Source of the DNA: an uncultured Gemmatimonadales bacterium
GTDB taxonomy: Bacteria; Gemmatimonadota; Gemmatimonadetes; Gemmatimonadales; GWC2-71-9
Length of the DNA: 64,000 bases
NCBI GenBank assembly: GCA_963846945.1
Contig: CAWJXX010000009.1
Coordinates: 6,492-70,491 of the forward strand
Direction of reading: 5' to 3'
Shown: positions 1 through 64,000 of the stretch, in pieces
Position numbering within the stretch: position 1 is the first letter of the stretch
How the letters are laid out: each line of letters starts with the position of its first letter
Notes under the pieces: model-generated
Seen by the model: only the letters and a program-made list of their open reading frames with translations
The model's database searches: none
Told to the model about the DNA's origin: nothing
Translations under genes and position numbers: made by a program

Positions 1-1
1 C

Positions 2-79
2 GAAGTGGCATTCGGGCGGCGACTCTGGGGCCTGCTCAACCTCGAGCTCTGGTACCGGCAGTTCATGGACATGGACTGA
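2..79 (+). CDS. C-terminal end of an asparagine synthase-like gene (partial; begins upstream of window)
   Basis: Frame 2 reads EVAFGRRLWGLLNLELWYRQFMDMD, then TGA at 77-79. The LW.LL.LE.W.R.F tail resembles glutamine-hydrolysing asparagine synthases common in polysaccharide loci. Only 26 codons are visible. Confidence 0.4.
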   Translation, partial: EVAFGRRLWGLLNLELWYRQFMDMD

Positions 80-87
80 CGCCGACC

Positions 88-1806
88 GTGCCGCTGACGC
101 TCACGAACGAAAAGGTCACCTCCTGGACTGTCCGCAAGATCGCGGTGGTCGGGCCCGGCATTGTCGGCATGCCGATGGCCGCGATGCTTGCACACGCGCG
201 CATCACGGAGGGCACGTCGACGCCCGCCACGGTGGTGGTGGTGCAGCGGAACTCGGCGACGTCGGGCTGGAAGGTGGGCGCCATCAACGAGGGCAGGTCG
301 CCGATCGGTGGCGTCGAGCCCGATCTCGATCGCCTGGTGAAGGAATCGGTGGAAGCAGGCCTGCTTCACGCCTCTCACGACTACGCGCCACTGGCCGATG
401 CGGACCTGATCCTCGTCTCGGTGCAGACCGATCGGAAGGGGAACGAGCCCGACTACGGGCCGCTGTTCGAGGCACTGACCGGGATTGCCACTGCGCTCGA
501 GCGGCGCCCCGCGGGACAGGTGCCGCTGATCGTCTTCGAGTCGACCCTGGCACCGTCGTCGATGGCGACGGTGATCAGGGATCATTTTGCAAAGCATGGG
601 TTGATCGAGGGCCGGGACATCCTGCTGGGCAACAGCCCCAACCGGGTCATGCCCGGCCGGCTGGTGGAACGGGTTCGGGCATCGGACAAGATCGTGGCGG
701 GGCTGCACCCGGAGACGCCGGGGCTGATTGCGCGAGTGTACCGCCGGATCGTGACCGAAGGAGCGCTGCACCAGACGAACAGCATGACCGCGGAAGTGGT
801 CAAGACGCTGGAGAACGCATACCGCGATGTCCGGATCGCCTATGCCGCGGAAGTGGCACGCTACTGCGATGCACAGGACATCGACTTCTTCGCACTGCGT
901 GACCTGGTGAATGCGCGGTTGATGCAGGAAGACACGGCGTCGAGTGATTCGCAGGCGGTTCCGAGCGGTGGATTGCTGGTGCCGATGCTGGGGGTGGGCG
1001 GGCACTGCCTGCCGAAGGACGGGATCCTGCTCTGGTGGCGGGCGCTCGAGGCGGGAGTGGACAGTTCGCGCTCGCTGATCCTCGAGGCGCGTCGCATCAA
1101 CGATGAGTCACCGGCCGAGACGCTGCGGCTGGCGGAGCGGGCATTCGGGAGCGTGGCTGGCCGGCGGGTGGCACTGCTGGGCGCGGCGTACCGGGGCAAC
1201 TCGGAGGATACGCGGAACTCGCCGACACTGTACTTCGCCCGGCTGCTCCGGGAGCGGGGCGCGGTGGTGCGGATTCACGACCCGTATGTGCATGCGAGCG
1301 ATGCGAACCTGGCGGCCTTCGGCATGGCGGATGTGTTCACGCGGGAGCTGGGAGAGGCCATGCGGGACGCGGAGATGATCGTGCTGTGCTGCCCGCATCG
1401 AGTCTATCTGGATGGCTGGAGCGCAGTGGTCGAGGCGGCACCGGGAGTGCGATGCATCGTGGACGCATGCAACCTGGTCCGGGCCACTAATGATCAGTCC
1501 AGCGCGCGCGCATACGCGGGCATCGGGCGCGGTCGGAACGCGCCATCCGCACAGCTCACACAAGAGGTGGTCGCAGGATTCCGTGCCGTCGAAACCGGCG
1601 TAGCGAACGAGGTGGATGCATTGCTCGGATTTCTTGACCAGAGGTACGCGGTCACGAAGTTCGCTCAGGTGCACCTTGGCGGGGTTCGACGGCTGGCGGC
1701 AACGTGCCCGACCGGTTGCACCATCGCGGCGCCCGGTGCGGTCACTGGCTCCGCCCTGTCCAGCCCATTCGCGCTGGTTCGTGCCGCGGGCGATCAACGG
1801 AATTGA
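88..1806 (+). CDS. Nucleotide-sugar dehydrogenase (UDP-glucose/GDP-mannose dehydrogenase family, WecC/UDP-ManNAc-like) with C-terminal extension
   Basis: Intact 572-aa ORF. It has the Rossmann motif VAVVGPGIVGMPMAAMLA, the catalytic Cys motif GGHCLPKD and the C-terminal nucleotide-binding domain GAAYRGNSEDTRNSP. The family-typical end YAGIGRG is followed by ~95 extra residues. Confidence 0.85.
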   Translation: MPLTLTNEKVTSWTVRKIAVVGPGIVGMPMAAMLAHARITEGTSTPATVVVVQRNSATSGWKVGAINEGRSPIGGVEPDLDRLVKESVEAGLLHASHDYAPLADADLILVSVQTDRKGNEPDYGPLFEALTGIATALERRPAGQVPLIVFESTLAPSSMATVIRDHFAKHGLIEGRDILLGNSPNRVMPGRLVERVRASDKIVAGLHPETPGLIARVYRRIVTEGALHQTNSMTAEVVKTLENAYRDVRIAYAAEVARYCDAQDIDFFALRDLVNARLMQEDTASSDSQAVPSGGLLVPMLGVGGHCLPKDGILLWWRALEAGVDSSRSLILEARRINDESPAETLRLAERAFGSVAGRRVALLGAAYRGNSEDTRNSPTLYFARLLRERGAVVRIHDPYVHASDANLAAFGMADVFTRELGEAMRDAEMIVLCCPHRVYLDGWSAVVEAAPGVRCIVDACNLVRATNDQSSARAYAGIGRGRNAPSAQLTQEVVAGFRAVETGVANEVDALLGFLDQRYAVTKFAQVHLGGVRRLAATCPTGCTIAAPGAVTGSALSSPFALVRAAGDQRN

Positions 1807-2036
1807 AAGTTCAGCCCCGAACTCTGACCAGGCCAAATCGGCCGCAACCCCCACAGCCGAAAGTGCCAATGCAACCTGACTCCTGCAACTAAGCCTGCTC
1901 GAAGATTCGTGACGACAGGGGTGTAGACACGGACGGCGACGGCAGCGGTACTGGACGTTGCCGAACGGTCGGGCCCTACATATGCTCTTCTGCGCCATGC
2001 AGCCGGGTCGCTTGGACAAGCTGACGTAGCTCCCGA

Positions 2037-3113
2037 GTGCCCATGCCGGGCGTAACACTCGAACGGGGTATGGGGCCGGAAATGGCTGACATCGGAGCGT
2101 CCGACAGCACCGGAGGGGCACCCTCACCGCGAAGCGCCGGCAACAAGCACGCTCTTGCGTATGTGCTGCTGATACTTCTCACCATCGTCGTGGCCCTTCC
2201 GTTCAGCCTGCGATACGAGGGGATTTTTGCCTGTGGGGCAGGCTGGTATGCACCAGATAGCTACCTGTCCTACTGCAATTCCAAGGGGTTCGGGGACTAC
2301 GACCATGGCGCCTTCTGGTTCGACCTGGAGCCAAAGGCTGTCGAAGCTGCTCGCCAGGCGGACGTGCTCTTCCTGGGCAACAGCCGACTCGAACTGGGCT
2401 TCTCTACCCAGGGGATGTCAGACTGGTTTGCGTCGATTCCAGCACGCCCATACCTCCTTGGGTTCACGCACTTCGGCAACTACCGATTCGCCGCGCCGCT
2501 GCTTGCCCGGCTGCACCCGAAGGCTCGGGCGTACGTGATCAACCTGGATTTGTTTTTCGAGCCCGATGCATCTCCTCCGGCGGCAACAGTGATGCGGGAC
2601 GAATCAGCGGAGAGGCGCTACACGGAAAAGCGCTTCTGGGAGGGACTCCACCGCCCCGTCTGCACCGCCGTTCCAGGCTTCTGCCGTGACGAAATGGTCC
2701 TGTTCCGGTCGCGCACGACGGGGTGGTGGGTACGTCGCGGCTCCCGGCCACAAGCAGGGCCGGTCGCAAACGTCGCGTACAGCGATGCGGTGGATACGAA
2801 TTTGGTGAAGGCATATACGGCTGCCGCGAGGGGATTCCTGTCGCTTCTCCCCGTGCGCGACGGTTGCATCATCCTGACAATGGTCCCTTCGCCCGAGACC
2901 GCCATCGCAACCGGGGTGGCGATTGCCGACGCGTTGAACCTTCCTTTCGTTGCGCCGCGAACCGAGGGGCTATCGACCTTCGACGGGTCGCATCTCGATG
3001 AGCGCAGTGCCGCTATCTGGTCGGCCGCCTTCATTGCAGATGCCGGTCCGATGCTTCGGGGCTGCCTTGCGGCGGCGCGCGAATCGGTTCCGGCTGCCGG
3101 CAGCCGACCGTGA
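2037..3113 (+). CDS. Membrane-anchored SGNH/DltD-like protein (putative extracytoplasmic acyl-transfer partner of the downstream MBOAT)
   Basis: 358-aa ORF with one hydrophobic helix (ALAYVLLILLTIVVALPF). It has an SGNH-like block I (LFLGNSRLELGF) and a block V-like FDGSHLD. The stop lies 2 nt before the next gene. Assignment is by motifs only, and the true start may be an internal Met (~2082). Confidence 0.5.
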   Translation: MPMPGVTLERGMGPEMADIGASDSTGGAPSPRSAGNKHALAYVLLILLTIVVALPFSLRYEGIFACGAGWYAPDSYLSYCNSKGFGDYDHGAFWFDLEPKAVEAARQADVLFLGNSRLELGFSTQGMSDWFASIPARPYLLGFTHFGNYRFAAPLLARLHPKARAYVINLDLFFEPDASPPAATVMRDESAERRYTEKRFWEGLHRPVCTAVPGFCRDEMVLFRSRTTGWWVRRGSRPQAGPVANVAYSDAVDTNLVKAYTAAARGFLSLLPVRDGCIILTMVPSPETAIATGVAIADALNLPFVAPRTEGLSTFDGSHLDERSAAIWSAAFIADAGPMLRGCLAAARESVPAAGSRP

Positions 3114-3114
3114 G

Positions 3115-5060
3115 TTGCGCCATGGGTTTGCAGTCTTGACGTTACGCGGAGCGGCCCCCGCGCGAACGGCATTGTACTGGCTGCCGGAGACGGCGCGCTT
3201 CCGCGACGACCTGCGACAGGCACTGGACGCAGCGGAGCCGGCGCAGCGTCTGGAGCAGCTCACAGCACTCGCCCAGTATCGCCTTGGCTTCCTCGAGACC
3301 ATCCAGCTCGATCATGCCATAGGCCGGGGGCCTCCGGAGGGTGTGCCCGGATTCTCCTCCATTCGCCTCGCCATACTGGGGTCGTCGACAATGGAGCACC
3401 TGGTCCCGGCTATTCGTGTCGCGGGGCTGCGACGCCGGCTCCTTGTCGACGTCTTCGTGGCGCCATACGGCCAGTATCGCCAGGCACTGCTGGGGCCGAT
3501 GGCCGAACTGGTTGTCTTCAGGCCTGATTTCGTCCTGCTATCGATCGCGGGCCGGGGCCGTCGACCGGCATACCGCTAGCGGCCGGTGCGGACGAGGTAG
3601 ATGCCGCGCTCGCTCCGTCGATCGCGGATCTTCGCACGTTGTGGGCACGCGCCCGTGACGTTCTCAATGCCAGCGTCATACAGCAGACCTTCCTCGACGT
3701 CAGCGAACCCCTCTTTGGCAGTCACGAGCGCCTGGTGCCCGGGGCACCGTCGCAGGTCATCGCGCGACTGAATGATCAGGTCGTCAACGCCGCAAAAGAG
3801 GACGCCGTACCGGTTCTGGACATTGCTGGCGCTGCAGCGCGCGACGGGCTCGACGCCTGGTTTGACATCGCGCGCTGGCTGCAGGCCAAGCAGGAGATCG
3901 CTCCCGCTGCTGCCTCCCTTTATGGCGAACTGCTCGTGCGAGTCATCACCACGGCGCGGGGACAGGCGCGCAAGTGCCTTGTGCTCGACCTCGACAACAC
4001 TCTTTGGGGTGGGGTCGTGGGAGACGATGGCGTGTCGGGCCTGCTTCTTGGCGAGGGGAGCGGTATTGGCGAGGCACACCTGGCATTGCAGCGATATGCC
4101 AGGCAACTTGGCGACCGAGGGGTAATCCTCGCGATCTGCTCCAAGAATGATCCGGCGATCGCCGCGGAGGCCTTCCGCGATCACCCGGAAATGGTGCTCA
4201 AGCCATCCGACATTGCCGCATTTGTCGCGAACTGGGAAGACAAGGCCGTCAACCTGGAACGGATCGCGACCCAACTCAACATCGGCATCGACAGCCTTGT
4301 GTTCGTGGACGACAACCCGGCCGAGCGGTCGCGCATACGGCAGAGCCTGCCCCAAGTCGCAGTGCCGGAGCTGCCGCCAGATGCCGCGCTCTACACGCGC
4401 TGCCTGGCCGACGCCGGATACTTCGAGACTGTCAGTTTCACGCCCGAGGATCAGGAGCGGGGTCGGCAGTATGCCGCCAATGCGTCCCGTCAGTCACTGC
4501 TCGACTCCGCCGGCAACCTGGACGCCTTCCTGCGCAGCCTCGACATGGCGGTGATGTGGGGGCCCTGGACCGAGGTTGACCTGCCACGCATTGCACAGCT
4601 CATCAACAAGACCAACCAGTTCAACCCGACTACGCACCGGTACGCAGTGCACGACGTTGCCGCACTCGCGGCCGACGAGAACTGCATCACGCTGCAGTTC
4701 CGTTTGCTGGACCGCTTTGGTGACAACGGCCTCGTTGCCGCCATGATTCTGCGGCCCGTCGCGTCCCAGCCGGATGCGCTCGAGATTGACACATGGGTGA
4801 TGAGTTGCCGCGTGTTCGGTCGGCAGCTGGAGTGGGAAGCCATGAACATTGCCGTGGAACAGGCACGCGGGCGTGGCAAGCGCGCGCTCCGCGCCTCGTA
4901 CATACCGAGCCCGAAAAATGGCGTGGTCAGCGAGCTTTACCCATCGCTGGGGTTCATCTCAATGCCACATGCCGGCTCGACCGACGGGGGTACACGCTGG
5001 CATCTCGCGCTGGAGGAGTACATCCCACACCCCACCCAGATTACCCGGAGGTCCGACTGA
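3115..5060 (+). CDS. FkbH-like HAD-IIIC phosphatase/acyl-loading protein (one frame change near 3545-3580 as assembled)
   Basis: The N-terminal part is in ORF 2950-3579 (RLAILGSSTMEHLVPAIRV). The rest is in ORF 3639-5060, with HAD motifs LVLDLDNTLWGGVVGDDG, ICSKN and FVDDNP. The C-terminal WVMSCRVFGRQLE motif is typical of FkbH-domain proteins. The start (TTG 3115 or 3136) is uncertain. Confidence 0.8.
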
Positions 5061-5061
5061 C

Positions 5062-5316
5062 ATGACGGACCAGGAAATCCTCAGCGTGCTTACGCGCATT
5101 CTGCGCGACCTTCTTTCCAACGACGACGTCATGCTTCGAATGGAAACCGCACGCGATGAGGTGCCGAACTGGGACTCATTCGCATACGTGAACTTTGTCG
5201 TTGCGGCAGAAATGGAGTTTGGAGTCAGGTTCGGGGTAGCTGAGGTCGAGTCATTTTCCGACGTCGGTGCAATTGTGCGGCGCATTCGCGAGCTCCTCGC
5301 GCACAGGCGCCAATAG
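5062..5316 (+). CDS. Acyl carrier protein (DltC-like)
   Basis: 84 codons from ATG 5062 (inside track ORF 4849-5316), 1 nt after the FkbH-like stop. MTDQEILSVLTRILRDLL...VPNWDSFAYVNFVVAAEMEFG carries the carrier-protein DS(F/L) phosphopantetheine-Ser motif and has the expected size. Confidence 0.8.
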   Translation: MTDQEILSVLTRILRDLLSNDDVMLRMETARDEVPNWDSFAYVNFVVAAEMEFGVRFGVAEVESFSDVGAIVRRIRELLAHRRQ

Positions 5317-5337
5317 CTCCGCCGGAGGGAATGCAGG

Positions 5338-6966
5338 ATGCTCTTCAATTCATACGAATTCATCTTCCTGTTCCTGCCCGTCACAATGGGGGTGTTCTAC
5401 CTCATTGGCAGTCGTTCGCGCACGTGGGCGCTCCGCTGGCTCATTGTCGCGTCAATCTTCTTTTATGCCTGGTGGCGGCCGCTCAACCTTCTGATCATCG
5501 CGCCGTCCATCCTGATCAACTTTGTCCTCGCCAGAGCGATACAGCGCTACCACGTCAGGGAGCAGCACACGGCTGCGCGAGCAGCTCTCGTGCTCGGCAT
5601 CGTGTTCAACGTCACGTTCCTTGGCTACTTCAAGTACGCCAACTTTGGCGCCACCATTGCTCACGACCTGCTGGGCACAGACCTGGTGCTTACCCGAATC
5701 ATCCTGCCGCTCGGGATCTCGTTCATCACCTTTCAGAAGATCGCGTTCCTCATCGACGTTCATTCCGGTCGCATTTCATCGTTTACATTGCACGACTACT
5801 GCCTGTTCGTGCTGTTCTTTCCCCAGCTCATCGCCGGCCCGATTGTTCACTATCGGGAGATGATGCCGCAATTCCAGCGAGCAACCTGTGTCTTCGACGC
5901 CGAAAACGCGTCTGTCGGACTCACACTGTTTGTTTTTGGCCTCTTCAAGAAGGTGGTTCTTGCGGACAGCATTTCACCCTATGTCGGCACGTTGTTCGGG
6001 AATGCGGCGCTTGGCAGCTCGATATCGTTCCTGCCAGCATGGATGGCTGCGATAGGCTTCACCTTTCAGATCTACTTCGACTTCTCCGGCTACACCGACA
6101 TGGCCCTCGGACTGGGGCGGTTTTGTGGCGTGCGCTTCCCGCCCAACTTCTTTTCGCCGCTGCGCGCAACGAGTATCATCGACTTCTGGCTCCGCTGGCA
6201 CATGACCCTGACTCGCTTCCTTACCGCGTACATCTACAACCCACTGGCGCTGGCACTGACTCGGCGGCGGGCGGCGCGGGGTCTGCCGGTCGTTGCCGGC
6301 CGGAATACGACGATCGGGGCCTTCGTCGAGTTGCTGATGTTCTCGACCATCGTGACGATGCTGATCTCGGGCATCTGGCACGGCGCCGGGTATCTCTTCC
6401 TCTTGTGGGGCCTGCTGCATGGCATCTACTTGACGATAAACCATGGTTGGCGCCTGCTGCGTCCGCGGTACTGGCGCGACAGCAGTTCGTATGACCGGAT
6501 CATGAAACCGGTGGGCTTTGTGCTGACGTTCGTCGCAGTGGCAGCCGCCATGGTGCTGTTTCGCTCGACGAACACGACTGGCGTGGTTCGGCTGTTTGCC
6601 GGGATGGCCGGCCTCAGCGGGATCGCGCTGCCTGTTTCGCTTTTCAGTCACTTGGGCCCGCTGGCAGCACCGTTGCAGGCGATGGGGGTCAAATCGGGAC
6701 TGGATGGAGGAATCGAGTTCAATGCGATGGCGTCGTGGACCATACTGCTGGCATTTGTAGCGCTCGCTTGTCCAAATACGCTTCAGTTGCTCTCTCGTTA
6801 CGAACCGGCCCTTGGAATCAAGTCCACGGCGGGGGCGGCCAGTGTGGTGGCCAGGCGCGTTCAATGGGCGCCTTCACTCGGATGGGCGGCCGTGGTCTCG
6901 GCGCTTGCCTTTGTCGGCGTGTCGCACCTTGGCGGCCTGAGCGAGTTCCTCTACTGGCAGTTCTAG
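5338..6966 (+). CDS. MBOAT family membrane O-acyltransferase (AlgI/DltB-like)
   Basis: Intact 542-aa polytopic ORF starting MLFNSYEFIFLFLPV. It carries the conserved FQIYFDFSGYTDMA and the invariant-His motif SGIWHGAGY. Confidence 0.9.
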   Translation: MLFNSYEFIFLFLPVTMGVFYLIGSRSRTWALRWLIVASIFFYAWWRPLNLLIIAPSILINFVLARAIQRYHVREQHTAARAALVLGIVFNVTFLGYFKYANFGATIAHDLLGTDLVLTRIILPLGISFITFQKIAFLIDVHSGRISSFTLHDYCLFVLFFPQLIAGPIVHYREMMPQFQRATCVFDAENASVGLTLFVFGLFKKVVLADSISPYVGTLFGNAALGSSISFLPAWMAAIGFTFQIYFDFSGYTDMALGLGRFCGVRFPPNFFSPLRATSIIDFWLRWHMTLTRFLTAYIYNPLALALTRRRAARGLPVVAGRNTTIGAFVELLMFSTIVTMLISGIWHGAGYLFLLWGLLHGIYLTINHGWRLLRPRYWRDSSSYDRIMKPVGFVLTFVAVAAAMVLFRSTNTTGVVRLFAGMAGLSGIALPVSLFSHLGPLAAPLQAMGVKSGLDGGIEFNAMASWTILLAFVALACPNTLQLLSRYEPALGIKSTAGAASVVARRVQWAPSLGWAAVVSALAFVGVSHLGGLSEFLYWQF

Positions 6967-7005
6967 CAGTCCTGCCGCGCGTGCTTGGCGGTGCGGTGAG
7001 AAATT

Positions 7006-9045
7006 CTATGGCTTCGGTACCTCAAAAACAAACAGCATTGAGCCGGCCACAATCGCTACTCGCGCGTGCGTCTCGGTTCGGAAGACAATGGGAGCGCCCT
7101 TTATTGGGCCGCCCAAGCCCACCTGCCAGACTCGGCTGCCAGTCTTAGCATCCAATGCGAAAAACGTGCGACCTTGGCCACCAAGAACAACCTGATCGGA
7201 AATGGCCAACAGGCCGCCCGTCGTGACGTCATGTTGCTCGGGCGCGGGCGCCGTCCACCGGATTGCGCCGGAGCTGCAGGTCGAGCGCCACAATCGAAAC
7301 AAGTGTCTCCTCACCCGGGAGGCCCGACGGCGCGTCCGCCAAGCCACATCCCATCGAATAGTTGGGACTTACGGTCCCTGAAGAAGACACTGCCGCCTTC
7401 CTGCCTGGCGACAAACATGAGCCCGAGTCTCTCGCTGTAACTCGGCGACCACCAGTTGGTTGCACCGCCAACGCCAGGGTAGACCGTTGAGCCGTCTACT
7501 GACGGAAGCACTGAAGCTCGAACTGCTGGTCTTCCCTGCTTGTCGAATCCATCGTTCCACGTCTGGCGAGCGAAGGCAGTCGCGCGCAGGAATTCACCCG
7601 TCTCTCGATCCAGGACGTAGAAGAACGCGTTGCGATTCGCCCAGACAAGCAGTGGTCGCATCCGGCCCTTCCACTCCGCGTCCACAAGCACCGGGGTCTG
7701 CGCGGAGTCCCAGTCGTGCGAATCACCGGGCGTGAATTGATAGCTCCAAACGAGAGCGCCTCTTCGCACATCCAGGGCAATCACTGAATTTGTGTGCAGG
7801 TTGTCACCCACGCGCATATCGGGCGCAAAGGGTGGCGACGGGTTGCCAACACCCCAGAAGATGAGATGCCGCTGGGGATCATATGCGCCGGGAACCCATG
7901 TAGACCCGCCACTCGGAACCGCTGTGTCCGCCCACGAATCGCGGCCAGCTTCTCCCTGGGCCGGGACCGTGTAGTACCGCCACAATCGCGCGCCCGTATC
8001 CGGATCGTAGGCGTCAAGGAAACCTCGCGCCGCAAACTCGCCCCCTGCGACGCCAACTAGCACGCGACTGTCGGCGACAACCGGCGCGCCGGTTATGCTG
8101 AATCCCTCGCCCGGACTCCCGACCTTGACGTCCCACAGGAGCTTTCCGCTGGCAAGATCAAGCGACAGCAGATGTGCGTCGAGTGTTCCCCAAAACACCG
8201 AGGTTCCGAGTACCGCGACGCCGCGGTTTGCCCGGTTGCAGCAGAGCTTGATTTCTCCAGGCAGGTCCCGGTGGAACCGCCAGACGACCGCCCCACTTGA
8301 CTGATCCAGTGCGATAACCTCGAGGGCGCTGGTCACGAGAATCAACCCACGCACAGCGATCGGAGTCGATTGTGAGACGGCGGGGTCGGCGGGAAGCTGC
8401 GCGGCCCAGGCAAAGCGAATGGTGGGAGCGCTCGCAGCTGTCAACTCAGCGACATCCTTGTAGCGGCGACCGGACCAGCCACCGCTATACGATAGCCATT
8501 CGGAATCCGTACGCTCTGCCGTTGCCAGTTCGCCAGGCGATACCGGAGCAATACCTGCAACAGCTCCGTGGGCCCCGTCTTCGGGGTCGCCCGATCGCAG
8601 CGACCGGATGCGAGCGATGACACGCCAGGTGTCCTTGAAGGACAAACCACTGGCCTGCATGGCGGTGCCCGAAAGACCGTCCCGAAGCACCCGATACATC
8701 GCCCCAGTCGCTGCCGGCGTGAACCCAGGGTCCCTGGACCAGGGAAGGCGCCTTGCCTCCCTCTCCGCGGAGCCCGTGACATTGGGCACAATGTGACGTG
8801 AAGAGACTGGCGCCGGTATCGGAGTCGGCTAAACCGAAAGGGACGCTAAGCGAGGCGAATGCATTGCGGGACCAGTCCAGGGTCACCAAGTCGAAGCCCG
8901 AGTGCGGCCACAACAGGTGTGGCAAGTCCCGGGGCGTCACGGCGGGTAGCTTGCCCGAGAGCTGGAGCATTGCGATGTGGAGCCGTAGCCGGGTCTTCGG
9001 ATGCGCAAGGGTGACCATGGCGGACACCAAGGCCACGCCAAACAC
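7006..9045 (-). CDS. c-type cytochrome domain fused to PQQ-like/BamB-like beta-propeller protein (two frame changes as assembled)
   Basis: Three collinear minus-strand ORFs. ORF 8485-9045 has an N-terminal hydrophobic segment and the haem motif CAQCH. ORF 7311-8789 has the cytochrome tail YRVLRDGLSGTAM, then W/G-rich propeller blades. ORF 7006-7347 has the last blades. Confidence 0.6.
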
Positions 9046-9552
9046 GAGTCGACGTACTGTCCTGGCCCTTTTGCGCTGCGGCGGGGAGGCGAATCGGATC
9101 GACTGCCCGATGGTCGGCTCAGGCCACCGCGCTGGCTGTCAGCTCGGCGCGCCTGCGACTGCGGTCGACTGGTCGGCACCCGACAAGCTGACACCATAGA
9201 AATGGTCGTTCTGAATGGTGGACCGTCAACTGCCCCTTTGGGGGCCGGCAGGACCGCCCCGGCAGAACATACTCCATTCGCGACGCGGTCGGGGCCGAGC
9301 ATGGCGGGCCCTCCCCGCCTGAGCTGAAGGCCGAAAGACGCAGGAAATAGACCATGAAGGCGCTCGCACACGCCAAGCGGAGCCGAATCGGGCGACGGGC
9401 GGGCCGTTTTGTCCCGATGGCACCTGCGCTGGAAAGGACAAAATGACCTGCCTGTCGCCTCTATTCGGCAGCCGCTCGCCAATGTATATCATCCGAAGAC
9501 ACGGACGAGGTCACCTACCCTTTCACGACAAGTCAGGACAAGTCCCTTGGGA

Positions 9553-10835
9553 ATGACGATGACGTCACGCGCGTCTGCTTCACCGGCAGTGCAAGGTCCC
9601 GCTTGCCTGTTCTGCGCAGCGCCCCTTGAACATCTGGTAGTGGACCTCGGCATGTCGCCGCTCTGCGAGAGTTTCCTGACAGCCGAGCAAGTCAATCGCG
9701 CAGAATCGTTCTACCCGCTGACGGTTCGGGTATGCCAGAGATGCTTTCTCGTCGCAGCTTGAGGCCTATGTCGGCGGCGAGGACATCTTCACTCGAGTAC
9801 GCGTACTTCTCCTCATTCTCCGACAGCTGGCTGGCACATGCACGTCGATACGTCGAGGAGATGACCGAGCGCCTCGCATTTGAACAAGCAGAGTCAGGTC
9901 GTTGAGGTCGCCAGCAACGATGGCTACCTCCTTCAGTATTTCGTCGCAGCGCGGCATTCCGTGCGTGGGCTACGAACCAGCCGCCAACGTGGCGGCGGCG
10001 GCGATGGCCAAGGGGGTGCCGACGCTTGTCAAGTTCTTCGGGCGAGAGGACGGCGCGGCAGCTGGTGGACGCCGGACAGCAGGCCGACCTGCTGCTCGGA
10101 AACAACGTGCTGGCCCAGGTGCCGGATCTCAACGACTTCGTGGGCGGCCTCAAGCTGGCGCTGAAGCCTCGGGGTGTCATAACGATAGAGTTTCCCCACC
10201 TCATGCGGCTGGTGGCCGAGAATCAGTTCGACACGATATACCATGAGCATTACTCATACTTCTCATTCCTCACCGCCGAGCGCATTTTCGCCGCGCACCA
10301 GCTCACGCTGTTCGATGTCGAGGAACTGCCGACACATGGTGGCTCGTTGCGCATCTTCGCGCGCGCATGCGACTGATGATTCGAAGCCGGTCAGCGACCG
10401 TGTCATCGCGATGCGGCGAAATGGAGGCGTCCGCGGGCATCTGGAGTACGCGAGTACTACGCTCAGTTTGCGCGAGCGAGTGAAGGAAACAAAGAGAAAA
10501 CTGCTGGAGTTCCTGATTGAAGCGCGACGCGACGGGAAAGAGTGTGGTAGGATACGGCGCTCCCGGCAAAGGCAACACACTACTGAACTATTGTGGCATC
10601 CGCACCGATTTTCTCGACTACACGGTCGACCGTAACCCGTACAAGCACGGGCGGTTCACGCCAGGCACCCACATCCCCATTCATCCGCCCGAGCACATCC
10701 GCGAGACCCGCCCGGACTATGTGCTGGTCTTGCCGTGGAATCTGAAAGATGAAATCATTCCCCAACTCGCCTATGTGCAGGGAATGGGGCGGCCGTTTGG
10801 TCGTCCCAATTCCGGAAACTGTCGTTTATCCGTGA
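9553..10835 (+). CDS. NDP-hexose C-methyltransferase (TylCIII-like class I SAM methyltransferase; at least 4 frame changes as assembled)
   Basis: Fragments: 9409-9762 (Zn-ribbon CLFCAAPL...CQRCFLV); 9880-10164 (VVEVASNDGYLLQYF); 10026-10376 (LLLGNNVLAQVPDLNDF...FDTIYHEHYSYFS...ELPTHGGSLRIFA); 10517-11110 (GYGAPGKGNTLLNYCG...LPWNLKDEI). An alternate frame ends EWGGRLVVPIPETVVYP, then TGA at 10833-10835. Confidence 0.8.
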
Positions 10836-10901
10836 GGTCTGGCGCACTCGATCAGCATCTCCCCGCAGTGACCGTAATTCCCTGCAGGGGCTGGCAATGC
10901 G

Positions 10902-12194
10902 ATGCATGCCCTCATGGCCGACCTCTTCCCAATCTGTCGCAGCATCACTGGCAACGGGTTCCGCGAGTCTCTGCGGCACCTGCAGCGCATCGTCCCGATC
11001 GAACTGCACGAGCTGGCCACAGGTACGAAGATGTTCGATTGGACTGTGCCGAAGGAGTGGAACATTCGAGACGCGTGGATTGCCGACGCCCACGGCAGGC
11101 GCATCGTTGATTTCAGCCAATCGACGCTCCATGTCATGAGCTATAGCGTGCCGGTTCGTGCCACGCTGTCCCTGGAGGCATTGCGTCCAAGGCTTCATAC
11201 GCTGCCAGACCATCCGGATTGGATCCCCTATCGTACGACCTATTACCGCGAAGACTGGGGCTTCTGCCTGACCCAGCGTCAGTTGGATGCGATGCCGGAT
11301 GGTGAGTACGAGGTGGTGATAGACAGTTCGCTCGAGGAGGGATCCTTGTGCTGGGGTGAACTGCTCATTCCCGGGACAACGACAGACGAGATCCTCTTCA
11401 GCGTTCATTCCTGCCATCCCTCGCTGGCGAACGACAACCTGTCGGGAATGGCCGTCGCTGCATTTCTGGCCAGGAATCTTGCCACGCGTCCGCGCCGTCA
11501 TTCCATGCGCTTCCTGTTCATCCCCGGCACGATAGGCTCCATTGCATGGCTCGCGCAGAACGAGGCGGTCGTGCCCAGCGATCCATGCGGGCCTGGTCCT
11601 TTCCTGCCTTGGTGACACCGGCCATCGACTTACAAGCGAAGCCGCAACGGGCATTCGGCTGTTGATCGTGCAGCGGCGCACGTCTTGAGGCATGGCGGGC
11701 CGCATGACATTATTGATTTCGTGCCATATGGTTATGATGAGAGGCAGTATTGTTCGCCAGGCTTTGACCTTCCGGTCGGCTGTCTCATGCGCACGCCAAA
11801 CGGGCGCTTTCCCGAGTATCACTCATCTGCCGACAACCTGACTTTTGTCCAGCCGCAAGCCCTCGAGGACTCCCTCCAAAAACTTGAGGACATCGTGCAC
11901 GTGCTCGAGCACGATCGCCGGTACGTGAACCTCAACCCCAAGTGCGAGCCTCAGCTTGGGCGACGGGGGCTGTATCGCGCCACAGGTGGTCACACCTGCC
12001 TGGTTTCGAGATGGCCATGCTCTGGGTCTTCAACTTTCCGATGGCAGGAACACGCTCCTTGATATTGCCGACCGCGCCGGCATGACGTTTCGTCGTAGTT
12101 CTCGCAGGCTGCCAGCGCCCTGGAGCGGGCTGACCTGCTCCGGCGAAGCGTGAGTGGGGACATGGCGGAGTCGGCCGCATCGACGGCGCAATGA
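10902..12194 (+). CDS. DUF4910/aminopeptidase-like (M28-like) protein typical of polysaccharide loci (frame changes as assembled)
   Basis: ORFs 10902-11615 (DLFPICRSITGNGFRESL...WTVPKEWNI), 11685-12062 (YGYDERQYCSPGFDLPVG...EYHSSADN) and 11956-12153 (DGRNTLLDIADRAG). A further frame reads AASALERADLL... and stops at TGA 12192-12194, overlapping the next start. Confidence 0.65.
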
Positions 12195-12968
12195 CCAGTG
12201 CGCTTGCGGGTCAGGTTGCCGTCGTCACTGGCGCTGGAAGCGGGATAGGCAAGGCCATTGCGGAATCCCTCGGGGCGCTTGGCGCGACACTCGCCCTGAT
12301 CGGCAGGACGCGATCCAAGTTGCAGTCTGTCGCGGAGGGCACCGCAAGCCGGCCTGACCTGATGTTCGCTGCGGACCTGATCGATGACGATGCAATGGAT
12401 GAGGCCGTCAGGAACCTGGAGCAACTCGTTGGACACGTCGACATTCTCGTCCTGAGCGCTGGGGGCCATGGCACGCGGGCCGCACGCGAGGCACCGATCG
12501 ACGACCTGGACGCTCTGTTCCGCCTCAACGTGCGTGCCAACTACCGACTGGTTCAGCGCCTGCTGCCCATGCTTGGTCGCGGCCCGGACAGATCGCGATC
12601 ATCAATTCCAGCGCCGGCATCTTGGCCAGTGCCAATGCCGGACAGTATTCCGCCACCAAGCACGCCCTGAAGGCCATGACGGACGCCCTGCGCGCCGAGG
12701 TGAACGTCCTGGGGATTCGGGTGCTGAGCGTCTATCCAGGCCGCACCGCCACCCCGCTGCAGGAAGCCCTGTATCGTGAGGACGCAAGCGCTACCAGCCT
12801 GACCTGCTCTTCCAGCCGGAGGATGTCGCAGCGGTGGTCGTCAATGCCCTGACCTGCCGACGCACCGCCGAGGTAACCGACATCAGCATCAGGCCCATGC
12901 TGAAATCATACTGGCAACGCCCGGTAAGCTCAGGGGCTCGTCCCCTCTTTGGCCCAGACTCACGCTAA
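12191..12968 (+). CDS. Short-chain dehydrogenase/reductase (frame changes as assembled)
   Basis: ORF 12191-12670 has the Rossmann motif VAVVTGAGSGIGKAIA. ORF 12622-12852 has the catalytic YSATKHAL (YxxxK) and PGRTATP. An alternate frame gives QPEDVAAVVVNAL. The 3' end is uncertain (12852-12968). Confidence 0.75.
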
Positions 12969-14302
12969 CCAGCATGCGCTGATTATCGGGCAAGAGGCAA
13001 CTGGCCACGGTGCATTGCCCTGCGCCGAATAGTGGCCGTCGGGCAAAAATATGACGGGGCCAACGCTGTCGCGGATGCATCCCGTCAAATCGAGCTCCTG
13101 ATGCCATGGCGTTCCAGGGCCACGAGGACCGAGTCCTTGGCCGCGGATCCGGCGCTGAATAGTCGATTTGACGGGGGAAGTAGACCACGAGTGGGGTGGT
13201 ACCTTCTGCTGAAGCAGCCTGCGCAAAAGCGACCAGCATACTCGGCGTTGATCGACGTCAGCGCAGCGACGTCGTGCTCGCGGTGCGCTTCCTGCCACCG
13301 GACGCGAGAAACCTTAGCAATCGTGAAGAGTCGTACCAGTGTGGCTGCCATTCGCTCGGCCGGTACCCCGGGTCATACTTCCACAAACGGGAGGTCGTGC
13401 ACCGATGAAAGCGATGCAATGGACTCCGGGCTGAATGACGGGACATTCAGCAATCGGAGGCCTTCCGCATTGCTCACGAAGCGCGGTTTCGCGAACGGAA
13501 AGCCGCCTCGGGAAACGTGATGAACGTGTAGACGGAGAGTGACCGGTAAAGGTCATGTGCGATGAACCCGAGGACGGCCAGCCCGGGGATGCCAGGACGA
13601 ACATCGCGCAAATAGCGGAGATACGCCTGATCGACCCCGTATCCATCGACCCCGAAATTCAGCACGATGCATTCGTGCCCAGTGCCGCCGCAAGGTCGGC
13701 AGCCCAGGTGTCGGCGATACGGAGGTGCAGCGCCAAAGGTGAACGAGTCGCCAATCAGCGCAATACGATATGGCGCCGGCGCAATCCGCATAGGCCATTC
13801 CCGGACGTGGGGCGCGGATGCCCTCGGCGCTGCTGAAGTACACGCCATCGCTGCTCTGCCGCGCGGCACCGACCGTCCAGCCCAAAAGGGTATCGCTCAC
13901 GAAATAGGAAAAATTCGCGGGGGCATTCGCGAGCAACGCCGCGTTCCTGGCCGAACTTCGTTCCAATCCCTGCCCCGGAACGGAATGCCGGCAACTGATG
14001 TTCCCCGCGGGGGTCGTGTGAGAACGAAGTCGTACGGCGAGACTCGGCCAACCCAAGGGAAAGCAGGAGGGGAAAGACATTCAGGACCAGCATGAAGCCG
14101 AAATAACGTGGTCTTGATGCCCTGTCGCGAGGTAACGGAGGAAGACCTCGCGCGCCGCAACCCCGCATGTCACGAGCAGAACGAGAAAGCCGCACGCCGG
14201 CGCAACTAGATCTGTTCGGAATCGGCCGGCATAGACGACGGCGCCCAGGAACAGGCCCGCAGCGGAAAGCTCAAGTACGTACAGGGCGGCCAACAGCGCC
14301 AT
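12960..14302 (-). CDS. Membrane-anchored SGNH/GDSL-like hydrolase or acyltransferase (heavily frame-shifted as assembled)
   Basis: The N-terminal hydrophobic segment is in ORF 14081-14302. GDSL block I YRIALIGDSFTFG and VLNFGVDGYG are in ORF 13474-13869. Further collinear fragments run down to ~12960. Boundaries are approximate. Confidence 0.45.
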
Positions 14303-14429
14303 GTCACTGGAGTCCCGCCGGGGCGGCTCTCCGTCATTCAGCGCGCCAACGCAGGGTCACGGTCCGCCAGCGCTCGCCGTTTCTCTGCGTCGCTCGAAAG
14401 GAGCGCCGGTCGGCCTGCGCCCAAAGAGA

Positions 14430-15645
14430 TCACTCCACAGCGACGGTCGGCTGCGCGCGATCAACTGTTGCCAATTGTCCGAGCTTCGGCTGCAGGTTCG
14501 CAATTCCTCGCACAAGCGGCGTCCGTCCGACAAAGAACGTGATCGCGTGCTCCCATGCTCTCATACGCCCGATCGGAGACGTAGTGATGCAAATACGAGG
14601 TTCACGAAATATGTGCCTTGCGCCAGGGTCAGTGAGAACTCGAAGTGCATCGCAGCGACCCCCCGGGACCAGCCGTCAGCGGCCCCGCCCCCAGCCGCTG
14701 CGTGCATGTATCAAAGACATTCGCATCCTGCTCGTCCCGAACGGACAGGACGACCGTCATGTCCTCCAACAGCTGGTGCGGCTTGACATCCACCGTCACC
14801 CGACCTGGGCCCCTGACTCGTACTCCACCGTAGTGCCGTTCGGGCCCCTCCATGGTGACGCTCGTCAGGGCGGCTCGGTCGCCGGCTCGCCCGACGCCCC
14901 GGCCCAGGTACGTCTGGATGACGTCGCGCGCCGGGCCAACCGTCACCACGCGCCCGTGCTCCAGCAGAAGCCCTCGATGACAGAGTTCCGAGACCGCCCG
15001 CAGATTGTGCGATACAAACAGGACAGTCGTGCCGCTCCGCAGAACTTCGGTCATCCGCTCCACGCAGCGCTGCTGAAACAGGTAGTCTCCAACGCTCAGC
15101 ACCTCATCAACCAGCAGCACGTCAGCATCGACGTGAGCCGCGACCGCAAATCCCATTCGCGCATACATGCCGGAGGAATAGCGCTTGACGGGGTGTCGAG
15201 GAATTCTCCAGGCCGGAAAACGCGACAATAGCATCGAAGCGCCGCGCGACCTCGCTGCGGCTCATTCCCAGATCGCACCGTTCAGGTAGATGTTGTCACG
15301 GCCACTCAGGTCCGGGTGGAACCCGGCACTGATCTCGATAAGGGCGCTGAGCCTGCCCCTACGCGCATGGTTCCCCGCGTCGGCAGCATGATTCCGGACA
15401 GGAGTCTTCAGCATGGTGCTCTTGCCAGCACCATTGCCACCAATAATCGCGAACGCCTCGCCTCGCGGAACGGAAACGACGTCATCCAGTGCCCAGAACT
15501 CGCGTGGGATCGCTCGAACTGCGCACGCACGACCTCGAAGCATCCGCCGAGTAAGGGCCGGAACCAGGTCACGCAAGTGATGATGGGCCTCGCCCAGCGT
15601 GAAGCGCTTCGACACACCATTGAGCTCGACGACATTTTCAGTCAT
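14430..15645 (-). CDS. wzt: Polysaccharide/O-antigen ABC exporter ATP-binding protein (Wzt/TagH-like; frame changes as assembled)
   Basis: ORF 15262-15645 has Walker A GGNGAGKST and LSALIEISAGFHPDLSGRDNIYLNG. ORF 14629-15234 has Walker B LLVDEVLSVGD, VSHN and an extra C-terminal domain. The last ~65 codons lie in another frame, with the stop at 14430-14432. Confidence 0.8.
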
Positions 15646-16450
15646 GAAGGCACTCAGATGCTTTCGGCAAAGCGCGGCTCAAGCCCCAGAAGCTTCGCAG
15701 CGCAACGACCAGCAACGCCACGGTGAATCCCGCGCTGTAAAGCAGCCAGCCCAGCGGAGGTGGCTGGTGCCGCGCAACAACGGCTCCAAAACTCTCGATA
15801 ATTGGTGCGACCGGGTTCAGCATGACAAGAGTTGCGGCGCGCCCCAGCAGCGATGCCTCATAGAAGACCGGCGTAAAGAAGATCGCAAACGTAAGCAGCA
15901 CCTCGACGATATACCGGAAGTCCCGGTAAAAGAGGGCCGCGGCAGAGAGGAGGACGGCGCAGCCTGTGGCGAGGAGCACCAGCAAGATGATCAATGCCGG
16001 CAGCCACAGTAGCTGAATGCTTGCACCCACGCCCAGTGCTGCGAGCAGGATGATTGTGATCGCCGATGCCACGCAGAAATCGAGCAGCTGCGATCCGATG
16101 GCGGCCAGCGGAAACACCAGCCGGGGCATGTAGATCTTGGTGACCAGGGACGGGTTCGTGATGAGACTGGTGGTGCCGAACCTGAGAGCCGCGACGAAAA
16201 ATGACCACGGAACTGCCTTGACCGCCACGAGCGCGATGTCAGTACGTTGAAGCGGAACACCGGATAGCTTTGCAAATACGAGGCGTACTACAATGCCGGC
16301 GCCCACCACGACGACAGGCATCAGGACTGCCCAGAGAACTCCCATCACCGACTGCTTGTACTTCACGGTGACTTCTCTGCGCGTGATCATGTACAGAAGA
16401 TCCCGGCGATCGGCGAGCTCCTGCAGGCGGTCGCGCATGTTCCGTTTCAC
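15638..16450 (-). CDS. wzm: ABC-2 type polysaccharide exporter permease (Wzm-like)
   Basis: Intact 270-aa ORF with about six hydrophobic segments and an ABC-2 N-terminal signature (LLYMITRREVTVKYKQSVMGVLWAVLMP). It overlaps the wzt start by 8 nt. Confidence 0.85.
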   Translation of the reverse strand: MKRNMRDRLQELADRRDLLYMITRREVTVKYKQSVMGVLWAVLMPVVVVGAGIVVRLVFAKLSGVPLQRTDIALVAVKAVPWSFFVAALRFGTTSLITNPSLVTKIYMPRLVFPLAAIGSQLLDFCVASAITIILLAALGVGASIQLLWLPALIILLVLLATGCAVLLSAAALFYRDFRYIVEVLLTFAIFFTPVFYEASLLGRAATLVMLNPVAPIIESFGAVVARHQPPPLGWLLYSAGFTVALLVVALRSFWGLSRALPKASECLHD

Positions 16451-17121
16451 TGGGCTTCGCCTGCTGGTGCTGTGCCCGTTACGCCATTCTGGACTCGCTC
16501 CAGCCAGCCCTCACGCCAGAACGCGGGGATCTCGCGTGGGCAGAACAATCGTTCGCGGCTCAGGCAGCCCGAACACACTGCGCCGTCGAGCACGATGCAG
16601 TCCTTCGTGACCTTGAGCATGCGGCCGCTGCGCTCGTCGATAAGGCGATCGATCCGCTGGGACACCGTGAACTCCTGGCCGCAAAAGCGGACCATTTCCA
16701 CATCGAATGACAGGCCCTTCGCCCGGCAGACTGTATCCAGCGTCGGAAGGATCTCAGGCAAGGGTCGCACGCGGACACGCTCGCCTGGCTCGAGGTCGAG
16801 CCGCGTCGTCGGCGTGGGAGCGGCCACGCCCTCGACGGAGGGTACTGGCCGCACGCCGAAAGCGGTCAATCGACGTGCCATGGCATTGAGTGCAGCGCGT
16901 CCAAGCACCCGGAGCAGTCGGCGCAGGGAAACATTGCCGACCGCCACTTCTCGCAGGTACTGGCGGGGGTCCCACCAGGCGAGGCTCATGGTCGCGCCCG
17001 GCAGTTCCGTGGCCTGGCAGATGTACAGGAGGTCATTGCCCTCCACGGCGCTGGCTCGTTGCGTGGCACGGCGCAGGCCGTCGCGCGTCACCGACAAGAC
17101 GCCCTTCCGCTGGACGAGCAC
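16447..17121 (-). CDS. Hypothetical protein whose C-terminal domain is paralogous to the C-terminus of the adjacent PIG-L protein
   Basis: 224-aa ORF with a 4-nt overlap with wzm. LEPGERVRVRPLPEILPTLD...FCGQEFTVSQR...CSGC...FWREGWLERV aligns by eye with FRPGELVEVRSEAEILATLD...YCGMRFRVSRR...CSGEEHGGC...FWKDEWLKKV of ORF 17088-18185. Confidence 0.5.
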   Translation of the reverse strand: MLVQRKGVLSVTRDGLRRATQRASAVEGNDLLYICQATELPGATMSLAWWDPRQYLREVAVGNVSLRRLLRVLGRAALNAMARRLTAFGVRPVPSVEGVAAPTPTTRLDLEPGERVRVRPLPEILPTLDTVCRAKGLSFDVEMVRFCGQEFTVSQRIDRLIDERSGRMLKVTKDCIVLDGAVCSGCLSRERLFCPREIPAFWREGWLERVQNGVTGTAPAGEAQ

Positions 17122-18134
17122 CGGATCCGGGACTCGTCAACCTTCTTCAGCCACTCATCCTTCCAGAAGAGCAGGCATCGGGCCTGGCACCCTCCATGTT
17201 CCTCGCCAGAGCAGCGAAGGTTCTCCAGGTGGACGGCTCCGATCATGCGACGCGATGTGGAGCCCGCAATCGTATCGCAGGTTTTTTCCGCGCGCCGGGA
17301 TACGCGAAAACGCATGCCGCAGTACTTGAGCATCTCGGGCATGAACGGCAGCCGGTCGAGCATCCCGCGCGGATCGAGTGTCGCCAGGATTTCCGCTTCG
17401 CTCCGCACTTCCACGAGCTCACCCGGCCGAAACCTGCGCGCCCACATCAGCGACCCTTGCGCCTTGCGACCCGAGTCGCAGCACCGAGTGATCATGACCT
17501 TCCGCCCGTAGAAGGCCTCGGCCACTCGAGCACCGCACTCGATGCCTCGAAGCCGCATCAGGCCCATGAAGGTGTCAGCGCTGAACCAGTCCTTGCGGCG
17601 CTGGCTTTCGAAGCATTCAAGCAGCAGTCGTGCCTTTCGCGCGGCAGAGGCGGCATCCAAGGGAACAAGTACATTCGGGGTCCCGAGGTCTCCGTCCCAC
17701 TTCGGGATCTCGTACTCGAGAATGAGGTTGCGACGGAAGGCATTCCACGTGAGGTCGGATATGACTCGATGATCCTGGTGCCGGTCGTCACGGTAGTGTG
17801 TGAACACCAGGTCCGGCGCATACCCCGCTGCGACGCGCTGGATGACATCCTTGATCTCATGCCATTGCGCCGGAAAGTAGCCATCGCGGAATTCATGCGT
17901 TTCCAGGGTCCAGGCCTTGGCGCGAGCCAGAAACCGCGTGGCACTTCGGCGTGCCTCGCTCGCCCGCTCGGGCGTGCCGCTCAATACCGTAAAGCGCACG
18001 TCAAGTGACTGTCTCCGCGCAAGCGCGAGTAACGTGCCCCCACAGCCGATCTCGATGTCATCCGAATGCGCACCGAGACACAGAATGCGGAGCGGGCGCC
18101 CCGCAGGTGTCGGCAACTCGAGAGCCGGTCCCAT
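17088..18134 (-). CDS. PIG-L/LmbE family deacetylase with an uncharacterised Cys-containing C-terminal domain
   Basis: Lies in track ORF 17088-18185. LRILCLGAHSDDIEIGCGGT and HYRDDRHQDH are PIG-L zinc-deacetylase motifs in the first ~230 aa, followed by an extra ~125-aa domain. The start is taken at MGPALEL (18134), 2 nt after the rfbF stop. Confidence 0.8.
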   Translation of the reverse strand: MGPALELPTPAGRPLRILCLGAHSDDIEIGCGGTLLALARRQSLDVRFTVLSGTPERASEARRSATRFLARAKAWTLETHEFRDGYFPAQWHEIKDVIQRVAAGYAPDLVFTHYRDDRHQDHRVISDLTWNAFRRNLILEYEIPKWDGDLGTPNVLVPLDAASAARKARLLLECFESQRRKDWFSADTFMGLMRLRGIECGARVAEAFYGRKVMITRCCDSGRKAQGSLMWARRFRPGELVEVRSEAEILATLDPRGMLDRLPFMPEMLKYCGMRFRVSRRAEKTCDTIAGSTSRRMIGAVHLENLRCSGEEHGGCQARCLLFWKDEWLKKVDESRIRCSSSGRASCR

Positions 18135-18136
18135 TG

Positions 18137-18941
18137 CTACTCGACCCGGCCACGGCGCCCAGGCAACGAGTCCCAGACATACCATGGAGGCTTGCCCGAG
18201 GCGTGGAGATCGTCCAGGCGCTGCTTGTCCTTGGCCGTGTCCATGGGCATCCAGAAGCCATCGTATTGATAGGCGATGAGTTGGCGGCGCTCCGCAAGCC
18301 GGGTGAACGGTTGCTCCACCAGTTCCTCCCCGTCCCCAAGCACCTCCCAGATGCCCTCGCGAAAGACAAAGAAGCCCCCGTTGATTCGGAGGCCGGACTG
18401 AATCGCATCACGGAAACCAAGCACCCGTCCCTGATCGTCCGCTGCCACGAAATGATAGCTCAGACTTGGTTTGACGGAAAGAAAGCACGCGGACGCGTCG
18501 GATCGCGGAAAATGCCGCGACCTGATCGTGCAGATTGACGTCACTCAGCCCGTCGGCATAATTGGCGAGGAACATCTCCTCGCCTTCGAGGTGAGGCCGC
18601 ACTGCGCGAAGGCGCTGCCCGATGTTGCTTGCCAGGCCGGTCTCGACAAAGGTGATGCGCCAGTCCTCGATGTCGCTCGTGAGCAGCTGCCGGCGCGGCC
18701 GCCCTCGCTGAGAACGAAGTCGTTCGACAAGCCCTCCTCGTAATTGAGGAAGTAGTTCTTGATCAAGTCGCCGCGATAGCCCGAGGCACAGGACGAAGTC
18801 CCGGTGCCCGAAATGGGCATAGTACTTCATGAGGTGCCAGAGGATCGGCCGATATCCCAGCGGCACCATCGGCTTGGGGACGTTTTCCGCATAGTCGCGC
18901 AGACGCATCCCAAGGCCGCCGCAGAACAGGACGACCTTCAC
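18137..18941 (-). CDS. rfbF: Glucose-1-phosphate cytidylyltransferase (frame changes as assembled)
   Basis: From GTG 18941, ORF 18408-19028 reads VKVVLFCGGLGMRLRDYAENVPKPMVPLGYRPILWHLMKYY. ORF 18545-18820 has YRGDLIKNYFLNY. ORF 18137-18544 has the C-terminus GGFFVF...QLIAYQYDGFWMPMDTAKDK. Confidence 0.8.
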
Positions 18942-18969
18942 CTGCCCCTCCCTGTGCCAGCGCGCTGGC

Positions 18970-20031
18970 TCATGGCGCGCCCGTGTCCGCAGCCTGTCGC
19001 GATCGTTCCAGCGAAGGTCCTCGTCCAAGGCGGCCTTCGTCCTGCAGCTTCTGGATCTGCCGGATGCGGAAGTAGCGTCGCCATGGAACTCCGCTTCGCG
19101 TCAGGCCGTGGGCGCGATAAGCCGCGTACAGCTGCTCCGACGCCCTTCCGGACCGTCCACTGCGGCCTGAACGCCGGCAGCAGGCGGGCGATCTTGCTGC
19201 AGTCCACGCGATAGCAGCGTGGATCGGGACCGCCGCCCTCCGCATAGCGGATAGTGCAGCCCGGCACGACCGCCTTGACCATGTCGGCGATCTCGCTGAC
19301 ACGCAGGTTGTCTTCGTTGCGGCCCGACGTTGAATGCCTGGTTGTGCATCGCCTCGCGCGGCGCGTCGAGCGCGGCGAGGAAGGCGCGCGAAATGTCCTC
19401 GATATGCACGAGCGGGCGCCACGGGCTGCCGTCGCTCTGAATCAGGACGTCGCCCTGAAGTGAAGGCGTAGCCCACCAGGTTGTTGACCACGATGTCGCC
19501 GCGCAGCCGTGGCGACACGCCATAGGCGGTCGCGTTGCGGAGATACGTCGGCGACGAAACTCGTCGTCGGCAAGCGGCCGGACGTCCTGCTCGGTGAGGA
19601 TCTTCGATTCGCCGTACGGCGTTATCGGATTGAACGCCAGCCTCTTCAGTCAGCATATCATCGCCGGCAAGGCCATACAGGCTGCAGGAAGATGCGAAGA
19701 GCCATCGAGGCACGCCCGCTTCCTTGGCGGCTCGTGCCAGCCGCACCGACGCGCGGTGATTGATCTCGTAGGTCGTGTCCGGATTCAAGTTGCCAAGCGG
19801 ATCATTGCAGAGCGCGGCCAGGTGTATCACGGCGTCGAAGCCGCGCAGATCTCCCGGGGTAACATCGCGCAGATCCACCCGAAGAGCAGGAACGTCGGTC
19901 ACACCCGGGCCGAATGTGCATTCTGAATAGAGATATGTATCCAGGCCAGTAACCTGGTGCCCTGCAGCCTGAAGCATCGGGACCATGACGGAGCCGATGT
20001 ATCCGTTGTGCCCCGTAACCAGCACACGCAT
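18970..20031 (-). CDS. NAD-dependent sugar epimerase/dehydratase (frame changes as assembled)
   Basis: ATG 20031 is preceded by AGGAGG. MRVLVTGHNGYIGSVMVPML is a Rossmann motif. Later fragments are in ORF 19101-19523 (PLVHIEDISRAFLAAL) and ORF 18938-19282. The 3' end is approximate. Confidence 0.75.
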   Translation of the reverse strand: MRVLVTGHNGYIGSVMVPMLQAAGHQVTGLDTYLYSECTFGPGVTDVPALRVDLRDVTPGDLRGFDAVIHLAALCNDPLGNLNPDTTYEINHRASVRLARAAKEAGVPRWLFASSCSLYGLAGDDMLTEEAGVQSDNAVRRIEDPHRAGRPAACRRRVSSPTYLRNATAYGVSPRLRGDIVVNNLVGYAFTSGRRPDSERRQPVAPARAYRGHFARLPRRARRAARGDAQPGIQRRAATKTTCVSARSPTWSRRSCRAALSAMRRAAVPIHAAIAWTAARSPACCRRSGRSGRSGRASEQLYAAYRAHGLTRSGVPWRRYFRIRQIQKLQDEGRLGRGPSLERSRQAADTGAP

Positions 20032-20033
20032 TT

Positions 20034-21384
20034 ACAACCTCCTGATAAGAGCCCCGTCAGGCCGCCGCGCTCAGAGTGTTCCTGCAGCCAGGTTTCGCCG
20101 CGAAAGTGCGCGTACTGATCGGCTCGCAATCGATCCGCCAGCCGATCAGGCGGAAGCTGCACATCCTCGTACAGTCAGGACCTGATCCCTTGGCACGTCA
20201 CGAAGCAGCCGGCACCCTTCCACAAGCCCCTCAGGCAGGTAGCGTCGCTGGCTCATTTCGTCGGCGCTGACGGCCTCCCCATATGTCATGAACATGCCAA
20301 AATCATCCAGCACATCACCGCGCTTGAGGTCACGTTTTGCCACCGCGCAGACTTCGACGACCGGTCCAGCCAAGCGGCTTGGCGACCGAATCACGAAACA
20401 GGACGGCACGTGCGATCGCGCTCGGTACTTCGAAGTGGACAAGGTGATATGGGACAAAGAAGGAGTACAGGGGGCCGTCGCCCATCTTGTAGAGATTGAG
20501 ATAGTGCTGCTGCTTCGGATCGGGATGCTCAGCCAGGCAATAAACCTTGGTGAGCGGAGTGCCTACCACGTAGTCGACGACTCCGCCCAGCGAACGCACC
20601 TGATCGATGTCATAGAGTTGCCCGATCCTCAGACGTCGTCGCGATATTCCCGTCCGCGCGACATGCCTCGCGCGAGCGTCGTGAAGCCGGTCGCATTCGC
20701 TACCACCGCCTGCTCGAAGCTGATCTTGGAACCGTCGGCAAAGCTCGTCACCATTGCAGGATTCTGGCCCCACTTCTCCGCGAACGCCTTCTGCGTCTCC
20801 GGCGTGCGATAGGGATCCTGCAATCCCTTGATATTGCCCATGACACGTGGAGTCAGGCCCAGCCCCTTCACCCAGCGGTACAGGTTCATCTGGACACCAG
20901 GCTCATCGCCATCGCAGGCTGACAGGATGACGCCCGCCTTTGCAGCATGGACCTGCAGGATTGGTCCGATCGTGGCATCAACCTCGGCATTCAAGAGCAC
21001 GACATCCTTTCCGTGCTCGAACGCCTCCATCAGCACACGCGCTCCAAATTCCACCGACCCAGTTGCATCCACAAGAACGTCAACATAATCGGACCTGGCC
21101 AGCAGGAATGCGTCCTCCGTCACGACCGGCCGACCAGCCTGGATCGCGGCGTCGCAGCGCGCCTGGGTCTCAGCGACTTCGGCCGTGTCGGCGCCGGCGT
21201 ACCGGAAGACCGCCAGCGCGCGCTCCGCGCGACGGTTGAATATGGCGACCACACGCATCCCGGGCACACTATGCGCGATCATGTTCGTGAGTCCCTGCGC
21301 CATGAAACCGGCGCCGAGAATACCCACCCGGATGGGAAGGCCTTGCTCCTCTCGCGCTCGGAGGGCGTTATCGACGAGGATCAT
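20034..21384 (-). CDS. Rossmann-fold oxidoreductase with C-terminal SAF-like domain (homoserine-dehydrogenase-like; frame changes as assembled)
   Basis: ATG 21384 overlaps the rfbC stop (ATGA). IRVGILGAGFMAQGLTNM lies in ORF 20629-21489. Collinear fragments are 20330-20773 and 20146-20457 (AKRDLKRGDVLDDFG). The 3' end is approximate. Confidence 0.6.
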
Positions 21385-21956
21385 GAGTTGACCGCCGCGG
21401 TCATTCGCTTTCGAACAGCAGGCTCGATACTCGAAAGTGGCTGGAACGCCAGATCCTTGTCGGAAATGATGGTGACTGGTCGAGGCCACGCAAGCGCCAA
21501 TCGCAAATCATTGTACAAGAGCCCACCCTCCGACTCGGGCGTGTAGTACTCTCCCACCTGATAGCTCGTCTCGGTGTCGTCGACGAGCGTCTGGTACCCA
21601 TGAGCAAATCGTTCAGGAACGTAGAGGGCCCGGAAGTTGTCCTCGGAGAGCTCGACCGACACACTCTGCAGATAAGTCACGCTTTCCGGGCGCAGGTCGA
21701 CGATGATGTCTACGATCGCGCCACGCGTGCACCGCACAAGCTTGGTTTCCGCGAACGGGGGATACTGGTAGTGCATCCCGCGCACCGTGCCAGCTGTTCT
21801 GCTGAGCGCAACGTTGCTCTGGGCGATGACGGTCTTGAGCCCATATTTGGCGAATTCGTGCTGACAAAAGGTGCGCGCAAAGAAGCCGCGCGAATCTTCC
21901 CGCTTCTCCATGTCAATGATGAAGGCGCCCTTGAGTCGCGTCTCCGTAAAAAGCAT
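21381..21956 (-). CDS. rfbC: NDP-4-dehydro-6-deoxyhexose 3,5-epimerase (RmlC family)
   Basis: Lies inside ORF 21381-22103, starting at MLFTETRLKGAFII. The RmlC cupin motifs are DSRGFFARTF, VRGMHYQ, KLVRCTRGAIVDIIVDLR and FAHGYQTL. Confidence 0.85.
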   Translation of the reverse strand: MLFTETRLKGAFIIDMEKREDSRGFFARTFCQHEFAKYGLKTVIAQSNVALSRTAGTVRGMHYQYPPFAETKLVRCTRGAIVDIIVDLRPESVTYLQSVSVELSEDNFRALYVPERFAHGYQTLVDDTETSYQVGEYYTPESEGGLLYNDLRLALAWPRPVTIISDKDLAFQPLSSIEPAVRKRMTAAVNS

Positions 21957-22298
21957 CAGGACCTTGTTGGTTGAATTGAGCGGCGAACCCCAATGGGCCA
22001 TCAGAGCAAGCTCAGTGCCCGCGAAATGAGTGCGGGCTCCGGCTGCCATGGCGGGCCGCCGCGGGACAACGTGACATGACGCCAATCCCTGCACTAGGAG
22101 CACGACAAGTGTTGCGCTGACGCCACATCAGCCTCGTAGCCGACGGCCTTCAGTTCCGGATGCCTCCTGTCCAAGGTCCGAACCAGCACCGGCCGTATGC
22201 CGACGGAACGGCCTAACCTCGTCGTTGACAGCAATTTGCCACGCGGCAATGGCATCGATCATGCTCGGTCGTGTTACTCCACTTGACCGGGAATCCTG

Positions 22299-23492
22299 GT
22301 GAATCATTCGGATGTCGTGGTTGTCGGCGGAGGCGCCGTAGGGCTCGCAACCGCATTGAACCTCGCGGAGAGCCACCGGTGCGGCGTCACTGTGTTGGAG
22401 GCAGAAACGCGGGTTGCAGCCCACCAGACAGGCCACAACAGCGGCGTCATCCACTCGGGTCTCTACTACAAGCCCGGGAGCATGAAGGCGCAGCTGTGCC
22501 GTGAGGGCATGCTCGAGATGTATCGCTTTTGCGAGGAGGAAGGCGTCCCGCACCGGCGAACAGGTAAAGTTGTGGTGGCGGTGCATGAGCGCGAGCACGC
22601 ACGACTGGACGAACTCGCCCGCCGTGGTCTCGCAAACGGTGTCCGGGTGCGCCCTGTCGACCTCGTCGAACTGGCAGAACTGGAACCCAATGTCCGTGCA
22701 ACCGCCGCTCTTTGGGTCGACGACACGGGCGTTGTTGACTATGCGCGCGTAGCACAGGCCATGTCGAATCGCCTGCAGCGCCTCGGTGGTCAGGTCCTTA
22801 CTGGAATGCGAGTGGACGGTGTGGACCATGACGGGGACAAATTCGTGGTGCGTGCGGGATCGCGGGAAGTCCGCGCCACGCGCCTGGTGAATTGTGCAGG
22901 ACTGCATTCCGACCGGGTGGCACGCATGTGCGGCGTCGATCCCGGTGTGCGTATTGTTCCGTTTCGGGGCGAGTATTATGTGCTGCGCAGCGAGAGCGCG
23001 CATCTCGTGAGGGGCCTTATCTACCCGGTGCCAGATCCGGCGCTTCCATTCCTCGGTGTTCACTTCACGCGCGGAATCGATGATGTGGTGGAGGCTGGCC
23101 CCAACGCAGTCCTTGCGCTGCAACGTGAAGGGTATTCCTGGGCGGCGATTTCGGCGCGCGACATCGCGGACTGGGCGATGTTCCCCGGGTTTTGGCGCAT
23201 GGCGGGCGCCCATTGGCGAGTAGGCCTCGGCGAGGTGCGGCGATCACTCAGCCGGCCCCTGTTTCTCAAGTCGCTGCAGACCTTGGTGCCGGGCCTTGCG
23301 GACGCCGACATTGCCCCGGGACCAGCGGGGGTGCGCGCCCAGGCGATTGACCGTCAGGGCAAGCTGGTGGACGACTTCCGAATACGCGTGAACGGCCGCA
23401 GCATCCACGTCTTGAACGCACCATCCCCTGCGGCGACCGCATCGCTTGCCATCGGTCGACGGGTGGCAGCACAGTTAATGGAAATCGCGTGA
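22299..23492 (+). CDS. lhgO: L-2-hydroxyglutarate oxidase-like FAD-dependent oxidoreductase
   Basis: Intact 397-aa ORF with the FAD motif DVVVVGGGAVGLA and the signature GHNSGVIHSGLYYKPGS. Confidence 0.75.
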   Translation: MNHSDVVVVGGGAVGLATALNLAESHRCGVTVLEAETRVAAHQTGHNSGVIHSGLYYKPGSMKAQLCREGMLEMYRFCEEEGVPHRRTGKVVVAVHEREHARLDELARRGLANGVRVRPVDLVELAELEPNVRATAALWVDDTGVVDYARVAQAMSNRLQRLGGQVLTGMRVDGVDHDGDKFVVRAGSREVRATRLVNCAGLHSDRVARMCGVDPGVRIVPFRGEYYVLRSESAHLVRGLIYPVPDPALPFLGVHFTRGIDDVVEAGPNAVLALQREGYSWAAISARDIADWAMFPGFWRMAGAHWRVGLGEVRRSLSRPLFLKSLQTLVPGLADADIAPGPAGVRAQAIDRQGKLVDDFRIRVNGRSIHVLNAPSPAATASLAIGRRVAAQLMEIA

Positions 23493-23517
23493 CGTACAAG
23501 AAGGCGGCACGAAGCGT

Positions 23518-24396
23518 ATGACGCCACAGGCCGAGCCACTCGTCAGCATTCTCACGCCCGTCTACAACGGCGCGAAATTCCTCCGTGAGTGCATCGAAAG
23601 TGTTCAGGCCCAGACCTACGGGAACTGGCAGTACACTATCCTGAACAACTGCAGCACTGATGAATCACTCGAGATTGCGCAGGAGTACGCGGCGAGCGAC
23701 TCGCGCATCAAGGTCTACAGCAACCAGGAATTTGCCGGCGCGCTGCGCAATCACAATCTTGCGCTCCGTCGGATGTCGCCCGAAAGTAAGTATTGCAAGT
23801 TTGTCTTTGCAGATGACTGGATCTTTCCGGAATGCATACGGCGGATGGTGGAAGTTGCCGAGGCGCATGAGCAAGTGGGCATCGTGGGTGCCTATCGTCT
23901 TGTCGGCACCCAACTGCAGCTGGACGGCCTCCCCTATACGGTGACCACCGTTGCTGGGCGTGACATTGGCCGCGCGAGACTGCTTGGTGGACCCTACCTG
24001 TTTGGCAGCGCGTCGTCGCTGCTTTTCCGCAGTGAACTGGTCAGGCATCGCGAGCAGTTGTTCAACGAGGCAAACCTGCATGCTGATGCTGAGGCATGTT
24101 TCGACCTTCTTCGCGAGTGCGATTTTGGATTTGTTCATCAGGTGCTGACATACACGAGGCCGCAGGAAAAGGAGAGTGTCAGTACCTTCTCCAATAAATA
24201 CCATACGTACATCGCTGGCGACCTTCATGACCTGGTGCACTACGGGCCGACATACCTGAGCGAGATGAGTTTGAGCATGTGCCTCATCAGGCCTGGACCG
24301 CTACTACGATTTTCTGGCGTCGAGTGCATTCGCCGCGCGGACCGTACCTTCTGGACTATCACAGCAGAAGTCTTGCTGGCAATGGATATCCGCTGA
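23518..24396 (+). CDS. Glycosyltransferase family 2
   Basis: 292-aa ORF with VSILTPVYNGAKFLRECIESVQAQTY...ILNNCSTDES. The C-terminus may continue by a frame change into ORF 24279-24539. Confidence 0.85.
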   Translation: MTPQAEPLVSILTPVYNGAKFLRECIESVQAQTYGNWQYTILNNCSTDESLEIAQEYAASDSRIKVYSNQEFAGALRNHNLALRRMSPESKYCKFVFADDWIFPECIRRMVEVAEAHEQVGIVGAYRLVGTQLQLDGLPYTVTTVAGRDIGRARLLGGPYLFGSASSLLFRSELVRHREQLFNEANLHADAEACFDLLRECDFGFVHQVLTYTRPQEKESVSTFSNKYHTYIAGDLHDLVHYGPTYLSEMSLSMCLIRPGPLLRFSGVECIRRADRTFWTITAEVLLAMDIR

Positions 24397-24686
24397 AGAA
24401 GAACCGGCTCCTCCGTGCCATAGCAGCCCAGGTGGCGGACATGGCGCTGAACCCAAAGCGATCACTTGAGATGTTATTTCGAGCGGCTTCAAGGCGCCTG
24501 GGCTCGCCCGATGGGAAGCATCCGTCGGGACAGAGCTAAAATGCTGCGACAACGAAGACGCGACATGTTGTGATCGGGCAACAAGTGCCGTGCCGGGCGA
24601 TGGTAGTGTCAAATGCAGCTGGCTGACACAAAAGAACTTACTGCGAGAAACATCGGGTTAACGAGGGACCAAAGGTTGCCCTGACG

Positions 24687-25660
24687 ATGCTGCCGCCAAT
24701 GCAACCACCGCTTCCCGGTACCGCGACTCCGTCAGCCAGACGTGAAGCTATTCCGGAGGTCTCAGTCGTCATTCCCGCATACAATGCGGCTCGGCACCTG
24801 GGCAGCGCCATCGAGAGTGTCCTCGCGCAAACATTTGAGGACCTGGAACTCCTGGTCGTTGACGACGGCTCCACAGACAGCACGCCGGAGGTGGTCGCCA
24901 AGTTCGCGGACGACTCACGCGTTCGCTACTTGCGGCAGCCCAATCAAGGACCAAGTGCTGCACGCAACCGCGGGATCTCGTCAGCTCGGGGACGCTGGAT
25001 CGCCTTCTTGGATTCAGATGATCGCTGGACCCCGGACAAGGTCGGACGCCAACTCAACATTGCCTCCCGGAACCAGGATGCCGGGCTCGTGTACTCTGCG
25101 GCTCTACAGGAGACTGAGGATGGTATCGGGTCGGCGTCCTGCTGCCTCAACTAACCGGGCACTGCCTGCCGCAACTCCTCCTGGGCAACAAGATTACCGG
25201 AAGTGCCTCGTCTGCCATGGTGCGGCGCGATGCGCTCGAAAAGGCGGGGCTTTTCAACCCCGAATTGCTGTATGCGGAGGACTGGGATGTATGGCTTCGC
25301 GTCGCGGCTACGTATCCACTCGCGTTCGACCCGGAACCAACAGTGATTCTCACGAGCCGAGAAGGCAGTCACGGAAGCGGAGCCGACCGAGTGCTTGCCT
25401 CGCACCTCCGTGTGCTGGATCGAGCTCTTGTTAGCTTCGCCGCGCATCTTCCAGAGGTTGCGCAGGCAGCGAGGGCAGAGGCGTACTACATCGCAGCCCT
25501 CACCCATGGAGGCGAGGGCACGTTGTTAGGGGAGTTGCGTTGCCTGGCCGCTGCCGCAGGCATCGCGCCTACCTCTGCCCGCTATCGGCACCGGCTACTG
25601 CGCTGCCTGATCGCATTGCCAGTGCGAAAACTGAGGAGTCTACTTTTGCGCATGCCGTGA
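24687..25660 (+). CDS. Glycosyltransferase family 2 (one frame change near 25150-25215)
   Basis: ORF 24687-25154 has VSVVIPAYNAARHL...LLVVDDGSTD...FLDSDDRW. ORF 25217-25660 continues with AEDWDVWLRVA. Confidence 0.8.
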
Positions 25661-25767
25661 GCTTCGGAAGCCTGTGCCGCCGCAGGGCGCCAAGTCCCGG
25701 CGGGCGCCGCAACGCAACGAAACCAATTCTCGCCGACTGACGCTCCGAATTGAGCGTGACGTCTCCC

Positions 25768-26961
25768 TTACCGCATCGCTTCGGAGAGCGGCCCGGAGGG
25801 TCGTTGGGACGTCCCCCTGTTGGGATCTCCGACCTTCCTTCCGGAATTCGGCTGTGTCACCACGTTGATCAACGCATTGCACGCTGCACGCCCCACCCTA
25901 TCCGCCCCCTCAGCAGTGAAGTGTGAGAAATCAGCAAAATACGGAGCTCGCGCGACTGGAAACTCTGCGGGAAGATCAACAACGATCGCGCCCGAATCTG
26001 AACCGACACGAAGGGTCGTTTCACGTGCCAAGCTATCAAAGGCCACAATCATTTCCCCGGTTGCGCGAGGATAAAACTTTTCCCATGCGGTGAGCATGTG
26101 TGCGTCACGAGGCAGGTTCGGCGAGAAGCGATTGACGTGCACCATAAGAACGGGCGTCATCCCCGAGGATCGTGCGGTCCCGATGAACTCACGCAGATCG
26201 TGGTCCAGTGCCTCCAATCTGTCTTTCGGTAACTCAACGAAGCGCCAGTCGCTGCCATGCGCCTTCAGGGACTGCTCGATTTCGCGCCTCCGCAGCCAGG
26301 TTGCCAAGAACGGCGGGATCATGGCCTTGAGCTCGTCATGGATTCGTTCCACACCGCGCGGCTGGAGCCAGGACCACTCGCTCACCGTTGTGCGCGAAAA
26401 GGAACTGTCGGGTTTGGCGGCTCTTGGCCGCTCTTCCTCAAGATATTGAGGCGGACTCGGATACAGGAGCGCGATGCTCGGACCGAACCGGCGCAGGCGA
26501 AGTGCGAGATCTTGGAGGCCCGTAGGAATCGTGAAACCGGGAAGGCCCGCATTCAGAACTTGCACCCGCTTCGTGGCGGAAGCGCTGACGTGCTGAAGGC
26601 GGTTGTTCAAACAGGCTTCCAGTCGACGTGGGAATTCCATGCCCTCGGGCTCATAGAGCCCGAAAGTCTCCGAAGCGCCAAGCGTCACTAGCCGTGTCGT
26701 CGACGCGTCGGCGACGGGAGAAACATTGGGTCCTCTCATTCCCAGGTTGTTCAAAACAAACTGGCGAAAGCGCGCCCCGGGTCGTCCGTGCAGACCATCT
26801 GCATCGCGTACAAGCATATCTGCTCGCGAAGAGAAGATCGGGGTTCCAAACCGGATTGCGTCATCGGCGCGAGTCATACCCTCAAATGCTGTCATTCCGC
26901 ACGCGATTGCCGCGAGCGACCACAGTGCGATAGTGGCGGGTCGAACTGGAACCTTGGTCAT
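25768..26961 (-). CDS. SGNH-like hydrolase/esterase with N-terminal membrane anchor
   Basis: Lies in track ORF 25768-27048; the start is likely MTKVPV (26961). It has block I LVTLGASETFG, block III VLNAGLPG and block V FADFSHFT. Confidence 0.6.
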   Translation of the reverse strand: MTKVPVRPATIALWSLAAIACGMTAFEGMTRADDAIRFGTPIFSSRADMLVRDADGLHGRPGARFRQFVLNNLGMRGPNVSPVADASTTRLVTLGASETFGLYEPEGMEFPRRLEACLNNRLQHVSASATKRVQVLNAGLPGFTIPTGLQDLALRLRRFGPSIALLYPSPPQYLEEERPRAAKPDSSFSRTTVSEWSWLQPRGVERIHDELKAMIPPFLATWLRRREIEQSLKAHGSDWRFVELPKDRLEALDHDLREFIGTARSSGMTPVLMVHVNRFSPNLPRDAHMLTAWEKFYPRATGEMIVAFDSLARETTLRVGSDSGAIVVDLPAEFPVARAPYFADFSHFTAEGADRVGRAACNALINVVTQPNSGRKVGDPNRGTSQRPSGPLSEAMR

Positions 26962-27595
26962 GTCCTCATTGGTGCGACTTGAATTTGACACGTTCAGTAG
27001 TGCCCTCCCGGTCCAAAGCCCTGCTGGCTGCGAGGGCAGACTCTCCATGCATCAATCGGTCCGGCCTGCCCCGTGCGTCGCTATTGCGGCACTGCGGGCA
27101 GGTCCAGCGTCCGCCCAACCGAGCAAACCGCTGTCTTCGGACCACGTGGCTCCGTACAAGAATGTTGCATTGATGCAACGATCTGCACCTGATGTGAATC
27201 AACACCCCCGACGGGCCAGCCCGTCGGCGAAAGCCGTGAACCCCCTGGACCATCCACTCGTTCATCCCCGAACCTGCGCCGGGAAGTGCGATTTGGGGGA
27301 CCTCTAGACCATGCAAAGAAGACGGGTGTTCGCCCGACCGAGTTCGAGGCAAAAACGCGCGTGAAGTACTCCGCGAATCGCGGTGCGAAGAGCCGCGCCG
27401 ATGGCTCCATTAGTCTGGCCGCGGTCCGCATTTGTTGGCGAGCATGGGTGAGTCAACTGGCGCGCGAGCCTTGAAGGGGCCATCCCAACTCGGCAGGAGA
27501 ATTGCTTCCCTCAAGCGTGGTGCGAGCGAGCGGCCGAAATCACCAAGCCGGACGCAACCTCCAAGTCGTTCACTGGCAGTTCTTTATCTAAAGAA

Positions 27596-28809
27596 ATGAC
27601 TGGCATTGCTTCTATGGGCATTCGGCGACTCCATGCAGCAGCAACGAAGCGCGATCGGGTCGTCTGCACCATGGGACGTTTGGCCCATGAGTTCATGACA
27701 GTGCTCAGCCTGCTCGGCTTTGTCTCCGCCTCCCTTCTTGGTGTGACCTGGCTCGGATACCCGCTTTTCGCACATGCCATGGCGCGCCTTGCCCGTCGCG
27801 GCTCGACACCCTTCCGACCATTCACCCCGAAGGTATCGGTTCTAGTCGCGACTACAGACGAGCCGCGCCGTCTACGCGAAAATTGCTTCGATCCTCGCCT
27901 CCGACTACCCCAGCGAGCAACTCGAGTAATAGTAGTGGTTTTCGATCTGTCTCACCATCGGCAAATCCCAGCTCTTCGGCATGCAAGTGATCCCCGCGTC
28001 GTGATCGTTCCGGCGATGCGCCCGGCGGTAAGGCGGCTGCCCTCAACGCAGCGACGCGTCGTGCAACCGGTGATGTGCTGGTCTTCACGGACACTCGGCA
28101 GGCGCTAGCGCGCGACGCTATCCCGGAGATCGTGCTCCCACTGCTCGACCCGTCGGTGGGCGCCGTCTCGGGTGCGCTCACCCTTGATTCCGAGTACCGT
28201 ACCTCACCCATCAGCTGGTACTGGAAACTTGAACTTGGTCTTCGTCAGGCAGAGGCACGCTGGCACTCCACCGTGGGGGTTAGCGGATCTCTCTATGCGA
28301 TGCGCAGGGCGCTCTGGGCACCACTACCTGCCGGACTCATTCTCGATGATCTCTACACGCCCATGCGGTTGGTACTCGACGGCCGGCGTGTCATTTTCTG
28401 CCCCGAGGCCGTTGTCCTGGAAACGCGGCAGACCACTCCCAAGCTCGAGTATCAGCGCAAGGTCAGGACGCTCGCCGGCAACGTGCAACTCTGTATGTGG
28501 CTTCCTGCAGTCCTTCGCCCCGATCTCAACCCGATCTGGTTTCAGTTCGTGTTCCACAAGCTCATGCGGCTTGCGACTCCGGTATTGGCGGCGGTAACCG
28601 GCATCTGGCTAGGAGCGCTGGCTTGGAGATACGTGGGAGTCAACCTCACATTTGCGATCTTTGTCCTGACGTTGGCACTGGCTGCGATTGCACTGCTTCC
28701 GGCGCTTCGTGTGCTTCGGCAGGCGTTCGTCTGGGGAGCATATATGATGTCGGCCGCAAGCATCGGCGTGTTACTTGGGGTACGAAGGCAGTGGGACGTT
28801 TGGCGCTGA
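27596..28809 (+). CDS. Membrane glycosyltransferase family 2 (at least 3 frame disruptions, including TAATAG at 27927-27932)
   Basis: ORF 27596-28108 has TM helices, then KVSVLVAT. An alternate frame reads IASILASDYPSEQLE, then TAATAG. ORF 28075-28809 has GDVLVFTDTRQ...SVGAVSG and C-terminal TM helices. Confidence 0.7.
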
Positions 28810-28939
28810 GGCAGCCCCGGATCAGCGGTTCTCCTCGTGCCTCTCCTTCAGCACCGCGCCAGTGAACTTCACTCCGCCGGATGGAATCGCTTCAATAGGT
28901 GCCCCCCTTGCGGGCGGTTTGTTCGTTGGAATGGCTTGC

Positions 28940-29921
28940 GCTCAGCGATAGCCGAGGTAGTTGAAGGAGTTGTAGTACATCTGGTTGAACTGTTTGGTGC
29001 CCTGGGGATAGGCGCCATCAATGCCGGCCTGGAACAGGGTCTCGCCCCGGGTCCGATAGGTGGCATCCCCGGTCTGGCGATAGATCCAGCCCCACTGGGC
29101 GGGGAAGAACATGGTCAGGTCGGGCGAGGGACTCGGGTCGCCGCCGGTGTCCGGATCGCTGCAGGTCCCACTCAGGTACTTGAAGCTCCCCGGACTCCCC
29201 GCCAGCCACTGGGTGGCCCACTGCCAGTCGATGGCCTTCTTCACTGTCTGGACGATCCGCGGATCCGCCTGGAACGAGGTGTAGACCTTGATCAACGCGT
29301 CGTTCTGCAGCGCCAGCATGTAGTTCTTCGTGTAGTTACAGGCGTTCGGCCAGTGGTAGGAGCCGTCCGGCTGCTGCAGCCCGATGGCCGCATTGACGTA
29401 GCCCCGCAGCATCGTGGCCCAGTCCTGCGACGTGTCCTCGAGTTCCCAGGCCAGCAGGGCGCCCAGCGTGAGGCGCTGCATGATCCGCCCCTCGTTGTAC
29501 TGGAACGTCGGATCCGCCATGGAGGCCGGGGGAAAGCCGCCCTGCCGCCCCATGAAGCCCGGCACCGCCACCCGGGAGCGCTCATCCCCCGTCAGCCAGT
29601 AGTGCAGCGCCACCCCCTCCATCTGCGCCTGGTGCGGCGGGGCGCCATAGTTATTCGGCTCCAGATAGTTCGTGCGATAGTCCACCGCGAAGCGGGTCGC
29701 CCGATCCCAGTACTTCGGGTCGCCCGTCCGGACCCAGTACGCATAGTGGTTCATCGCCCGGTCGTAGTAGTCCATCATGGACCAGTCCGCCCCGTACGTC
29801 GCCCACTGCGCATCGGAATACTGGACGAACAAGCTCTCATACTGCGGGAACGCCGAGCCGGCGGCCACAGTGGTCGGCCCCACCAGCTGCGTCGACACCA
29901 GGTAACTGGCCGACGTCGGCA
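28940..29921 (-). repeat. 982-bp block near-identical to 33191-34170 (3' coding ends of paralogs A and B)
   Basis: Direct base-by-base comparison at offset 4251: no difference noticed by eye from 28940 to ~29588. After that there are only a few substitutions and two 1-nt gaps up to 29921. Identity starts 2 nt outside the stop codon. Confidence 0.9.
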
Positions 29922-32703
29922 GCGCGACCGCCGCCGGGATCAGCGGCACCGTACTCTTCGCCCGGTCGCTCGTTCCCGGGGGGTCCCCACGTCCAGCGTC
30001 GCGCTCAACGGCGTGCTCCCCACCGTCGCCTGGAACTGCACCAGGATCGCCCGCCGCGAGCCGTCCGGGTGCTTCCCCTTCAACGCCTCGACGTAGATCG
30101 ACTGCTCCACGCCCCCCAGCAGCACCCGCACCGTTGGCAGGTCCGCGTCCCGCACCTTCCCCGGTGGCAACGGGATCCCGTTGGTCACCAGCACGCTCCC
30201 CGACCCCCCATCCAACCGCCGCACCGTCAGTGCCACCGCGCCCCCACTCGGCGGCGGGGCCCGCCGTCACCGTCACCGCACTCGTGTCCGCCTTCGTCCC
30301 CCCCTGCTGCACCGCGATCACCCGGTACGTCCCCGCCGTCGCCCCCGCCGTATACAGCCCGCCCGTCGAGACCGTCCCGCCCGTCGCACTCCACGTCACA
30401 CTCACGCTCCCCGTCGACCCGTCACTCATCTTCCCCGCCGCACTGAACTGCTGCGTCGCCCCCGCCACGACGCCGCCGTCGCCGGCGTCACATCCACCGC
30501 ACTCAGCGTCGGCGCGGCCGCCGTCACCGCACTCGTGTCCGCCTGTGTGATCCCCTGCTGCACCGCGATCACCCGATAGCGGGTCCCCGCCGTGGTGCCC
30601 GCAGTGTACAGCCCCCCGCTCGTGATCGTGCCGCCCGTCGCACTCCAGGTGACGCTCACGCTCGAGGCACTGCCATCGCTCAACCGGCCCAGGGCCGTGA
30701 ACTGCTGGGTGCGCCCGGCCGCCACCGTGGCCGTCGCACGGAGTCACCTCGACCGCCGTCAATGTCGGCGCCGGCGCCGTGATGGTGATGGCAGCGGTGT
30801 CGGCCTTCGTCCCCCCCTGCTGCGCCGCGATCACCCGGAAGCTGCCCGCCGTCGCTCCCGCCGTGTACAGCCCGCCGCTCGTCATCGTCCCGCCTGTAGC
30901 CGCGTACGTCACCGCGACCGCCGCGGTGCTGCCGTCGCTCATCCGGCCCACCGCCGTGAACTGCTGCGTGGCCCCCGTCTGGAGTGACACAGTCGATGGC
31001 GTCAGCTCGACCGCTGTCAAGGGTCGGCGCCGGCGTTGCAATGGTCACGGCCGCCGTATCTGCCTTCGTGCCGCCCTGCTGCGTCGCGATGACCCGGAAG
31101 GTGCCCGCCGCGTTGCCGGCGGTGTACAGCCCTGCCGTCGTAAACGGCACCGCCCGTCGCGCTCCAACTCACCGACACGCCCGCCGTGCTCGCCGTCACT
31201 CATGCGTCCCACCGCGCTGAACTGCTGCGTGCCGCCGGTCGCGAGGCTCACGGCCGCCGGCGAAACTCGACCGCGGAAGCGTCGGTGCGGGCGCAGAGAC
31301 GGTCACGGCCGCCGTATCAGCCTTCGCCGCCGCCCTGCTGCGTAGCGACCACGCGAAACGTGCCAGCGGTGCTACCGGCCGATATAGGCACCACTGCCGG
31401 TAATCGTGCCGCCGGTGGCCGTCCAGGTCACCGCGACATTTGCGGTGCTCCCATCACTCATCCGGCCGATAGCAGAGAACTGCTGGGCACCACCGGTGAC
31501 CAGGCTGGCATTGGCGGGTGAGACCTCGACCGCTTGAAGCGTGATGGCGGTGGCGGAGTTGCAATCGTGACGGCTGAGGTATCGGCCTTGGTGCCGCCGG
31601 TTTGAACTGCAATCACGCGGAAGGTGCCGCCGGTAGCACCCGCTGTATATGCGCCAGCCGGCGTTACCGTTCCACCGGTGGCGGACCAAGTCACAGCGAC
31701 GCTTGAAGTGCCGCCATCACTCATGCGACCAACGGCCACGAACTGTTGCGCGGCGCCAGGTGCGAGGCTCACGCTCGCAGGACTGATGTCGACCGCCTGA
31801 AGGGTCGGCGCCGGTGCCGTGATTGTGACCGTGGAAGTATCCGCCTTCGTCCCACCCTGCTGCGTCGCAATGACCCGGAATACGCCGGTCGTACTGCCGG
31901 CGGTATATGTCCCGGAGGCGGCAATCGCGCCGCCGGTTGCGCTCCAAGTTACCGGCAGTGCGGAGGTGGAGCCGTCGCTCATGCGTCCGACCGCGGAAAA
32001 CTGCTGTGAAGCACCGGTTAGGAGCATGACGCTCGCGGGCGTCACTTCTACCGCCTGAAGAGTTGGGACGGCCGGACTGATGGTTACCGCGGCAGTGTCG
32101 GCGAATATGCCACCTTGCTGCGCAGCTATCACTCGGAATTGTCCGGTCGTATTCCCGGCGCGGAAGGTTCCGTCGGCCGCAACCGTGCCGCCGCGTGGCG
32201 GTCCAAGTCGCGGAAACGGGGACAGTCGTGCCGTCAGCACGTACGCCGCTGACCGCGAAGGTGAACGCGCCTCCGGGCTGTAGCGTCACAGAGCCTGGTG
32301 CAATGGTGATCGCCGTGAGCGCGGACACGGAACCGGCAACCGTTGCCCGCGAACGGCCCGTGTGACCGGACCGAAGGGCCTTGACGATGTAGTCACCAGG
32401 CGCTGTCGCGCGAAACAGGCCAGTGGTGGTGATAGATGCCCCGGACCCGCCTGAAACGGTCCACTCCACGGGTCCAGATACGTCCGTGCCTTCTATTGTC
32501 TCGTCGGGTGCAACGAAGGCAATGGAATCGCCAGGCGGTACATTGACGGCTTGTGGCGTAATGACGAGAGTATCGAGCGCCGGATCTGGCCCTAGTCCGT
32601 CGACTGGTGCTGGTTCCTGCAGATTGCAGGCGCTGGCAACCGCTGCGATGAGCAGCGAGACGTTGGTGCGGGCGATGGACGATCGGAGCGCGGCGAGTGA
32701 CAT
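28942..32703 (-). CDS. Large surface lipoprotein A: signal peptide/lipobox, ~9 tandem Big_2 (bacterial Ig-like) domains, C-terminal ~480-aa uncharacterised domain (frame changes inside the repeat array)
   Basis: The N-terminus is in ORF 31717-32703 (MSLAALRSSIARTNVSLLIAAVASAC). Big_2 units (VTP...QQFtA.GrMSDGS...V.WSATGG.i...GLYTAG...G.yRVIA) lie in ORFs 31458-32240, 31372-31689, 30680-31150 and 30426-30725. The C-terminal domain is intact in ORF 28942-31041. Confidence 0.75.
30240..32450 (-). repeat. Tandem array of ~258-bp coding units (Big_2 domains) inside gene A
   Basis: Recurrent DNA blocks such as ...ctgctgcaccgcgatcacccggta...gtcgcactccacgtcac...gaactgctgcgt... appear with a ~255-260 bp period. 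About 9 units are present, and neighbouring units are roughly 65-80% identical by eye. Confidence 0.8.
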
Positions 32704-32974
32704 AGATCCTCAGAGCGCGGATAAACCAGCCGAATGGACCGAGCCGCCAAGGGCACGATCTCAAATCGAGATCGGCTCGCTGGCGGCTCGGCTGGCGTGG
32801 CTTCCTGAGAACGGATCCGTAGCCCCGTAGCTCTGCGTCACCGCCTTTCGACGGTTTTGCTCTGAAGCAGCGTGCCTTCACTGCGCCGCGCATGGTGTCG
32901 TGCGGCAGCAGCGAGGACTAAGCTAGCGCTAACGATGTGCTGACACCAACGTTCGTTTTCTAGACACTGTATAG

Positions 32975-32990
32975 TGTGATTTAGGTCACA
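32975..32990. promoter_or_regulatory. Perfect CRP/FNR-type palindrome TGTGA-N6-TCACA upstream of lipoprotein gene A
   Basis: The sequence tgtgatttaggtcaca sits in a ~190-bp AT-rich island (32930-33120), 272 bp upstream of the gene A start (32703). Extra TGTGA/GTCAC half-sites lie nearby (32998, 33078). Confidence 0.5.
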
Positions 32991-33150
32991 TTTATGTTTG
33001 TGAACCGCCTATGCTATAAAGCCTTAGGGGAATATATCTTGTGCGGAAAGCGCTGCTCATGTACTGCTGATAAAATTGTCACTCAATTTTCTATGGCGCA
33101 TGTTGCAACGTGCCGCCGTGATTGCTTCATGGTCGCAATGAACCGACGGC

Positions 33151-33179
33151 CGTGCCGGACCCCGGTGGGGCCCGGCACG
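33151..33179 (-). terminator. GC-rich hairpin 14 nt downstream of the gene B stop (weak terminator candidate)
   Basis: The 8-bp stem cgtgccgg/ccggcacg has a 13-nt loop that contains its own cccc/gggg mini-stem. No clear U-tract follows on the minus strand. Confidence 0.35.
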
Positions 33180-33190
33180 TCGTGCATCCG

Positions 33191-34170
33191 GCTCAGCGAT
33201 AGCCGAGGTAGTTGAAGGAGTTGTAGTACATCTGGTTGAACTGTTTGGTGCCCTGGGGATAGGCGCCATCAATGCCGGCCTGGAACAGGGTCTCGCCCCG
33301 GGTCCGATAGGTGGCATCCCCGGTCTGGCGATAGATCCAGCCCCACTGGGCGGGGAAGAACATGGTCAGGTCGGGCGAGGGACTCGGGTCGCCGCCGGTG
33401 TCCGGATCGCTGCAGGTCCCACTCAGGTACTTGAAGCTCCCCGGACTCCCCGCCAGCCACTGGGTGGCCCACTGCCAGTCGATGGCCTTCTTCACTGTCT
33501 GGACGATCCGCGGATCCGCCTGGAACGAGGTGTAGACCTTGATCAACGCGTCGTTCTGCAGCGCCAGCATGTAGTTCTTCGTGTAGTTACAGGCGTTCGG
33601 CCAGTGGTAGGAGCCGTCCGGCTGCTGCAGCCCGATGGCCGCATTGACGTAGCCCCGCAGCATCGTGGCCCAGTCCTGCGACGTGTCCTCGAGTTCCCAG
33701 GCCAGCAGGGCGCCCAGCGTGAGGCGCTGCATGATCCGCCCCTCGTTGTACTGGAACGTCGGATCCGCCATGGAGGCCGGGGGAAAGCCGCCCTGCCGCC
33801 CCATGAAGCCCGGCACCGCCACCCGGGAGCGCTCATCCCTCGCAGCCAGTAGTGCAGCGCCACCCCCTCCATCTGCGCCTGGTGCGGCGGGGCGCCATAG
33901 TTATTCGGCTCCAGATAGTTCGTGCGATAGTCCACCGCGAAGCGGGTCGCCGATCCCAGTACTTCGGGTCGCCCATCCGGACCCAGTACGCATAGTGGTT
34001 CATCGCCCGGTCGTAGTAGTCCATCATGGACCAGTCCGCCCCGTACGTCGCCCACTGCGCATCGGAATACTGGACGAACAAGCTCTCATACTGCGGGAAC
34101 GCCGAGCCGGCGGCCACAGTGGTCGGCCCCACCAGCTGCGTCGACACCAGGTAACTGGCCGACGTCGGCA
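33191..34170 (-). repeat. 980-bp block near-identical to 28940-29921
   Basis: Second copy of the direct repeat. Beyond 34170 identity drops to roughly 75-80%, with a further ~95% island (34510-34710 versus 30250-30450). Confidence 0.9.
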
Positions 34171-35773
34171 ACGCCACCGCCGCCGGGATCCCCGGGATCG
34201 CCCCCTTCGCCCGGTCGCTCGTTCCCCGCGGCGTCCCCACGCAGCGTCGCGCTCACGGCGGCTCCCCACCGTCGCCGTAAACTGCACCAGCACCGCGCGC
34301 ACCGACCCGTCCGGGAACCGCCCTTCCAGCGCTTCCACGTAGCTCGGCTGCTCCACCCCGTTCAGGAACACCGCCACGCTCCCCAGGTCCGTCGGCCGCA
34401 CGTCGCCCGGCCGCAACGGGATCCCGTTCGACACCAGCACACTCCCCGACCCACTCCCCACCCGCTGCACCGTCAACGCGATCGAGCCCGCCGCGGCGGC
34501 GGCGGCGCACTCGCCGTCACCGTCACCGCACTCGTGTCCGCCTTCGTCCCGCCCTGCTGCACCGCGATCACCTGGTACGTCCCCGCCGTCGCCCCCGCCG
34601 TGTACAGCCCGCTCGTCGAGACGCTCCCGCCCGTCGCACTCCACGTCACACTCACGCTCCCCGTCGACCCGTCACTCATCTTCCCCGCCGCACTGAACTG
34701 CTGCGTCGCCTTGGCAGCCACGCCCGCGGTGGCCGGCGTAACGACCACCGACGAGAGCGTCGGCGTCGCAGGCGGCGTCGCGGCGGCGTCGTGCCACCAC
34801 CCGTGCCGCCGCTTCCGACTGTGACAATGGAGGTGTCGGTCTGCACGTCACCCTGGCGCGTGGCGATTACCCGGTAGGTCCCGTTCGTGCTCGGCGCCTT
34901 GTACATGCCGCTGCTCGAGATCGTCCCGCCCGTCGCCCGCCAGTTCACCATGACGCCATAGGTCTTGCCGTTGAGCGACTTGCCCACGGCGGTGAACTGC
35001 TTGCTGGCGCTCGGCGCCAGGCTGACCGTCGCTGGCTGCGTTTCGATCCAGAAAGTGGAACGCTTCTGCTGTGCCGTGGGCGTTGTCGGCGCAGGTGCCG
35101 GTGCCGACGTGGATGACGAACCCGACGTCACGGTCACCGTTGCGGTGTCCGCGATCGAGTCGCCGGTCCGCATGAGGATCACCTTGTAGGTGCCCGCCGT
35201 GGCCGGCGCGGTATAGAAGCCGGTCGAGGTGATGGTGCCACCCGTGGCGGACCACACCGGGGTAATGCCATACGACTTGCCGTCGCTGGTCTTGATCGCG
35301 CCCGAGAACTGCGTGGTCTTGCCCGCGGCCAGCGTCACGCTGCCCGGCGTCACCTCGATCCAGAAACTCGTGCTCACCGCGTACGCGATCTGTTGCGACA
35401 CCCCATTCTCAACCGACACCACCGCGCTCCGCGATGTGCCGTTGTTCGCACGCGCACTGACCAGGGCAGGACCGGTAGCTGACGGAGCGTGAAAGAGGCC
35501 GGTCGAGTCAACCGTGCCGGCCGTGGCGGACCAGCTCACCAGCGCTGTTGCCAGGACGCCTGAGGCCGCGCTGTCCGTGGCGACGAACTGAACATCGCTC
35601 CCCGGCTCGACGATCACGGTATCGGGACTGACCAGCAATGTCCCGGACAAAGTCGGCTCATTGTCGCCAGGGCCGGCCAACCCGTCAGTAGTGGTCTTGT
35701 CGGTACTGCACCCGGCAAAAATGAGGGTGCCCACCGCCATGAAGGCGGCAAGCGTGCGATTGAGTTTTTGCAC
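33193..35773 (-). CDS. Surface lipoprotein B, paralog of A: lipobox, 4-5 Big_2-like domains, same C-terminal domain interrupted by two 1-nt gaps relative to A
   Basis: ORF 34676-35773 begins MQKLNRTLAAFMAVGTLIFAGCS. The C-terminal domain is split over ORFs 33833-34240, 33543-34055 and 33193-33822. Single-base gaps near 33950 and 33842 appear when it is aligned with gene A. Confidence 0.75.
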
Positions 35774-35956
35774 GTTGAGGTCCTTAACCTGAAGTCCAGC
35801 GAACAGAGGGCCCTGTGCAGCATTGGGGCTGCGGTGGGCGAACGAGTGTGTCGACCATGCACTTGGTGCATAGCAGCGCCAAATTGGGCTACACTAGTTG
35901 ACCGCGCAACCGACAATAGTGTAACAGCTTGATTTGCAAAGAGTTATACAGTTTTT

Positions 35957-35972
35957 TGTGCTCCAGATCACA
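35957..35972. promoter_or_regulatory. Near-perfect CRP/FNR-type palindrome TGTGC-N6-TCACA upstream of lipoprotein gene B
   Basis: The sequence tgtgctccagatcaca sits in the AT-rich island 35885-36075, 184 bp upstream of the gene B start (35773). Additional GTGACA half-sites lie at ~35991 and ~36051. Confidence 0.45.
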
Positions 35973-36070
35973 ACGTAATAAATCTGTAATGTGACAGTTT
36001 GGCCGTTCTTGTAACCAACTGTCCTATATTCTCTGCCTACTGTAAGAAACGTGACATTCTTTGCAGTCTC

Positions 36071-36104
36071 AAAAAAAGGAGGCGACCGATCGGTCGCCTC
36101 CTTT
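36071..36104 (-). terminator. Intrinsic terminator after the methyltransferase-HNH(-argR) transcription unit
   Basis: A perfect 26-nt palindrome AGGAGGCGACCGATCGGTCGCCTCCT (36077-36102) is flanked by A7 on the plus strand. This gives a hairpin followed by U7 on the minus strand, ~50 nt after the stop at 36154. Confidence 0.85.
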
Positions 36105-36153
36105 GAGCAATCTGCCGCTGTCTCACTTGGCCCTGGCGCGCAGGCGCCACGCC

Positions 36154-36912
36154 TCAAATATCGACTGGCGGTCGGCGCAGAAGCACAATGAGGTTGCTTC
36201 GCAGGCTCGCGTTTGCCGGGCTCCGCAGGGCGCGTAGCCAGGCCAGCTCGAACACGGCAAGCGGCGGGATCACGCTGAAAACCGGAGGCGATGACAGGTA
36301 GGCCAGCTTCTCTACGACGAGGCCCGCTTCGGAGGCGGCGCTTGCAATGTCAGATTCAGTATTCGCCCGATAGTAGGCGGGATACACATCCGCAGCAGTC
36401 CTCCCCTCGAGCATCACCGCCATGGCGACCTTGAGTGCCTCGGGCATGACCTTCGATGCCCGCACCGTATACCCGAGCGCGTTGGGGGTGTGGAATAGAA
36501 ACGCCCCACCGGGCTTCAGCACTCGGGCAATTTCAGCGAACTGGAGAGAGGGATTATCGAAGTGTTCGACCACGACATTCGCCGTCACCAGTCCGAAGGT
36601 CCCCGATGCGAATGGGAGGTGAGGTACGCCGGCGAGCACGCGGCAGGTGAAGCTCCGGTGACGACGAATCGCATCCAGGTCGAGATCGGCACCCACCACC
36701 AGGCGGGTGCCCCGCACGATCTCCAGCTCCTTGCGCGCACGCCACGAAGGGAGGAGCTGGTGGCCACAGCCGATGTCCAGCCAGGGTTCCTCGGGCTGGT
36801 GCGCTGACTCGAGCGCCTCTTCATAGGCGCTCTGGGCGTTGCTGTTACCGGGGGCGATGAACCGTTCGAGTGCACTCGACCACTGGTACATCCGGGCACG
36901 GAGTCCGGCCAT
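36154..36912 (-). CDS. Class I SAM-dependent methyltransferase (Methyltransf_11-like)
   Basis: Intact 252-aa ORF with motif I WLDIGCGHQ, plus LVTANVVVEHF and LKPGGAFLFHTPN. Confidence 0.8.
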   Translation of the reverse strand: MAGLRARMYQWSSALERFIAPGNSNAQSAYEEALESAHQPEEPWLDIGCGHQLLPSWRARKELEIVRGTRLVVGADLDLDAIRRHRSFTCRVLAGVPHLPFASGTFGLVTANVVVEHFDNPSLQFAEIARVLKPGGAFLFHTPNALGYTVRASKVMPEALKVAMAVMLEGRTAADVYPAYYRANTESDIASAASEAGLVVEKLAYLSSPPVFSVIPPLAVFELAWLRALRSPANASLRSNLIVLLRRPPVDI

Positions 36913-36918
36913 GCCCGG

Positions 36919-37467
36919 CTAACCGCCCAGCGCCCGCAGCGCTTCCTCGCCGTAGAACAGCCTGATGTACTTCGCCTGGATCGGCGTGAGCCGGCGCACC
37001 GCCCAGGACAGGTGCACGAAGTGCGGCTCATGCGGTGGCGACAGCGGGAACATGCCGATTTCATGCGGCAGGTGGTTGCCCTTCCGGGTGTTGCAGGCAC
37101 TGCAGGCCGTGACCACGTTGGTCCACTCGTTCCCGCCGCCACGCGAAATCGGGATCAGGTGATCCCGGGTCAGGCACTCCCGCGGCTTGAGCTCAGCGTG
37201 GCTGCGATGGCAGTACTGGCAGCGATAGCTGTCACGAGCGAAGAGGAAGGTGTTGGTGACCTGGCGACGGAAGCGGCGGGGAACGTGGATGAACTTGACG
37301 AGGCGGATGATGACAGGTTTAGGAAGGGAAAGCCTGGCACTTCGAACCAGGTCCAGCGCATCCGCCTCGACGATCTCGGCCTTGCCCTCGATGACGAGCC
37401 GAAGCGCCCGACGCATGGGCACCATCGTCAGCGGTTCGAATGAGGCATTCAAGGCCAGGCAGCGCAA
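36919..37467 (-). CDS. HNH endonuclease family protein
   Basis: Intact 182-aa ORF with the HNH core CQYCH...DHLIPISRGGGNEWTNVVTACSACNTRKGN. The stop lies 6 nt before the methyltransferase start. Confidence 0.85.
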   Translation of the reverse strand: MRCLALNASFEPLTMVPMRRALRLVIEGKAEIVEADALDLVRSARLSLPKPVIIRLVKFIHVPRRFRRQVTNTFLFARDSYRCQYCHRSHAELKPRECLTRDHLIPISRGGGNEWTNVVTACSACNTRKGNHLPHEIGMFPLSPPHEPHFVHLSWAVRRLTPIQAKYIRLFYGEEALRALGG

Positions 37468-37567
37468 CGCTCCAACCCCCTGTAGTTCTACTCATGGATC
37501 GTAACGAGAGCACCCGAAATGGAGCAAGGCCACCGGGTTAAGGCGTTACCGCATTGGAACGGAACGC

Positions 37568-38011
37568 CTACCTGCCAATGATCCCACGCAATCGCCCGGC
37601 CACTCGCTCCCGGGCCCGCTCACTGCGGGTAATCACCAGCAGCGTGTCCTCGCCGGCGACCGTACCGATCACCTCGCTCCACGATGCCTGGTCGATCGCC
37701 ACGCCAACCGCACCCGCCGACCCATTGGCGGTCCGCAACACGAGCAGCGGCCCCACCCCGTCCATGCCCGTCAGCAGCGCGCCCAGGACAGCCTGAAAAT
37801 CCGGCCGGACGCCGGACGCACCCGGCTGCGCGTAGTGAGAGCCGCGTCCGTCCGTCAGCTTGGCGAGGCCGAGCTCGCGCACATCTCGCGAAAGCGTCGC
37901 CTGCGTCACGGAGAATCCCGACGCCGCCAGCGCCTTGCCCAGCTCGTCCTGGCTCGAGATCCGCTGGTTCTGCACGAGCCGGAGTATTGCGGCATGTCGC
38001 TGCAGCTTCAT
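37568..38011 (-). CDS. argR: Arginine repressor
   Basis: Intact 147-aa ORF. The winged-helix N-terminus is RHAAILRLVQNQRISSQDELGKALAASGFSVTQATLSRDVRELGL, and the C-terminal oligomerisation motif is GTVAGEDTLLVI. Confidence 0.85.
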   Translation of the reverse strand: MKLQRHAAILRLVQNQRISSQDELGKALAASGFSVTQATLSRDVRELGLAKLTDGRGSHYAQPGASGVRPDFQAVLGALLTGMDGVGPLLVLRTANGSAGAVGVAIDQASWSEVIGTVAGEDTLLVITRSERARERVAGRLRGIIGR

Positions 38012-38034
38012 TTGTCCCGGTCGCCTCGAGGGTC

Positions 38035-39267
38035 TCAGGTCGCACGATACACCGGCCGCCCGGCCACGAACGTCGCCACAACCTCAGTTGCGGCCGCGAG
38101 AATCGCCTCGACCGGATCGGCGTCCGTGGGCGCGCAATACGCACAGTCAGCCCAGCCGCCCACCTCGATCGCTCCGACGCCCGAAAGCCCGAGCGCACGC
38201 GCCGCGTCAGCCAGACAAGGCGCAGGGCTTCGTCGGCGTTCAGTCCGGCCAGCCGTTCGCGCCCGGCGCGCCTCCGCCCGCAGGTCGAGCGTGCCCACGC
38301 TCAGCACTGAGTCGGTGCCGATGCCGATCCGCAGGCCCGCTCGGCGCAGTGCGGCCAGTGGTGCGTCCCGTGCCCATGCGCCAGGTTCGAGAGCGGGCAG
38401 TGCGCCACCGCCGCACCGCGCGCAGCCATGATGCGGATGTCGTCGTCATTCACCCGCACCAGCGTGAATGCAGAGCATGTCCGGGCCCAGCACTCCCCAG
38501 TGATCGACGAAACCGACCGGAGTGAGCCCGGCTGGCGCCGGTACATCGATGCCCCTGCGCTGCCAGGCCTCGGCGAAAGCTCCTTCGCCTCGAAGAAGCG
38601 CCGTTTCCTCTGCCGACTCGGCGAGGTGAACCGCCAGCGGCAGCCGCCGCTCCCGGGCCCACGTATCACTTCGTGATACAGCGGCCCGCTGACCGTGTAC
38701 GGCGCGTGGGGGGAGACGCCAAGCGCAGGCGACCCGGACGCGAGTGGAGCGAGCAGCGCCATCGCACGCTTGAGGCCCGCCATGCTCTCCTCGACCTGCG
38801 CCGGGTCGCGGACCGAAGACTTCCTGGTAGGCGACGCCGCGACCGCCGAGCTCGGCGAGCGCGCGAGCCACGGCTCCGGTGTCGCCGGTATCGGCGACGG
38901 TGGTGACGCCCGCCGCCCAGCACTCGCGCAATGCCCTGCTTCGCCGCCTCGAGGAACTGCTCCGGCGTGCGCTCCGCCTTGAGCGCGCGAAGCCGGCGGA
39001 TCCACGAGGGAAAGTCGGGCTCGTCGAGCTGCCGCGCCGAGCCCGGTGAGTTCGAGGTGGGTGTGGGCGTTGATGAGACCGGGCAGGAGCGCGGCGTCCG
39101 GGAAATACTCGGCGGGACTGCCCGGCGGGCGTCGGCACTTCGCCGCCGACGTCCGGACCGATGGCGGCGACGCAGCCCTGCATCATCGATGAGGACCGCG
39201 CCATCCTGCGATCGGCGGCGCGACTGACCGGGAATACCCAGTCCGCCGCGAGCCGCCGCGGCGGCAT
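38035..39267 (-). CDS. Amidohydrolase-superfamily deaminase/chlorohydrolase-like protein (several frame changes as assembled)
   Basis: ATG 39267 opens LAADWVFPV. An alternate frame at ~39040-39095 reads ALLPGLINAHTHLELTGL (metal-binding HxH). HLAESAEE is in ORF 38446-39267 and AVAHCPLSNL is in ORF 38301-39005. The C-terminus VVATFVAGRPVYRAT is in ORF 38035-38307. Confidence 0.7.
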
Positions 39268-41549
39268 CAGCGCTGCGGTGCGTGGCGGCGGGGGGACCCT
39301 GGCCGCCCATGGCGCCGGACCCGCCGGCCGCGCGCCGCCGCCGGCGGCACGGCACCGGCGGAGCGGCAGGGCGGCAGGCGGCGCGCCGCCCGTTGCGGCC
39401 AGTGCCCGGAATGGCCTCGGCGCTGGGAGTCATGCCCGGGCACGCCGAGCATCTGCGAATGCACCGGGCAATACGTCGTCGGCACGGTGCCCGGCGCGAA
39501 ACTCTCCACGTAGCGCAGCGGCCGCGGGCAGAACGGCGTCGCCAGGAAGCCGGTGGTGCTGTCGATCTCGGCGACCTGCAGGTCCTCCGGCCGGGTCCAC
39601 GCGAAGGTGGTGGAGCGCCGGTCGTAGACCTCCTTCATCATCGCCGTCCACGCCGGGGCCGCGAGCCGGCCACCCTGCGCGTTGTTCATGATCTTCTTCG
39701 GCTGGTCGAACCCGATCCACACGCCGGTGACGAGCTCGGGCGTGAAGCCGACGAACCAGACGTCGAAGCCGTCGTTGGTCGTGCCGGTCTTGCCCGCCGC
39801 GGTGAAGTTGATCTGCGCGCCGACGGTGCCCGGCGGCCGTGCCGCGACGCACCACGTCGCGCAGCACGTCGGTCATGAGCCACGCGACCGACGGCTCCAG
39901 CACCTGGATCCGGCGCACCGTGGGCTGCCACAGGATGTTGCCGTCGCGATCCTCCACCCGGAGGATCGCCTGCGGCTCGGCGCGCTGGCCGTCGTTGGCG
40001 AACGCGGTGTAGGCCGAGATGATCTCGAGCGGCACCACGTCGGCGGAACCGATGCTGATCGACGGTACCGGCGCCACGTCGGTGGTGACGCCGAACCGGC
40101 GCGCCTCGTCGATGACGTTCTCGAGCCCGACCTCCATGCCCAGCTTGATCGCCGGGATGTTGCGGCTCTGGTAGAGCGCGCGGCGCAGCGTCATCCGGCC
40201 CTCGAACTTCAGGTCGTAGTTCTGCGGCGTCCACGTGGGCTGGCCCGGGAAATCCATGGACAGTGAGTCGTCCACGATGATCTCGGACAGCGGATGCCCT
40301 GCCTCGAGTGCCGCCGTGTACACGAAGGGCTTGAAGATCGAGCCCGGCTGGCGGCGCGACTGGTCACCCGGTTGAACTTGCTGTCGTCGAAGTCGCGGCC
40401 GCCGACCAGCGCGCGGATGTAGCCGGTCTTGGCCTCGAGGGTGAGCACCAGCCCCTGCAGGTAGGGCGACACCGCCGGGGCGTCGGCGATGTCCTCCCGC
40501 CGCTCGAGGTACTGGGCGTAGGTCTGGTGCGGGAACTTGCCGTAGCGCGGCCCGCCGGCCTCGATCGCCGTGAGCTGGCCCTCGAGCGCCCGCTCGGCGG
40601 CCTGCTGCATGTCGAGGTCGAGCGTGGTGTAGATGCGGAGGCCCTTGCGATAGAGGTCCTCGCCGAAGCGGGCCTGCAGCTGCTGCCGCACGTACTCGAC
40701 GAAGTACTCCGCGGTGCCGCTGAAGTCGGAGCGCGACGACAGCAGCAGCGGATACGCGTTCCAGCGCTCGGTCTCCTGGTCGCCGATCAGCCCCTCGTCA
40801 CGCATGAGGCCGATCACGAGGTTGCGGCGCTGGACGCTGCGCGCGGGGCTCCGCCGCGGGTTGTACGGTCGTCGGCGCCTTGGGGATCGCCGCCAGCGTC
40901 GCCGCCTCGGCGATGTTCAGCTCGCGGGCAGCACTTGCCGAAGTAGCGCTGGCACGCGACCTCGACGCCGTAGGCGCGGTTGCCGAGGTCGATCTGGTTG
41001 AGGTAGAGCTCGAGGATCTTGTCCTTGGGGTAGCGCTTCTCGATATCGAGCGCGACGCGCATCTCCCGCAGCTTCCGGCCGAGGCTGCGGTCCGCCGGTT
41101 GATGTCCTCGGGAAAGAGGTTGCCGGCGAGCTGCATGGTGATGGTGGACGCGCCGGTGACGCCGCCCGCCGAGAACGGCACCCTTGGCTGCGCCGAAGAC
41201 GCGGATCCAGTCGATGCCGTGGTGCTCGTAGAAGCGCTTGTCCTCGGTGGCCAGGAAGGCCTGGACGACCGCCGGCGAGATCTCGCTTGAGCGGAACGAC
41301 GGTGCGGCGCTCGAGGCCGAGGTCGGTGATCAGCCGGCCGTCGGCGGCGTAGACCTTCGAGGCCTGGGCGGGATCGTACTCGCCCAGCGCGTCGAGCGAG
41401 GGGCAGGCGTTGCTCCGGCAGACCGTGAGCCAGGCCGCCAGGAGGATGGCGGCACCGAGGGTCAGGACACCGAGGATTCCGAGGACAACGGCACGGATGA
41501 CGCCCGGCGAGCGCCAGCGGGGCGTTCGGGAAGGAGCAGGGTCAGACAT
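39267..41549 (-). CDS. Class A penicillin-binding protein (transglycosylase/transpeptidase, PBP1A-like; multiple frame changes as assembled)
   Basis: ATG 41549 opens MSDPAPSRTPRW, followed by a TM helix. The GT51 motif RYPKDKILELYLNQIDLGNRAYGVE is in ORF 40814-41062. Transpeptidase fragments lie in ORFs 40209-40817, 39430-40323 and 39267-39722 (MWIGFDQPKKIMNNAQGGRLAAPAW). Confidence 0.85.
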
Positions 41550-41649
41550 TGGGGAGAAGCTTAAGGGCGCCGCTGACGCGGGTCCAGCGAAATCAGGGTG
41601 GTGCCGATCGCTTGCCGACCCGCGGCTCGAGCGGCTACTGTTGCCCGCC

Positions 41650-42917
<1,268 letters not shown>

Positions 42918-42925
<8 letters not shown>

Positions 42926-44093
42926 GCGGTTCGAACCTCAGAGGTGGCTTTCGATTTCGGCCGCAGCCCGCTGCCACGTCGTCCACGCTGTTGAACAGGT
43001 GGGGACTGAACCGGAGCGATCCTTCCCGCAAGCTGCAGATCACCTCTTCCTGCCGAAGCACGCCGTGCAGCCTCGCGGCGCCCGGCGCCTTGAGGCAGAC
43101 GATGGCAGCAGCCGTGCGCGCCGCGCGGTGAGGTGATGGGGATGTCCCGCCGCGCTGCGAGGTCGAGCAGGGGCTGCCTGCACCCGCTGGAGGTGCGCCG
43201 CGATCTCGCTCCACCCCGATGTCGAGGATCAGCTCGAGCGAGGTGTTCATCGCCGCGAAATCCTGGAACGGCAGCGTGATCAGCTCGAAGCGGCGCGAGT
43301 CATCGTGCCATGTCGGGTTGTAGTCGGTCAGCTTGCTGAAGTCGTCCGTTCCCTGGAACGCGAGCCAGCCCGGCAAACGGGGGCGTGAGCTGTCGAGAAT
43401 CTCCTTCCGCACATAGAAGAAGCCGCTTCCCCACGGCGACAGCAGCCATTTCTGCGCGCCGGTCGCGAGGATGTCGACCGGTGTCTCCTGCGAGGTCGAC
43501 CGGCAGCTGGCCCAGGCCCTGGATGGCATCGACGACGAGCCAGGTCCGGTGGCGCGGGTCGCCTGCGAGAGCGCGGCCAGGTCGACCGTGTAGCCCGTTG
43601 CTGAACTGCACCAGTGACACGGCGAGGACCTTCACCCGCGGATCGCTGAGCCGTTCGAGCAGGCGCGCCTCGTCGGGCCAGCCCTCGTGCGGTGACCGGC
43701 ACGAGCTCCAGCGTCGCGCCGCTTGATCGCCGACATCATCCATGGATACACGTTCGCGGGAAACTCCCGGTCGCTCACGAGCACGATGTCGCCGGCGGTC
43801 CGAGCGGCAGCGCCCGCGCCGCGATGTTGATGCCGAAGCTGGTGTTGGTGGCGAGCGCGATCTCGTCGGACGCTGGCGTTGAGCAGGCGCGCGGCGAGGG
43901 AGCGCGCGCGGGTCGAGGGCGCCGAACTGGACGTCCTTCGGGATGCGGTGCGGCGTCGAGCGCATCGCGTTGAAGGCGTCGAGCGTGGCCGGGTGCGCGT
44001 CGGGAGCGGGCCGATGCTCGCGCTGTCGAGATACGCGGTCTCGGAGGTCCAGGGGAAGTCGGACTTGCGGAGTTCGGTCGGGTCAAAGGGCAT
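42918..44093 (-). CDS. Class V aminotransferase-fold PLP-dependent enzyme (cysteine desulfurase-like; frame changes as assembled)
   Basis: ATG 44093 opens MPFDPTELRKSDFPWTSETAYLDSASIGPLP. ATGAQKWLLSPWGSGFFYVRKE (candidate PLP Lys) and LRFSPHLFNSVDDV are in ORF 42918-43529. The 3' end may instead be at 42938. Confidence 0.75.
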
Positions 44094-44118
44094 GCCGATC
44101 CTTCGTCTCCCGCTCACG

Positions 44119-44996
44119 TCATCCGTCGCCCGTCATCGAGCCATGGCATCCTAGCTCCTGACTGCGCAGCTTCGGGTCGTACAGTTCCCGCAGCGCATCT
44201 CCCACCAGGTTGAAGCCCATCACGGCCAGCCCGATCGCGACGCCGGGAGCCACCGACACCCACGGCGCCACGCGAAGCAGGTCGCGACCGTCGGCCACCA
44301 TGGCGCCCCAGCTGGGCGTCGGCGGCTGCGCGCCCAGGCCTACAAAGGAGAGCGCCGCTTCGGCCATGATCGCGCCCGGCGATGCCGAGCGTGGCCGCGA
44401 CGATGACCGGGCCACGGATGTTGGGCAGCAGGTGTGCCAGAGGATGTGGCCGTCGCGTGCGCCGAGCGCCCGGGAGGCGAGTACGTAGTCGGCGCTCCGG
44501 AGGACCAGCACCTGGCTCCTCACCAGGCGCGCCATCGCGGCCCAGCCGACGATGCCGATGACCACGAAGACCACGGGAAGTGACGGGCGGACGGCCGCGG
44601 CCACGGCGATCAGCAGCAGCAGGGTCGGAAAGGCCAGCGTGATGTCGGCGAGGCGCATGACGACCGCGTCGATCCACTTGCCGTAGTAGCCGGCTACCAG
44701 GCCCATGCGTGACGCCGAGCGAGCGTCGCGACCGACTGGGCGATGAGGCCCACGCCGAGCGAGATGCGGGCACCGTAGATGACGCGGCTCAGGATGTCGC
44801 GGCCCTGGGTATCGGTGCCGAGCCAGTGGTGGCCACCGGGCGGAAGGAGGTAGGCCTTCTGGAGGTCACCAAGAATCGGGCTGTCGGGCGCGATCCATGG
44901 CGCCAGCAGCGCACAGGCGACGACCAGCGCCACCAGCGCCACCCCGAGCTGGAAGAGCGGGTCGCGACGAAGGCGGTCGCGAACGGGCGTCGTCAC
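44119..44996 (-). CDS. ABC transporter permease, peptide/nickel (DppC/OppC-like) family (frame changes as assembled)
   Basis: GTG 44996 opens VTTPVRDRLRRDPLFQLGVALVALVV...GTDTQGRDILSRVIYGARISL (tail of ORF 44694-46310). ORF 44119-44706 has LAFPTLLLLIAV...EAALSFVGLGAQPPTPSWG. Confidence 0.8.
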
Positions 44997-46085
44997 GGTG
45001 CGGGCGCGGTCTCCAGCAGGACGAGCGAGTCGAGCATGCCGGCAAGCTGCTCGGCGAACCGCCTCGCCCCCCGGTCGTCGAAATGGATCGGGATCACCGT
45101 GGATCATAGTACTCGGCACCCTGCAACACCCCACGCTGCCGTGGGAATGAAGACGGCTCCCTGCTCTTCGGCCACCTGGCGCATGACCCTCCGGTAGTCC
45201 GCGTAGCCCTGCGCAACGTACGTCCGCCGGCACGCCGCTGAAATAGTGCTCCCACGCCTGTCGCTCGACGGAATCGCGGGGCGCCTCGGCGTCCCGGAAA
45301 CGTGCACCGGCTCGAGCAGCACCACGCTTGCTCCCCCCAGCTTCGCGGTCAGCGACGTAGATGGTCAGATCGCGACCAAACTGGTCGGCTGCCGCGGCGA
45401 TGCGGCTATCGACCTTGGCCGGATCGCGTCCGGGCACGATAGCCGAGTCGGGCCAGATTCGGGCGACAAGCGCGCGACGCGCCGCGGTCGAGCTTTCCCT
45501 AGAGCAGCGAATGTTGCGACAGCCAGGTGTCCCAGGGTGCGATGGGAATCTGCGCATCCGGCGTGTCGGGGTTGCCGGGCGGAGAGTCGACCAGGCCGTA
45601 GTACAGGTCGTTGTGCCCCTGCAGCAGGACCATGATGTCGGGCTTGAGGCGATACAGGTCGGACTGCAGCCTGATGAAGTTGTCGAGCACGGAATACGAC
45701 GGGCACGCCGGCGTTGAGGACCTCGACCGGCACCCGCGCCCTGGTTGGCGTTCAGCTGGCGTTCCAGCTGCGCAGGCCAGGTGCTGTCGTCCGCCGTCAC
45801 CGCCGCGTCGAAGGTGGTCGAGCCGCCGTCCGCCAGGATGCGGATCGTGCCGGGGCGGTGCGCGACTGTCACCTGCGGGTCCGCGCAGCCCCGAGGAATC
45901 CACGTTGACCCAGCCGAAATAGTGGCGGTCATGGATGAGCGCCGGCTGGAGGCGCTCGTGCAGGTAGAACAGCGTGGGCAGGTGCCGGGCGGGGTCGTAC
46001 GGTGACGCTCGCGCCAGCGCACGGCACCCTCGGCGATGAGCACGGCGGCCACGAGCGGCAGGACAACGAGCAGAAACACCGCCAT
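44993..46085 (-). CDS. SGNH/GDSL-like protein with N-terminal membrane anchor (frame changes as assembled)
   Basis: ATG 46085 opens MAVFLLVVLPLVAAVLIAEG. Fragments include IRILADGGSTTFD, VLNAGVP and KPDIMVLLQGHNDLYYG (ORFs 45499-46254, 45365-45733). The end AEQLAGMLDSLVLLETAPAP stops at TGA 44993-44995, overlapping the next GTG. Confidence 0.55.
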
Positions 46086-46150
46086 CGCGCGCACCGCCGG
46101 CCGGGGCGATGCCTCCGACTGGCTCGAACAGGCAACGAGAGGTCCGGCGA

Positions 46151-46310
46151 CTAGAAGATGGTGTAGATGAACGGGTGCCAGCGCAGAGCCCTGGGCGAAC
46201 ACGAGCAGGGCACCGACCGCGACCATCACCAGGACGATCGGGAGCAGCCACCACTTCTTTCTCACCTTCATGAAGGCCCAGAGCTCACTCATCAGACCCG
46301 TGCCCGCCAT
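46151..46310 (-). CDS. DUF5989-like small membrane protein (one extra base in a C/G run near 46174)
   Basis: Reads MAGTGLMSELWAFMKVRKKWWLLPIVLVMVAVGALLVFAQGSALAP. After dropping one base it continues FIYTIF and stops at 46151-46153. Its size, the KKWWLLP motif and the FIYTIF tail match the small protein that accompanies carbamoyltransferase/SxtJ pairs. Confidence 0.65.
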
Positions 46311-46339
46311 AGGTCGCTCCCCGTCCTAGAATTGCCGCT

Positions 46340-46730
46340 TCATGCTGCGCGCTGCTCCGCCGGTGACCTTATCGCCCAGAAACTGCCGTCCTTGTCCGGA
46401 GCAACCATTGGATTGCGGCCGAATGTGCGCATCAGGAGTCCGATCGGCGCAAGCACCAGGAAATACACCACGCCCATGAAAATGGGCGTGGTCACCCGGG
46501 AAATCAGGTGGGCGAGCTCCATCCACGCGCGATTCACCGGGCCAAGCCGCGTGGGTATCAGGAGCGCCCGCAAGGACCAGGCGGTAGCCCAGGCCCGCCA
46601 AAGATCGGCGCCGTCCAGCGCCCAGCGCCACCAGAGCACCGCCCCAAGCACGAGGAACGCACCGCCAACGGTGAAGGCCGAACTTGCGGCCCTCGCGCGG
46701 GCTCAGTCGAGCTGGAATTGCTGTCGCCAA
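46340..46730 (-). CDS. SxtJ-like membrane protein (one frame change as assembled)
   Basis: A candidate TTG at 46730 gives ATAIPARLSPREGRKFG. ORF 46340-46651 then gives GAVLWWRW...PVNRAWMELAHLISRVTTPIFMGVVYFLVLAPIGLLMRTFGRNPM. The start is uncertain. Confidence 0.55.
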
Positions 46731-48555
46731 TCCGTGGTCTCCTTCCACTCCGGCTGGTGTCGCCTTATCCAGGAGAAAGGACCCGAGCACCAGGTAGTCG
46801 ATGTGGGTGCGCATGAAGCAGGCGTATGCGTCCGCGGGGGTGCAGACGATCGGCTCGCCGCGAACGTTGAACGACGTATTGACGATCACGCCGCAGCCCG
46901 TAAGGCCCTCGAAGGCACGGATGAGGGCATGGTAGTTCGGGTTGGTCTCTGCCGAGACCGTCTGGACGCGTGCCGAATAGTCGATGTGCGTCACCGCCGG
47001 AATGTCGGACTTGCGGAACGTTCAGCTTCTCGATTCCCCACAGGGTCCGCTGCTCCGCGCTGAGCGGTATCTGGCGCTCCTTCTTCACCGGGGCGACGAG
47101 CAGCATGTAGGGCGACTCGCAATCCAGCTCGAAATAGTCGCTGACCCGCTCCCGAAGGACACTGGGTGCGAACGGCCGGAATCCCTCGCGAAACTTGATC
47201 TTGATGTTCATGTCCGCCTGCATCCGGGGGTTTCTCGGGTCCCCGATGATGCTGCGGCTGCCCGAGCGCCCGCGGGCCGAACTCCATGCGCCCGTCGAAC
47301 CAGCCGATGATCTTGCCATCCGCCAGCAGTCCCGGCCACCTCACTGGTCAAGTCGAGTGCGCTCCAGCCGCTGGTAGCCGGCGCCGATGGAAGTCAGGTA
47401 TCGCTCGATCTGCGCATCGCTCGAAGTGCAGGGCCGAGGTAGGCCCCCTTCATCGAATCCTTGCCGGCCGACCACGACGCGCGGCTTGCCGAGTTCCCGG
47501 TGCCAGATCAGCTGCGCAACGCCGAGCGCGCCGCCGGCGTCGCCCGCAGCCGGCTGGATCCAGAGGCGCTTGAACGGTCCCTCCCGCAGGAGCCGGCCGT
47601 TGCCACGCAGTTGAGCGCGACACCGCCCGCCAGACAGAGGTTCTCCAGGCCGGTTTCACGATGGGCCGTACGTGCCATGCGGAGCATGACCTCCTCGCAG
47701 ACCACCTGCACCGACCGCGCGAGGTCCATCTCCTTCTGGGTCAGCTTCGATTCGGGTTCGCGCGGCGGACCGCCAAAAAGGTCGTGGAAGGCCGCGCTGG
47801 TCATGGTGAGACCGGAGAGGTAGTTGAAGTACTTCTGGTTGAGCCTGAACGACCCATCCTCGCGCAGGTCGATCAGCTCCTTGTAGATCAGCTCGACATA
47901 CTTCGGCTCCCCGTACGGAGCCAGGCCCATGACCTTGTACTCGCCGGAATTCACCTTGAAGCCGGTGTAGTACGTGATGGCCGAATAGAGGAGCCCGAGC
48001 GAGTCGGGCCAGCGAATCTCCTTCAGGAGGCGGAAGTCGTTGCCACGTCCAGCGCCCATCGACGCCGTGGCCCATTCCCCGACGCCATCCATCGTCAGGA
48101 TGGCAGCTTCTTCGAACGGTGAGGGGTAGAAGGCGCTGGCGGCGTGCGATTCGTGGTGCTCGGCATAGAGCAGCGAACCCTCGTAGCCGCCCGAGCGATT
48201 CACGCAGGGTCCGGTCCTGGTACAGCTTCTCCTTGATCCAGAGTGGCCCTGCCTTGAGGAAGGAGCCGAAGCCCCTCGGCGCCACGCCCAGGTAGGTCTC
48301 GAGGATCCGCTCGAACTTGAGGAGCGGCTTGTCGTAGAAGCCGACGTGCGCCAGGTCGGCCATCTGGATGCCGGCTTCCCTCAGGCAGTACTCCACCGCG
48401 CGCGCCGGGAAATCCGGGTCGCCCTTGTTCCGGGTGAAGCGCTCCTCGGAGCCTGCCGCAACGATCTCCCCGTCACGCAGCAGCGCGGCTGCGCTGTCGT
48501 GATAAAAGGCGGAGATGCCCAGAATATGCAGGGGTTTCATGGAGACTCGGTTCAC
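46703..48555 (-). CDS. Carbamoyltransferase (NodU/CmcH family; frame changes as assembled)
   Basis: KPLHILGISAFYHDSAAALLRDGEIVAA..EERFTR is in ORF 47656-48555. YYTGFKVNSGEYKVMGLAPYGEP is in ORF 47508-48203. VNTSFNVRGEPIVCTP is in ORF 46326-46994. An alternate frame ends QPEWKETTDWRQQFQLD with the stop at 46703-46705. Confidence 0.85.
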
Positions 48556-48682
48556 GGATGACGAAGGAGTGTGAACGCCTTGAGAGCAAAAGTTGGACGC
48601 GGATCACCGTTCGCACAAGTGTATGCCAGTAAATAGGTTGCATCGCATTGACTGAGGCGCTTACGCAACGGAAAGACAGTAT

Positions 48683-49740
48683 CTGGACTTCAAGCTGGTC
48701 CTGAGTGGTGGGGGACTGAAGGGGCTGACCCATCTCGGCGTGCTGATGGCGCTCGAGGAGCGCGGCCTGGTACCCAGCCTGGTCATCGGCTCCAGCATGG
48801 GCGCGATGGTCGCCGCGACCTGGGCCACCGGCATGCCGAACGAGGAGATGCGGCAGCGCGCAATGCAGGTGAAGCGCCGTCACGTTTTCGCCGTTGCCAG
48901 TGCCGACATGGCACTGCGCCGGATGCTTGCACCCGCAGTCTATCGGCGGGAACCGCTGGAGTTGCTGCTCGGCGGGCTGGTCGGCTGGCCTCACGTTCCG
49001 CGACCTGCCCCGGCGGCTCCTGGTCAACACGGTGGACCTCAATTCGGGCGCCCAGGTGCTCTGGGGATTGCCCGGCCTGGACGACGTCCGGGTCGCCGAC
49101 GCGGTATTTGCGTCGTGCGCGCTGCCGGGCATCCTGCCGCCGCGTCTCATCCGCGGGCGGCACTACGTGGACGGGGCGGTGGTGGAGAATCTCCCGCTGC
49201 GGATCGCGGCGAGCGCCGGTCGTGGCCCCGTGGTCGCCGTGAACCTCAATCCGCTCGGGCCGTTCGATCTCGAGCGCACCGACGCTGAATCACAGGGGTT
49301 TGCGGCAACCTACATGCGCGGACTCGAGATGGTGATGCAGGCGCAGAGTGCGGAGGGCCTGCGCTACTGGCAGCGGCCGCCGCTGGTGCTGGTGCAGCCG
49401 CGCGTCGGGCACATCTCGATGTTCGCCTTCGACCGCACCGAGGAACTGATCGCCGAAGGACATCGCTCGATGAGTGCGGCCCTCGACGCCGCCGGCGGTT
49501 CGCTGGCGGACCTCGCGCCGGGAATCCATCCGCGGCGCCCGGTACGCATCAGCATGCAGCGCGAACGCTGCGTCGGGTGCGGCGCGTGCGCACTCTGGGC
49601 GCCGGAGGTGTTCGCCATGGGTCCCGATGGCATTGCGGTGGTGAAAACGTCGGTGCATCACTGGTCGCCCGCGGACGGAACCTACGTGTCGCACTGTCCC
49701 ACGCACGCCATTCATATCGAGGCGGAGCCGGGGTACGGCA
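48683..49740 (+). CDS. Patatin-like phospholipase fused to a C-terminal single-cluster ferredoxin-like domain (one frame change ~48985; start and stop unresolved)
   Basis: From 48683 the frame reads LDFKLVLSGGGLKGLTHLGVL...VIGSSMGAMV (GGGxKG plus GxSxG). No ATG/GTG/TTG lies between the upstream stop at 48653 and this motif. ORF 48894-50246 adds HYVDGAVVENLP (catalytic Asp) and CVGCGACALWAPEVF...SHCPTHAI. The ORF formally stays open to 50246 through GC-rich repeats. Confidence 0.75.
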
Positions 49741-49744
49741 GCGC

Positions 49745-49780
49745 CAGGAGCGGCAGGAGCGGCAGGAGCGGCAGGGCGGC
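49745..49780 (+). repeat. Tandem 9-mer CAGGAGCGG x3 plus one degenerate unit
   Basis: The units caggagcgg caggagcgg caggagcgg cagggcggc can be read directly. The same 9-mer array recurs on the opposite strand at 59106-59148. Confidence 0.85.
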
Positions 49781-49985
49781 AAGCGCAGGCGGCACGGCGC
49801 GGCAGGACGGCAGGCGGCAAGGCCGGCAAGGCGCGCGCGAGCTACGTCGCTCCGAGCGAGCGAGTGGCGGCGCTCAAGGACCGGGCCGCCGAACGCGCTG
49901 GCCATCTTCAAGACCTGCGGGCGAGCCCGAGGTCCTGAGCGCCGGTCCCGAGCGAGCGAGCGAGGTGCGCGTGGCTTCCGCGCGC

Positions 49986-51167
49986 TCAGCCGGAGCGGGC
50001 TATGTCCGTCGCAAACTCCGTCGCGATCGACCGAAGGCTGCCCACCACCCGCTCCCAGCTCTGCAACGCCTCCACTCGCGCGCGCGCCGCACGACCCATC
50101 GGCGTCGCCACCTTCGCATCGAGCAGCCGCGTGATCCCCTGCAGCACCTCGGCCGGCCGATCGGGATCCACCAGCAGCCCGGTTTCGCCATCGACAACCA
50201 GGTCGGGCATGTCGCTGCCGCGCGCGGCGAGGATCGGCAATCCTGACGCCGCCGCGTCGACGAACGGACTTCCCATCCCCTCGACATCGAGTCCCGGCTG
50301 GCGCGTGAGGCCCACGTATGCAGTGGCCACGTTGAACAGCGCCGGATGATCCGTGTCGGGTACGTTGCCGAGCAGCCGCACCTGCGACACGATCCCGAGC
50401 TTCTTCACCAATGCCTTGAGTTCACCCGACGGATCACCTGCCTGCACTACCGCATAGCGAACATCGAGGCCGGCCGGCGCTGCTGCGACCGCCTGCAGTA
50501 CCGCTTCCACCCCGCGCCAGGGAGGCCGCGTCACGGTGAGCAGCCAGCGGCCCGTCTCCAGGTGGTACTTCCCCCGCACACCGCTCGTATCGATGCCCGG
50601 ATGAAAGAACTCGGGATCGGTGCCAAGTGGCACTATGCGCACACGATCCTCGGCGAGGGAGACGCCCAGTTCGCCAAGGACTGAAAGACAGAGTTCGCGC
50701 GTCCAGGCGTTGCTGGTGACCACCACCGACGCCGCATCGAGCAGGCCGCGCGCCACGCGCCGACGGATCACGGAGCGATGCGTCTGGTGCCGGAGGAGCA
50801 GCAACTCCGGGGCGTGCGCGATGACGCCGAACGGCGTGCCCATTCGCTCGCGCACCCACTTGGCCGGGTACGCGGCGGGCTTGAGCGCACCGCACCAGAT
50901 GAAATCAGGGTCGAGCGCGCGCGTCAGCACCGAGGCATGGCGGGACCACGCGAGAATTCCCTGCAATGTCTTGAGCCGGCGGACCGGTACCGCAAGCCGG
51001 TCCACCCGGTTCGACAGTTGCTCGTCGAATTCTTCGCTTTCCTGTACCTGGCCGGTGCTCACCACGAGTTCGCCGCGGGGCCAGTGCCGTGCAAGCGCAC
51101 CCATCCAGCGCGCGGCGCTGCCATCCGTCGGCGGGAAGTCGTAGGTGAGCAACAGCTGCGGACGCAT
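49986..51167 (-). CDS. Glycosyltransferase family 4 (GT-B fold)
   Basis: Lies inside track ORF 49986-51356, starting at MRPQLLLTYDFPPTDG (51167). The C-terminal GT1 motif is EGMGSPFVDAAASGLPILAARGSDMPDLVVDGETGLLV. Confidence 0.85.
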   Translation of the reverse strand: MRPQLLLTYDFPPTDGSAARWMGALARHWPRGELVVSTGQVQESEEFDEQLSNRVDRLAVPVRRLKTLQGILAWSRHASVLTRALDPDFIWCGALKPAAYPAKWVRERMGTPFGVIAHAPELLLLRHQTHRSVIRRRVARGLLDAASVVVTSNAWTRELCLSVLGELGVSLAEDRVRIVPLGTDPEFFHPGIDTSGVRGKYHLETGRWLLTVTRPPWRGVEAVLQAVAAAPAGLDVRYAVVQAGDPSGELKALVKKLGIVSQVRLLGNVPDTDHPALFNVATAYVGLTRQPGLDVEGMGSPFVDAAASGLPILAARGSDMPDLVVDGETGLLVDPDRPAEVLQGITRLLDAKVATPMGRAARARVEALQSWERVVGSLRSIATEFATDIARSG

Positions 51168-51246
51168 GCGACGCTCCGGCGTGCGGGTCGTGCCCGGTTC
51201 TGACGCTGAAATGTCGCCCGGAGCCGGAGTGTGGGCCAAGGGGTTG

Positions 51247-52110
51247 CTACAAGGTCTCGTAGTTGCGGAACTCGAAGGGCACGCGTCCGGTGAAGGCCTC
51301 CCACCACTGCGACAGGTACATCCGTGGCAGGCCGACGCTGAATGCCGGAGCACCAACCCGGCGTTCCCCTGTCTTCGGCATGCGGGCCGTCACCCAGTCG
51401 CGGACCGCCGCCGGATGCTCACCGGTGAACGGCTCGAGAAAAGGCTGCCAGGGGAGCAGCCTGGCATCGGACGACGACGCCCCGGGGTCCACCACACGAT
51501 TGAACTCGCGCTTCCGGTCCAGGGCCGCCGGCGGACGCGCCCAGCCGTAGTGGAACATCCAGGCGCCGGTGGGCCGCACGCGGATCTTCCGCGGACCAGG
51601 CCAGACCCGGAATCCCTGCGCGTCGCGATACGGCCGGATGTCGAGTGCCGGGTCAAGTCGCAAACAGCGCACCTCCCGGCGATACCACGTCCGCTGCCGC
51701 GCGAGCGTACCCGGATCACCGTAGAAGTGCAGGTAGTTCACCAGCAGCCCTTCGACCCGCGCATCCCGGTCCACATGCTGCACCAGGTCCCGCAGCTCGA
51801 GCGCGCCCATCTCGTGCAGGACTTCGTCCGCCTGGATGTAGATCCCCCAGGGAAACCGGCAGGCGCGCATGGCCCGCAAGGTCTCGTGTGCCAGCATCGC
51901 GAAACCCTGGCTCAAGTCCCATTCGGTCTCGAGGATGCGGATACGCGCGTCCCCGATGCTGCGAATGAGGTCCAGGGTATCGTCGTCCGAGCGGCCGACG
52001 TTCACCACCAGTTCCTCGCAGACCGGCAGGATGGAGCGAATGCTCTCCACCACCGGAAAGTCGAGCCGCGTCGCGTTGCGGATGATGGTGAACCCCGAAA
52101 TTGGAACCAA
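51247..52110 (-). CDS. Glycosyltransferase family 2-like protein
   Basis: Intact 287-aa ORF. MVPISGFTIIRNATRLDFPVVESIRSILPVCEELVVNVGRSDDDT...RILETEWD is typical of a GT2 subfamily found in LPS/core loci. Confidence 0.75.
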   Translation of the reverse strand: MVPISGFTIIRNATRLDFPVVESIRSILPVCEELVVNVGRSDDDTLDLIRSIGDARIRILETEWDLSQGFAMLAHETLRAMRACRFPWGIYIQADEVLHEMGALELRDLVQHVDRDARVEGLLVNYLHFYGDPGTLARQRTWYRREVRCLRLDPALDIRPYRDAQGFRVWPGPRKIRVRPTGAWMFHYGWARPPAALDRKREFNRVVDPGASSSDARLLPWQPFLEPFTGEHPAAVRDWVTARMPKTGERRVGAPAFSVGLPRMYLSQWWEAFTGRVPFEFRNYETL

Positions 52111-52168
52111 TCCGCCTCCTCACCCATTCCGGGCACGCATGCGGTGACCCGCGACTACACTTTCCAGC

Positions 52169-53071
52169 ATGCACATCGTACTTGTCGCCGATTTCAGGCT
52201 GCCGGTGCACGGCTATGGTGGTACGGAGCGAGTCGTCACCTGGCTTGCGCGCGCACTGGCCCAAATGGGCCACCGCCTCACGCTCATCGCTGCGCACGGC
52301 ACACGCATGCCGGAAGCGACGGTGATCACTACCGACCTGTCGACGCTCCGGCGTCCCGATTTCGACGTGCGCCCGCTGTTACCGTCGGCCTTCGACATCC
52401 TTCACAGCCACCGCGACCTGCCGATAGAACCCTCAGTGCCCTGGGTCTGGACCCTGCACGGCAACCCGCCTGCCGGCACCGTCCTTCCACCGCAGACGAT
52501 CTTCGTGAGCGCCAACCACGCCAGGCGCTATGGTGGCCTGCGATATGTGCACAACGGCCTCGACCTCGCGGACTATCGCTTTCGCCGCGAGAAGGATGAC
52601 TACGATCTCTTCATCGGGCGATTGCACTCGGTCAAGGGCCATCGCCTCGCGCTGGAAGCCACCCGTCGCACCGGGCGACGCCTGGTCATAGCCGGCGGGT
52701 GGCGGCCCACGCTGGGCCGGCGTGTGAGCTACATCCGAAGCGTGGGTGGCGAGCGCAAGGTCCAGCTCCTGGCCGGCGCGCGATGCCTCTGGATGCCGGC
52801 GCAATGGGATGAGCCATTCGGACTGACCCTGATCGAGGCGCTTGCGAGCGGTACACCGGTGCTCGGCACCCATCGCGGCGCCCTTCCGGAGATCATCACG
52901 CCGGACGTCGGCTTCATGGGCGACACCGTGGATGAGCTGGTCGAGCAGGTGGCGTCCATCGGGCACATCGACCCGGACGCCTGTCGCCTCCGGGTCGAGC
53001 AGCAGTTCACGCACCTTCGAATGGCGGAGGGCTACCTGAAGATCTACGAGGCGACGTTGCGCGGAGAATGA
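52169..53071 (+). CDS. Glycosyltransferase family 4 (GT-B fold)
   Basis: Intact 300-aa ORF with MHIVLVADFRLPVHGYGGTERVV and WDEPFGLTLIEALASGTPVLGTHRGALPEII. Confidence 0.85.
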   Translation: MHIVLVADFRLPVHGYGGTERVVTWLARALAQMGHRLTLIAAHGTRMPEATVITTDLSTLRRPDFDVRPLLPSAFDILHSHRDLPIEPSVPWVWTLHGNPPAGTVLPPQTIFVSANHARRYGGLRYVHNGLDLADYRFRREKDDYDLFIGRLHSVKGHRLALEATRRTGRRLVIAGGWRPTLGRRVSYIRSVGGERKVQLLAGARCLWMPAQWDEPFGLTLIEALASGTPVLGTHRGALPEIITPDVGFMGDTVDELVEQVASIGHIDPDACRLRVEQQFTHLRMAEGYLKIYEATLRGE

Positions 53072-53077
53072 AACCGC

Positions 53078-54049
53078 TCATTTCCGCACCGCCGCCAGGA
53101 CAGTCGCGAGGCGATGCATGTAGGTGTGCTCCGCGAGCGCCCGGCGACGCCCGGCCTGCGCCAGCCGGTCCGCAGTCGTCGGGTCCTGCAACAGTTCCTT
53201 CACCAGCTGCTTCAAGTCCGTGCCGCTGTCGAACGTGACCAGTTCCTTGCCTTGATCGAACGCGAGCGGCAGGTCGCGGCGGTTGTCCACCACCTGTGGA
53301 ACCCCGATTGCGGCCAGTTCGAAGGTGCGCTGGTTGCAGCCGGTGGCGGTGCCACCCTCGTTTTCCCGATGAATGTTGACGGCGACGGAGGCGCCGGCGT
53401 ACGCCCGCACGTAGTCGTCGAGCCCCAGGGTTTCGCCGCGGCAATAGTCCTTGAGCGGCGTCTTGCGCCAGCCTGGTCCCCAGATGGCAAGTCCATATTC
53501 GGCCAGCTCGGCGAGCAGTTGCTCCCGCCGCGGCGTCGCGGCGCCGACAAATACCACATTCGAGCGGAACTGGTCCCGCGCTTTCATCGGGCGATGCACC
53601 GAGGGGTCGCATCCGGGAGGCAAGTGCGCCGTGGGCGGACGGGTCGGTCCCCGCAGTTGTTCGACGAGGTCGGTGCCGGGCACAAACAGCGCGTCGTAGG
53701 CCACGCTCACCGCCTCCATCAGCGGAACGGAGCGGGTCTCTCCAATGAACCAGCTGGCCCACACCGCATCAGCGTCCCTGCGGAGGCTGGCCACCATCCC
53801 GGCCGTCAGCTCGGCGCCTTCCACCACCAGCACCAGCTGAGAGCGGTGCTGCAGGATCGCCTTGGACAGCCGCTCCTGCAGGCTTCCGCCACGCCAGCGC
53901 GAGAGCAGGCCTTGCTTCGGCTTGAGATCGCAGGTCGCTACATCGCAGCCGAGGCGTTCGAGTGCGCGCTTGCGCAACCCCGAGTGCCCGCTGGGGTCGT
54001 TCTCGAGGTCGACGATGAGGACGCGGGTTCCGGTGTAGGGCCCGCTCAC
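53078..54049 (-). CDS. CgeB-like glycosyltransferase-family protein (DUF3880/Glyco_trans_1_2-like)
   Basis: Intact 323-aa ORF. The C-terminal half reads NIHRENEGGTATGCNQRTFELAAIGVPQVVDNRRDL...LAEHTYMHRL. It has a 4-nt overlap with the upstream ABC gene. Confidence 0.7.
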   Translation of the reverse strand: MSGPYTGTRVLIVDLENDPSGHSGLRKRALERLGCDVATCDLKPKQGLLSRWRGGSLQERLSKAILQHRSQLVLVVEGAELTAGMVASLRRDADAVWASWFIGETRSVPLMEAVSVAYDALFVPGTDLVEQLRGPTRPPTAHLPPGCDPSVHRPMKARDQFRSNVVFVGAATPRREQLLAELAEYGLAIWGPGWRKTPLKDYCRGETLGLDDYVRAYAGASVAVNIHRENEGGTATGCNQRTFELAAIGVPQVVDNRRDLPLAFDQGKELVTFDSGTDLKQLVKELLQDPTTADRLAQAGRRRALAEHTYMHRLATVLAAVRK

Positions 54050-55899
54050 GCCCGGATCCTGGCAGCGGTCATTGGCATCGCAGGTTCCACCTCGTCACGG
54101 AATTGCAGGTCGTAAAGCCGGCGGTAGAGCCCACCGGCCTCCAGCAGCGCGGCATGCGTGCCGCGCTGGATGATACGGCCCTCGTCGAGGACGAGGATCT
54201 CGTCCGCCTGGCGCACCGTGGCCAGGCGGTGGGCAATGACGAGCACCGTCCGGTTGGCCATGAGCCGATCGATCGCTTCCTGTACCAGGCGCTCTGATTG
54301 CGTGTCGAGCGCACTGGTCGCCTCGTCGAGAATCAGGATCGGCGCATTGCGAAGCAGGGCACGGGCAATGGCAATGCGCTGGCGCTGCCCACCGGAGAGC
54401 CGCATGCCGCGCTCACCGAGGATCGTCTCATAGCCCTGCGGCATCCGCGCGATGAATTCGTGTGCGTTGGCCGCCTCCGCGGCGCGCTCGACCTCGGCGT
54501 GCGTCGCGCCCGGCTGTCCATATGCGATGTTGGCACGGATGCTCTCGTGGAACAGGACCGTATCCTGGCTCACGACCCCGAGGAGTGCGCGGAGTGATGA
54601 GCGGCTCAGTTCCGGCAGCGGCACCCCATCGAGCTTGACCGCACCGGCGGTGGGTTCCCGCAGTCTCGGCAGGAGGTCCACCAGCGTGCTCTTCCCCGCC
54701 CCGGACGGCCCCACCAGCGCGACGACCTGTCCCGGCACGGCGCGGAAGGTGATGTCCTCCAGCACCGGCGTGCCCTTCTCATAGTAGAAACCAACGTGCT
54801 CGTAGGTCAGTTCCCTCCGGAAGGTGGCCTGCCGTGTCGGGCCGTCGTCGGGCTCCAGGATTGGCTCATCGAGCAGCGAGAACACCTTCTCCACGCTGGC
54901 CATGCCCTGCGCCCAGATCGCAGGGAACTGGGAGATGGCCTTGATCGGCGACGTGAGCCGGAGTGTGGAGAGCAGGAAGACGATGATCACTTCAGGGCCC
55001 AGTGAGGCCTGCATGCCGAGAATGGACGGGTGAGTACCGGCGTACACCACGATCAGCACGAGTGCCGCCGCCACCGTCTCGCTCATCGGCGACGTAAGCG
55101 CCGCAAAACGACCGGTGCGGATCACCCGCTTGCGGTAGCGCTCCACCGCGTCATCGAAGAGCGCCTCCTCGGACTTTGTCGCATCGGACGATCGTACCAG
55201 GCGGATTCCCGCCAGCCGCTCGGTGGCCAGGGCGGCGAGCTCCCCTCGCTCGTCGGCCCGCGCCCGCGAGTGCCGCTTGATCAGCCGGGTCACGGCCCGC
55301 AGCCCCAGCACCAATGGGGGCACGACTACCAGCGAGAGCAGGGTGAGGCGCAGCGAAATGCTCGCCAGGATGAACAGCGTCGTTACCAGAAGGAAGACGT
55401 TCCGGATCAGCGTCACCATCGATGCGGTGACGATGCCCTTCGCCTGGTCCGTCTCATTCACCAGCGCCGTCACCAGCACGCCGGTGCGGGTTCGATGAAA
55501 GAATGCGAGGTCGAGGCGCAGCAGGTGATCGTAGAGCTTCTTCCGCAGGTTGGCGACGAGGCCCTCCTGCACCCGGGTGTTCAGCTGCGACGCGCCGTAT
55601 TCCGCAACGTTCTTGAGCACCAGCCCCAGGCCCAGGACCAGCGCCATCCGTGCCACGGCCTGGCCCGGCGTCGCATTCTCGAGGATCGGGCTGAAGGCAT
55701 CGGAGAGCCACTTCTCCAGCTGCGTTGCACCGGCCCGCAGCGGACCGGTTGTGCCGAACAGGTGCTTGAGCAGCGGCACCAGGATGACGACGTTGAGCCC
55801 GTCGAGTGCCGAGGCGATGAACGAGCAGCAGAGCGCCGCGGCGAGCAGCCACCGATACGGACGTGCCAGGGCGAGGAGCCGCCGCGTCTCCGTCGTCAC
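54046..55899 (-). CDS. ABC transporter permease/ATP-binding fusion, MsbA-like lipid/glycolipid exporter
   Basis: Intact 617-aa ORF with six N-terminal TM segments. It has Walker A GPSGAGKST, signature LSGGQRQR and Walker B ILILDEATSALD. Confidence 0.9.
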   Translation of the reverse strand: MTTETRRLLALARPYRWLLAAALCCSFIASALDGLNVVILVPLLKHLFGTTGPLRAGATQLEKWLSDAFSPILENATPGQAVARMALVLGLGLVLKNVAEYGASQLNTRVQEGLVANLRKKLYDHLLRLDLAFFHRTRTGVLVTALVNETDQAKGIVTASMVTLIRNVFLLVTTLFILASISLRLTLLSLVVVPPLVLGLRAVTRLIKRHSRARADERGELAALATERLAGIRLVRSSDATKSEEALFDDAVERYRKRVIRTGRFAALTSPMSETVAAALVLIVVYAGTHPSILGMQASLGPEVIIVFLLSTLRLTSPIKAISQFPAIWAQGMASVEKVFSLLDEPILEPDDGPTRQATFRRELTYEHVGFYYEKGTPVLEDITFRAVPGQVVALVGPSGAGKSTLVDLLPRLREPTAGAVKLDGVPLPELSRSSLRALLGVVSQDTVLFHESIRANIAYGQPGATHAEVERAAEAANAHEFIARMPQGYETILGERGMRLSGGQRQRIAIARALLRNAPILILDEATSALDTQSERLVQEAIDRLMANRTVLVIAHRLATVRQADEILVLDEGRIIQRGTHAALLEAGGLYRRLYDLQFRDEVEPAMPMTAARIRA

Positions 55900-57467
55900 T
55901 TCGCGCTGCGCCTCGGTGTCAGGAGTGCGATGGGCAACACCACTTCCTCCGGTGCCACGCCGCCATGCAGGAAGGCGCCGCGATAGCGGGCCTGGTATTC
56001 CCGCAACTTGGTTGGATAGACGAAGAACCGGTCACCGGTCGCGAGCAGCAGCCGGGTGCCCGGCGCACGCGCCGGCAATCCGTAGCTCGGCAGGTCGTCG
56101 ATCACGAGTGCCGCGTCGCCGTCCTGCGGGCGCAGGTCGTCGCCGAACTTGTAGCGCAGGTTGCTGGTCGCGTCCCGCTTGGCGTAGACGGTCGCCGGGG
56201 TATGGCAGTGGATCGAGCCATGATCGGTGGTAAGCAGCACCGGCACGCCGCGGCGTTCCGCCTCGCGGAGCGCGTCGAGCAGCGGCGACCGCTCGAACCA
56301 GGTGCGAGTGAGGGCGCGCAGCGCCTGCGTGTCACGCGCAACCTCGAACAGGGTGGAGTTTTCCGACCGGCCGTGCGTCAGCTGGTCGATGAAGTTGAAC
56401 ACCAGTGCGGTGACGCCCGGCTGCTGCAGGTGCGCGGGGAGGCGCCGCAGCAGGGCTTCGCCGTCCTGCGCGCTGAAGACCTTCTCGTAGCGCACCGGCA
56501 CCGGCGTCCCGCAGATGTCGCGCAGCTGCTCCACCAGCAGCTGTCCCTCGTGCGCATTCAGGCTCTGTTCGTCCTGGTCGGCCCACCAGCGGGGATAGCG
56601 CTCCTTGATCTCCACCGGAAAGAGCCCGCTGAAAATGGAGTTCCGGGCATACGGAGTAGCGGTGGGAAGAATGGAGAAGTAGTGCGACGTCTCGATGTCG
56701 AACAACTCGCCGATCAGCGGGCGGATCATCGCCCACTGATCGAGGCGGAGGCAGTCGACCACCACCAGCAGCACCTTGCCATGCGCCTGGAGCGCGGGCC
56801 GCAGGAACTCGGCGCCGATGTCGACCGAGAGCGGCGGGCGGTCACTTCGCGACTCGCGCAACCATCCGGCGTAGCTCCGCTGGAGGAAGCGTGCGAAGTC
56901 CTGCCGCAGGCTTTCCTGCAGCGTGCGAAGCGCATCCTGCAGGCCGGGTTCGTCCGCCTGCCCCAGGCGCACTTCCCACTCGGCCAGCTCGACCACGAAC
57001 TCGATCCATTCACGCCAGCCGAGCTGGGCGCCACGGCGCGCCTCGAGCTCGCGAAACCGCGAGGCGAAGTCGCGCGACAGCCGCTGTTGCCGGATCCGGT
57101 CACCCTCGAGCAGCCGCGTGATCACGGTAAGGATCTGCCGCGGATTCACCGGCTTGACGAGATAGTCCGAGATCTCGGCGCCGAGCGCGTCCTTGAACGT
57201 TTCCGGCTCCTCGCTCTTGGTCACCATGACCACGGGCATGGACTGATCGAGCGAGCGAATGGCGCGGAAGAGCTCGAGACCGCGGCGACCAGGCATCTGC
57301 TCGTCGAGGAGGACGACTCCGTAGGGCTGGCGCTGCAGCATGACCAGGGCGTCGTCGCCGTGGGCGCTGGTGTCGACGACAAAGCCCTGTTCCTCGAGAA
57401 ACATCACGTGCGAGGTCAGGCTCTCGATCTCATCGTCGACCCAGAGAATGGACTTGGGGCGTGGCAT
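55896..57467 (-). CDS. Response-regulator receiver fused to PglZ/alkaline-phosphatase-fold domain (PorX-like)
   Basis: Intact 523-aa ORF. The receiver reads ILWVDDEIESL...VVLLDEQMPGRRG...DYLVKP. The PglZ region reads LLVVVDCLRLDQW...TDHGSIH. It has a 4-nt overlap with the downstream ABC gene. Confidence 0.85.
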   Translation of the reverse strand: MPRPKSILWVDDEIESLTSHVMFLEEQGFVVDTSAHGDDALVMLQRQPYGVVLLDEQMPGRRGLELFRAIRSLDQSMPVVMVTKSEEPETFKDALGAEISDYLVKPVNPRQILTVITRLLEGDRIRQQRLSRDFASRFRELEARRGAQLGWREWIEFVVELAEWEVRLGQADEPGLQDALRTLQESLRQDFARFLQRSYAGWLRESRSDRPPLSVDIGAEFLRPALQAHGKVLLVVVDCLRLDQWAMIRPLIGELFDIETSHYFSILPTATPYARNSIFSGLFPVEIKERYPRWWADQDEQSLNAHEGQLLVEQLRDICGTPVPVRYEKVFSAQDGEALLRRLPAHLQQPGVTALVFNFIDQLTHGRSENSTLFEVARDTQALRALTRTWFERSPLLDALREAERRGVPVLLTTDHGSIHCHTPATVYAKRDATSNLRYKFGDDLRPQDGDAALVIDDLPSYGLPARAPGTRLLLATGDRFFVYPTKLREYQARYRGAFLHGGVAPEEVVLPIALLTPRRSAK

Positions 57468-57513
57468 GGCCGAAAGCTAAGCGTGAGGGGCGCGCGAGGT
57501 TACCGTTTAGCCA

Positions 57514-58521
57514 ATGGCACCTCGCATCCTGCTGGTCCGGCTCAGTTCCCTGGGGGACGTGATCCTGACCACGCCCCTGCTCCGCGCCATCCGGACGCGG
57601 CACCCCGACGCCGAGATCGCGTACCTCACCCGCCCGGCGTTTGCGCCACTTCTGGCCGACCACCCCGCCCGGCCCGACGTCCTGACCTTCAATCCGGCGA
57701 CCGAGTCGCTCCGCCAGCTCGCCGACCGGCTGCGGCCCCGGCAGTTCACGCACCTGCTCGACCTCCATGGCGTCACCCGGACACTCATGCTCCGTGCGTT
57801 GCTCCGGGGCAACTGGCGCGGCTACAGCAAGCGACGGCTGGCCCGCTGGACGCTGGTGCACCTCAAGCGCAATCTCTATCGGGACAACGTGCCGGAGCCG
57901 GAGCGCTTCTTCGAGGCTGCGAGGGAGCTCGACGTCGTTCCTGATGGACGCCCCGCCGAGGTCGGCATTGCCGCGGACGCCTCCAGTCGCGCAGCCGGGT
58001 GGCTCGCCAGTCGCGCGCTCGGGTCGCGGCCGATGGTCGCGGTGGCACCGGGAGCGGCCCATCAGACGAAGCGCTGGCCGGTCGATTACTGGGAGAGGCT
58101 GGTGCAATTGCTGACCGATACGGGATTCGACGTCGCGGTCCTGACCGGCGCCGACTACGCAGCGGCCGGCGCCGCCATCGCGGCGGCGGGAGGATCAAAC
58201 GCGGCATCGACCGCAGGAGCGCTGGGCCTGCAGGAAACGGCCGCCATCTGCCGGTCGAGCAGCGTGGTCGTCGCGGGCGACACTGGCCTCATGCACCTGG
58301 CGACCGCGGTCGGCGCGCCCGTCGTGGCCTTCTTCGGCCCCACGGTGCGGGCCTTCGGTTTCTTCCCCTATCGTGCGCGCACGGCAATCCTGGAGCGTGA
58401 ACTTGCCTGTCGCCCCTGCAGCGCCCAGGGCGGACCCCGCTGTCCGCTGGGCCACCATCACTGCCTGCGGGAGATCACACCGGACATCGCGCTGGCGGCG
58501 ATCCGATCGCTTACCGCATGA
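57514..58521 (+). CDS. Glycosyltransferase family 9 (LPS heptosyltransferase-like)
   Basis: Intact 335-aa ORF with RILLVRLSSLGDVILTTPLLRAIRTRHPDAEIAYLT and GDTGLMHLATAVGAPVVAFFGPT. Confidence 0.85.
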   Translation: MAPRILLVRLSSLGDVILTTPLLRAIRTRHPDAEIAYLTRPAFAPLLADHPARPDVLTFNPATESLRQLADRLRPRQFTHLLDLHGVTRTLMLRALLRGNWRGYSKRRLARWTLVHLKRNLYRDNVPEPERFFEAARELDVVPDGRPAEVGIAADASSRAAGWLASRALGSRPMVAVAPGAAHQTKRWPVDYWERLVQLLTDTGFDVAVLTGADYAAAGAAIAAAGGSNAASTAGALGLQETAAICRSSSVVVAGDTGLMHLATAVGAPVVAFFGPTVRAFGFFPYRARTAILERELACRPCSAQGGPRCPLGHHHCLREITPDIALAAIRSLTA

Positions 58522-58901
58522 GCCCCATTGAATCGGAAGACCCGCTGCTCGAGTTGCTGTCGGCCTCGGACCGGGGCCAGCGGCGGGAGGGCCTGTTTGC
58601 AGTGTGGCTCACCATGCGGGTGGCACTCGATCACGGACTCACGCCGCCGCTCCCGGAGCGCGCCCAGCGACGCCGGGTCGATGCACTGGAGCGCAGACTG
58701 GCCCGGTTGAGCCTTGCGGCGCCCCTGCGGCGCGCGCTGGCCGGAACGCTCGCCCTGTTGCGCGACGGCGGGAGCCGGGAGGCGGCCATGGCGCTGCACC
58801 AGCTTGTCGTACCGGTGCGTGAGACGGTGGGGCCGGAAGCCGGGGACGTGATTGCGCGCGCCGCACGGCAGGCGAAGGGAACGGTAAGAGGTGAGAAGTA
58901 A
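58518..58901 (+). CDS. Hypothetical Arg/Leu-rich protein
   Basis: 127-aa ORF whose ATG overlaps the GT9 stop (ATGA). I recognise no family. Its 3' end runs into a purine-rich tandem repeat. Confidence 0.4.
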   Translation: MSPIESEDPLLELLSASDRGQRREGLFAVWLTMRVALDHGLTPPLPERAQRRRVDALERRLARLSLAAPLRRALAGTLALLRDGGSREAAMALHQLVVPVRETVGPEAGDVIARAARQAKGTVRGEK

Positions 58902-58941
58902 GAGGTGAGAAGGGTAAGCGGTGAGCGGTGAGCGGTGAGCG
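58884..58941 (+). repeat. C-poor short tandem repeats: GTAAGAGGTGAGAA x2, then GTRAGCG x4
   Basis: Read directly: gtaagaggtgagaa at 58884-58897 and 58898-58911; gtaagcg gtgagcg gtgagcg gtgagcg at 58914-58941. Confidence 0.85.
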
Positions 58942-58964
58942 GGAAATTCGGTACGGGGCGAGGC

Positions 58965-59062
58965 GTGGCCGGCCCCGCGAGGGCGCGAACGCGAGGGGCC
59001 GGGTGGGGATGAAGTGGAAGGGCGTCGAGAGCGCCCAAGTGGGGTCGACCACGCCTCGCCCC
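58965..59062. repeat. Perfect 14-bp inverted repeat (GGGGCGAGGCGTGG / CCACGCCTCGCCCC) enclosing 70 nt with internal GC hairpins
   Basis: The arms are 58965-58978 and 59049-59062. Inside them are ccggcccc...ggggccgg and gggcg...cgccc stems. The element lies between convergent genes. Confidence 0.7.
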
Positions 59063-59105
59063 ACGTCAGCAAGTTCCCGACCGCCGTTTTTCCTGCGCGC
59101 TCCGG

Positions 59106-59148
59106 CCGCCCCTGCCGCTCCTGCCGCTCCTGCCGCCTTGCCGCCCTG
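59106..59148 (-). repeat. Array of five 8-9-nt units (CAGGAGCGG-like on the minus strand) abutting the lipoprotein stop codon
   Basis: The plus strand reads ccgcccctg ccgctcctg ccgctcctg ccgccttg ccgccctg. This is the reverse complement of the 49745-49780 array motif. Confidence 0.85.
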
Positions 59149-59613
59149 CTACCTCTTCGGCATGAACCCCGGCGGCGGCGCCATTGGCTTGAACGTCGCG
59201 GCCGGCTCGGGTGCCTTGGTGCTGTCGTTCAGCTTCTGCACGGCACCGGTCAGCTGGATATACGTGCCGTTATTGGCCGTGTCGGGCCAGATACGTACCC
59301 AGAGCGGCCGTCCCCCCTGCTCCTGGGCATACAGCACCTGGGCATTCTTCTCGGTGGCATCGCTCACCAGTCGCCAGGCCGGGGGCGCGAGCATGCGACG
59401 GTAGTAATCGGCCGCCTGCTGGACGGTTCCCGGCGCCAGGATCAGCAGCGCGAGGGCGTCTTCGCTGCCACTCTGTGAGACCATGGAGGCGCCGGGAGGC
59501 AGGACGATCTGGCTGAACACGTCGATCGCCTGCGGAATCTTGGGCTGCTTTTTCTCGCAGGCTACCAGCAGCAGGGCCACGGCTGCCAGCGAGAGCAAAT
59601 GGGGACGTCGCAT
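59149..59613 (-). CDS. Putative lipoprotein
   Basis: These are the last 154 codons of track ORF 59149-60549, starting MRRPHLLSLAAVALLLVACEKK (signal peptide plus lipobox). The rest of that ORF is antisense to the YebC-family gene. Confidence 0.6.
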   Translation of the reverse strand: MRRPHLLSLAAVALLLVACEKKQPKIPQAIDVFSQIVLPPGASMVSQSGSEDALALLILAPGTVQQAADYYRRMLAPPAWRLVSDATEKNAQVLYAQEQGGRPLWVRIWPDTANNGTYIQLTGAVQKLNDSTKAPEPAATFKPMAPPPGFMPKR

Positions 59614-59760
59614 AGGGCGAGGAGAGTAGCCAGAGCGCCCTCGCTGGTCAACTTCCGCGTTGCTGCAACCTGTGGCCCGGCTTATGTTTCGGCCATTGGG
59701 CCGCGCTCCCGACCGGTCCCGTGTTCGACGCTGCAATTCCGACCCGACAGGATCCCCGCG

Positions 59761-60510
59761 ATGGCTGGTCACAGCAAGTGGAAACAGATCAAGCGCAAGA
59801 AGGCGGTGACCGACTCGCGTCGGGCCTCCACCTGGACCAAGATCATTCGCGAAATCACCGTGGCGGCGCGCGCCGGCGGCGGCGATCCTGATGGCAATCC
59901 GCGGCTCCGGCTGGCCATGGATGGCGCCCGCGCCGTCAACATGCCCAAGGAGAACATCGAGCGCGCCATCAAGAAGGGCACCGGCGAGCTCGAGGGCGTG
60001 GATTACCAGGAACTCACGTACGAGGGGTATGGCCCGGGCGGCGCAGCCATCCTGATCGAAGCGACGACCGACAACCCGAACCGGACGGTCGCCGAGATTC
60101 GCCACGCGTTCAGCCGCAATCATGGCAACCTGGGCGCGACGGGTTCGGTCGCGTGGATGTTCGACCACAAGGGGCTGATCTACCTGGATGCCGGAAAGTT
60201 CGACGAGGAGAAGGCCCTCGAGGCGGCACTCGATGCCGGCGCCGAGGACTTTGCCCGCGAAGGTGAGCAGTATGTGGTGTCCACCAGCACCACCGGCATG
60301 CACGCCCTGCTGGAAGCCCTGAAGAAGCGGGGCTTCCCCGCCGAGTCGGCGGAACTGGCCCAGGTGCCGAAGAATACGGTGAAGGTGGAAGGCGCGGATG
60401 CCGAGCGCCTGCTCAAGCTCATGGAGGTCGTCGAGGAGCTGGAGGACGTGTCCAAGGTCTTCTCCAACTTCGACATCGACGCGGCCCAGCTCGCGGCCGC
60501 CGAGGTCTGA
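59761..60510 (+). CDS. YebC/PmpR family DNA-binding transcriptional regulator
   Basis: ATG 59761 opens MAGHSKWKQIKRKKAVTDSRRASTWTKIIREI, the family-defining N-terminus. The gene is 249 aa and lies immediately upstream of ruvC. Confidence 0.9.
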   Translation: MAGHSKWKQIKRKKAVTDSRRASTWTKIIREITVAARAGGGDPDGNPRLRLAMDGARAVNMPKENIERAIKKGTGELEGVDYQELTYEGYGPGGAAILIEATTDNPNRTVAEIRHAFSRNHGNLGATGSVAWMFDHKGLIYLDAGKFDEEKALEAALDAGAEDFAREGEQYVVSTSTTGMHALLEALKKRGFPAESAELAQVPKNTVKVEGADAERLLKLMEVVEELEDVSKVFSNFDIDAAQLAAAEV

Positions 60511-60520
60511 GATCGCCGCG

Positions 60521-61054
60521 GTGCGCGTTCTCGGCGTCGACCCGGGCACGGCGACGCTGGGCTACGGTGTCGTCGACGCGTCACCACGTGATCCGTTTCG
60601 CCTGGTCGAGTGCGGCATCCTTCGCACCCGGGCCGACCAGTCCCTTCCCGCCCGCCTGCGCATCATCCACGATGGCATCGCCGAGCTGATCGCGCGGCAC
60701 CAGCCCGATTGCGTGGCGGTCGAGACCGCCTTCTATGCGAAGAACGTCCGGACCACTGCCGTGCTCAGCCATGCGCGCGGGGTCATCCTGCTGGCCGCCG
60801 AGACCGCGCAGGTCGTGATCGCCGAGTACGCGCCCCGCCTGGTGAAGAAGACCGTCGTGGGCACCGGAAGCGCCCTCAAGCCGCAAGTGGCGTACATGGT
60901 CGCGCAGCTGCTGCGCCTTCGGACACCGCCGTCCCCTGCCGACGCGGCCGATGGTGTCGCCATCGCGTTGACGCACCTGCTGCTGCATCACGCGGCGCGG
61001 GATCCGCGTATGGGAGCCCGGACCGTGATCGCGCAGCCCCGGGTCCGCGCATGA
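60521..61054 (+). CDS. ruvC: Crossover junction endodeoxyribonuclease RuvC
   Basis: GTG 60521 opens VRVLGVDPGTATLGYGVV. It also has VAVETAFYAKNVRTT and DAADGVAIALTH. It lies inside track ORF 60398-61054. Confidence 0.9.
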   Translation: MRVLGVDPGTATLGYGVVDASPRDPFRLVECGILRTRADQSLPARLRIIHDGIAELIARHQPDCVAVETAFYAKNVRTTAVLSHARGVILLAAETAQVVIAEYAPRLVKKTVVGTGSALKPQVAYMVAQLLRLRTPPSPADAADGVAIALTHLLLHHAARDPRMGARTVIAQPRVRA

Positions 61055-61635
61055 TAGCGCTCGTGACCGGCACCCTCGCGTCGCGCGCCGGCGAGACACT
61101 CGTGGTGGCAACCGACGGCGGCGTGGGGTATGAAGTGCATGTGCCCCTTGGTGTGCTCGAACGCCTCCCGGTGCTGGGAACCCGCGTGACCTTTCACACC
61201 GAACTGGTGGTGCGGGAGGATGCCTGGTCGCTGTTCGGGTTCGACCGTCCATCCGAGCGCGATGTATTCCAGCGACTGCTGGGCGCCAGCGGCTTCGGTC
61301 CGCGCCTGGCACTCGCACTGATCTCGACGCTCGGCGCCGATCGTGCCGTGCGCGCCATCAAGAGCCGCGACCTGGCGATCCTCGGCAGCGTGCCCGGCAT
61401 CGGCAAGAAGAAGGCGGAGCGACTCGCCCTCGAACTCCAGGACAAGCTCGATGATATCGCGACGTCGGCCCCCGGCATTCCCTCGATCGGTCCGGCGGAG
61501 GAAGCCGTGCGCGCGCTGATGGCGCTGGGCTATGCGCCCGCACAGGCGGACAAGGCGGTGCAATCGGCACTGGCCGCCGGCGCCGCGGATGCCGCGGCAC
61601 TGATCCGCGGCGCACTGCGTGCGCTGGCGCCCTGA
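61051..61635 (+). CDS. ruvA: Holliday junction branch migration complex subunit RuvA
   Basis: ATG 61051 overlaps the ruvC stop. It reads MIALVTGTL...GVGYEVHVP...LFGF, with the HhH motif LGSVPGIGKKKAERL. Confidence 0.9.
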   Translation: MIALVTGTLASRAGETLVVATDGGVGYEVHVPLGVLERLPVLGTRVTFHTELVVREDAWSLFGFDRPSERDVFQRLLGASGFGPRLALALISTLGADRAVRAIKSRDLAILGSVPGIGKKKAERLALELQDKLDDIATSAPGIPSIGPAEEAVRALMALGYAPAQADKAVQSALAAGAADAAALIRGALRALAP

Positions 61636-61638
61636 CCG

Positions 61639-62400
61639 ATGATGAACCGGCTGCGCGACTTCGCTCACTGGCTTTCGCCCTACATCGAGCGATTCGGTTT
61701 TGTACGCGGAACCCGCATCGGCCTCGCGATACGCCGCCTCGACTACGCGGGGGTGAGCGGGACGCTGGTTTCGGTGCCGGTGCCCGGTGGGCCAGCCCTC
61801 GTGGGACGTGCCCGGACACATGACGGCGCCGTCATCCGGCAGATTTATTTGTGGCGTGAACTCGAGGCCGATTTCCCCGGGGCCGTACGGACGATCGTCG
61901 ATGCCGGCGCAAATATCGGTGTGTCGGCACGTTACCTCGCACAGCGATTTCCGGGTGCCCGCATCGTCTGCCTCGAGGTGGACCGCGGCAATGTCGAGCT
62001 CCTGTCACGCAACGTCGGTAGCGTTCCCGGTGCGCAAGTGCGATCGCAGGCGCTCTGGGGTCGACGCGCGCGCGTGGCGATCGAAAACCCGACGGCGGCA
62101 ACGGACGGGTACCGCTGCATCGAGCGGGCCGATGGACCCATCGATGCAGTGGGGCTGGCAGACCTGCTTGACGAGCTGGGACTCGAGACGCTCGACCTGC
62201 TGAAGCTCGATATCGAGGGAGCCGAACTCGAGGTCTTTACGCGGGAACCGGAGCGTTGGCTGCCCCGTGTCCGCATGATCATGGTGGAGTTGCACGACCG
62301 GTATCGCCCCGGCTGCACCCAGGCGATGAATGACATCGTCCGGGCCGGCGGCTATGCACTTTCCCAGTCGGGTGAGTATTTCCTGCTGGCGCGCGCCTGA
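61639..62400 (+). CDS. FkbM family methyltransferase
   Basis: Intact 253-aa ORF with TIVDAGANIGVSARYLA and DLLKLDIEGAELEVF, the hallmarks of the FkbM family. Confidence 0.8.
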   Translation: MMNRLRDFAHWLSPYIERFGFVRGTRIGLAIRRLDYAGVSGTLVSVPVPGGPALVGRARTHDGAVIRQIYLWRELEADFPGAVRTIVDAGANIGVSARYLAQRFPGARIVCLEVDRGNVELLSRNVGSVPGAQVRSQALWGRRARVAIENPTAATDGYRCIERADGPIDAVGLADLLDELGLETLDLLKLDIEGAELEVFTREPERWLPRVRMIMVELHDRYRPGCTQAMNDIVRAGGYALSQSGEYFLLARA

Positions 62401-62431
62401 TCACCACTTCCTGAACGCGGAGACGCCCTGA

Positions 62432-62614
62432 ATGCCGGTGGCTGCCGTAACCGCCGAATGGCTGTGTACCCGTTGTGGATCCACCAATCGCAAGCTGGTG
62501 GCCGCTGATACGACCCGGACCACCGACCGCTGCGTCACCTGTGGTACCAGGCATGTGCTGGAACCGGGCGAGCGTCCGGTGCGCTGGACCGCACGGGCTT
62601 ACTCTTCGGCATGA
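62432..62614 (+). CDS. Small zinc-ribbon protein (hypothetical)
   Basis: 60-aa ORF with two CxxC pairs (CTRCG...CVTCG). Its stop overlaps the ruvB start (ATGA at 62611-62614), and its third-position GC is moderately high. Confidence 0.5.
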
Positions 62615-63642
62615 CTTCCTCGCGGCTCCAGGTCACCACGCCGGACGCGCTGCCCGATGAGCCGGGTGCGGACGCCGCACTGCGCCCGTCGCGGCTCGAC
62701 GAGTTCGTCGGCCAGGACCAGGTGCGCTCGTCGCTCCAGATCGCGATCGACGCCGCGAAGCAGCGGGGCGAGACGCTGGATCACACCCTCTTCTTCGGGC
62801 CGCCAGGGCTGGGCAAGACGACGCTCGCCATGTTGATGGCGCGCGAAATGGGGGTGCAACTTCGGACCAGTTCCGGCCCGGTCCTCGAGAAGGCCGGCGA
62901 CCTGGTCGGGCTGCTCACCGGACTTGGCCCCGGTGACATGCTGTTCATCGACGAAATTCATCGCCTCAAGCCGACACTCGAGGAGTTCCTCTATCCGGCG
63001 ATGGAGGACTACCGCGTCGACGTGCGCATCAGCGATGGACCGAATGCGCAGACCATTCCGATGTCGCTCGAGCGCTTCACGCTCATCGGTGCCACCACCC
63101 GATTTGGCCTGATGACCCCGCCCATGCGGGCTCGCTTTGGCATTGTCGAGCGGCTGGGCTTCTACGCGCCGGAAGAGCTGCATCGCATCATCCTGCGGTC
63201 GGCATCCATTCTCGGTGTGCCGATCGATGAGGAGGGCGCCGCAGAACTGGCGCGTCGCAGCCGCGGGACGCCCCGGATCGCCAATCGCCTGCTGCGGCGC
63301 GTGCGTGACTATGCCCAGGTGAAGGCAGGCGGCCATATCACCGGCACGGTGGCAACCGAGGCGCTCAGCCGCCTCAATGTCGACGAGTTCGGCCTCGATG
63401 ACATGGATGCGCGCATCCTGATGACCATCATCGAGAAGTTTGGCGGCGGCCCGGTCGGGCTCGGCACCGTGGCGGTCGCGGTCGGCGAGGATGCCGACAC
63501 GCTGCAGGACGTCTACGAGCCATACCTCATCCAGCAGGGCTTTCTCGAGCGCACGCCGCGCGGCCGCTGCGCGACCGCACTCGCCTACAAGCGGTTCGGC
63601 CTCGCCCCCCCGGCCCAGCAGACCACGATCTTTGGCAGCTGA
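62611..63642 (+). CDS. ruvB: Holliday junction branch migration DNA helicase RuvB
   Basis: Intact 343-aa ORF with Walker [12 protein letters not shown], Walker [10 protein letters not shown] and [16 protein letters not shown]. Confidence 0.95.
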
Positions 63643-64000
63643 CCGCCCGCTCTCGCTCGCTGACTTCGACTACGCCCTCCCACCGGAACTGATCGCGCAG
63701 GAGCCGGTGTCCGTGCGGGGTGACAGCCGGCTGCTCGTCATGACTCCATCGTCACCGCCCTTCGAGGATCGCACGTTCACCGATATCGTCGGGCTCCTTT
63801 CACCCGGCGACCTGCTGGTCCTCAACTCCACCCGCGTTCGGCATGCCCGGCTGCTCGGAACGCGCCCCTCCGGCGGCGACGCCGAAGTCCTGCTGATTCA
63901 TCCAGCCACTGACGACGCCTGGGTCGCGATGGGCCGGCCGGGAAGCGCCATGAAGCCTGGAAAGCGCATCACGCTTGCACCGGAGGTATTCGTCGAAACG
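63632..64000 (+). CDS. queA: S-adenosylmethionine:tRNA ribosyltransferase-isomerase, N-terminal part (runs off window end)
   Basis: The frame containing [18 protein letters not shown]...SRLLV...[11 protein letters not shown]...[10 protein letters not shown] is open to the window end. No ATG is present, so a candidate TTG at 63632 is uncertain. Confidence 0.8.

Follow-up and report, generated by a model that had tools for sequence, protein, structure and literature searches.

Probable gene conversion between two tandem secreted-protein genes in an uncultured Gemmatimonadales bacterium

Homogenised paralogs in other bacteria and the paralogs at this locus

In Helicobacter pylori, the surface-protein paralogs babA, babB, and babC vary in their middle or 5' part but share a homologous C-terminal region that is >90% alike (PMC4552749). 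Intragenomic gene conversion between these paralogs yields chimeric genes, and exchanges in the 3' region are among those described (PMC4552749). The two genes studied here, gene 1 and gene 2, resemble the bab genes in that they are surface-protein paralogs with a variable 5' part and a near-identical 3' region. There are also differences. The bab loci are dispersed, whereas genes 1 and 2 are adjacent. Conversion of bab is tied to CT-repeat phase variation and host adaptation, but no phase-variable repeat was seen here. Furthermore, the converted part here encodes an enzyme-like toroid and not, as in bab, an outer-membrane beta-barrel.

Concerted evolution of duplicated genes is described more broadly in prokaryotes (rRNA operons, the Mycobacterium tuberculosis PE/PPE genes, and other repeat loci), where RecA-type non-reciprocal exchange leaves patchy tracts and paralogs that are more alike than expected (PMC6053082, PMC12046097, PMC13061034). 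Such cases are documented across strains or species, whereas the present one consists of a single noisy sequence in which only part of the gene is homogenised. The tuf genes are another case of concerted evolution of duplicates. Tandem surface-protein paralogs that are homogenised in part belong to the textbook picture of bacterial genome dynamics, and as an instance of gene conversion the present case adds little.

Gene 1 (28942-32703) and gene 2 (33193-35773) both lie on the minus strand of the window, the 64-kb stretch of DNA that was analysed, and are best read as old same-strand tandem paralogs. Gene 1 encodes a signal peptide with a Cys (VASAC), 9 Big_2-like repeats (30256-32571), a beta-sandwich, and an alpha/alpha toroid. 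Gene 2 encodes a lipoprotein-type signal peptide (IFAGC), 4 Big_2-like repeats (34500-35632), a beta-sandwich, and a toroid. The signal peptides are unlike one another (MSLAALRSS...VASAC in gene 1, V/MQKLNRTL...IFAGC in gene 2). Read by eye against a PROSITE-type rule, each has a lipobox, with ...GTLIFAG preceding the invariant Cys in gene 2 and ...IAAVASA preceding it in gene 1. The gene 1 repeats score 37.4 bits against Big_2 (PF02368), above the gathering cut-off of 22.8; the gene 2 repeat reaches 18.1 bits and falls under it, yet is homologous to the gene 1 repeats. An earlier note on this DNA had called the N-terminal halves and flanks unrelated, and the different signal peptides, the 9 versus 4 repeats, and the unique flanks agree with that description. 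Both genes are read as encoding secreted, and probably lipid-anchored, members of a Gemmatimonadota-specific family. A plus-strand open reading frame at 28837-30096 was rejected as a high-GC antisense artefact, as GC3 and homologs put the coding sequence on the minus strand.

Extent of the shared block and divergence along the genes

The near-identical block occupies the 3' ends of the two genes on the minus strand. Copy 1 (28940-29921) encodes the toroid domain of gene 1 with its frame intact and includes the stop codon at 28942-28944, and copy 2 (33191-34170) includes the gene 2 stop codon at 33193-33195. The copies measure 982 and 980 nt and are at least 99.6% identical over 982 nt. The pairwise alignment that the earlier note had proposed confirmed the near base-for-base match, and a repeat finder concurred, reporting this pair as the only long repeat within the window. 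There are four differences in total: two substitutions (copy 1/copy 2, in copy 1 coordinates) at 29589 (C/T) and 29726 (G/A), and two sites, opposite 29592 and 29700, at which copy 2 lacks a single base (near 33843 and 33950), in each case shifting the gene 2 frame.

Both borders of the block are sharp. On the stop side, identity opens at GC followed by TCA (the minus-strand TGA stop codon), in other words 2 nt outside the shared stop codon as had been noted, and the 40 nt outside this border are unrelated between the copies. At the other end, beyond 29921 and 34170, identity per 100 alignment columns runs 0.83, 0.70, 0.78, 0.88, and 0.96, and then stays at or below 0.68. The collapse of similarity further into the genes is thus real and amounts to 70-83% identity over the next 340 nt. 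The model changes from beta to helical structure at this border (residue 110 of the module), and the block coincides with the alpha/alpha toroid domain.

A divergent segment follows on the minus strand, encoding the linker and beta-sandwich domain in gene 1 (29922-30261, with a frameshift near 29975) and the beta-sandwich domain in gene 2 (34171-34511, with at least one frameshift near 34240). Past it lies a second tract of high identity, the last Ig-like (Big_2) repeat of each gene (minus strand, 30262-30474 in gene 1 and 34512-34724 in gene 2). The island of about 95% identity reported earlier is refined to these limits, with 94% ungapped identity overall and ~97% over the core. Past this tract, similarity drops to repeat level. 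A larger ancient duplication spanning the preceding Big_2 repeats was rejected, those repeats being only 52-74% alike. The earlier note had homogenisation confined to the catalytic domain. The block does correspond to the toroid, but the last Ig-like repeat is homogenised too and the word "catalytic" is unproven.

The contrast along the genes extends to synonymous sites (Nei-Gojobori). The beta-sandwiches differ at dS 0.39 and dN 0.26 (dN/dS ~0.67, 76 codons) and the last Big_2 repeats at dS 0.10 (71 codons), and the toroids show at most 2 substitutions in 327 codons (dS ~0). Comparison paralogs come from three other Gemmatimonadaceae genomes (L002, L003, and L011), each with 3 family copies in tandem. 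These paralogs share 68-80% nucleotide identity with a longest exact run of at most 32 nt, and their dS is 0.7-1.3 in both domains. Tandem arrays are native to the family. No part of the family is more conserved than the toroid, as would suit strong purifying selection acting alone to keep the two toroids alike. However, selection at the protein level cannot freeze third codon positions, and synonymous identity over 327 codons, beside a domain at dS 0.39 and in a family whose paralogs elsewhere have toroid dS of 0.7-1.3, refutes this explanation, to which we give practically no credence.

The domains also differ in their affinities. The copy 1 beta-sandwich is 79% identical to that of P0002, a protein of another organism, and 68% to that of copy 2, and the copy 2 beta-sandwich is 59% identical to that of P0002. 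The shared toroid is 81% identical to P0001 and 66% to P0002. This incongruence involves short segments (58-76 residues) and two outgroups only (P0001 and P0002). Close relatives of the source genome were not found: the best match had 74% amino-acid identity, on short contigs, a scan of genome contigs gave a best match of 46%, and of two metagenome scans the first returned none and the second a best match of 52%. The two closest proteins lie on contigs of 1.3 and 3.5 kb, each with a single copy.

The block is best read as the product of a recent gene conversion between old tandem paralogs, and on these sequence comparisons that is a fairly likely account. As expected of a conversion tract, the segment is far more alike than its neighbours and sharply bordered (at least 99.6% versus 70-83% in the next 340 nt), its likeness reaches synonymous sites (dS ~0 versus 0.39 and 0.10, and 0.7-1.3 in comparators), and, within the limits of short segments and few outgroups, the copy 1 beta-sandwich is nearer to P0002 than to copy 2 while the toroids are identical. 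The toroid-coding 982 bp would have been copied recently from one paralog onto the other by non-reciprocal homologous recombination. On its 3' side the tract would extend as far as the homology does, to the stop codon, and on its 5' side it would stop at the boundary between beta-sandwich and toroid. The last Big_2 repeat would have been homogenised by a separate, earlier exchange, with the beta-sandwich between the tracts retaining older divergence. Mechanism and number of events are thus the best-supported interpretation of the mosaic, dS contrast, incongruence, comparators, and noise that are observed.

Another explanation is a young duplication of the 3' part, after which the upstream parts were replaced or shuffled via the Big_2 repeats or foreign DNA. 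Gene 1 is a compositional chimera, with GC3 of 0.60-0.72 over the signal peptide plus repeats 1-5 but 0.85-0.95 between the start of repeat 6 and the stop codon, and this fits such a history, as do the mosaic domain affinities to P0001 and P0002 and the loss of flank similarity beyond 2 nt even though the neighbouring domain has a dS of only 0.39. But a young duplication would have to end precisely at the stop codon and be followed by two or more replacements to produce the 100%/75%/97% mosaic, related genomes have tandem paralogs at dS 0.7-1.3 as their ancestral state, and mechanistically it ends in the same homologous exchange. We regard it as quite unlikely. A diversity-generating retroelement or cassette system was rejected, as only two copies occur in 64 kb and the differences are not adenine-specific.

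Frameshift noise and the quality of the consensus

The assembled sequence carries many frameshifts. Gene 1 as assembled has ~12 ±1 frame switches and gene 2 has ~5. The noise is uneven across gene 1, with 0 frameshifts in 1008 nt at copy 1 of the block and ~12 in the remaining 2.8 kb. Across the window, ~2-4 ±1 frame switches per kb occur in patches (HMM estimate). PBP1a is spread across three reading frames, its motifs being otherwise intact, and the GT2, oxidoreductase, aminotransferase, and epimerase genes are likewise frame-broken. Homopolymers found no support as the cause: long runs are few in the PBP region, where shifts are many, and shift sites lie outside runs. Given this frameshift rate, PBP1a included, the four differences in the block are within noise and carry no evolutionary signal. 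At this noise, truly identical 982-nt copies would be expected to show ~4-7 indels, and 2 were seen. Errors in the consensus of a noisy assembly most likely account for the four differences, and the true block copies are probably identical or nearly so.

What if these differences are not errors? Gene 2, possibly together with gene 1, would then be a pseudogene in decay or a silent donor cassette, recently converted and with frameshifts acquired since. All four differences do fall in copy 2, where each is either disruptive or non-synonymous, and copy 1 agrees with homologs at these sites, reading LTGDERSR and VRTGDPKYW like P0001. However, the same ±1 switches riddle PBP1a, whose motifs are intact, and other biosynthetic genes, there are no in-frame stop substitutions, and errors are more economical. 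Decay is thus improbable. Because of the frameshifts in the assembled sequence, genes 1 and 2, and even PBP1a, are liable to pseudogene calls, and the region is unfit for naive annotation.

The same noise bears on whether the block itself is an artefact of assembly or polishing, in which similar toroids were made near-identical by a collapsed repeat node or mis-assigned reads. Patchy ±1 frameshifts indicate a low-quality consensus in this very region, which makes an artefact less remote. Furthermore, spanning a 982-bp repeat needs hybrid or long-read assembly, and such pipelines can homogenise near-identical repeats. On the other hand, cross-mapping presumably cannot turn ~75% similarity into identity, in which case even the real copies would need to be much alike. 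Each copy has unique flanks on both sides and sharp borders at the stop codon and the domain border, and the unique flanks together with a downstream stem-loop of its own for each gene speak against repeat collapse or mis-joining. Nor are the copies byte-identical, so no single node was simply pasted twice, and tandem arrays of the family are also present in short-read MAGs. An artefact is therefore unlikely. The gene conversion proposed in the earlier note stands as best supported by the dS contrast, domain incongruence, and comparators; its domain limits, the label "catalytic", and the few differences it listed, which are no evolutionary signal, call for correction, and assembly cross-talk is less remote given the low consensus quality. 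As direct repeats of 982 bp spaced 4.25 kb apart, the two copies offer a substrate for deletion or amplification, and they can mislead assemblers and read mappers. Neither the patchy frameshifts of the window nor the riboswitch described below appeared in the earlier note.

The toroid family and its c-di-GMP-I riboswitch

The block-encoded domain is modelled as an alpha/alpha toroid with high confidence (AF2, pLDDT 96.5). The 435-aa module had no match in Pfam, NCBIfam, or PDB sequence searches. Foldseek hits had TM 0.3-0.5 and E of 5e-4 or weaker, and the weak matches to glycan-active enzymes had TM 0.4-0.5, E ~1e-3, and 10-15% identity. The module may have its overall toroid fold in common with (alpha/alpha)6-barrel glycan-active enzymes (the PL27-type lyase 5no8, GH76, GH88/GH105, and AGE-family epimerases), some of which also have an N-terminal beta-sandwich, but it has no relationship to them at the sequence level. 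Neither family profiles nor solved relatives place it by sequence in GH76, GH88, the PL lyases, or the AGE epimerases. The glycan-enzyme likeness of the modelled toroid is thus weak and one of fold only, and a catalytic role is putative. In the family, R255, G296, and Y358 are invariant and D163, H216, D222, D329, D341, and N422 are near-invariant. Genes of the family adjoin polysaccharide-biosynthesis genes.

The gene 1 leader contains a c-di-GMP-I riboswitch aptamer (RF01051) at 32779-32871 on the minus strand, scoring 54.9 bits against a gathering score of 35. The covariance-model match is full-length (model positions 1-87 of 87) and ends 76 nt before the gene 1 ATG. No riboswitch was found upstream of gene 2 at E of at most 1. 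RF01051 aptamers above the gathering score also occur in the leaders of family members at no fewer than 12 other loci. Surface and matrix genes are typical targets of c-di-GMP-I riboswitches. Gene 1 resembles members of c-di-GMP-I (GEMM-I) regulons in having the aptamer above gathering score in its leader, but differs in that its family has no Pfam or NCBIfam model. A library search on c-di-GMP riboswitches in Gemmatimonadota turned up nothing specific.

A broader and doubtful reading, though one with some chance of holding, is that the block identity is real and repeatedly maintained (at least two tracts, of different age) and that the family is an undescribed, Gemmatimonadota-wide class of secreted glycan-active enzymes that are under c-di-GMP riboswitch control and act on the exopolysaccharide of the cell itself. 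If so, one toroid "business end" would be kept on two proteins of different build and regulation, with a 9-repeat stalk behind a c-di-GMP-I riboswitch in one and a 4-repeat stalk without a riboswitch in the other, and with the beta-sandwich free to diverge. The toroid family, being uncharacterised, confidently folded, and behind c-di-GMP-I riboswitches across Gemmatimonadota, is possibly a more useful lead than the conversion. It would offer a tangible way into matrix remodelling under c-di-GMP control in a phylum that has been little studied.

Between the genes lies a unique spacer (32872-33192, minus strand) that is unlike the sequence downstream of gene 1 and contains a stem-loop just past the stop codon of gene 2. 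Consensus scans of 28.5-36.3 kb gave no promoter-like site, and terminator-like sites at chance level. The promoter of gene 1 probably lies in an AT-rich stretch of the spacer (~32960-33090). The aptamer is followed by a hairpin (32735-32798) that overlaps the 3' strand of the aptamer, and GAGGA is located 5 nt before the gene 1 ATG at 32703.

Two paralogs with a common C-terminal module

Gene 1 (28942-32703) and gene 2 (33193-35773) are adjacent paralogs on the minus strand, and their N-terminal parts differ as the earlier note had described. Gene 1 encodes a signal peptide ending in VASA before the C, together with nine Big_2-type repeats of 86 residues each (Pfam Big_2, 37.4 bits), whereas gene 2 encodes a lipoprotein-type signal peptide ending in IFAG before the C and four Big_2-type repeats. 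Common to both is a C-terminal module of ~435 residues that found no sequence match in Pfam, NCBIfam or PDB. About 75 homologs of the module were found, essentially all in Gemmatimonadota metagenome bins or contigs and all unnamed; the top two share 74% and 68% identity with it. More remote relatives (loci L020-L080), with an identity of 24-31% that mostly covers residues ~5-290, come from Myxococcota (Kofleriaceae, Polyangiaceae), from Oligoflexus and from a Parcubacteria bin, and therefore the family is not strictly confined to Gemmatimonadota. A DDE transposase (L089, 2139-3389, minus strand) lies immediately downstream of the gene for P0002, the second-closest homolog.

With 67 homologs as input, AlphaFold gave a model of the module at very high confidence (pLDDT 96.5, pTM 0.94). 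It consists of a beta-sandwich (residues ~1-110) followed by an all-helical toroid. A Foldseek search of the PDB with this model returned weak matches only (TM 0.3-0.5, E 5e-4 or weaker), and these were (alpha/alpha)6 glycan enzymes: a PL-type lyase (5no8), N-acylglucosamine epimerases, GH76 and GH88. The near-identical block shared by the two genes starts at module residue 110, precisely where the sandwich gives way to the toroid. Because of this position, the term "catalytic domain" that had been applied to the block is structurally sensible, while biochemically it is unproven.

The two genes sit in a polysaccharide-biosynthesis setting, with genes for GT2 glycosyltransferases, a methyltransferase, a sugar epimerase/dehydratase and an oxidoreductase nearby. 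Immediately upstream of gene 2, and likewise on the minus strand, are a methyltransferase gene (36154-36912), an HNH endonuclease ORF (36919-37467) and ArgR (37568-38011). A role of the HNH nuclease in starting recombination would be pure speculation.

The near-identical block and its likely origin

Pairwise alignment of the two gene regions, which the earlier note had proposed, shows the block (28.8-32.9 kb aligned locally with 33.05-36.2 kb). Together with a repeat finder, it reproduced almost to the base the description of two near-identical stretches with two 1-nt gaps and an edge 2 nt outside the stop codon. Copy 1 spans 28940-29921 (982 nt) and copy 2 spans 33191-34170 (980 nt). They differ by two substitutions (29589 C/T and 29726 G/A) and by two one-base deletions in copy 2, one opposite 29592 and the other opposite one C of a CCC run at 29700. 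The outer edge consists of "GC" plus the minus-strand stop codon, and the sequence past that edge is unrelated. Inward from the block, identity per 100 columns is 0.83, 0.70, 0.78, 0.88 and 0.96, and then at most 0.68. The second island of ~95% identity reported earlier was recovered at 30262-30474 against 34512-34724, with 94% ungapped identity and ~97% over its core. No other repeat of comparable length was found by the repeat finder in the 64-kb window.

What made the two copies so similar? Purifying selection is excluded as the cause, because synonymous sites are identical over the 327 codons of the block, whereas the adjoining 76-codon beta-sandwich has a dS of 0.39 and a dN of 0.26. The last Big_2 repeat has a dS of 0.10. 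The beta-sandwich of copy 1 is 79% identical to that of P0002, which belongs to another organism, but 68% identical to that of copy 2; copy 2 and P0002 share 59%. The toroid common to both copies is 81% identical to P0001, the closest homolog, and 66% identical to P0002. These differing affinities of sandwich and toroid mean that the tree changes along the gene. On this evidence, the paralogs are old. Tandem arrays are a trait of the family: each of three Gemmatimonadaceae bins carries three adjacent copies. Those copies show 68-80% nucleotide identity, no exact run longer than 32 nt and a dS of 0.7-1.3 in both domains, and against them the pair in the window is exceptional. The three levels of divergence (~0, 0.10 and 0.39) point to two or more independent non-reciprocal exchanges, of which the last took place very recently. 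At the stop codon, the 3' border of the block, homology comes to an end, and the 5' border falls on a domain boundary.

The beta-sandwich (30015-30242 vs 34261-34488), which lies between the two homogenised tracts, has a dN/dS of ~0.67 between the copies, suggesting that selection on this domain is relaxed or diversifying; for the same domain, paralog pairs in other genomes give ratios of 0.1-0.7.

A young duplication whose 5' part was replaced later requires more events and is unlikely. The sole point in its favour is the base composition of gene 1, whose GC3 is 0.60-0.72 up to repeat 5 and 0.85-0.95 thereafter, making the gene a compositional chimera. The switch occurs near repeats 5-6 (~31.2-31.4 kb), the stretch with the highest density of frameshifts. 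This chimerism may stem from GC-biased conversion or from a 5' part of foreign origin. GC3 is 0.90-0.95 in the 3' parts of both genes (28945-31144 and 33193-35359); it is lower in the "core" genes at 38-64 kb (0.81-0.87) and far lower, at 0.60-0.77, both in the 5' half of gene 1 and in the polysaccharide genes (5-28 kb).

In mechanism and pattern, this probable gene conversion between old paralogs resembles the bab paralogs of H. pylori, in which the C-terminal region is homologous, the middle varies and conversion has given rise to chimeras (PMC4552749). More generally, it is like the concerted evolution of duplicated genes in bacteria (PMC6053082, PMC12046097, PMC13061034). The block is probably a fresh example of a known phenomenon, backed by sequence-level tests, in visibly poor-quality sequence.

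Frameshifts and sequence quality

The earlier note overlooked the poor sequence quality of the region. As assembled, neither gene forms an open reading frame: gene 1 contains ~12 frame changes and gene 2 ~5, two of which are the one-nt gaps inside the block. The problem extends beyond these two genes. The coding sequence of PBP1a, a class-A penicillin-binding protein (~38.3-41.5 kb), is spread across the three reading frames with its motifs otherwise intact: Transgly occupies frames 0 and 1, positions 37-228 of Transpeptidase fall in frame 1, and frame 2 holds the KTG region. Domain matches are also cut short in the frameshift-split genes for a GT2 (27596-28809), an epimerase (18.2-20.0 kb), an oxidoreductase (20.2-21.5 kb) and an aminotransferase (~42.9-44 kb). 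A simple codon-bias Viterbi model detected ±1 switches in patches (~9.9-12.9, 18.2-19.9, 28.9-35.8 and 38-48.5 kb), with a density of about 2-4 per kb, and found 50-64 kb essentially free of them. The shift sites are not located in homopolymers. The economical reading is that the shifts are probably errors of the consensus, in an assembly that was polished only in part.

At such a rate, even identical copies of 982 nt are expected to lie several indels apart. The four differences therefore carry no evolutionary information; each of them is in copy 2 and deviates from the state in homologs. True pseudogenisation of copy 2, which would be compatible with conversion, is unlikely. Did assembly or polishing make the copies look near-identical? 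The poor consensus lends this idea some weight, but an artefact could only exaggerate a similarity that was already high, and the unique flanks, sharp borders and non-identical copies speak against a pasted or collapsed node, leaving it improbable.

A c-di-GMP riboswitch upstream of gene 1

The riboswitch-controlled toroid family is a more promising lead than the conversion block. The leader of gene 1 contains a c-di-GMP-I riboswitch aptamer (RF01051; 32779-32871, minus strand) scoring 54.9 bits against a gathering score of 35. It is followed by a hairpin that overlaps the 3' strand of the aptamer, and GAGGA precedes the ATG. No c-di-GMP-I riboswitch is present upstream of gene 2. The two genes, with nine versus four repeats, thus carry the same toroid on stalks of different length and under different regulation.

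In 12 or more further loci of Gemmatimonadota, an aptamer of this class lies directly upstream of a module-bearing ORF, indicating that the association is conserved. Examples are L002 (2819-2909 and 7168-7256), L003 (7136-7225) and L011 (4383-4471), which are the three Gemmatimonadaceae arrays, as well as L004/L005 (8555-8642), L019 (4169-4255), L081 (488-588), L082 (8117-8217), L086 (1344-1443), L087 (856-942) and L088 (4217-4307). In arrays, the aptamer typically precedes a long first gene rich in Big_2 repeats. In a text search, no report came up that connects such genes of Gemmatimonadota with c-di-GMP riboswitches.

Other riboswitches were seen near family members. A second riboswitch, of the c-di-GMP-I-GGC variant (RF03167, 70 bits), lies just downstream of a family gene on the opposite strand in L004 (11809-11906, minus) and L005 (11830-11927, minus). 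In L015 (5707-5885) and L016 (462-659), both from Gemmatimonadota, cobalamin riboswitches precede the family members by a few kb; they probably belong to neighbouring genes.

Follow-up and report, generated by a model that had tools for sequence, protein, structure and literature searches.

A conserved alpha/alpha-toroid unit of stalked lipoproteins in a Gemmatimonadota polysaccharide locus: a candidate family of carbohydrate-active proteins

Two frame-shifted lipoprotein genes in a polysaccharide region

The DNA analysed here (the window) is a stretch of 64,000 nucleotides from an uncultured Gemmatimonadales bacterium. Two genes on its minus strand, referred to as gene A and gene B, encode large lipoproteins that share a C-terminal unit composed of a beta-sandwich and an alpha/alpha-toroid. 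They lie in the company of polysaccharide genes: besides the dehydrogenase listed below, the window encodes an ABC-2 permease, PIG-L, RmlC, MBOAT, an epimerase and three GT2 genes. The dehydrogenase at the far end of the region is predicted, from its sequence, to supply a uronic-acid precursor. The main features are as follows.

88..1806, plus strand: gene of the UDP-glucose/GDP-mannose dehydrogenase family, with all three Pfam domains matched, at the far end of the polysaccharide region
27452..28806, plus strand: glycosyltransferase family 2 gene, convergent with gene A and split into two ORFs (the Pfam Glyco_tranf_2_3 match in ORF 27991-28806 covers profile positions 71-226 only)
28942..32703, minus strand: gene A, a lipoprotein of ~1,250 aa with signal peptide and lipobox, about nine Big_2 Ig-like repeats, beta-sandwich and (alpha/alpha)6 toroid
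28945..29874, minus strand: toroid, copy A (unit residues 121-430), in a single frame up to the stop codon at 28942-28944
29920..30233, minus strand: beta-sandwich, copy A (unit residues 1 to ~105), containing a frameshift
29979..29985 (~29982), minus strand: missing-base site, a G-run with GGG in copy A against GGGG in copy B, which homologs read through in frame
32626..32703, minus strand: signal peptide and lipobox of gene A, MSLAALRSSIARTNVSLLIAAVASA|C, read from the sequence
33193..35773, minus strand: gene B, a lipoprotein of ~860 aa with signal peptide and lipobox, about four Ig-like repeats, beta-sandwich and toroid, also frame-shifted
33196..34123, minus strand: toroid, copy B, split into three frames by the loss of 1 nt at 33842 and again at 33951 when aligned with copy A at the DNA level
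34169..34479, minus strand: beta-sandwich, copy B, ~76% identical to copy A in nucleotides, with several indels at 34241-34260
35708-35773, minus strand: signal peptide and lipobox of gene B, ...MAVGTLIFAG|C

The lipobox and the Ig-like spacers proposed in the first-pass annotation were both recovered. Lipoboxes, called by eye against the lipobox pattern, are present in the two genes (that of gene A ends ...LLIAAVASA|C), and the spacers match Pfam Big_2 (PF02368) in ORFs 31461-32285 and 31720-32709, with E=1e-7 and 6e-7. Three families of tandem DNA repeats, D1-D3, have a period of ~258 nt.

In neither gene does one ORF extend all the way from signal peptide to toroid. As assembled, gene A changes frame about ten times, and three-frame translations place its Big_2 repeats in all three frames of the minus strand. 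The 699-aa ORF 28942-31041, in which the C-terminal domain had been described as intact, is in fact a mosaic of genuine Big_2 sequence alternating with out-of-frame text. The stretch 'ALTVRR...GTPRE' (residues 1-86) is read in the frame of another ORF, 29940-30236, and only 'TSDRAK...LGYR' in that of ORF 28942-31041; tblastn likewise finds the two sandwich segments, 29976-30233 and 29920-29988, in different frames. Restoring a single G at ~29982 joins the two frames of copy A, and the intact homolog P0002 reads through the site as 'GTPRGTPDRAKS'. In gene B, tblastn recovers the toroid as three fragments, and at least five further indels interrupt the unit (33193-34490). The two genes end in 648 nt that are 100% identical, comprising 215 codons and the stop (28941..29588 and 33192-33839, minus strand), as a consequence of either a recent gene conversion or an assembly artefact. 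On the opposite strand, a 419-aa ORF (28837-30096) was rejected as a gene and regarded as an antisense shadow of the toroid gene in DNA of 64% GC.

Taken at face value, the frame changes of gene A, the indels in the C-terminal unit of gene B and the lack of a continuous ORF in either would indicate that both genes are dead in this genome, as pseudogenes in decay, their family remaining functional elsewhere. However, unrelated genes of the window (DRL_cat, class-A PBP, GT2 and the epimerase) are split in the same way, and the indels sit in short G/C runs, two observations that favour errors of assembly. The frame indicated by GC3 also switches all along the window, and the coding sequence between the indels is intact: it is free of in-frame stops and shares 75% identity with its nearest homolog. 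The frameshifts of the two copies are thus most likely indel errors of the assembly rather than signs of gene decay, which we consider rather unlikely. Both copies are nonetheless frame-shifted as assembled, and that they function in this genome is not assured.

The conserved unit, its family and its fold

After frame repair, the conserved C-terminal unit has 430 aa, and its copy A ends at the stop codon 28942-28944. Homologs span its full length, with E-values down to 1e-212 and mostly 100% coverage, which places its conservation far beyond chance. All the motifs that had been quoted for the domain were found in the unit: ALTVRR... (residues 1-25), HYWLTGDE (211-218), NEGRIMQR (247-254), LQQPDGSYHW (286-295), FPAQWGWIY (377-385) and NSFNYLGYR (422-430), the latter followed by the stop. 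The accompanying claim of a composition rich in W, Y, H, D and Q holds, against background amino-acid frequencies, for W (3.0%), Y (6.5%) and Q (6.0%), is marginal for D (6.3%) and fails for H (1.2%).

The repaired unit matched zero families of Pfam-A and NCBIfam and, by phmmer, zero PDB sequences, in all cases at E<=10. Profile searches of the PDB with alignments A1 and A4 returned Big_2 matches and a non-significant echo of a terpene-cyclase motif, and nothing else, so that a family that could not be assigned by eye is not named by these searches either. An exhaustive profile search collected 2,824 cluster representatives of the unit, and those named by a source are all 'hypothetical'. None of the family members has a characterised function, no sequence or profile match in PDB, Pfam or NCBIfam links the family to an enzyme, and a literature search for toroid glycanases in Gemmatimonadota or in exosortase EPS loci found nothing relevant.

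The fold of the unit is supported by confident AlphaFold2 models. The full-unit model (pLDDT 97.2, pTM 0.95) starts with strands at residues 2-106 (pLDDT 97-98), and the toroid-only model (pLDDT 95.5) contains 12 helices. Analysed with DSSP, the two models show 12 helices and long loops at residues 148-158, 195-204, 230-248, 287-303, 343-370 and 408-412. This helix count and the Foldseek TM-scores to many six-hairpin structures assign the domain to the six-hairpin (alpha/alpha)6 toroids, as the first-pass annotation had guessed. All significant Foldseek neighbours are six-hairpin proteins, most of them carbohydrate-active (GH88, GH76, PL27, GH105, PL8, PL15, GH127 and AGE-type epimerases), and neither a non-enzymatic fold nor a characterised family matching the unit was found in the sequence and Foldseek searches. 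A Foldseek search of a viral library gave weak matches to uncharacterised phage proteins and nothing else.

These structural neighbours are distant, with 9-14% identity and RMSD of 5-6 A, and toroid-only TM-scores are 0.57-0.67 for GH88, PL27, GH76 and AGE-type proteins. Since the toroid is at about equal distance from GH88, PL27, GH76, AGE-type epimerases and LanCL, it forms a family of its own among six-hairpin proteins. Bond cleavage is not proven by the fold alone, because AGE-type epimerases/isomerases and LanCL, which do not cleave, are among the neighbours.

Genomic context and a candidate funnel

The polysaccharide-locus context noted at first sight holds in the window and in its relatives: 16 of the 19 homolog loci examined are of the EPS/O-antigen-type cluster, where the toroid gene adjoins GT4/GT2, Wzx, Wzy_C, AsnB-like, Polysacc_deac_1, Bac_transf or Poly_export genes (one of the 16 holds an RTX-fused member from a different lineage). 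Both AsnB-like amidotransferase genes and tandem arrays of 2-3 paralogs recur in homolog loci, which include exosortase-type clusters, associated with floc formation in the literature (PMC9850573). Fusion of ricin-type lectin modules to the toroid is common, being found in six family members, the members P0186 and P0205 are fused to RTX repeats of type-I secretion, and most stand-alone homologs have an N-terminus similar to a lipobox signal peptide. The lectin fusions, the 16 glycan-cluster loci and the polysaccharide genes of the window together support the glycan-related context of the unit. Lipoboxes, RTX versions and the co-variation of two cysteines described below point to an extracytoplasmic site.

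Four residues, Y157, R250, Y353 and K414, are kept without exception in two sets of divergent sequences, one of 100 and one of 74. An acidic residue occupies position 158 in 100/100 sequences, position 206 in 99/100 and position 372 in 98/100, and R is found at position 159 in 98/100. There is no invariant His: H211 is conserved in 95% of the sequences and H201 in 82%, with W replacing the latter in 11%. Position 374 is Thr in the window's copy and Asn in 95% of the family. Among the 100 sequences, C299 and C358 are both present in 76 and both absent in 24, never single, a pattern that suggests a disulfide.

According to DSSP, the conserved residues map to the six long odd-to-even helix loops or to the starts of the even (inner) helices. 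It is from long loops and inner-helix starts that six-hairpin enzymes, as established for glucoamylase-type barrels, build their funnel, and secondary-structure topology would accordingly put Y157, R250, Y353, K414 and the acids 158/206/372 in the canonical one. The strictly invariant set is Tyr, Arg, Tyr and Lys and not two carboxylates, a constellation no less suited to a lyase or an epimerase than to a hydrolase. The motifs on which the catalytic proposal had originally relied are, in turn, probably structural. HYWLTGDE was rejected as a catalytic motif, as it sits at a short turn between hairpin helices, away from the funnel on the opposite face, and so was QxxDGS, a generic hairpin motif of alpha/alpha-barrels whose sole PDB echo is a terpene cyclase (E=0.32).

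Altogether, we consider that the 430-aa unit is probably a secreted, lipid-anchored carbohydrate-active module of an unclassified family. Its small N-terminal beta-sandwich would pack on the six-hairpin (alpha/alpha)6 barrel, whose funnel would be lined by Tyr157, Asp/Glu158, Arg159, Glu/Asp206, Arg250, Arg/Lys254, Tyr353, Asp372, Lys414 and Asn417, with a putative Cys299-Cys358 disulfide stapling two barrel loops. The lipobox would anchor the protein in the membrane, and the Big_2 Ig-like stalk (~9 repeats in gene A, ~4 in gene B) would keep the barrel off it. The funnel could then bind the acidic polysaccharide of the surrounding locus and cut its glycosidic bonds; an anionic substrate is suggested by the invariant Arg and Lys, the sugar-nucleotide dehydrogenase of the window and the recurrent AsnB-like amidotransferases. 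The outcome would be a post-export trimming or release of chains, similar to that carried out by AlgL, BcsZ, PslG and ExoK/ExsH in their own pathways. From fold and context we infer catalysis, its chemistry and substrate, and surface exposure, and we regard with moderate confidence the cleavage by the unit of glycosidic bonds in the locus's own anionic EPS. As for the chemistry, acid/base hydrolysis through the carboxylates 158/206/372 may be slightly ahead of beta-elimination, its own chances being somewhat short of even.

Alternative functions and known relatives

Beta-elimination is the first alternative to weigh. A metal-independent polysaccharide lyase could use Tyr157 or 353 to take the uronate H-5 and Arg250/Lys414 to neutralise the carboxylate, so that the 4-O bond is beta-eliminated; Tyr, Arg, Tyr and Lys are precisely the strictly invariant set, and both the UDP-sugar dehydrogenase of the window and the AsnB-like genes of homolog loci fit this chemistry. 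The top full-length Foldseek match is moreover a PL27 lyase, BACCELL_00875 (L-rhamnose-alpha-1,4-D-glucuronate lyase, PDB 5NO8/5NOA; E=1.8e-4, toroid-only TM 0.64), a secreted enzyme acting on a uronate-containing glycan, and the AlphaFold2 topology of the unit agrees with that described for PL27 (PMC8377490). However, the two share 11-14% identity and superpose poorly at full length (RMSD 20 A). The PL27 enzyme is much larger (669 aa) and belongs to the catabolism of gut Bacteroides, outside biosynthetic loci, and searches for homology to BT0263/BACCELL_00875 (phmmer, hmmsearch) returned neither 5NO8 nor 5NOA at E<=10. Similarity to any PL of the PDB was likewise absent from the phmmer and profile searches, and GH88 and GH76 are structurally as close. 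Three conserved carboxylates in the funnel would also be unusual beside a bound uronate, and toroid lyases, to our knowledge, pair the Tyr with an invariant His, whereas H201 is replaced by Trp in some members. We hold a lyase only as a minority option.

Hydrolysis, which we place slightly ahead, has its closest fold counterparts in the GH88/GH105 unsaturated glucuronyl/rhamnogalacturonyl hydrolases (PDB 1VD5, 4Q88, 3ANK, 3PMM), single six-hairpin barrels with a uronate-binding pocket. No other proteins score higher in TM against the toroid (0.63-0.67), and the lowest toroid-only E-value (1.2e-4) is also theirs. Yet their identity to the unit is 8-13%, the Pfam GH88 model is unmatched and no GH88/GH105 profile match was found in the Pfam or PDB searches, the likeness being at fold level only. 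These enzymes act on lyase products in catabolism and are devoid of an N-terminal sandwich, lipid anchor or Ig stalk. Their catalysis depends on an Asp that hydrates an unsaturated uronate at its C4=C5 bond, and D158 and D372 are no more than candidate equivalents of that residue. The GH76 alpha-1,6-mannanases (PDB 6SHM, 4D4B, 6RY0) are six-hairpin barrels of nearly the toroid's size (~335 aa, TM 0.55-0.60) and extracytoplasmic endo-glycanases, which cleave by means of two adjacent Asp (PDB titles name inactive D136/D137 and D125N). In contrast, the unit has no conserved Asp-Asp: its motif YYDR, which opens the first inner helix, offers a single acid followed by Arg, unlike the GH76 pair by sequence, and the unit has no match among the Pfam models.

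A biosynthetic locus could equally encode a polymer-modifying instead of a degrading enzyme, for instance a uronate C5-epimerase or other isomerase needed for EPS maturation and not for cleavage. The conservation of the gene in such loci, often in 2-3 copies, would agree with this, and AGE-type epimerases/isomerases are among the closest folds (TM 0.57-0.62). Epimerases and lyases, moreover, share the abstraction of the C5 proton, as exemplified by the AlgG/AlgE enzymes and by the resemblance of heparosan C5-epimerase to heparinase II. Nevertheless, enzymes of the AGE family are cytoplasmic, with free sugars as substrates, and work through a His pair. No invariant pair of this kind is present here, where only H211 and H201 are conserved, at the levels given above; the AGE and all other Pfam models are unmatched, and the profile match to 8BRY is not significant (E=0.17 over 38 residues). 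The existence of ricin-lectin and RTX-secreted forms, which are typical of depolymerases, makes a modifying enzyme still less attractive, and we judge it unlikely.

Similarly improbable, in our opinion, is a pure binding role as a matrix anchor or adhesin, in which a head devoid of catalysis would hold EPS at the cell by means of the Ig-like stalk and lipid anchor. A lipid anchor, a long Big_2 stalk and a terminal globular domain are indeed adhesin-like, exosortase-type loci are floc-associated in the literature (PMC9850573), and the family is one without any demonstrated activity. But ionisable residues that never vary (Tyr, Asp, Arg and Lys) are packed more densely in the funnel than binding usually needs, the lectin modules that some members possess would be redundant, and the RTX versions would be freely secreted without an anchor. 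Finally, a toroid enzyme that acts on something other than glycans, either a LanC-like thioether cyclase or a terpenoid cyclase/prenyltransferase-like protein, is very hard to defend in spite of the Foldseek matches to LanCL1/2 (TM 0.44-0.52) and the sole PDB profile echo of a terpene cyclase (E=0.32), given that the only two Cys co-vary and are missing in 24/100 members and so cannot be LanC-type zinc ligands (no Cys/Cys/His site was found), that the echo is confined to the generic QxxDG(S/G)W hairpin motif, and that the protein is extracytoplasmic with glycan-related context and fusion partners.

The preferred function, cleavage of the locus's own polymer, has precedents in AlgL (PL5), BcsZ (GH8), PslG (GH39) and ExoK/ExsH (GH16, with ExsH secreted through RTX), glycanases encoded in or near EPS biosynthesis loci. 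The logic is alike, an exported glycan cutter encoded with the genes for the synthesis and export of its own substrate, and the RTX-fused P0186 and P0205 parallel ExsH, although all these enzymes belong to unrelated sequence families and mostly to other folds. We know of no EPS glycanases arranged as tandem paralogs on Ig-like stalks, and arrays of long-stalked and stalkless paralogs would be an unusual layout among them. More speculatively, the ~2,800 clusters could represent a new family of carbohydrate-active enzymes that is a regular, so far unrecognised extracytoplasmic part of Wzy/exosortase-type EPS pathways in Gemmatimonadota and some Proteobacteria, organised in tandem sets of 2-3 diverged paralogs with Ig-like stalks of graded length (none, ~4 and ~9-10 repeats). 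If so, processing of the polymer may take place at set distances from the membrane, or be divided among paralogs of differing specificity.

Should the activity be confirmed, the unit would found a new family of GH or PL enzymes, one that joins a known fold to a catalytic constellation of its own, and would add a missing processing step to the little-studied EPS pathways of Gemmatimonadota, bacteria abundant in soil and sludge. One biochemical characterisation could then annotate thousands of 'hypothetical proteins'. The hypothesis is directly testable in Roseisolibacter sp. H3M3-2, a cultured carrier with three copies of the family.

Reading frames and the two lipoprotein genes

The domain studied here, a beta-sandwich followed by an (alpha/alpha)6 toroid, lies at the C-terminus of two neighbouring genes (A and B) for lipoproteins with Big_2 repeats:

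32703 to 28942, minus strand: gene A, lipoprotein with the lipobox LIAAVASA|C
35773 to 33193, minus strand: gene B, second lipoprotein, with the lipobox LIFAG|C and the sandwich and toroid unit as its C-terminus

All the motifs quoted in the first-pass annotation are present in the window sequence, with the stop codon of the domain at 28942-28944. The domain is not intact in ORF 28942-31041, as had been proposed, since the stretch ALTVRR...GTPRE is read in the frame of ORF 29940-30236 and the stretch TSDRAKST...NYLGYR in that of the 699-aa ORF, both on the minus strand; the remainder of this 699-aa ORF (28942-31041) consists of true Big_2 stretches interspersed with out-of-frame text. Over its full length, gene A shows about 10 frame changes, with its Big_2 repeats spread over all three frames. 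Alignment to copy B showed that a G-run at ~29982 of copy A is short by one base. Putting back one G there yields an unbroken sequence of 430 aa, whose numbering we use below, and the repaired junction GTPRGTSDRAKS aligns without gaps to GTPRGTPDRAKS of the intact homolog P0002. Copy B, aligned to copy A, carries single-base deletions at 33842 and 33951 and several indels at 34241-34260.

Frame-split genes also occur outside the lipoproteins, between window positions 15000 and 42000 (for example at 20333-21507, 27452-28806 and 39433-41541). A DRL_cat oxidoreductase has profile positions 1-86 in one ORF and 105-164 in a second, a class-A PBP (Transgly and Transpeptidase) and a GT2 are likewise divided between frames, and an NAD epimerase is both split and shortened. 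These splits in several unrelated genes suggest an indel-prone assembly, probably from long reads. Because such genes are split likewise and a GC3 frame plot switches frame along the entire window, we infer that the frameshifts in genes A and B are assembly indel errors and not gene-specific decay.

The two copies are 100% identical over their last 648 nt (28941-29588 and 33192-33839 in the DNA alignment), whereas their beta-sandwich parts are just ~76% identical. Paralogs in other genomes have diverged, each being only ~40-45% identical to the window domain. The identical gene ends reflect either a recent gene conversion of the toroid or an assembly artefact. A plus-strand ORF of 419 aa (28837-30096), antisense over the toroid gene, has an Arg/Pro/Gly-rich translation and was rejected as a high-GC shadow ORF.

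Predicted fold and conserved residues

An AlphaFold2 model of the full unit, built from a 100-sequence alignment (pLDDT 97.2, pTM 0.95), places the beta-sandwich at residues 1 to ~106 and twelve helices at residues 130-430, and a toroid-only model from the exact window sequence reached a pLDDT of 95.5. Given these confident models, and since Foldseek searches of the PDB returned six-hairpin proteins exclusively, the predicted six-hairpin fold is a firm assignment, which bears out the alpha/alpha toroid initially guessed from the sequence. The best match of the full-length query was the PL27 lyase BACCELL_00875 (E=1.8e-4). The toroid alone matched GH88 (1VD5, E=1.2e-4, TM 0.63; 4Q88, TM 0.67), PL27 (5NOA, TM 0.64), AGE-type isomerases/epimerases (TM 0.57-0.62), GH76 (TM 0.55-0.60) and LanCL1 (TM ~0.51), all of them distant neighbours with 9-14% identity and an RMSD of at least 5-6 Å. 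The family is roughly equidistant from several known six-hairpin families and a member of none: GH88, GH76 and PL27 share its fold, but the adjacent Asp pair used by GH76 is missing from its conserved motifs, and the domain order is the sole feature in common with PL27.

In six-hairpin enzymes, the catalytic funnel is built from outer-to-inner loops, as in glucoamylase-type barrels. The model shows six long loops (148-158, 195-204, 230-248, 287-303, 343-370 and 408-412), each leading from an odd to an even helix, and the conserved residues all map to these loops or to the opening turns of even helices. Y157, R250, Y353 and K414 are strictly invariant among 74 divergent sequences. Within 100 sequences, acidic residues occupy positions 158 (Asp in 96, Glu in 4), 206 (Glu in 85, Asp in 14) and 372 (Asp in 97), and conservation is also high for R159 (98%), position 254 (Arg 92, Lys 8), N417 (98%) and N374 (95%). 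Secondary-structure topology would thus place the conserved ionisable residues at canonical funnel positions. The window protein departs from the family at one conserved position of the predicted funnel, with Thr374 (29121-29123, also in copy B) in a D-L-T motif where the family has D-L-N, with Asn in 95%.

The motifs singled out in the first-pass annotation are placed otherwise: HYWLTGDE (211-218), like ADPRI (323-327), is located at a short hairpin turn facing away from the funnel in the model, and LQQPDGSYHW is an instance of the Q-x-x-D-G-(S/G)-aromatic motif found generically in alpha/alpha-barrel hairpins, whose sole PDB echo in a profile search was a terpene cyclase (E=0.32). C299 and C358, on separate funnel loops, are both present in 76 sequences, both absent in 24 and never found singly, a co-occurrence that is the signature of a predicted disulfide and fits an exported protein. 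Arg430 (28945-28947), invariant across 100 homologs, is the final residue in the window and its closest homologs, while many others extend one or a few residues further; perhaps it closes off the bottom of the barrel as a plug or cap.

Family, polysaccharide loci and proposed function

Sequence-based tests of family membership all failed: a cut-off as loose as E<=10 gave the repaired domain no match in Pfam, NCBIfam or the PDB sequences, in line with the original impression of a domain without a named family. A word-indexed search recovered 151 homolog clusters, most with 100% query coverage and 37-75% identity, those with a name at source all being called "hypothetical", and the family grew to 2,824 representatives in an exhaustive profile search (E<=1e-3; 799 of them at E<=1e-30). 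When species-representative genomes were scanned with a pattern-limited search, Gemmatimonadota supplied 21 of the 22 loci, among them the cultured Roseisolibacter sp. H3M3-2 with three copies of the unit; the other locus was on a short contig of a Phycisphaerales MAG. Alphaproteobacteria such as Microvirga sp. G4-2 harbour more distant members.

Domain architectures of family members
Unit alone after a lipoprotein signal: ~480 aa
1 to ~10 Big_2 repeats, then the unit: up to ~1,360 aa
Toroid alone with ricin-type lectin domains: 6 cases seen
Toroid alone with RTX calcium-binding repeats: 2 cases
Toroid alone with Big_13 or CarboxypepD_reg modules

Genes A and B share their region with three GT2 genes and with genes for a UDP-sugar dehydrogenase, an MBOAT, an ABC-2 permease, a PIG-L deacetylase, an NAD epimerase, RmlC and a methyltransferase. 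Positions of individual genes and ORFs in the window are:

88-1806, plus strand: UDP-glucose/GDP-mannose dehydrogenase, 5' end of the window
5338-6966, plus strand: MBOAT O-acyltransferase, 5' end of the window
7311-8789, minus strand: PQQ-dependent dehydrogenase, 5' end of the window
25768-27048, minus strand: 426-aa ORF between two GT2 genes
36922-37491, minus strand: HNH endonuclease ORF (HNH_5, E=5e-14), just past the methyltransferase flanking gene B

The UDP-glucose/GDP-mannose dehydrogenase and the MBOAT suggest an acidic, O-acylated polymer. Scanning of parts of the window turned up no exosortase. The 426-aa ORF has no Pfam match; by eye, its LVTLGASETFG and NAGLPGFT resemble an SGNH/GDSL-type esterase or acyltransferase. 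The HNH ORF may mark a mobile or recombination-prone locus boundary.

The polysaccharide setting noticed at first sight recurs among homologs. All five Pfam-annotated Gemmatimonadota contexts are EPS loci (Wzx, Wzy_C, GT4/GT2, AsnB-like amidotransferase, Polysacc_deac_1, formyltransferase), and EPS-type genes adjoin the toroid gene in 10 of 13 further loci by BLAST label transfer. One homolog locus, L003 (1-9000), amounts to a complete EPS cluster of the exosortase type: EpsH, Bac_transf, Poly_export and a Wzz/GNVR kinase are there, together with a sigma-54 activator and its partner histidine kinase. In another lineage, an RTX-fused toroid-only member directly follows a GT4, and AsnB, Wzx, GT2 and Acyl_transf_3 genes are close by.

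The module is an exported, usually lipid-anchored six-hairpin protein, genetically associated with polysaccharide synthesis in two phyla and recurrently fused to lectin modules. We propose that it would bind and cleave the polysaccharide of its own locus, which would be acidic in view of the invariant funnel Arg and Lys, the window's sugar-nucleotide dehydrogenase and the recurrence of AsnB-like amidotransferases, enzymes thought to amidate sugar carboxylates. We tentatively favour a hydrolase; the three conserved carboxylates fit acid/base hydrolysis. Beta-elimination by a lyase, which would suit both the invariant residues (Tyr, Arg, Tyr, Lys) and a domain order like that of PL27, is possible, if rather doubtful. 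A polymer-modifying enzyme and a non-catalytic anchor are both improbable. A non-glycan role is unlikely, as the zinc-ligand set is absent from the family and the only terpene-cyclase signal comes from a generic motif. Exported glycanases accompany several EPS pathways (AlgL, BcsZ, PslG, ExoK/ExsH), and would be the functional parallel of the cleaving enzyme proposed here. We regard the domain as a new family, as yet unclassified, whose fold and functional theme are both known already.

Tandem paralog arrays

Directly upstream of stand-alone toroid genes lie "Big_2 proteins" of 1,232-1,358 aa whose C-terminus is also the sandwich-plus-toroid unit, so these loci are tandem arrays of 2-3 diverged paralogs. 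Such arrays were found in the Gemmatimonadota EPS loci L001/L002/L012, L006, L007, L009, L010, L011 and L015, and usually combine a long-stalk (~1,230-1,360 aa), sometimes a medium, and a stalkless (~470-490 aa) form. Such paralog arrays with graded stalks are the least expected feature of the family, and the two-gene layout of the window (~1,250 aa and ~860 aa) is its norm.

Follow-up and report, generated by a model that had tools for sequence, protein, structure and literature searches.

A PorX orthologue is encoded beside an MsbA-like exporter throughout the sampled Gemmatimonadota

Why does the gene for a PorX-type response regulator overlap the gene for an MsbA-like exporter in a Gemmatimonadales genome, and does this pairing carry functional meaning? 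The two genes lie within a 64-kb stretch of DNA (the window) and belong to a set of three intact minus-strand ORFs at 55896-57467, 54046-55899 and 53078-54049, which encode proteins of 523, 617 and 323 aa. The first gene, porX, starts with the ATG at 57467, and its product has a predicted receiver, three-helix bundle and PglZ/alkaline-phosphatase-fold phosphodiesterase domain. The second encodes an ABCB-type half-transporter (ABC_membrane and ABC_tran) and the third a PF13524 (Glyco_trans_1_2) glycosyltransferase. A presumed promoter region of 46 nt (57468-57513) separates porX from a divergent gene on the plus strand (57514-58521, ATG at 57514) for a GT9, or heptosyltransferase-family, glycosyltransferase. 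A preliminary description of this DNA had given the same three genes, overlap coordinates, 46-nt spacing and domain assignments, and all of them hold, the assignments through Pfam matches to Response_reg and PglZ, to ABC_membrane and ABC_tran, to PF13524, and to Glyco_transf_9.

The same description had read ATGA where the stop of one gene overlaps the start of the next by 4 nt (55896-55899 and 54046-54049), but both overlaps are GTGA, so that the exporter and PF13524 genes start with GTG. At the first junction the porX end, ...GCG AAG TGA, overlaps GTG ACG ACG, and at the second the exporter end, ...CGG GCG TGA, overlaps GTG AGC GGG. AGGA/GAGG-like motifs occur 7-11 nt 5' of both GTG starts, and a scan for terminator-like sites between the three genes finds none on the minus strand; its only match is on the opposite strand, below the number expected by chance. 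Because of the overlaps, the Shine-Dalgarno-like motifs and the lack of a terminator between the genes, all three may be co-transcribed and translationally coupled. Their GC3 is 0.83-0.87, the value expected for real genes of the host genome. A sigma-70 consensus scan of the porX/GT9 intergenic region gives no match, an outcome that carries little weight in Gemmatimonadota.

The product of the first gene is a full-length, bona fide PorX orthologue, and its assignment to that family in the preliminary description is borne out. Pfam places Response_reg at residues 7-116 and PglZ at residues 231-424. The protein scores 522.3 bits against the NCBIfam equivalog T9SS_RR_PorX (NF052313, cut-off 300) over profile positions 2-513 of 513, and it matches the PorX structures 8TED and 7PV7 in the PDB with E~1e-107 over residues 3-519. 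The top 17 Foldseek matches of its AF2 model are all PorX crystal structures (TM 0.67-0.70). Twelve functional residues in all were taken from PMC11320123 and PMC9757075. The receiver residues D11, D12, D55, T83 and K105 (Fj D11, E12, D54, T82 and K104) are all present and are invariant or nearly so among 50 diverse members of the family. The catalytic threonine and two-zinc ligands are likewise complete, with D238, T271, D361, H365, D415, H416 and H501 corresponding to Fj D237, T271, D360, H364, D414, H415 and H499 (PMC11320123). By this alignment the phospho-acceptor and zinc-phosphodiesterase sites are intact, and the absence of metal-binding residues, which had been named as a finding that would refute the proposed role of PorX, is not observed. 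A histidine kinase gene is absent from the flanks of porX in the window and from every Gemmatimonadota locus.

These residues also bear on the earlier idea that the PglZ domain takes part in lipid or glycan chemistry. It might act on an envelope phosphate other than a nucleotide, such as a lipid A precursor or a lipid-linked sugar, and so feed or edit the substrate of the exporter. The alkaline-phosphatase superfamily does include lipid-active enzymes, the PorX cleft has been described as one that would suit a large substrate, whose physiological identity is unknown (PMC11320123, PMC9757075), and porX here lies within a candidate lipid A/LPS operon. The active site is nevertheless, residue for residue, that of the P. 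gingivalis and F. johnsoniae nucleotide phosphodiesterases, with the same seven catalytic and zinc residues as enzymes that cleave pGpG and oligoadenylates (PMC9757075). The protein, moreover, shares 40% identity with PorX from phyla without the exporter context, and the secondary structure of the AF2 model contains no membrane segment or signal peptide. We regard a lipid or glycan substrate as very improbable.

The closest homologues carry the name Gemmatimonadales, the order to which the organism belongs. With 8-10 kb of flanking sequence covered, the pairing of porX with the exporter gene was followed through 32 informative Gemmatimonadota loci (29 species-representative genomes and three metagenome contigs with enough downstream sequence), in which PorX is 49-94% identical to the window protein. 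The exporter gene is downstream of porX on the same strand in all 32, and in 29 of them the spacing between the two is from -8 to +34 nt. Neighbourhood conservation of a receiver-PglZ gene with an ABC exporter, a check that the preliminary description had proposed, is therefore found wherever it can be read. The arrangement is not due to chance: it recurs in all informative loci, down to 49% PorX identity, rather than being unique to one genome. Upstream of porX the neighbours vary among GT9, a small ORF, a DnaB_C-like ATPase, a TonB_C-like protein and AcrB; after the exporter gene they vary among a PF13524 glycosyltransferase, a 287-aa ORF, GT4 and LpxL. The porX-exporter junction is thus invariant across the sampled Gemmatimonadota while every other neighbour changes. 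The gene for the lipid A late acyltransferase, lpxL, follows the exporter gene in 16 of the 32 loci, which represent the deeper branches, and does so directly in L029-L035. Judged from these neighbourhoods, the conserved core is porX and the exporter gene, ancestrally followed by lpxL.

The three-gene set that was first put forward as the unit is not what is conserved. The PF13524 glycosyltransferase gene directly follows the exporter gene only in the closest relatives (L001-L004), and GT9 is divergent upstream of porX only in L001-L007 and L013. Gene 3 matches PF13524 over residues 175-319 (E 1.5e-32; 113 bits, cut-off 25); its N-terminal half has no family match, and the whole protein has no NCBIfam or PDB relative. 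CgeB, to which it had been likened, belongs to this same Pfam family. The GT9 protein matches Glyco_transf_9 (E 2.8e-28; 99 bits, cut-off 22) and scores 120 bits against NCBIfam heptosyltransferase I (cut-off 185) and 113 against heptosyltransferase II (cut-off 135). Its stop overlaps by 4 nt a small conserved plus-strand ORF of 127 aa (58518-58901) that has homologues at the same position in nine Gemmatimonadales loci. On the other side, a convergent GT4 gene (52169-53071, plus strand; Glycos_transf_1 and Glyco_transf_4) ends at a distance of 6 nt from the operon. Beyond it are a conserved minus-strand ORF of 287 aa (51247-52110), with a homologue by tblastn directly after the exporter gene in L005, L006 and L013, and a second GT4 gene of the same envelope-glycan cluster (49986-51356, minus strand; Glycos_transf_1 and Glyco_transf_4), with homologues downstream in ten loci. 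The 127-aa and 287-aa ORFs have no assigned family in Pfam or NCBIfam.

The context of porX elsewhere in the FCB superphylum is different. We sampled 48 loci from Bacteroidota, Ignavibacteria, Latescibacterota, Eisenbacteria, Zixibacteria and other phyla, a set that includes Flavobacteriales- and Bacteroidales-labelled MAGs and leaves out the two model organisms themselves. An ABC exporter gene is beside porX in none of 36 loci of other FCB phyla, and the porX-exporter pairing is confined to Gemmatimonadota among the phyla sampled. Instead, tsaE follows porX in 30 loci, and then come tsaB, rimI and accD; upstream are a histidine kinase gene (12 loci) or the T9SS translocon gene sprA (5 loci), and in four Flavobacteriales-type loci porX is divergent to lpxD-lpxC/fabZ. 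The statement that the Gemmatimonadota context differs from the one in which PorX has been studied agrees with this survey. Since tsaE-tsaB-rimI are tRNA-modification housekeeping genes and are equally tightly linked to porX, the gene habitually resides in housekeeping operons to which it has no obvious functional tie.

This habit gives weight to a reading in which the gene order means nothing. If porX was placed before msbA once, in the ancestor of Gemmatimonadota, then a compact and overlapping housekeeping operon would have been hard to break, and PorX and the exporter could be unrelated in function. The exporter, consistent with this, has no conserved feature on which PorX might dock. The junction, however, is kept between orders and at 49% PorX identity although all other junctions within two genes have been reshuffled, and in four loci (L023, L027, L028 and L032) it has loosened and yet proximity is retained. 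Independent lineages also set porX beside other lipid A genes (lpxD-lpxC/fabZ) or sprA. We therefore consider inherited order without function rather unlikely, though the most serious of the alternatives.

For the exporter, the best NCBIfam model is MsbA_lipidA (TIGR02203) at 500.2 bits, which is under the cut-off of 602, and the HepA_fam model follows at 469 bits (cut-off 725). With the membrane domain of the exporter alone, MsbA chains come first in the PDB (E 5e-23, with Sav1866 at 6e-19), as the earlier MsbA-like label had implied. Walker A (GPSGAGKST at 397), the signature (LSGGQ at 501) and Walker B (ILILDEATS at 521) are present. K96, R166 and K320 align with R78, R148 and K299 of E. 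coli MsbA, basic residues in contact with the phosphates of lipid A. Across 30 exporter orthologues K96 and K320 never vary, but position 166 does. From these comparisons the protein is an ABCB-type half-transporter with a membrane domain closest to MsbA, and it is probably the lipid A-core flippase MsbA of this lineage. Orthologues are labelled MsbA by JGI and by one NCBI record. A PorX docking motif on the exporter was considered and given up, because the C-terminal tail is unconserved across the phylum; no conserved tail or motif that could serve as such a site is found there.

The exporter might alternatively be a dedicated glycolipid, polysaccharide or peptide exporter (of the HepA/DevBCA type, or a type I secretion ABC protein) with PorX as its specific regulator. 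The missed MsbA equivalog cut-off and the closeness of the HepA-family model could be read this way, as could the nearly equal scores of the whole protein against Sav1866 and MsbA and a lineage-specific TM1-TM2 loop that is ~35 residues longer than that of MsbA. Glycosyltransferases of the GT9, GT4 and PF13524 families surround the exporter gene in the window. Against such a role, 13 MsbA sequences rank top for the membrane domain alone, lpxL is the recurrent next gene, and the operon contains no gene for a membrane-fusion or outer-membrane partner. This combination makes a dedicated exporter distinctly improbable.

The explanation that we favor, somewhat better than even in our judgment, is that the three genes form the head of a Gemmatimonadales operon for lipid A/LPS-core assembly and export, with the PorX orthologue first, and that this operon descends from an ancestral porX-msbA-lpxL arrangement in which PorX is co-expressed with LPS export. 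One message would then yield both PorX and the exporter, and their ratio would depend on how efficiently translation re-initiates at each junction. The exporter would flip lipid A-core once LpxL has acylated the lipid A. An unlinked kinase would phosphorylate PorX at D55 and PorX would dimerize, as in Bacteroidota, with an output through zinc-dependent cleavage of an oligonucleotide signal, through protein-protein contacts, or both. The operon may have been kept because the PorX-controlled envelope or secretion program and the supply of LPS need coordination. The divergent placement of porX and lpxD-lpxC/fabZ is an independent hint of a PorX-lipid A link. We count against the explanation the exporter score under the MsbA cut-off (500 vs 602) with the HepA family near at 469, the variable R166, the missing docking motif, the lack of a T9SS gene in the searched sequence and the equally tight porX-tsaE-tsaB-rimI order of 30 loci elsewhere.

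Porphyromonas requires PorX both for type IX secretion and for virulence, and we know of no regulatory connection between the T9SS and LPS that has been described. The search for a T9SS covered the 64-kb window and ~0.5 Mb of sequence flanking porX in other Gemmatimonadota, and in it neither a T9SS gene nor a C-terminal sorting domain was found. Within this scope, tblastn with all porX neighbours of other phyla as queries (among them SprA, kinase, TsaE/TsaB, LpxD and an LptD-like protein) found no match in the window or in the Gemmatimonadota loci. Pfam and NCBIfam scans of large or unannotated window ORFs and of porX-flanking ORFs in deep-branching loci gave no T9SS family. When 88 C-terminal fragments were pooled and compared with NCBIfam, the 25 families seen most often, a list without single-member families, included no T9SS sorting domain. 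A metagenome scan for the invariant SprA motif IAYIDDFE in G+C-rich codons returned 36 loci, of which 10 are sprA-like, and it found sprA in other phyla only, such as Delongbacteria. The contig of highest G+C among the ten (L093; 67.8% G+C) carries a full-length sprA, which we rejected as a Gemmatimonadota gene on the basis that its cluster is named Candidatus Delongbacteria. The literature goes no further than a 'may' on the presence of a T9SS in Gemmatimonadetes (PMC11285876).

The T9SS of Porphyromonas has cargo that is attached covalently to A-LPS, and removal of the 1-phosphate from lipid A requires that this system works (PMC8545088, PMC12704123). A direct link between PorX and LPS export is plausible in view of this anchoring, with gene order as its sole evidence. 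Gene order is likewise the sole ground for supposing that PorX works with the exporter or controls it. A bolder version of the idea makes PorX of Gemmatimonadota a direct controller of lipid A-core export and not primarily a T9SS regulator. Across the FCB superphylum, the ancestral job of PorX would have been the coordination of outer-membrane lipid and LPS supply, and control of the T9SS would be an elaboration within one lineage. The co-translated MsbA-like flippase could be gated by phosphorylated PorX or by the nucleotide signal that PorX destroys, and the trace of the older role would be the msbA-lpxL, lpxD-lpxC/fabZ, LptD-like and accD genes that lie beside porX in separate lineages. We consider this version improbable.

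Under the favored reading, that of a lipid A/LPS operon headed by porX, the phylum-conserved porX-msbA(-lpxL) operon, overlapping in most genomes, offers a concrete place to test a regulatory link between the T9SS and LPS. The phylum has cultured members (Gemmatimonas), and PorX and the exporter probably come from one message. The anchoring of cargo to A-LPS and the T9SS-dependent dephosphorylation of lipid A are links that were known already. Among the papers searched, none mentions both PorX and Gemmatimonad*, and those that contain both PorX and MsbA mention them in passing only. If Gemmatimonadota lack the T9SS, then PorX has a function that is independent of it. Should the gene order be inherited synteny only, an LPS locus has been neatly annotated and no more is gained.

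Several known systems resemble parts of this locus. BREX PglZ proteins have the PglZ/alkaline-phosphatase fold in common with the window PorX, and Foldseek gives a BREX PglZ structure as a distant match of its AF2 model, but they have no receiver domain, and the window protein scores only 92 bits against BREX_PglZ_3, far under the cut-off of 250. A defence (BREX) system was rejected on account of the receiver domain and the absence of BREX genes nearby. PorX of Porphyromonas gingivalis (PGN_1019; 7PV7) and of Flavobacterium johnsoniae (Fjoh_2906; 8TED, 8P6F) shares with the window PorX its length, three-domain architecture, seven catalytic and zinc residues, receiver pocket positions and orphan status (no kinase gene nearby), at 32-34% identity by structural alignment. 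Unlike these two genes, the window porX is the first in an operon with an MsbA-like exporter gene. In the other FCB phyla, as in Gemmatimonadota, porX heads a tight cluster of housekeeping genes on the same strand, which there contains tsaE-tsaB-rimI-accD instead of the exporter gene.

The window exporter, like MsbA of E. coli, Salmonella and Vibrio (3B5W, 3B5X and others), is a half-transporter with the type IV exporter fold, and it has K96 and K320 at the positions where the E. coli protein contacts lipid A through R78 and K299. It differs from MsbA in its score, which is under the curated MsbA value, and in its longer TM1-TM2 loop. The linkage of its orthologues to a late lipid A step (lpxL) resembles the msbA-lpxK linkage of E. 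coli. Unlike msbA of E. coli, Salmonella and Vibrio, however, the window exporter gene is preceded and overlapped by a response-regulator gene.

The porX gene of the window (55896-57467, minus strand, 523 aa, ATG start) is followed by an exporter gene (54046-55899, minus strand, 617 aa) and a gene for a PF13524 glycosyltransferase (53078-54049, minus strand, 323 aa). ORF coordinates bear out the positions that the preliminary description gave for these genes, their 4-nt stop/start overlaps (55896-55899 and 54046-54049), and the 46-nt spacing between the porX ATG (57467) and the ATG (57514) of a divergent heptosyltransferase-family gene, GT9 (57514-58521, plus strand). The overlaps had been read incorrectly as ATGA. 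Their sequence is GTGA, so the exporter and glycosyltransferase genes both begin with GTG, and AGGA/GAGG-like motifs can be read 7-11 nt 5' of each start. The three genes have a GC3 of 0.83-0.87, a terminator scan found no minus-strand terminator-like site between them, and they are probably co-transcribed. A convergent GT4 gene stops 6 nt from the operon end. The surroundings comprise GT9, two GT4 genes, a conserved 287-aa ORF and a patatin-like gene, with yebC-ruvCAB on the other side. A 127-aa ORF (58518-58901, plus strand) that overlaps the GT9 stop codon by 4 nt matches no Pfam or NCBIfam family. Homologues occupy the same place in nine Gemmatimonadales loci, and ten Gemmatimonadaceae loci carry a small ORF divergent from porX that is possibly related to it.

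Three metagenome contigs (two at 94% and one at 80% PorX identity) keep the order of divergent GT9, porX, exporter and PF13524 glycosyltransferase. A wider scan with a 50-member PorX alignment, taking one genome per species, yielded 80 loci. Gemmatimonadota account for 32 (PorX identity 49-93%), including Gemmatimonadaceae, Gemmatimonas and Longimicrobiales; the other 48 are mostly from other FCB phyla (36-44%), with two labelled Poribacteria and Limnocylindria. The exporter adjoins porX in 32 of the 32 Gemmatimonadota loci with adequate downstream sequence (29 species genomes and the three metagenome contigs; three loci with too little sequence were left out), which upholds the proposed porX-exporter neighbourhood across orthologues. 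It adjoins porX in none of the 36 loci from other phyla with at least 2 kb downstream, where just two distant nucleotide-binding-domain matches occur, several kb from porX. When the in-frame start codon closest to the porX stop is used, 29 loci have a gap of -8 to +34 nt and two a gap of 255-309 nt; the remaining locus, with an inserted penicillin-binding-protein gene, has one of about 1.9 kb. Independently of start-codon choice, 12-63 nt separate the tblastn alignments of porX and exporter in 28 loci.

The upstream neighbour of porX in Gemmatimonadota may be GT9, a small ORF, a DnaB_C-like ATPase, a TonB_C-like protein or AcrB. Downstream of the exporter, the PF13524 glycosyltransferase occurs only in L001-L004, the 287-aa ORF in L005, L006 and L013, and GT4 in Gemmatimonadaceae. 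An LpxL-family lipid A acyltransferase lies downstream of the exporter in 16 loci and is directly adjacent in the deepest branches, where lpxL is followed by DUF3108 and PEMT-like genes. Since the porX-exporter junction is constant and all other neighbours vary, these two genes form the conserved core, and the ancestral operon was most likely porX-msbA-lpxL. The PF13524 glycosyltransferase and the GT9 neighbour, which the preliminary description had stressed as parts of a three-gene unit and its setting, are recent additions.

The context of porX is different in other phyla. The tsaE gene is directly downstream in 30 loci (of L036-L083), followed by tsaB, rimI and accD; this porX-tsaE-tsaB(-rimI-accD) order is kept across several phyla, and porX and tsaE are often separated by a few bases (median 10 nt). 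We know of no connection between PorX and t6A tRNA modification, and porX is commonly the first gene of an operon whose other members are unrelated housekeeping genes. A histidine kinase gene is directly upstream on the same strand in 12 loci (L037, L042, L052, L054, L056, L057, L059, L060, L063, L069, L074 and L075); 11 of these represent other FCB phyla (Latescibacterota, Eisenbacteria, Ignavibacteria, Zixibacteria), and the twelfth is labelled Poribacteria. PorX is therefore no orphan regulator in these loci, where its candidate cognate partner is the adjoining kinase. The T9SS translocon gene sprA occupies this upstream position, also on the same strand, in L045, L065, L070, L073 and L076 (one labelled Chlorobiaceae, two Ignavibacteria) and matches TIGR04189 with 1077 bits in L073. 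In four Flavobacteriales-type loci (L049, L071, L080, L082), an opposite-strand cluster upstream of porX comprises a 411-aa protein without family and ends in lpxD and a bifunctional lpxC/fabZ; here, in a second lineage, porX adjoins lipid A genes.

If the porX-exporter order were simply inherited synteny with no functional link, porX heading unrelated housekeeping operons elsewhere would be in keeping with it. A tblastn search found none of the tsaE/tsaB, kinase, sprA or lpxD-type neighbours in the window or the Gemmatimonadota flanks. The Gemmatimonadota context is therefore a real lineage-specific rearrangement, and its junction has been kept while other neighbours vary. We regard inherited synteny as the main alternative, though a rather unlikely one, and lean towards a lipid A/LPS operon in which PorX is co-expressed and kept for coordination.

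The window PorX shows every testable feature of its family. It has a receiver and a PglZ domain (Pfam), covers the entire NCBIfam equivalog 'T9SS response regulator signal transducer PorX' (522 bits; cut-off 300 bits), and can be aligned over its full length with the PorX crystal structures of F. johnsoniae and P. gingivalis (E~1e-107). Its AlphaFold2 model (pLDDT 72.6, pTM 0.71) has 17 PorX chains as top Foldseek matches (E~1e-39, TM 0.67-0.70), followed by isolated receiver domains (E~1e-6). The family is compact, with 302 representatives at 50% clustering reaching E<=1e-30, and the nearest homologues (77-94% identity) are labelled Gemmatimonadales. The receiver pocket (D11, D12, D55, T83, K105) is complete, as are the seven catalytic threonine and zinc-ligand positions (D238, T271, D361, H365, D415, H416, H501) listed for PorX (PMC11320123, PMC9757075); both sets are invariant or nearly so across 50 diverse family members. 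Cyclic and linear oligoadenylates are substrates of PorX enzymes in vitro (PMC9757075). A PglZ domain that acts on lipids is very improbable, much more so than inherited synteny, because the active site equals that of nucleotide phosphodiesterases residue for residue.

The exporter, a half-transporter with ABC_membrane and ABC_tran domains (Pfam), belongs only partly to MsbA by the features compared. Its top NCBIfam model is MsbA_lipidA at 500 bits, under the cut-off of 602 and near the HepA-family model (469 bits), and the full-length protein does not tell MsbA and Sav1866 apart in the PDB. The membrane domain alone places 13 MsbA sequences on top (E 5e-23), then Sav1866 (6e-19). In the alignment, K96, R166 and K320 take the places of E. 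coli MsbA R78, R148 and K299; among 30 orthologues K96 and K320 are invariant, and position 166 varies. Orthologues are named MsbA by JGI and in one NCBI record. A dedicated exporter of a substrate other than lipid A seems improbable, less likely than inherited synteny. The glycosyltransferase has PF13524 (Glyco_trans_1_2) in its C-terminal half as sole match in Pfam, NCBIfam and PDB.

Searches of the window and some 0.5 Mb of flanks, a small part of each genome, brought up no T9SS genes, and no sorting domain was among the 25 most frequent families matched by 88 C-terminal fragments. In metagenomes, an invariant SprA motif written in G+C-rich form recovered sprA in non-Gemmatimonadota phyla only. 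The most G+C-rich SprA-like match, on contig L093, falls in a 90% cluster with a member named Candidatus Delongbacteria; high-G+C candidate phyla thus have T9SS translocon genes as well. This contig (67.8% G+C) carries a full-length sprA (5978-13054, plus strand, 2358 aa). An older census confined T9SS to Bacteroidetes (PMC4793230), and T9SS 'may also be present' in Gemmatimonadetes (PMC11285876). Our literature search found no paper naming PorX together with Gemmatimonadota.

A c-di-GMP-I riboswitch (RF01051; 32779-32871, minus strand; 54.9 bits, gathering score 35) lies upstream of minus-strand ORFs with Big_2/Big_4 Ig-like domains (31717-32703, 31458-32240, 28942-31041). These overlap in different frames, possibly as pieces of a single large surface-protein gene broken by frameshifts. 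PorX enzymes bind pGpG, the c-di-GMP breakdown product, as in a crystal complex of the T272A mutant (PMC9757075); a signalling pathway of this kind may thus have its two ends encoded in the same genome. Two overlapping minus-strand ORFs in different frames (47508-48203 and 47656-48555) look by eye like a single carbamoyltransferase split in two, suggesting a frameshift or sequencing indel. The ORF at 44694-46310 (minus strand), with an N-terminal DUF5989 and a C-terminal OppC_N segment, also looks like a frame problem, and clean long ORFs are few from about 38 to 49 kb. G+C is mostly 0.60-0.66 over positions 1-37000 and 0.65-0.73 beyond (38000-64000). The lower-G+C part, which may be an acquired island, contains polysaccharide-type genes (UDP-glucose dehydrogenase, FkbH-domain protein, MBOAT, epimerase), a PQQ-type dehydrogenase and an HNH endonuclease.

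PorX, the exporter and the PF13524 glycosyltransferase are themselves known families; the novelty lies in the genomic setting, a porX-msbA(-lpxL) operon found in one phylum only, at all 32 informative loci, with the genes overlapping or nearly so in 29. This operon provides a testable handle, drawn purely from comparative gene order, on what PorX may do beyond T9SS-gene transcription. The exporter probably acts as MsbA and PorX probably acts as it does in Bacteroidota; selection for coordination would keep porX with the LPS-export gene. We propose coordination of the PorX programme with LPS supply because of the T9SS-LPS ties of Porphyromonas, in which A-LPS is the attachment for T9SS cargo (PMC8545088) and a working T9SS is required for lipid A 1-dephosphorylation (PMC12704123).
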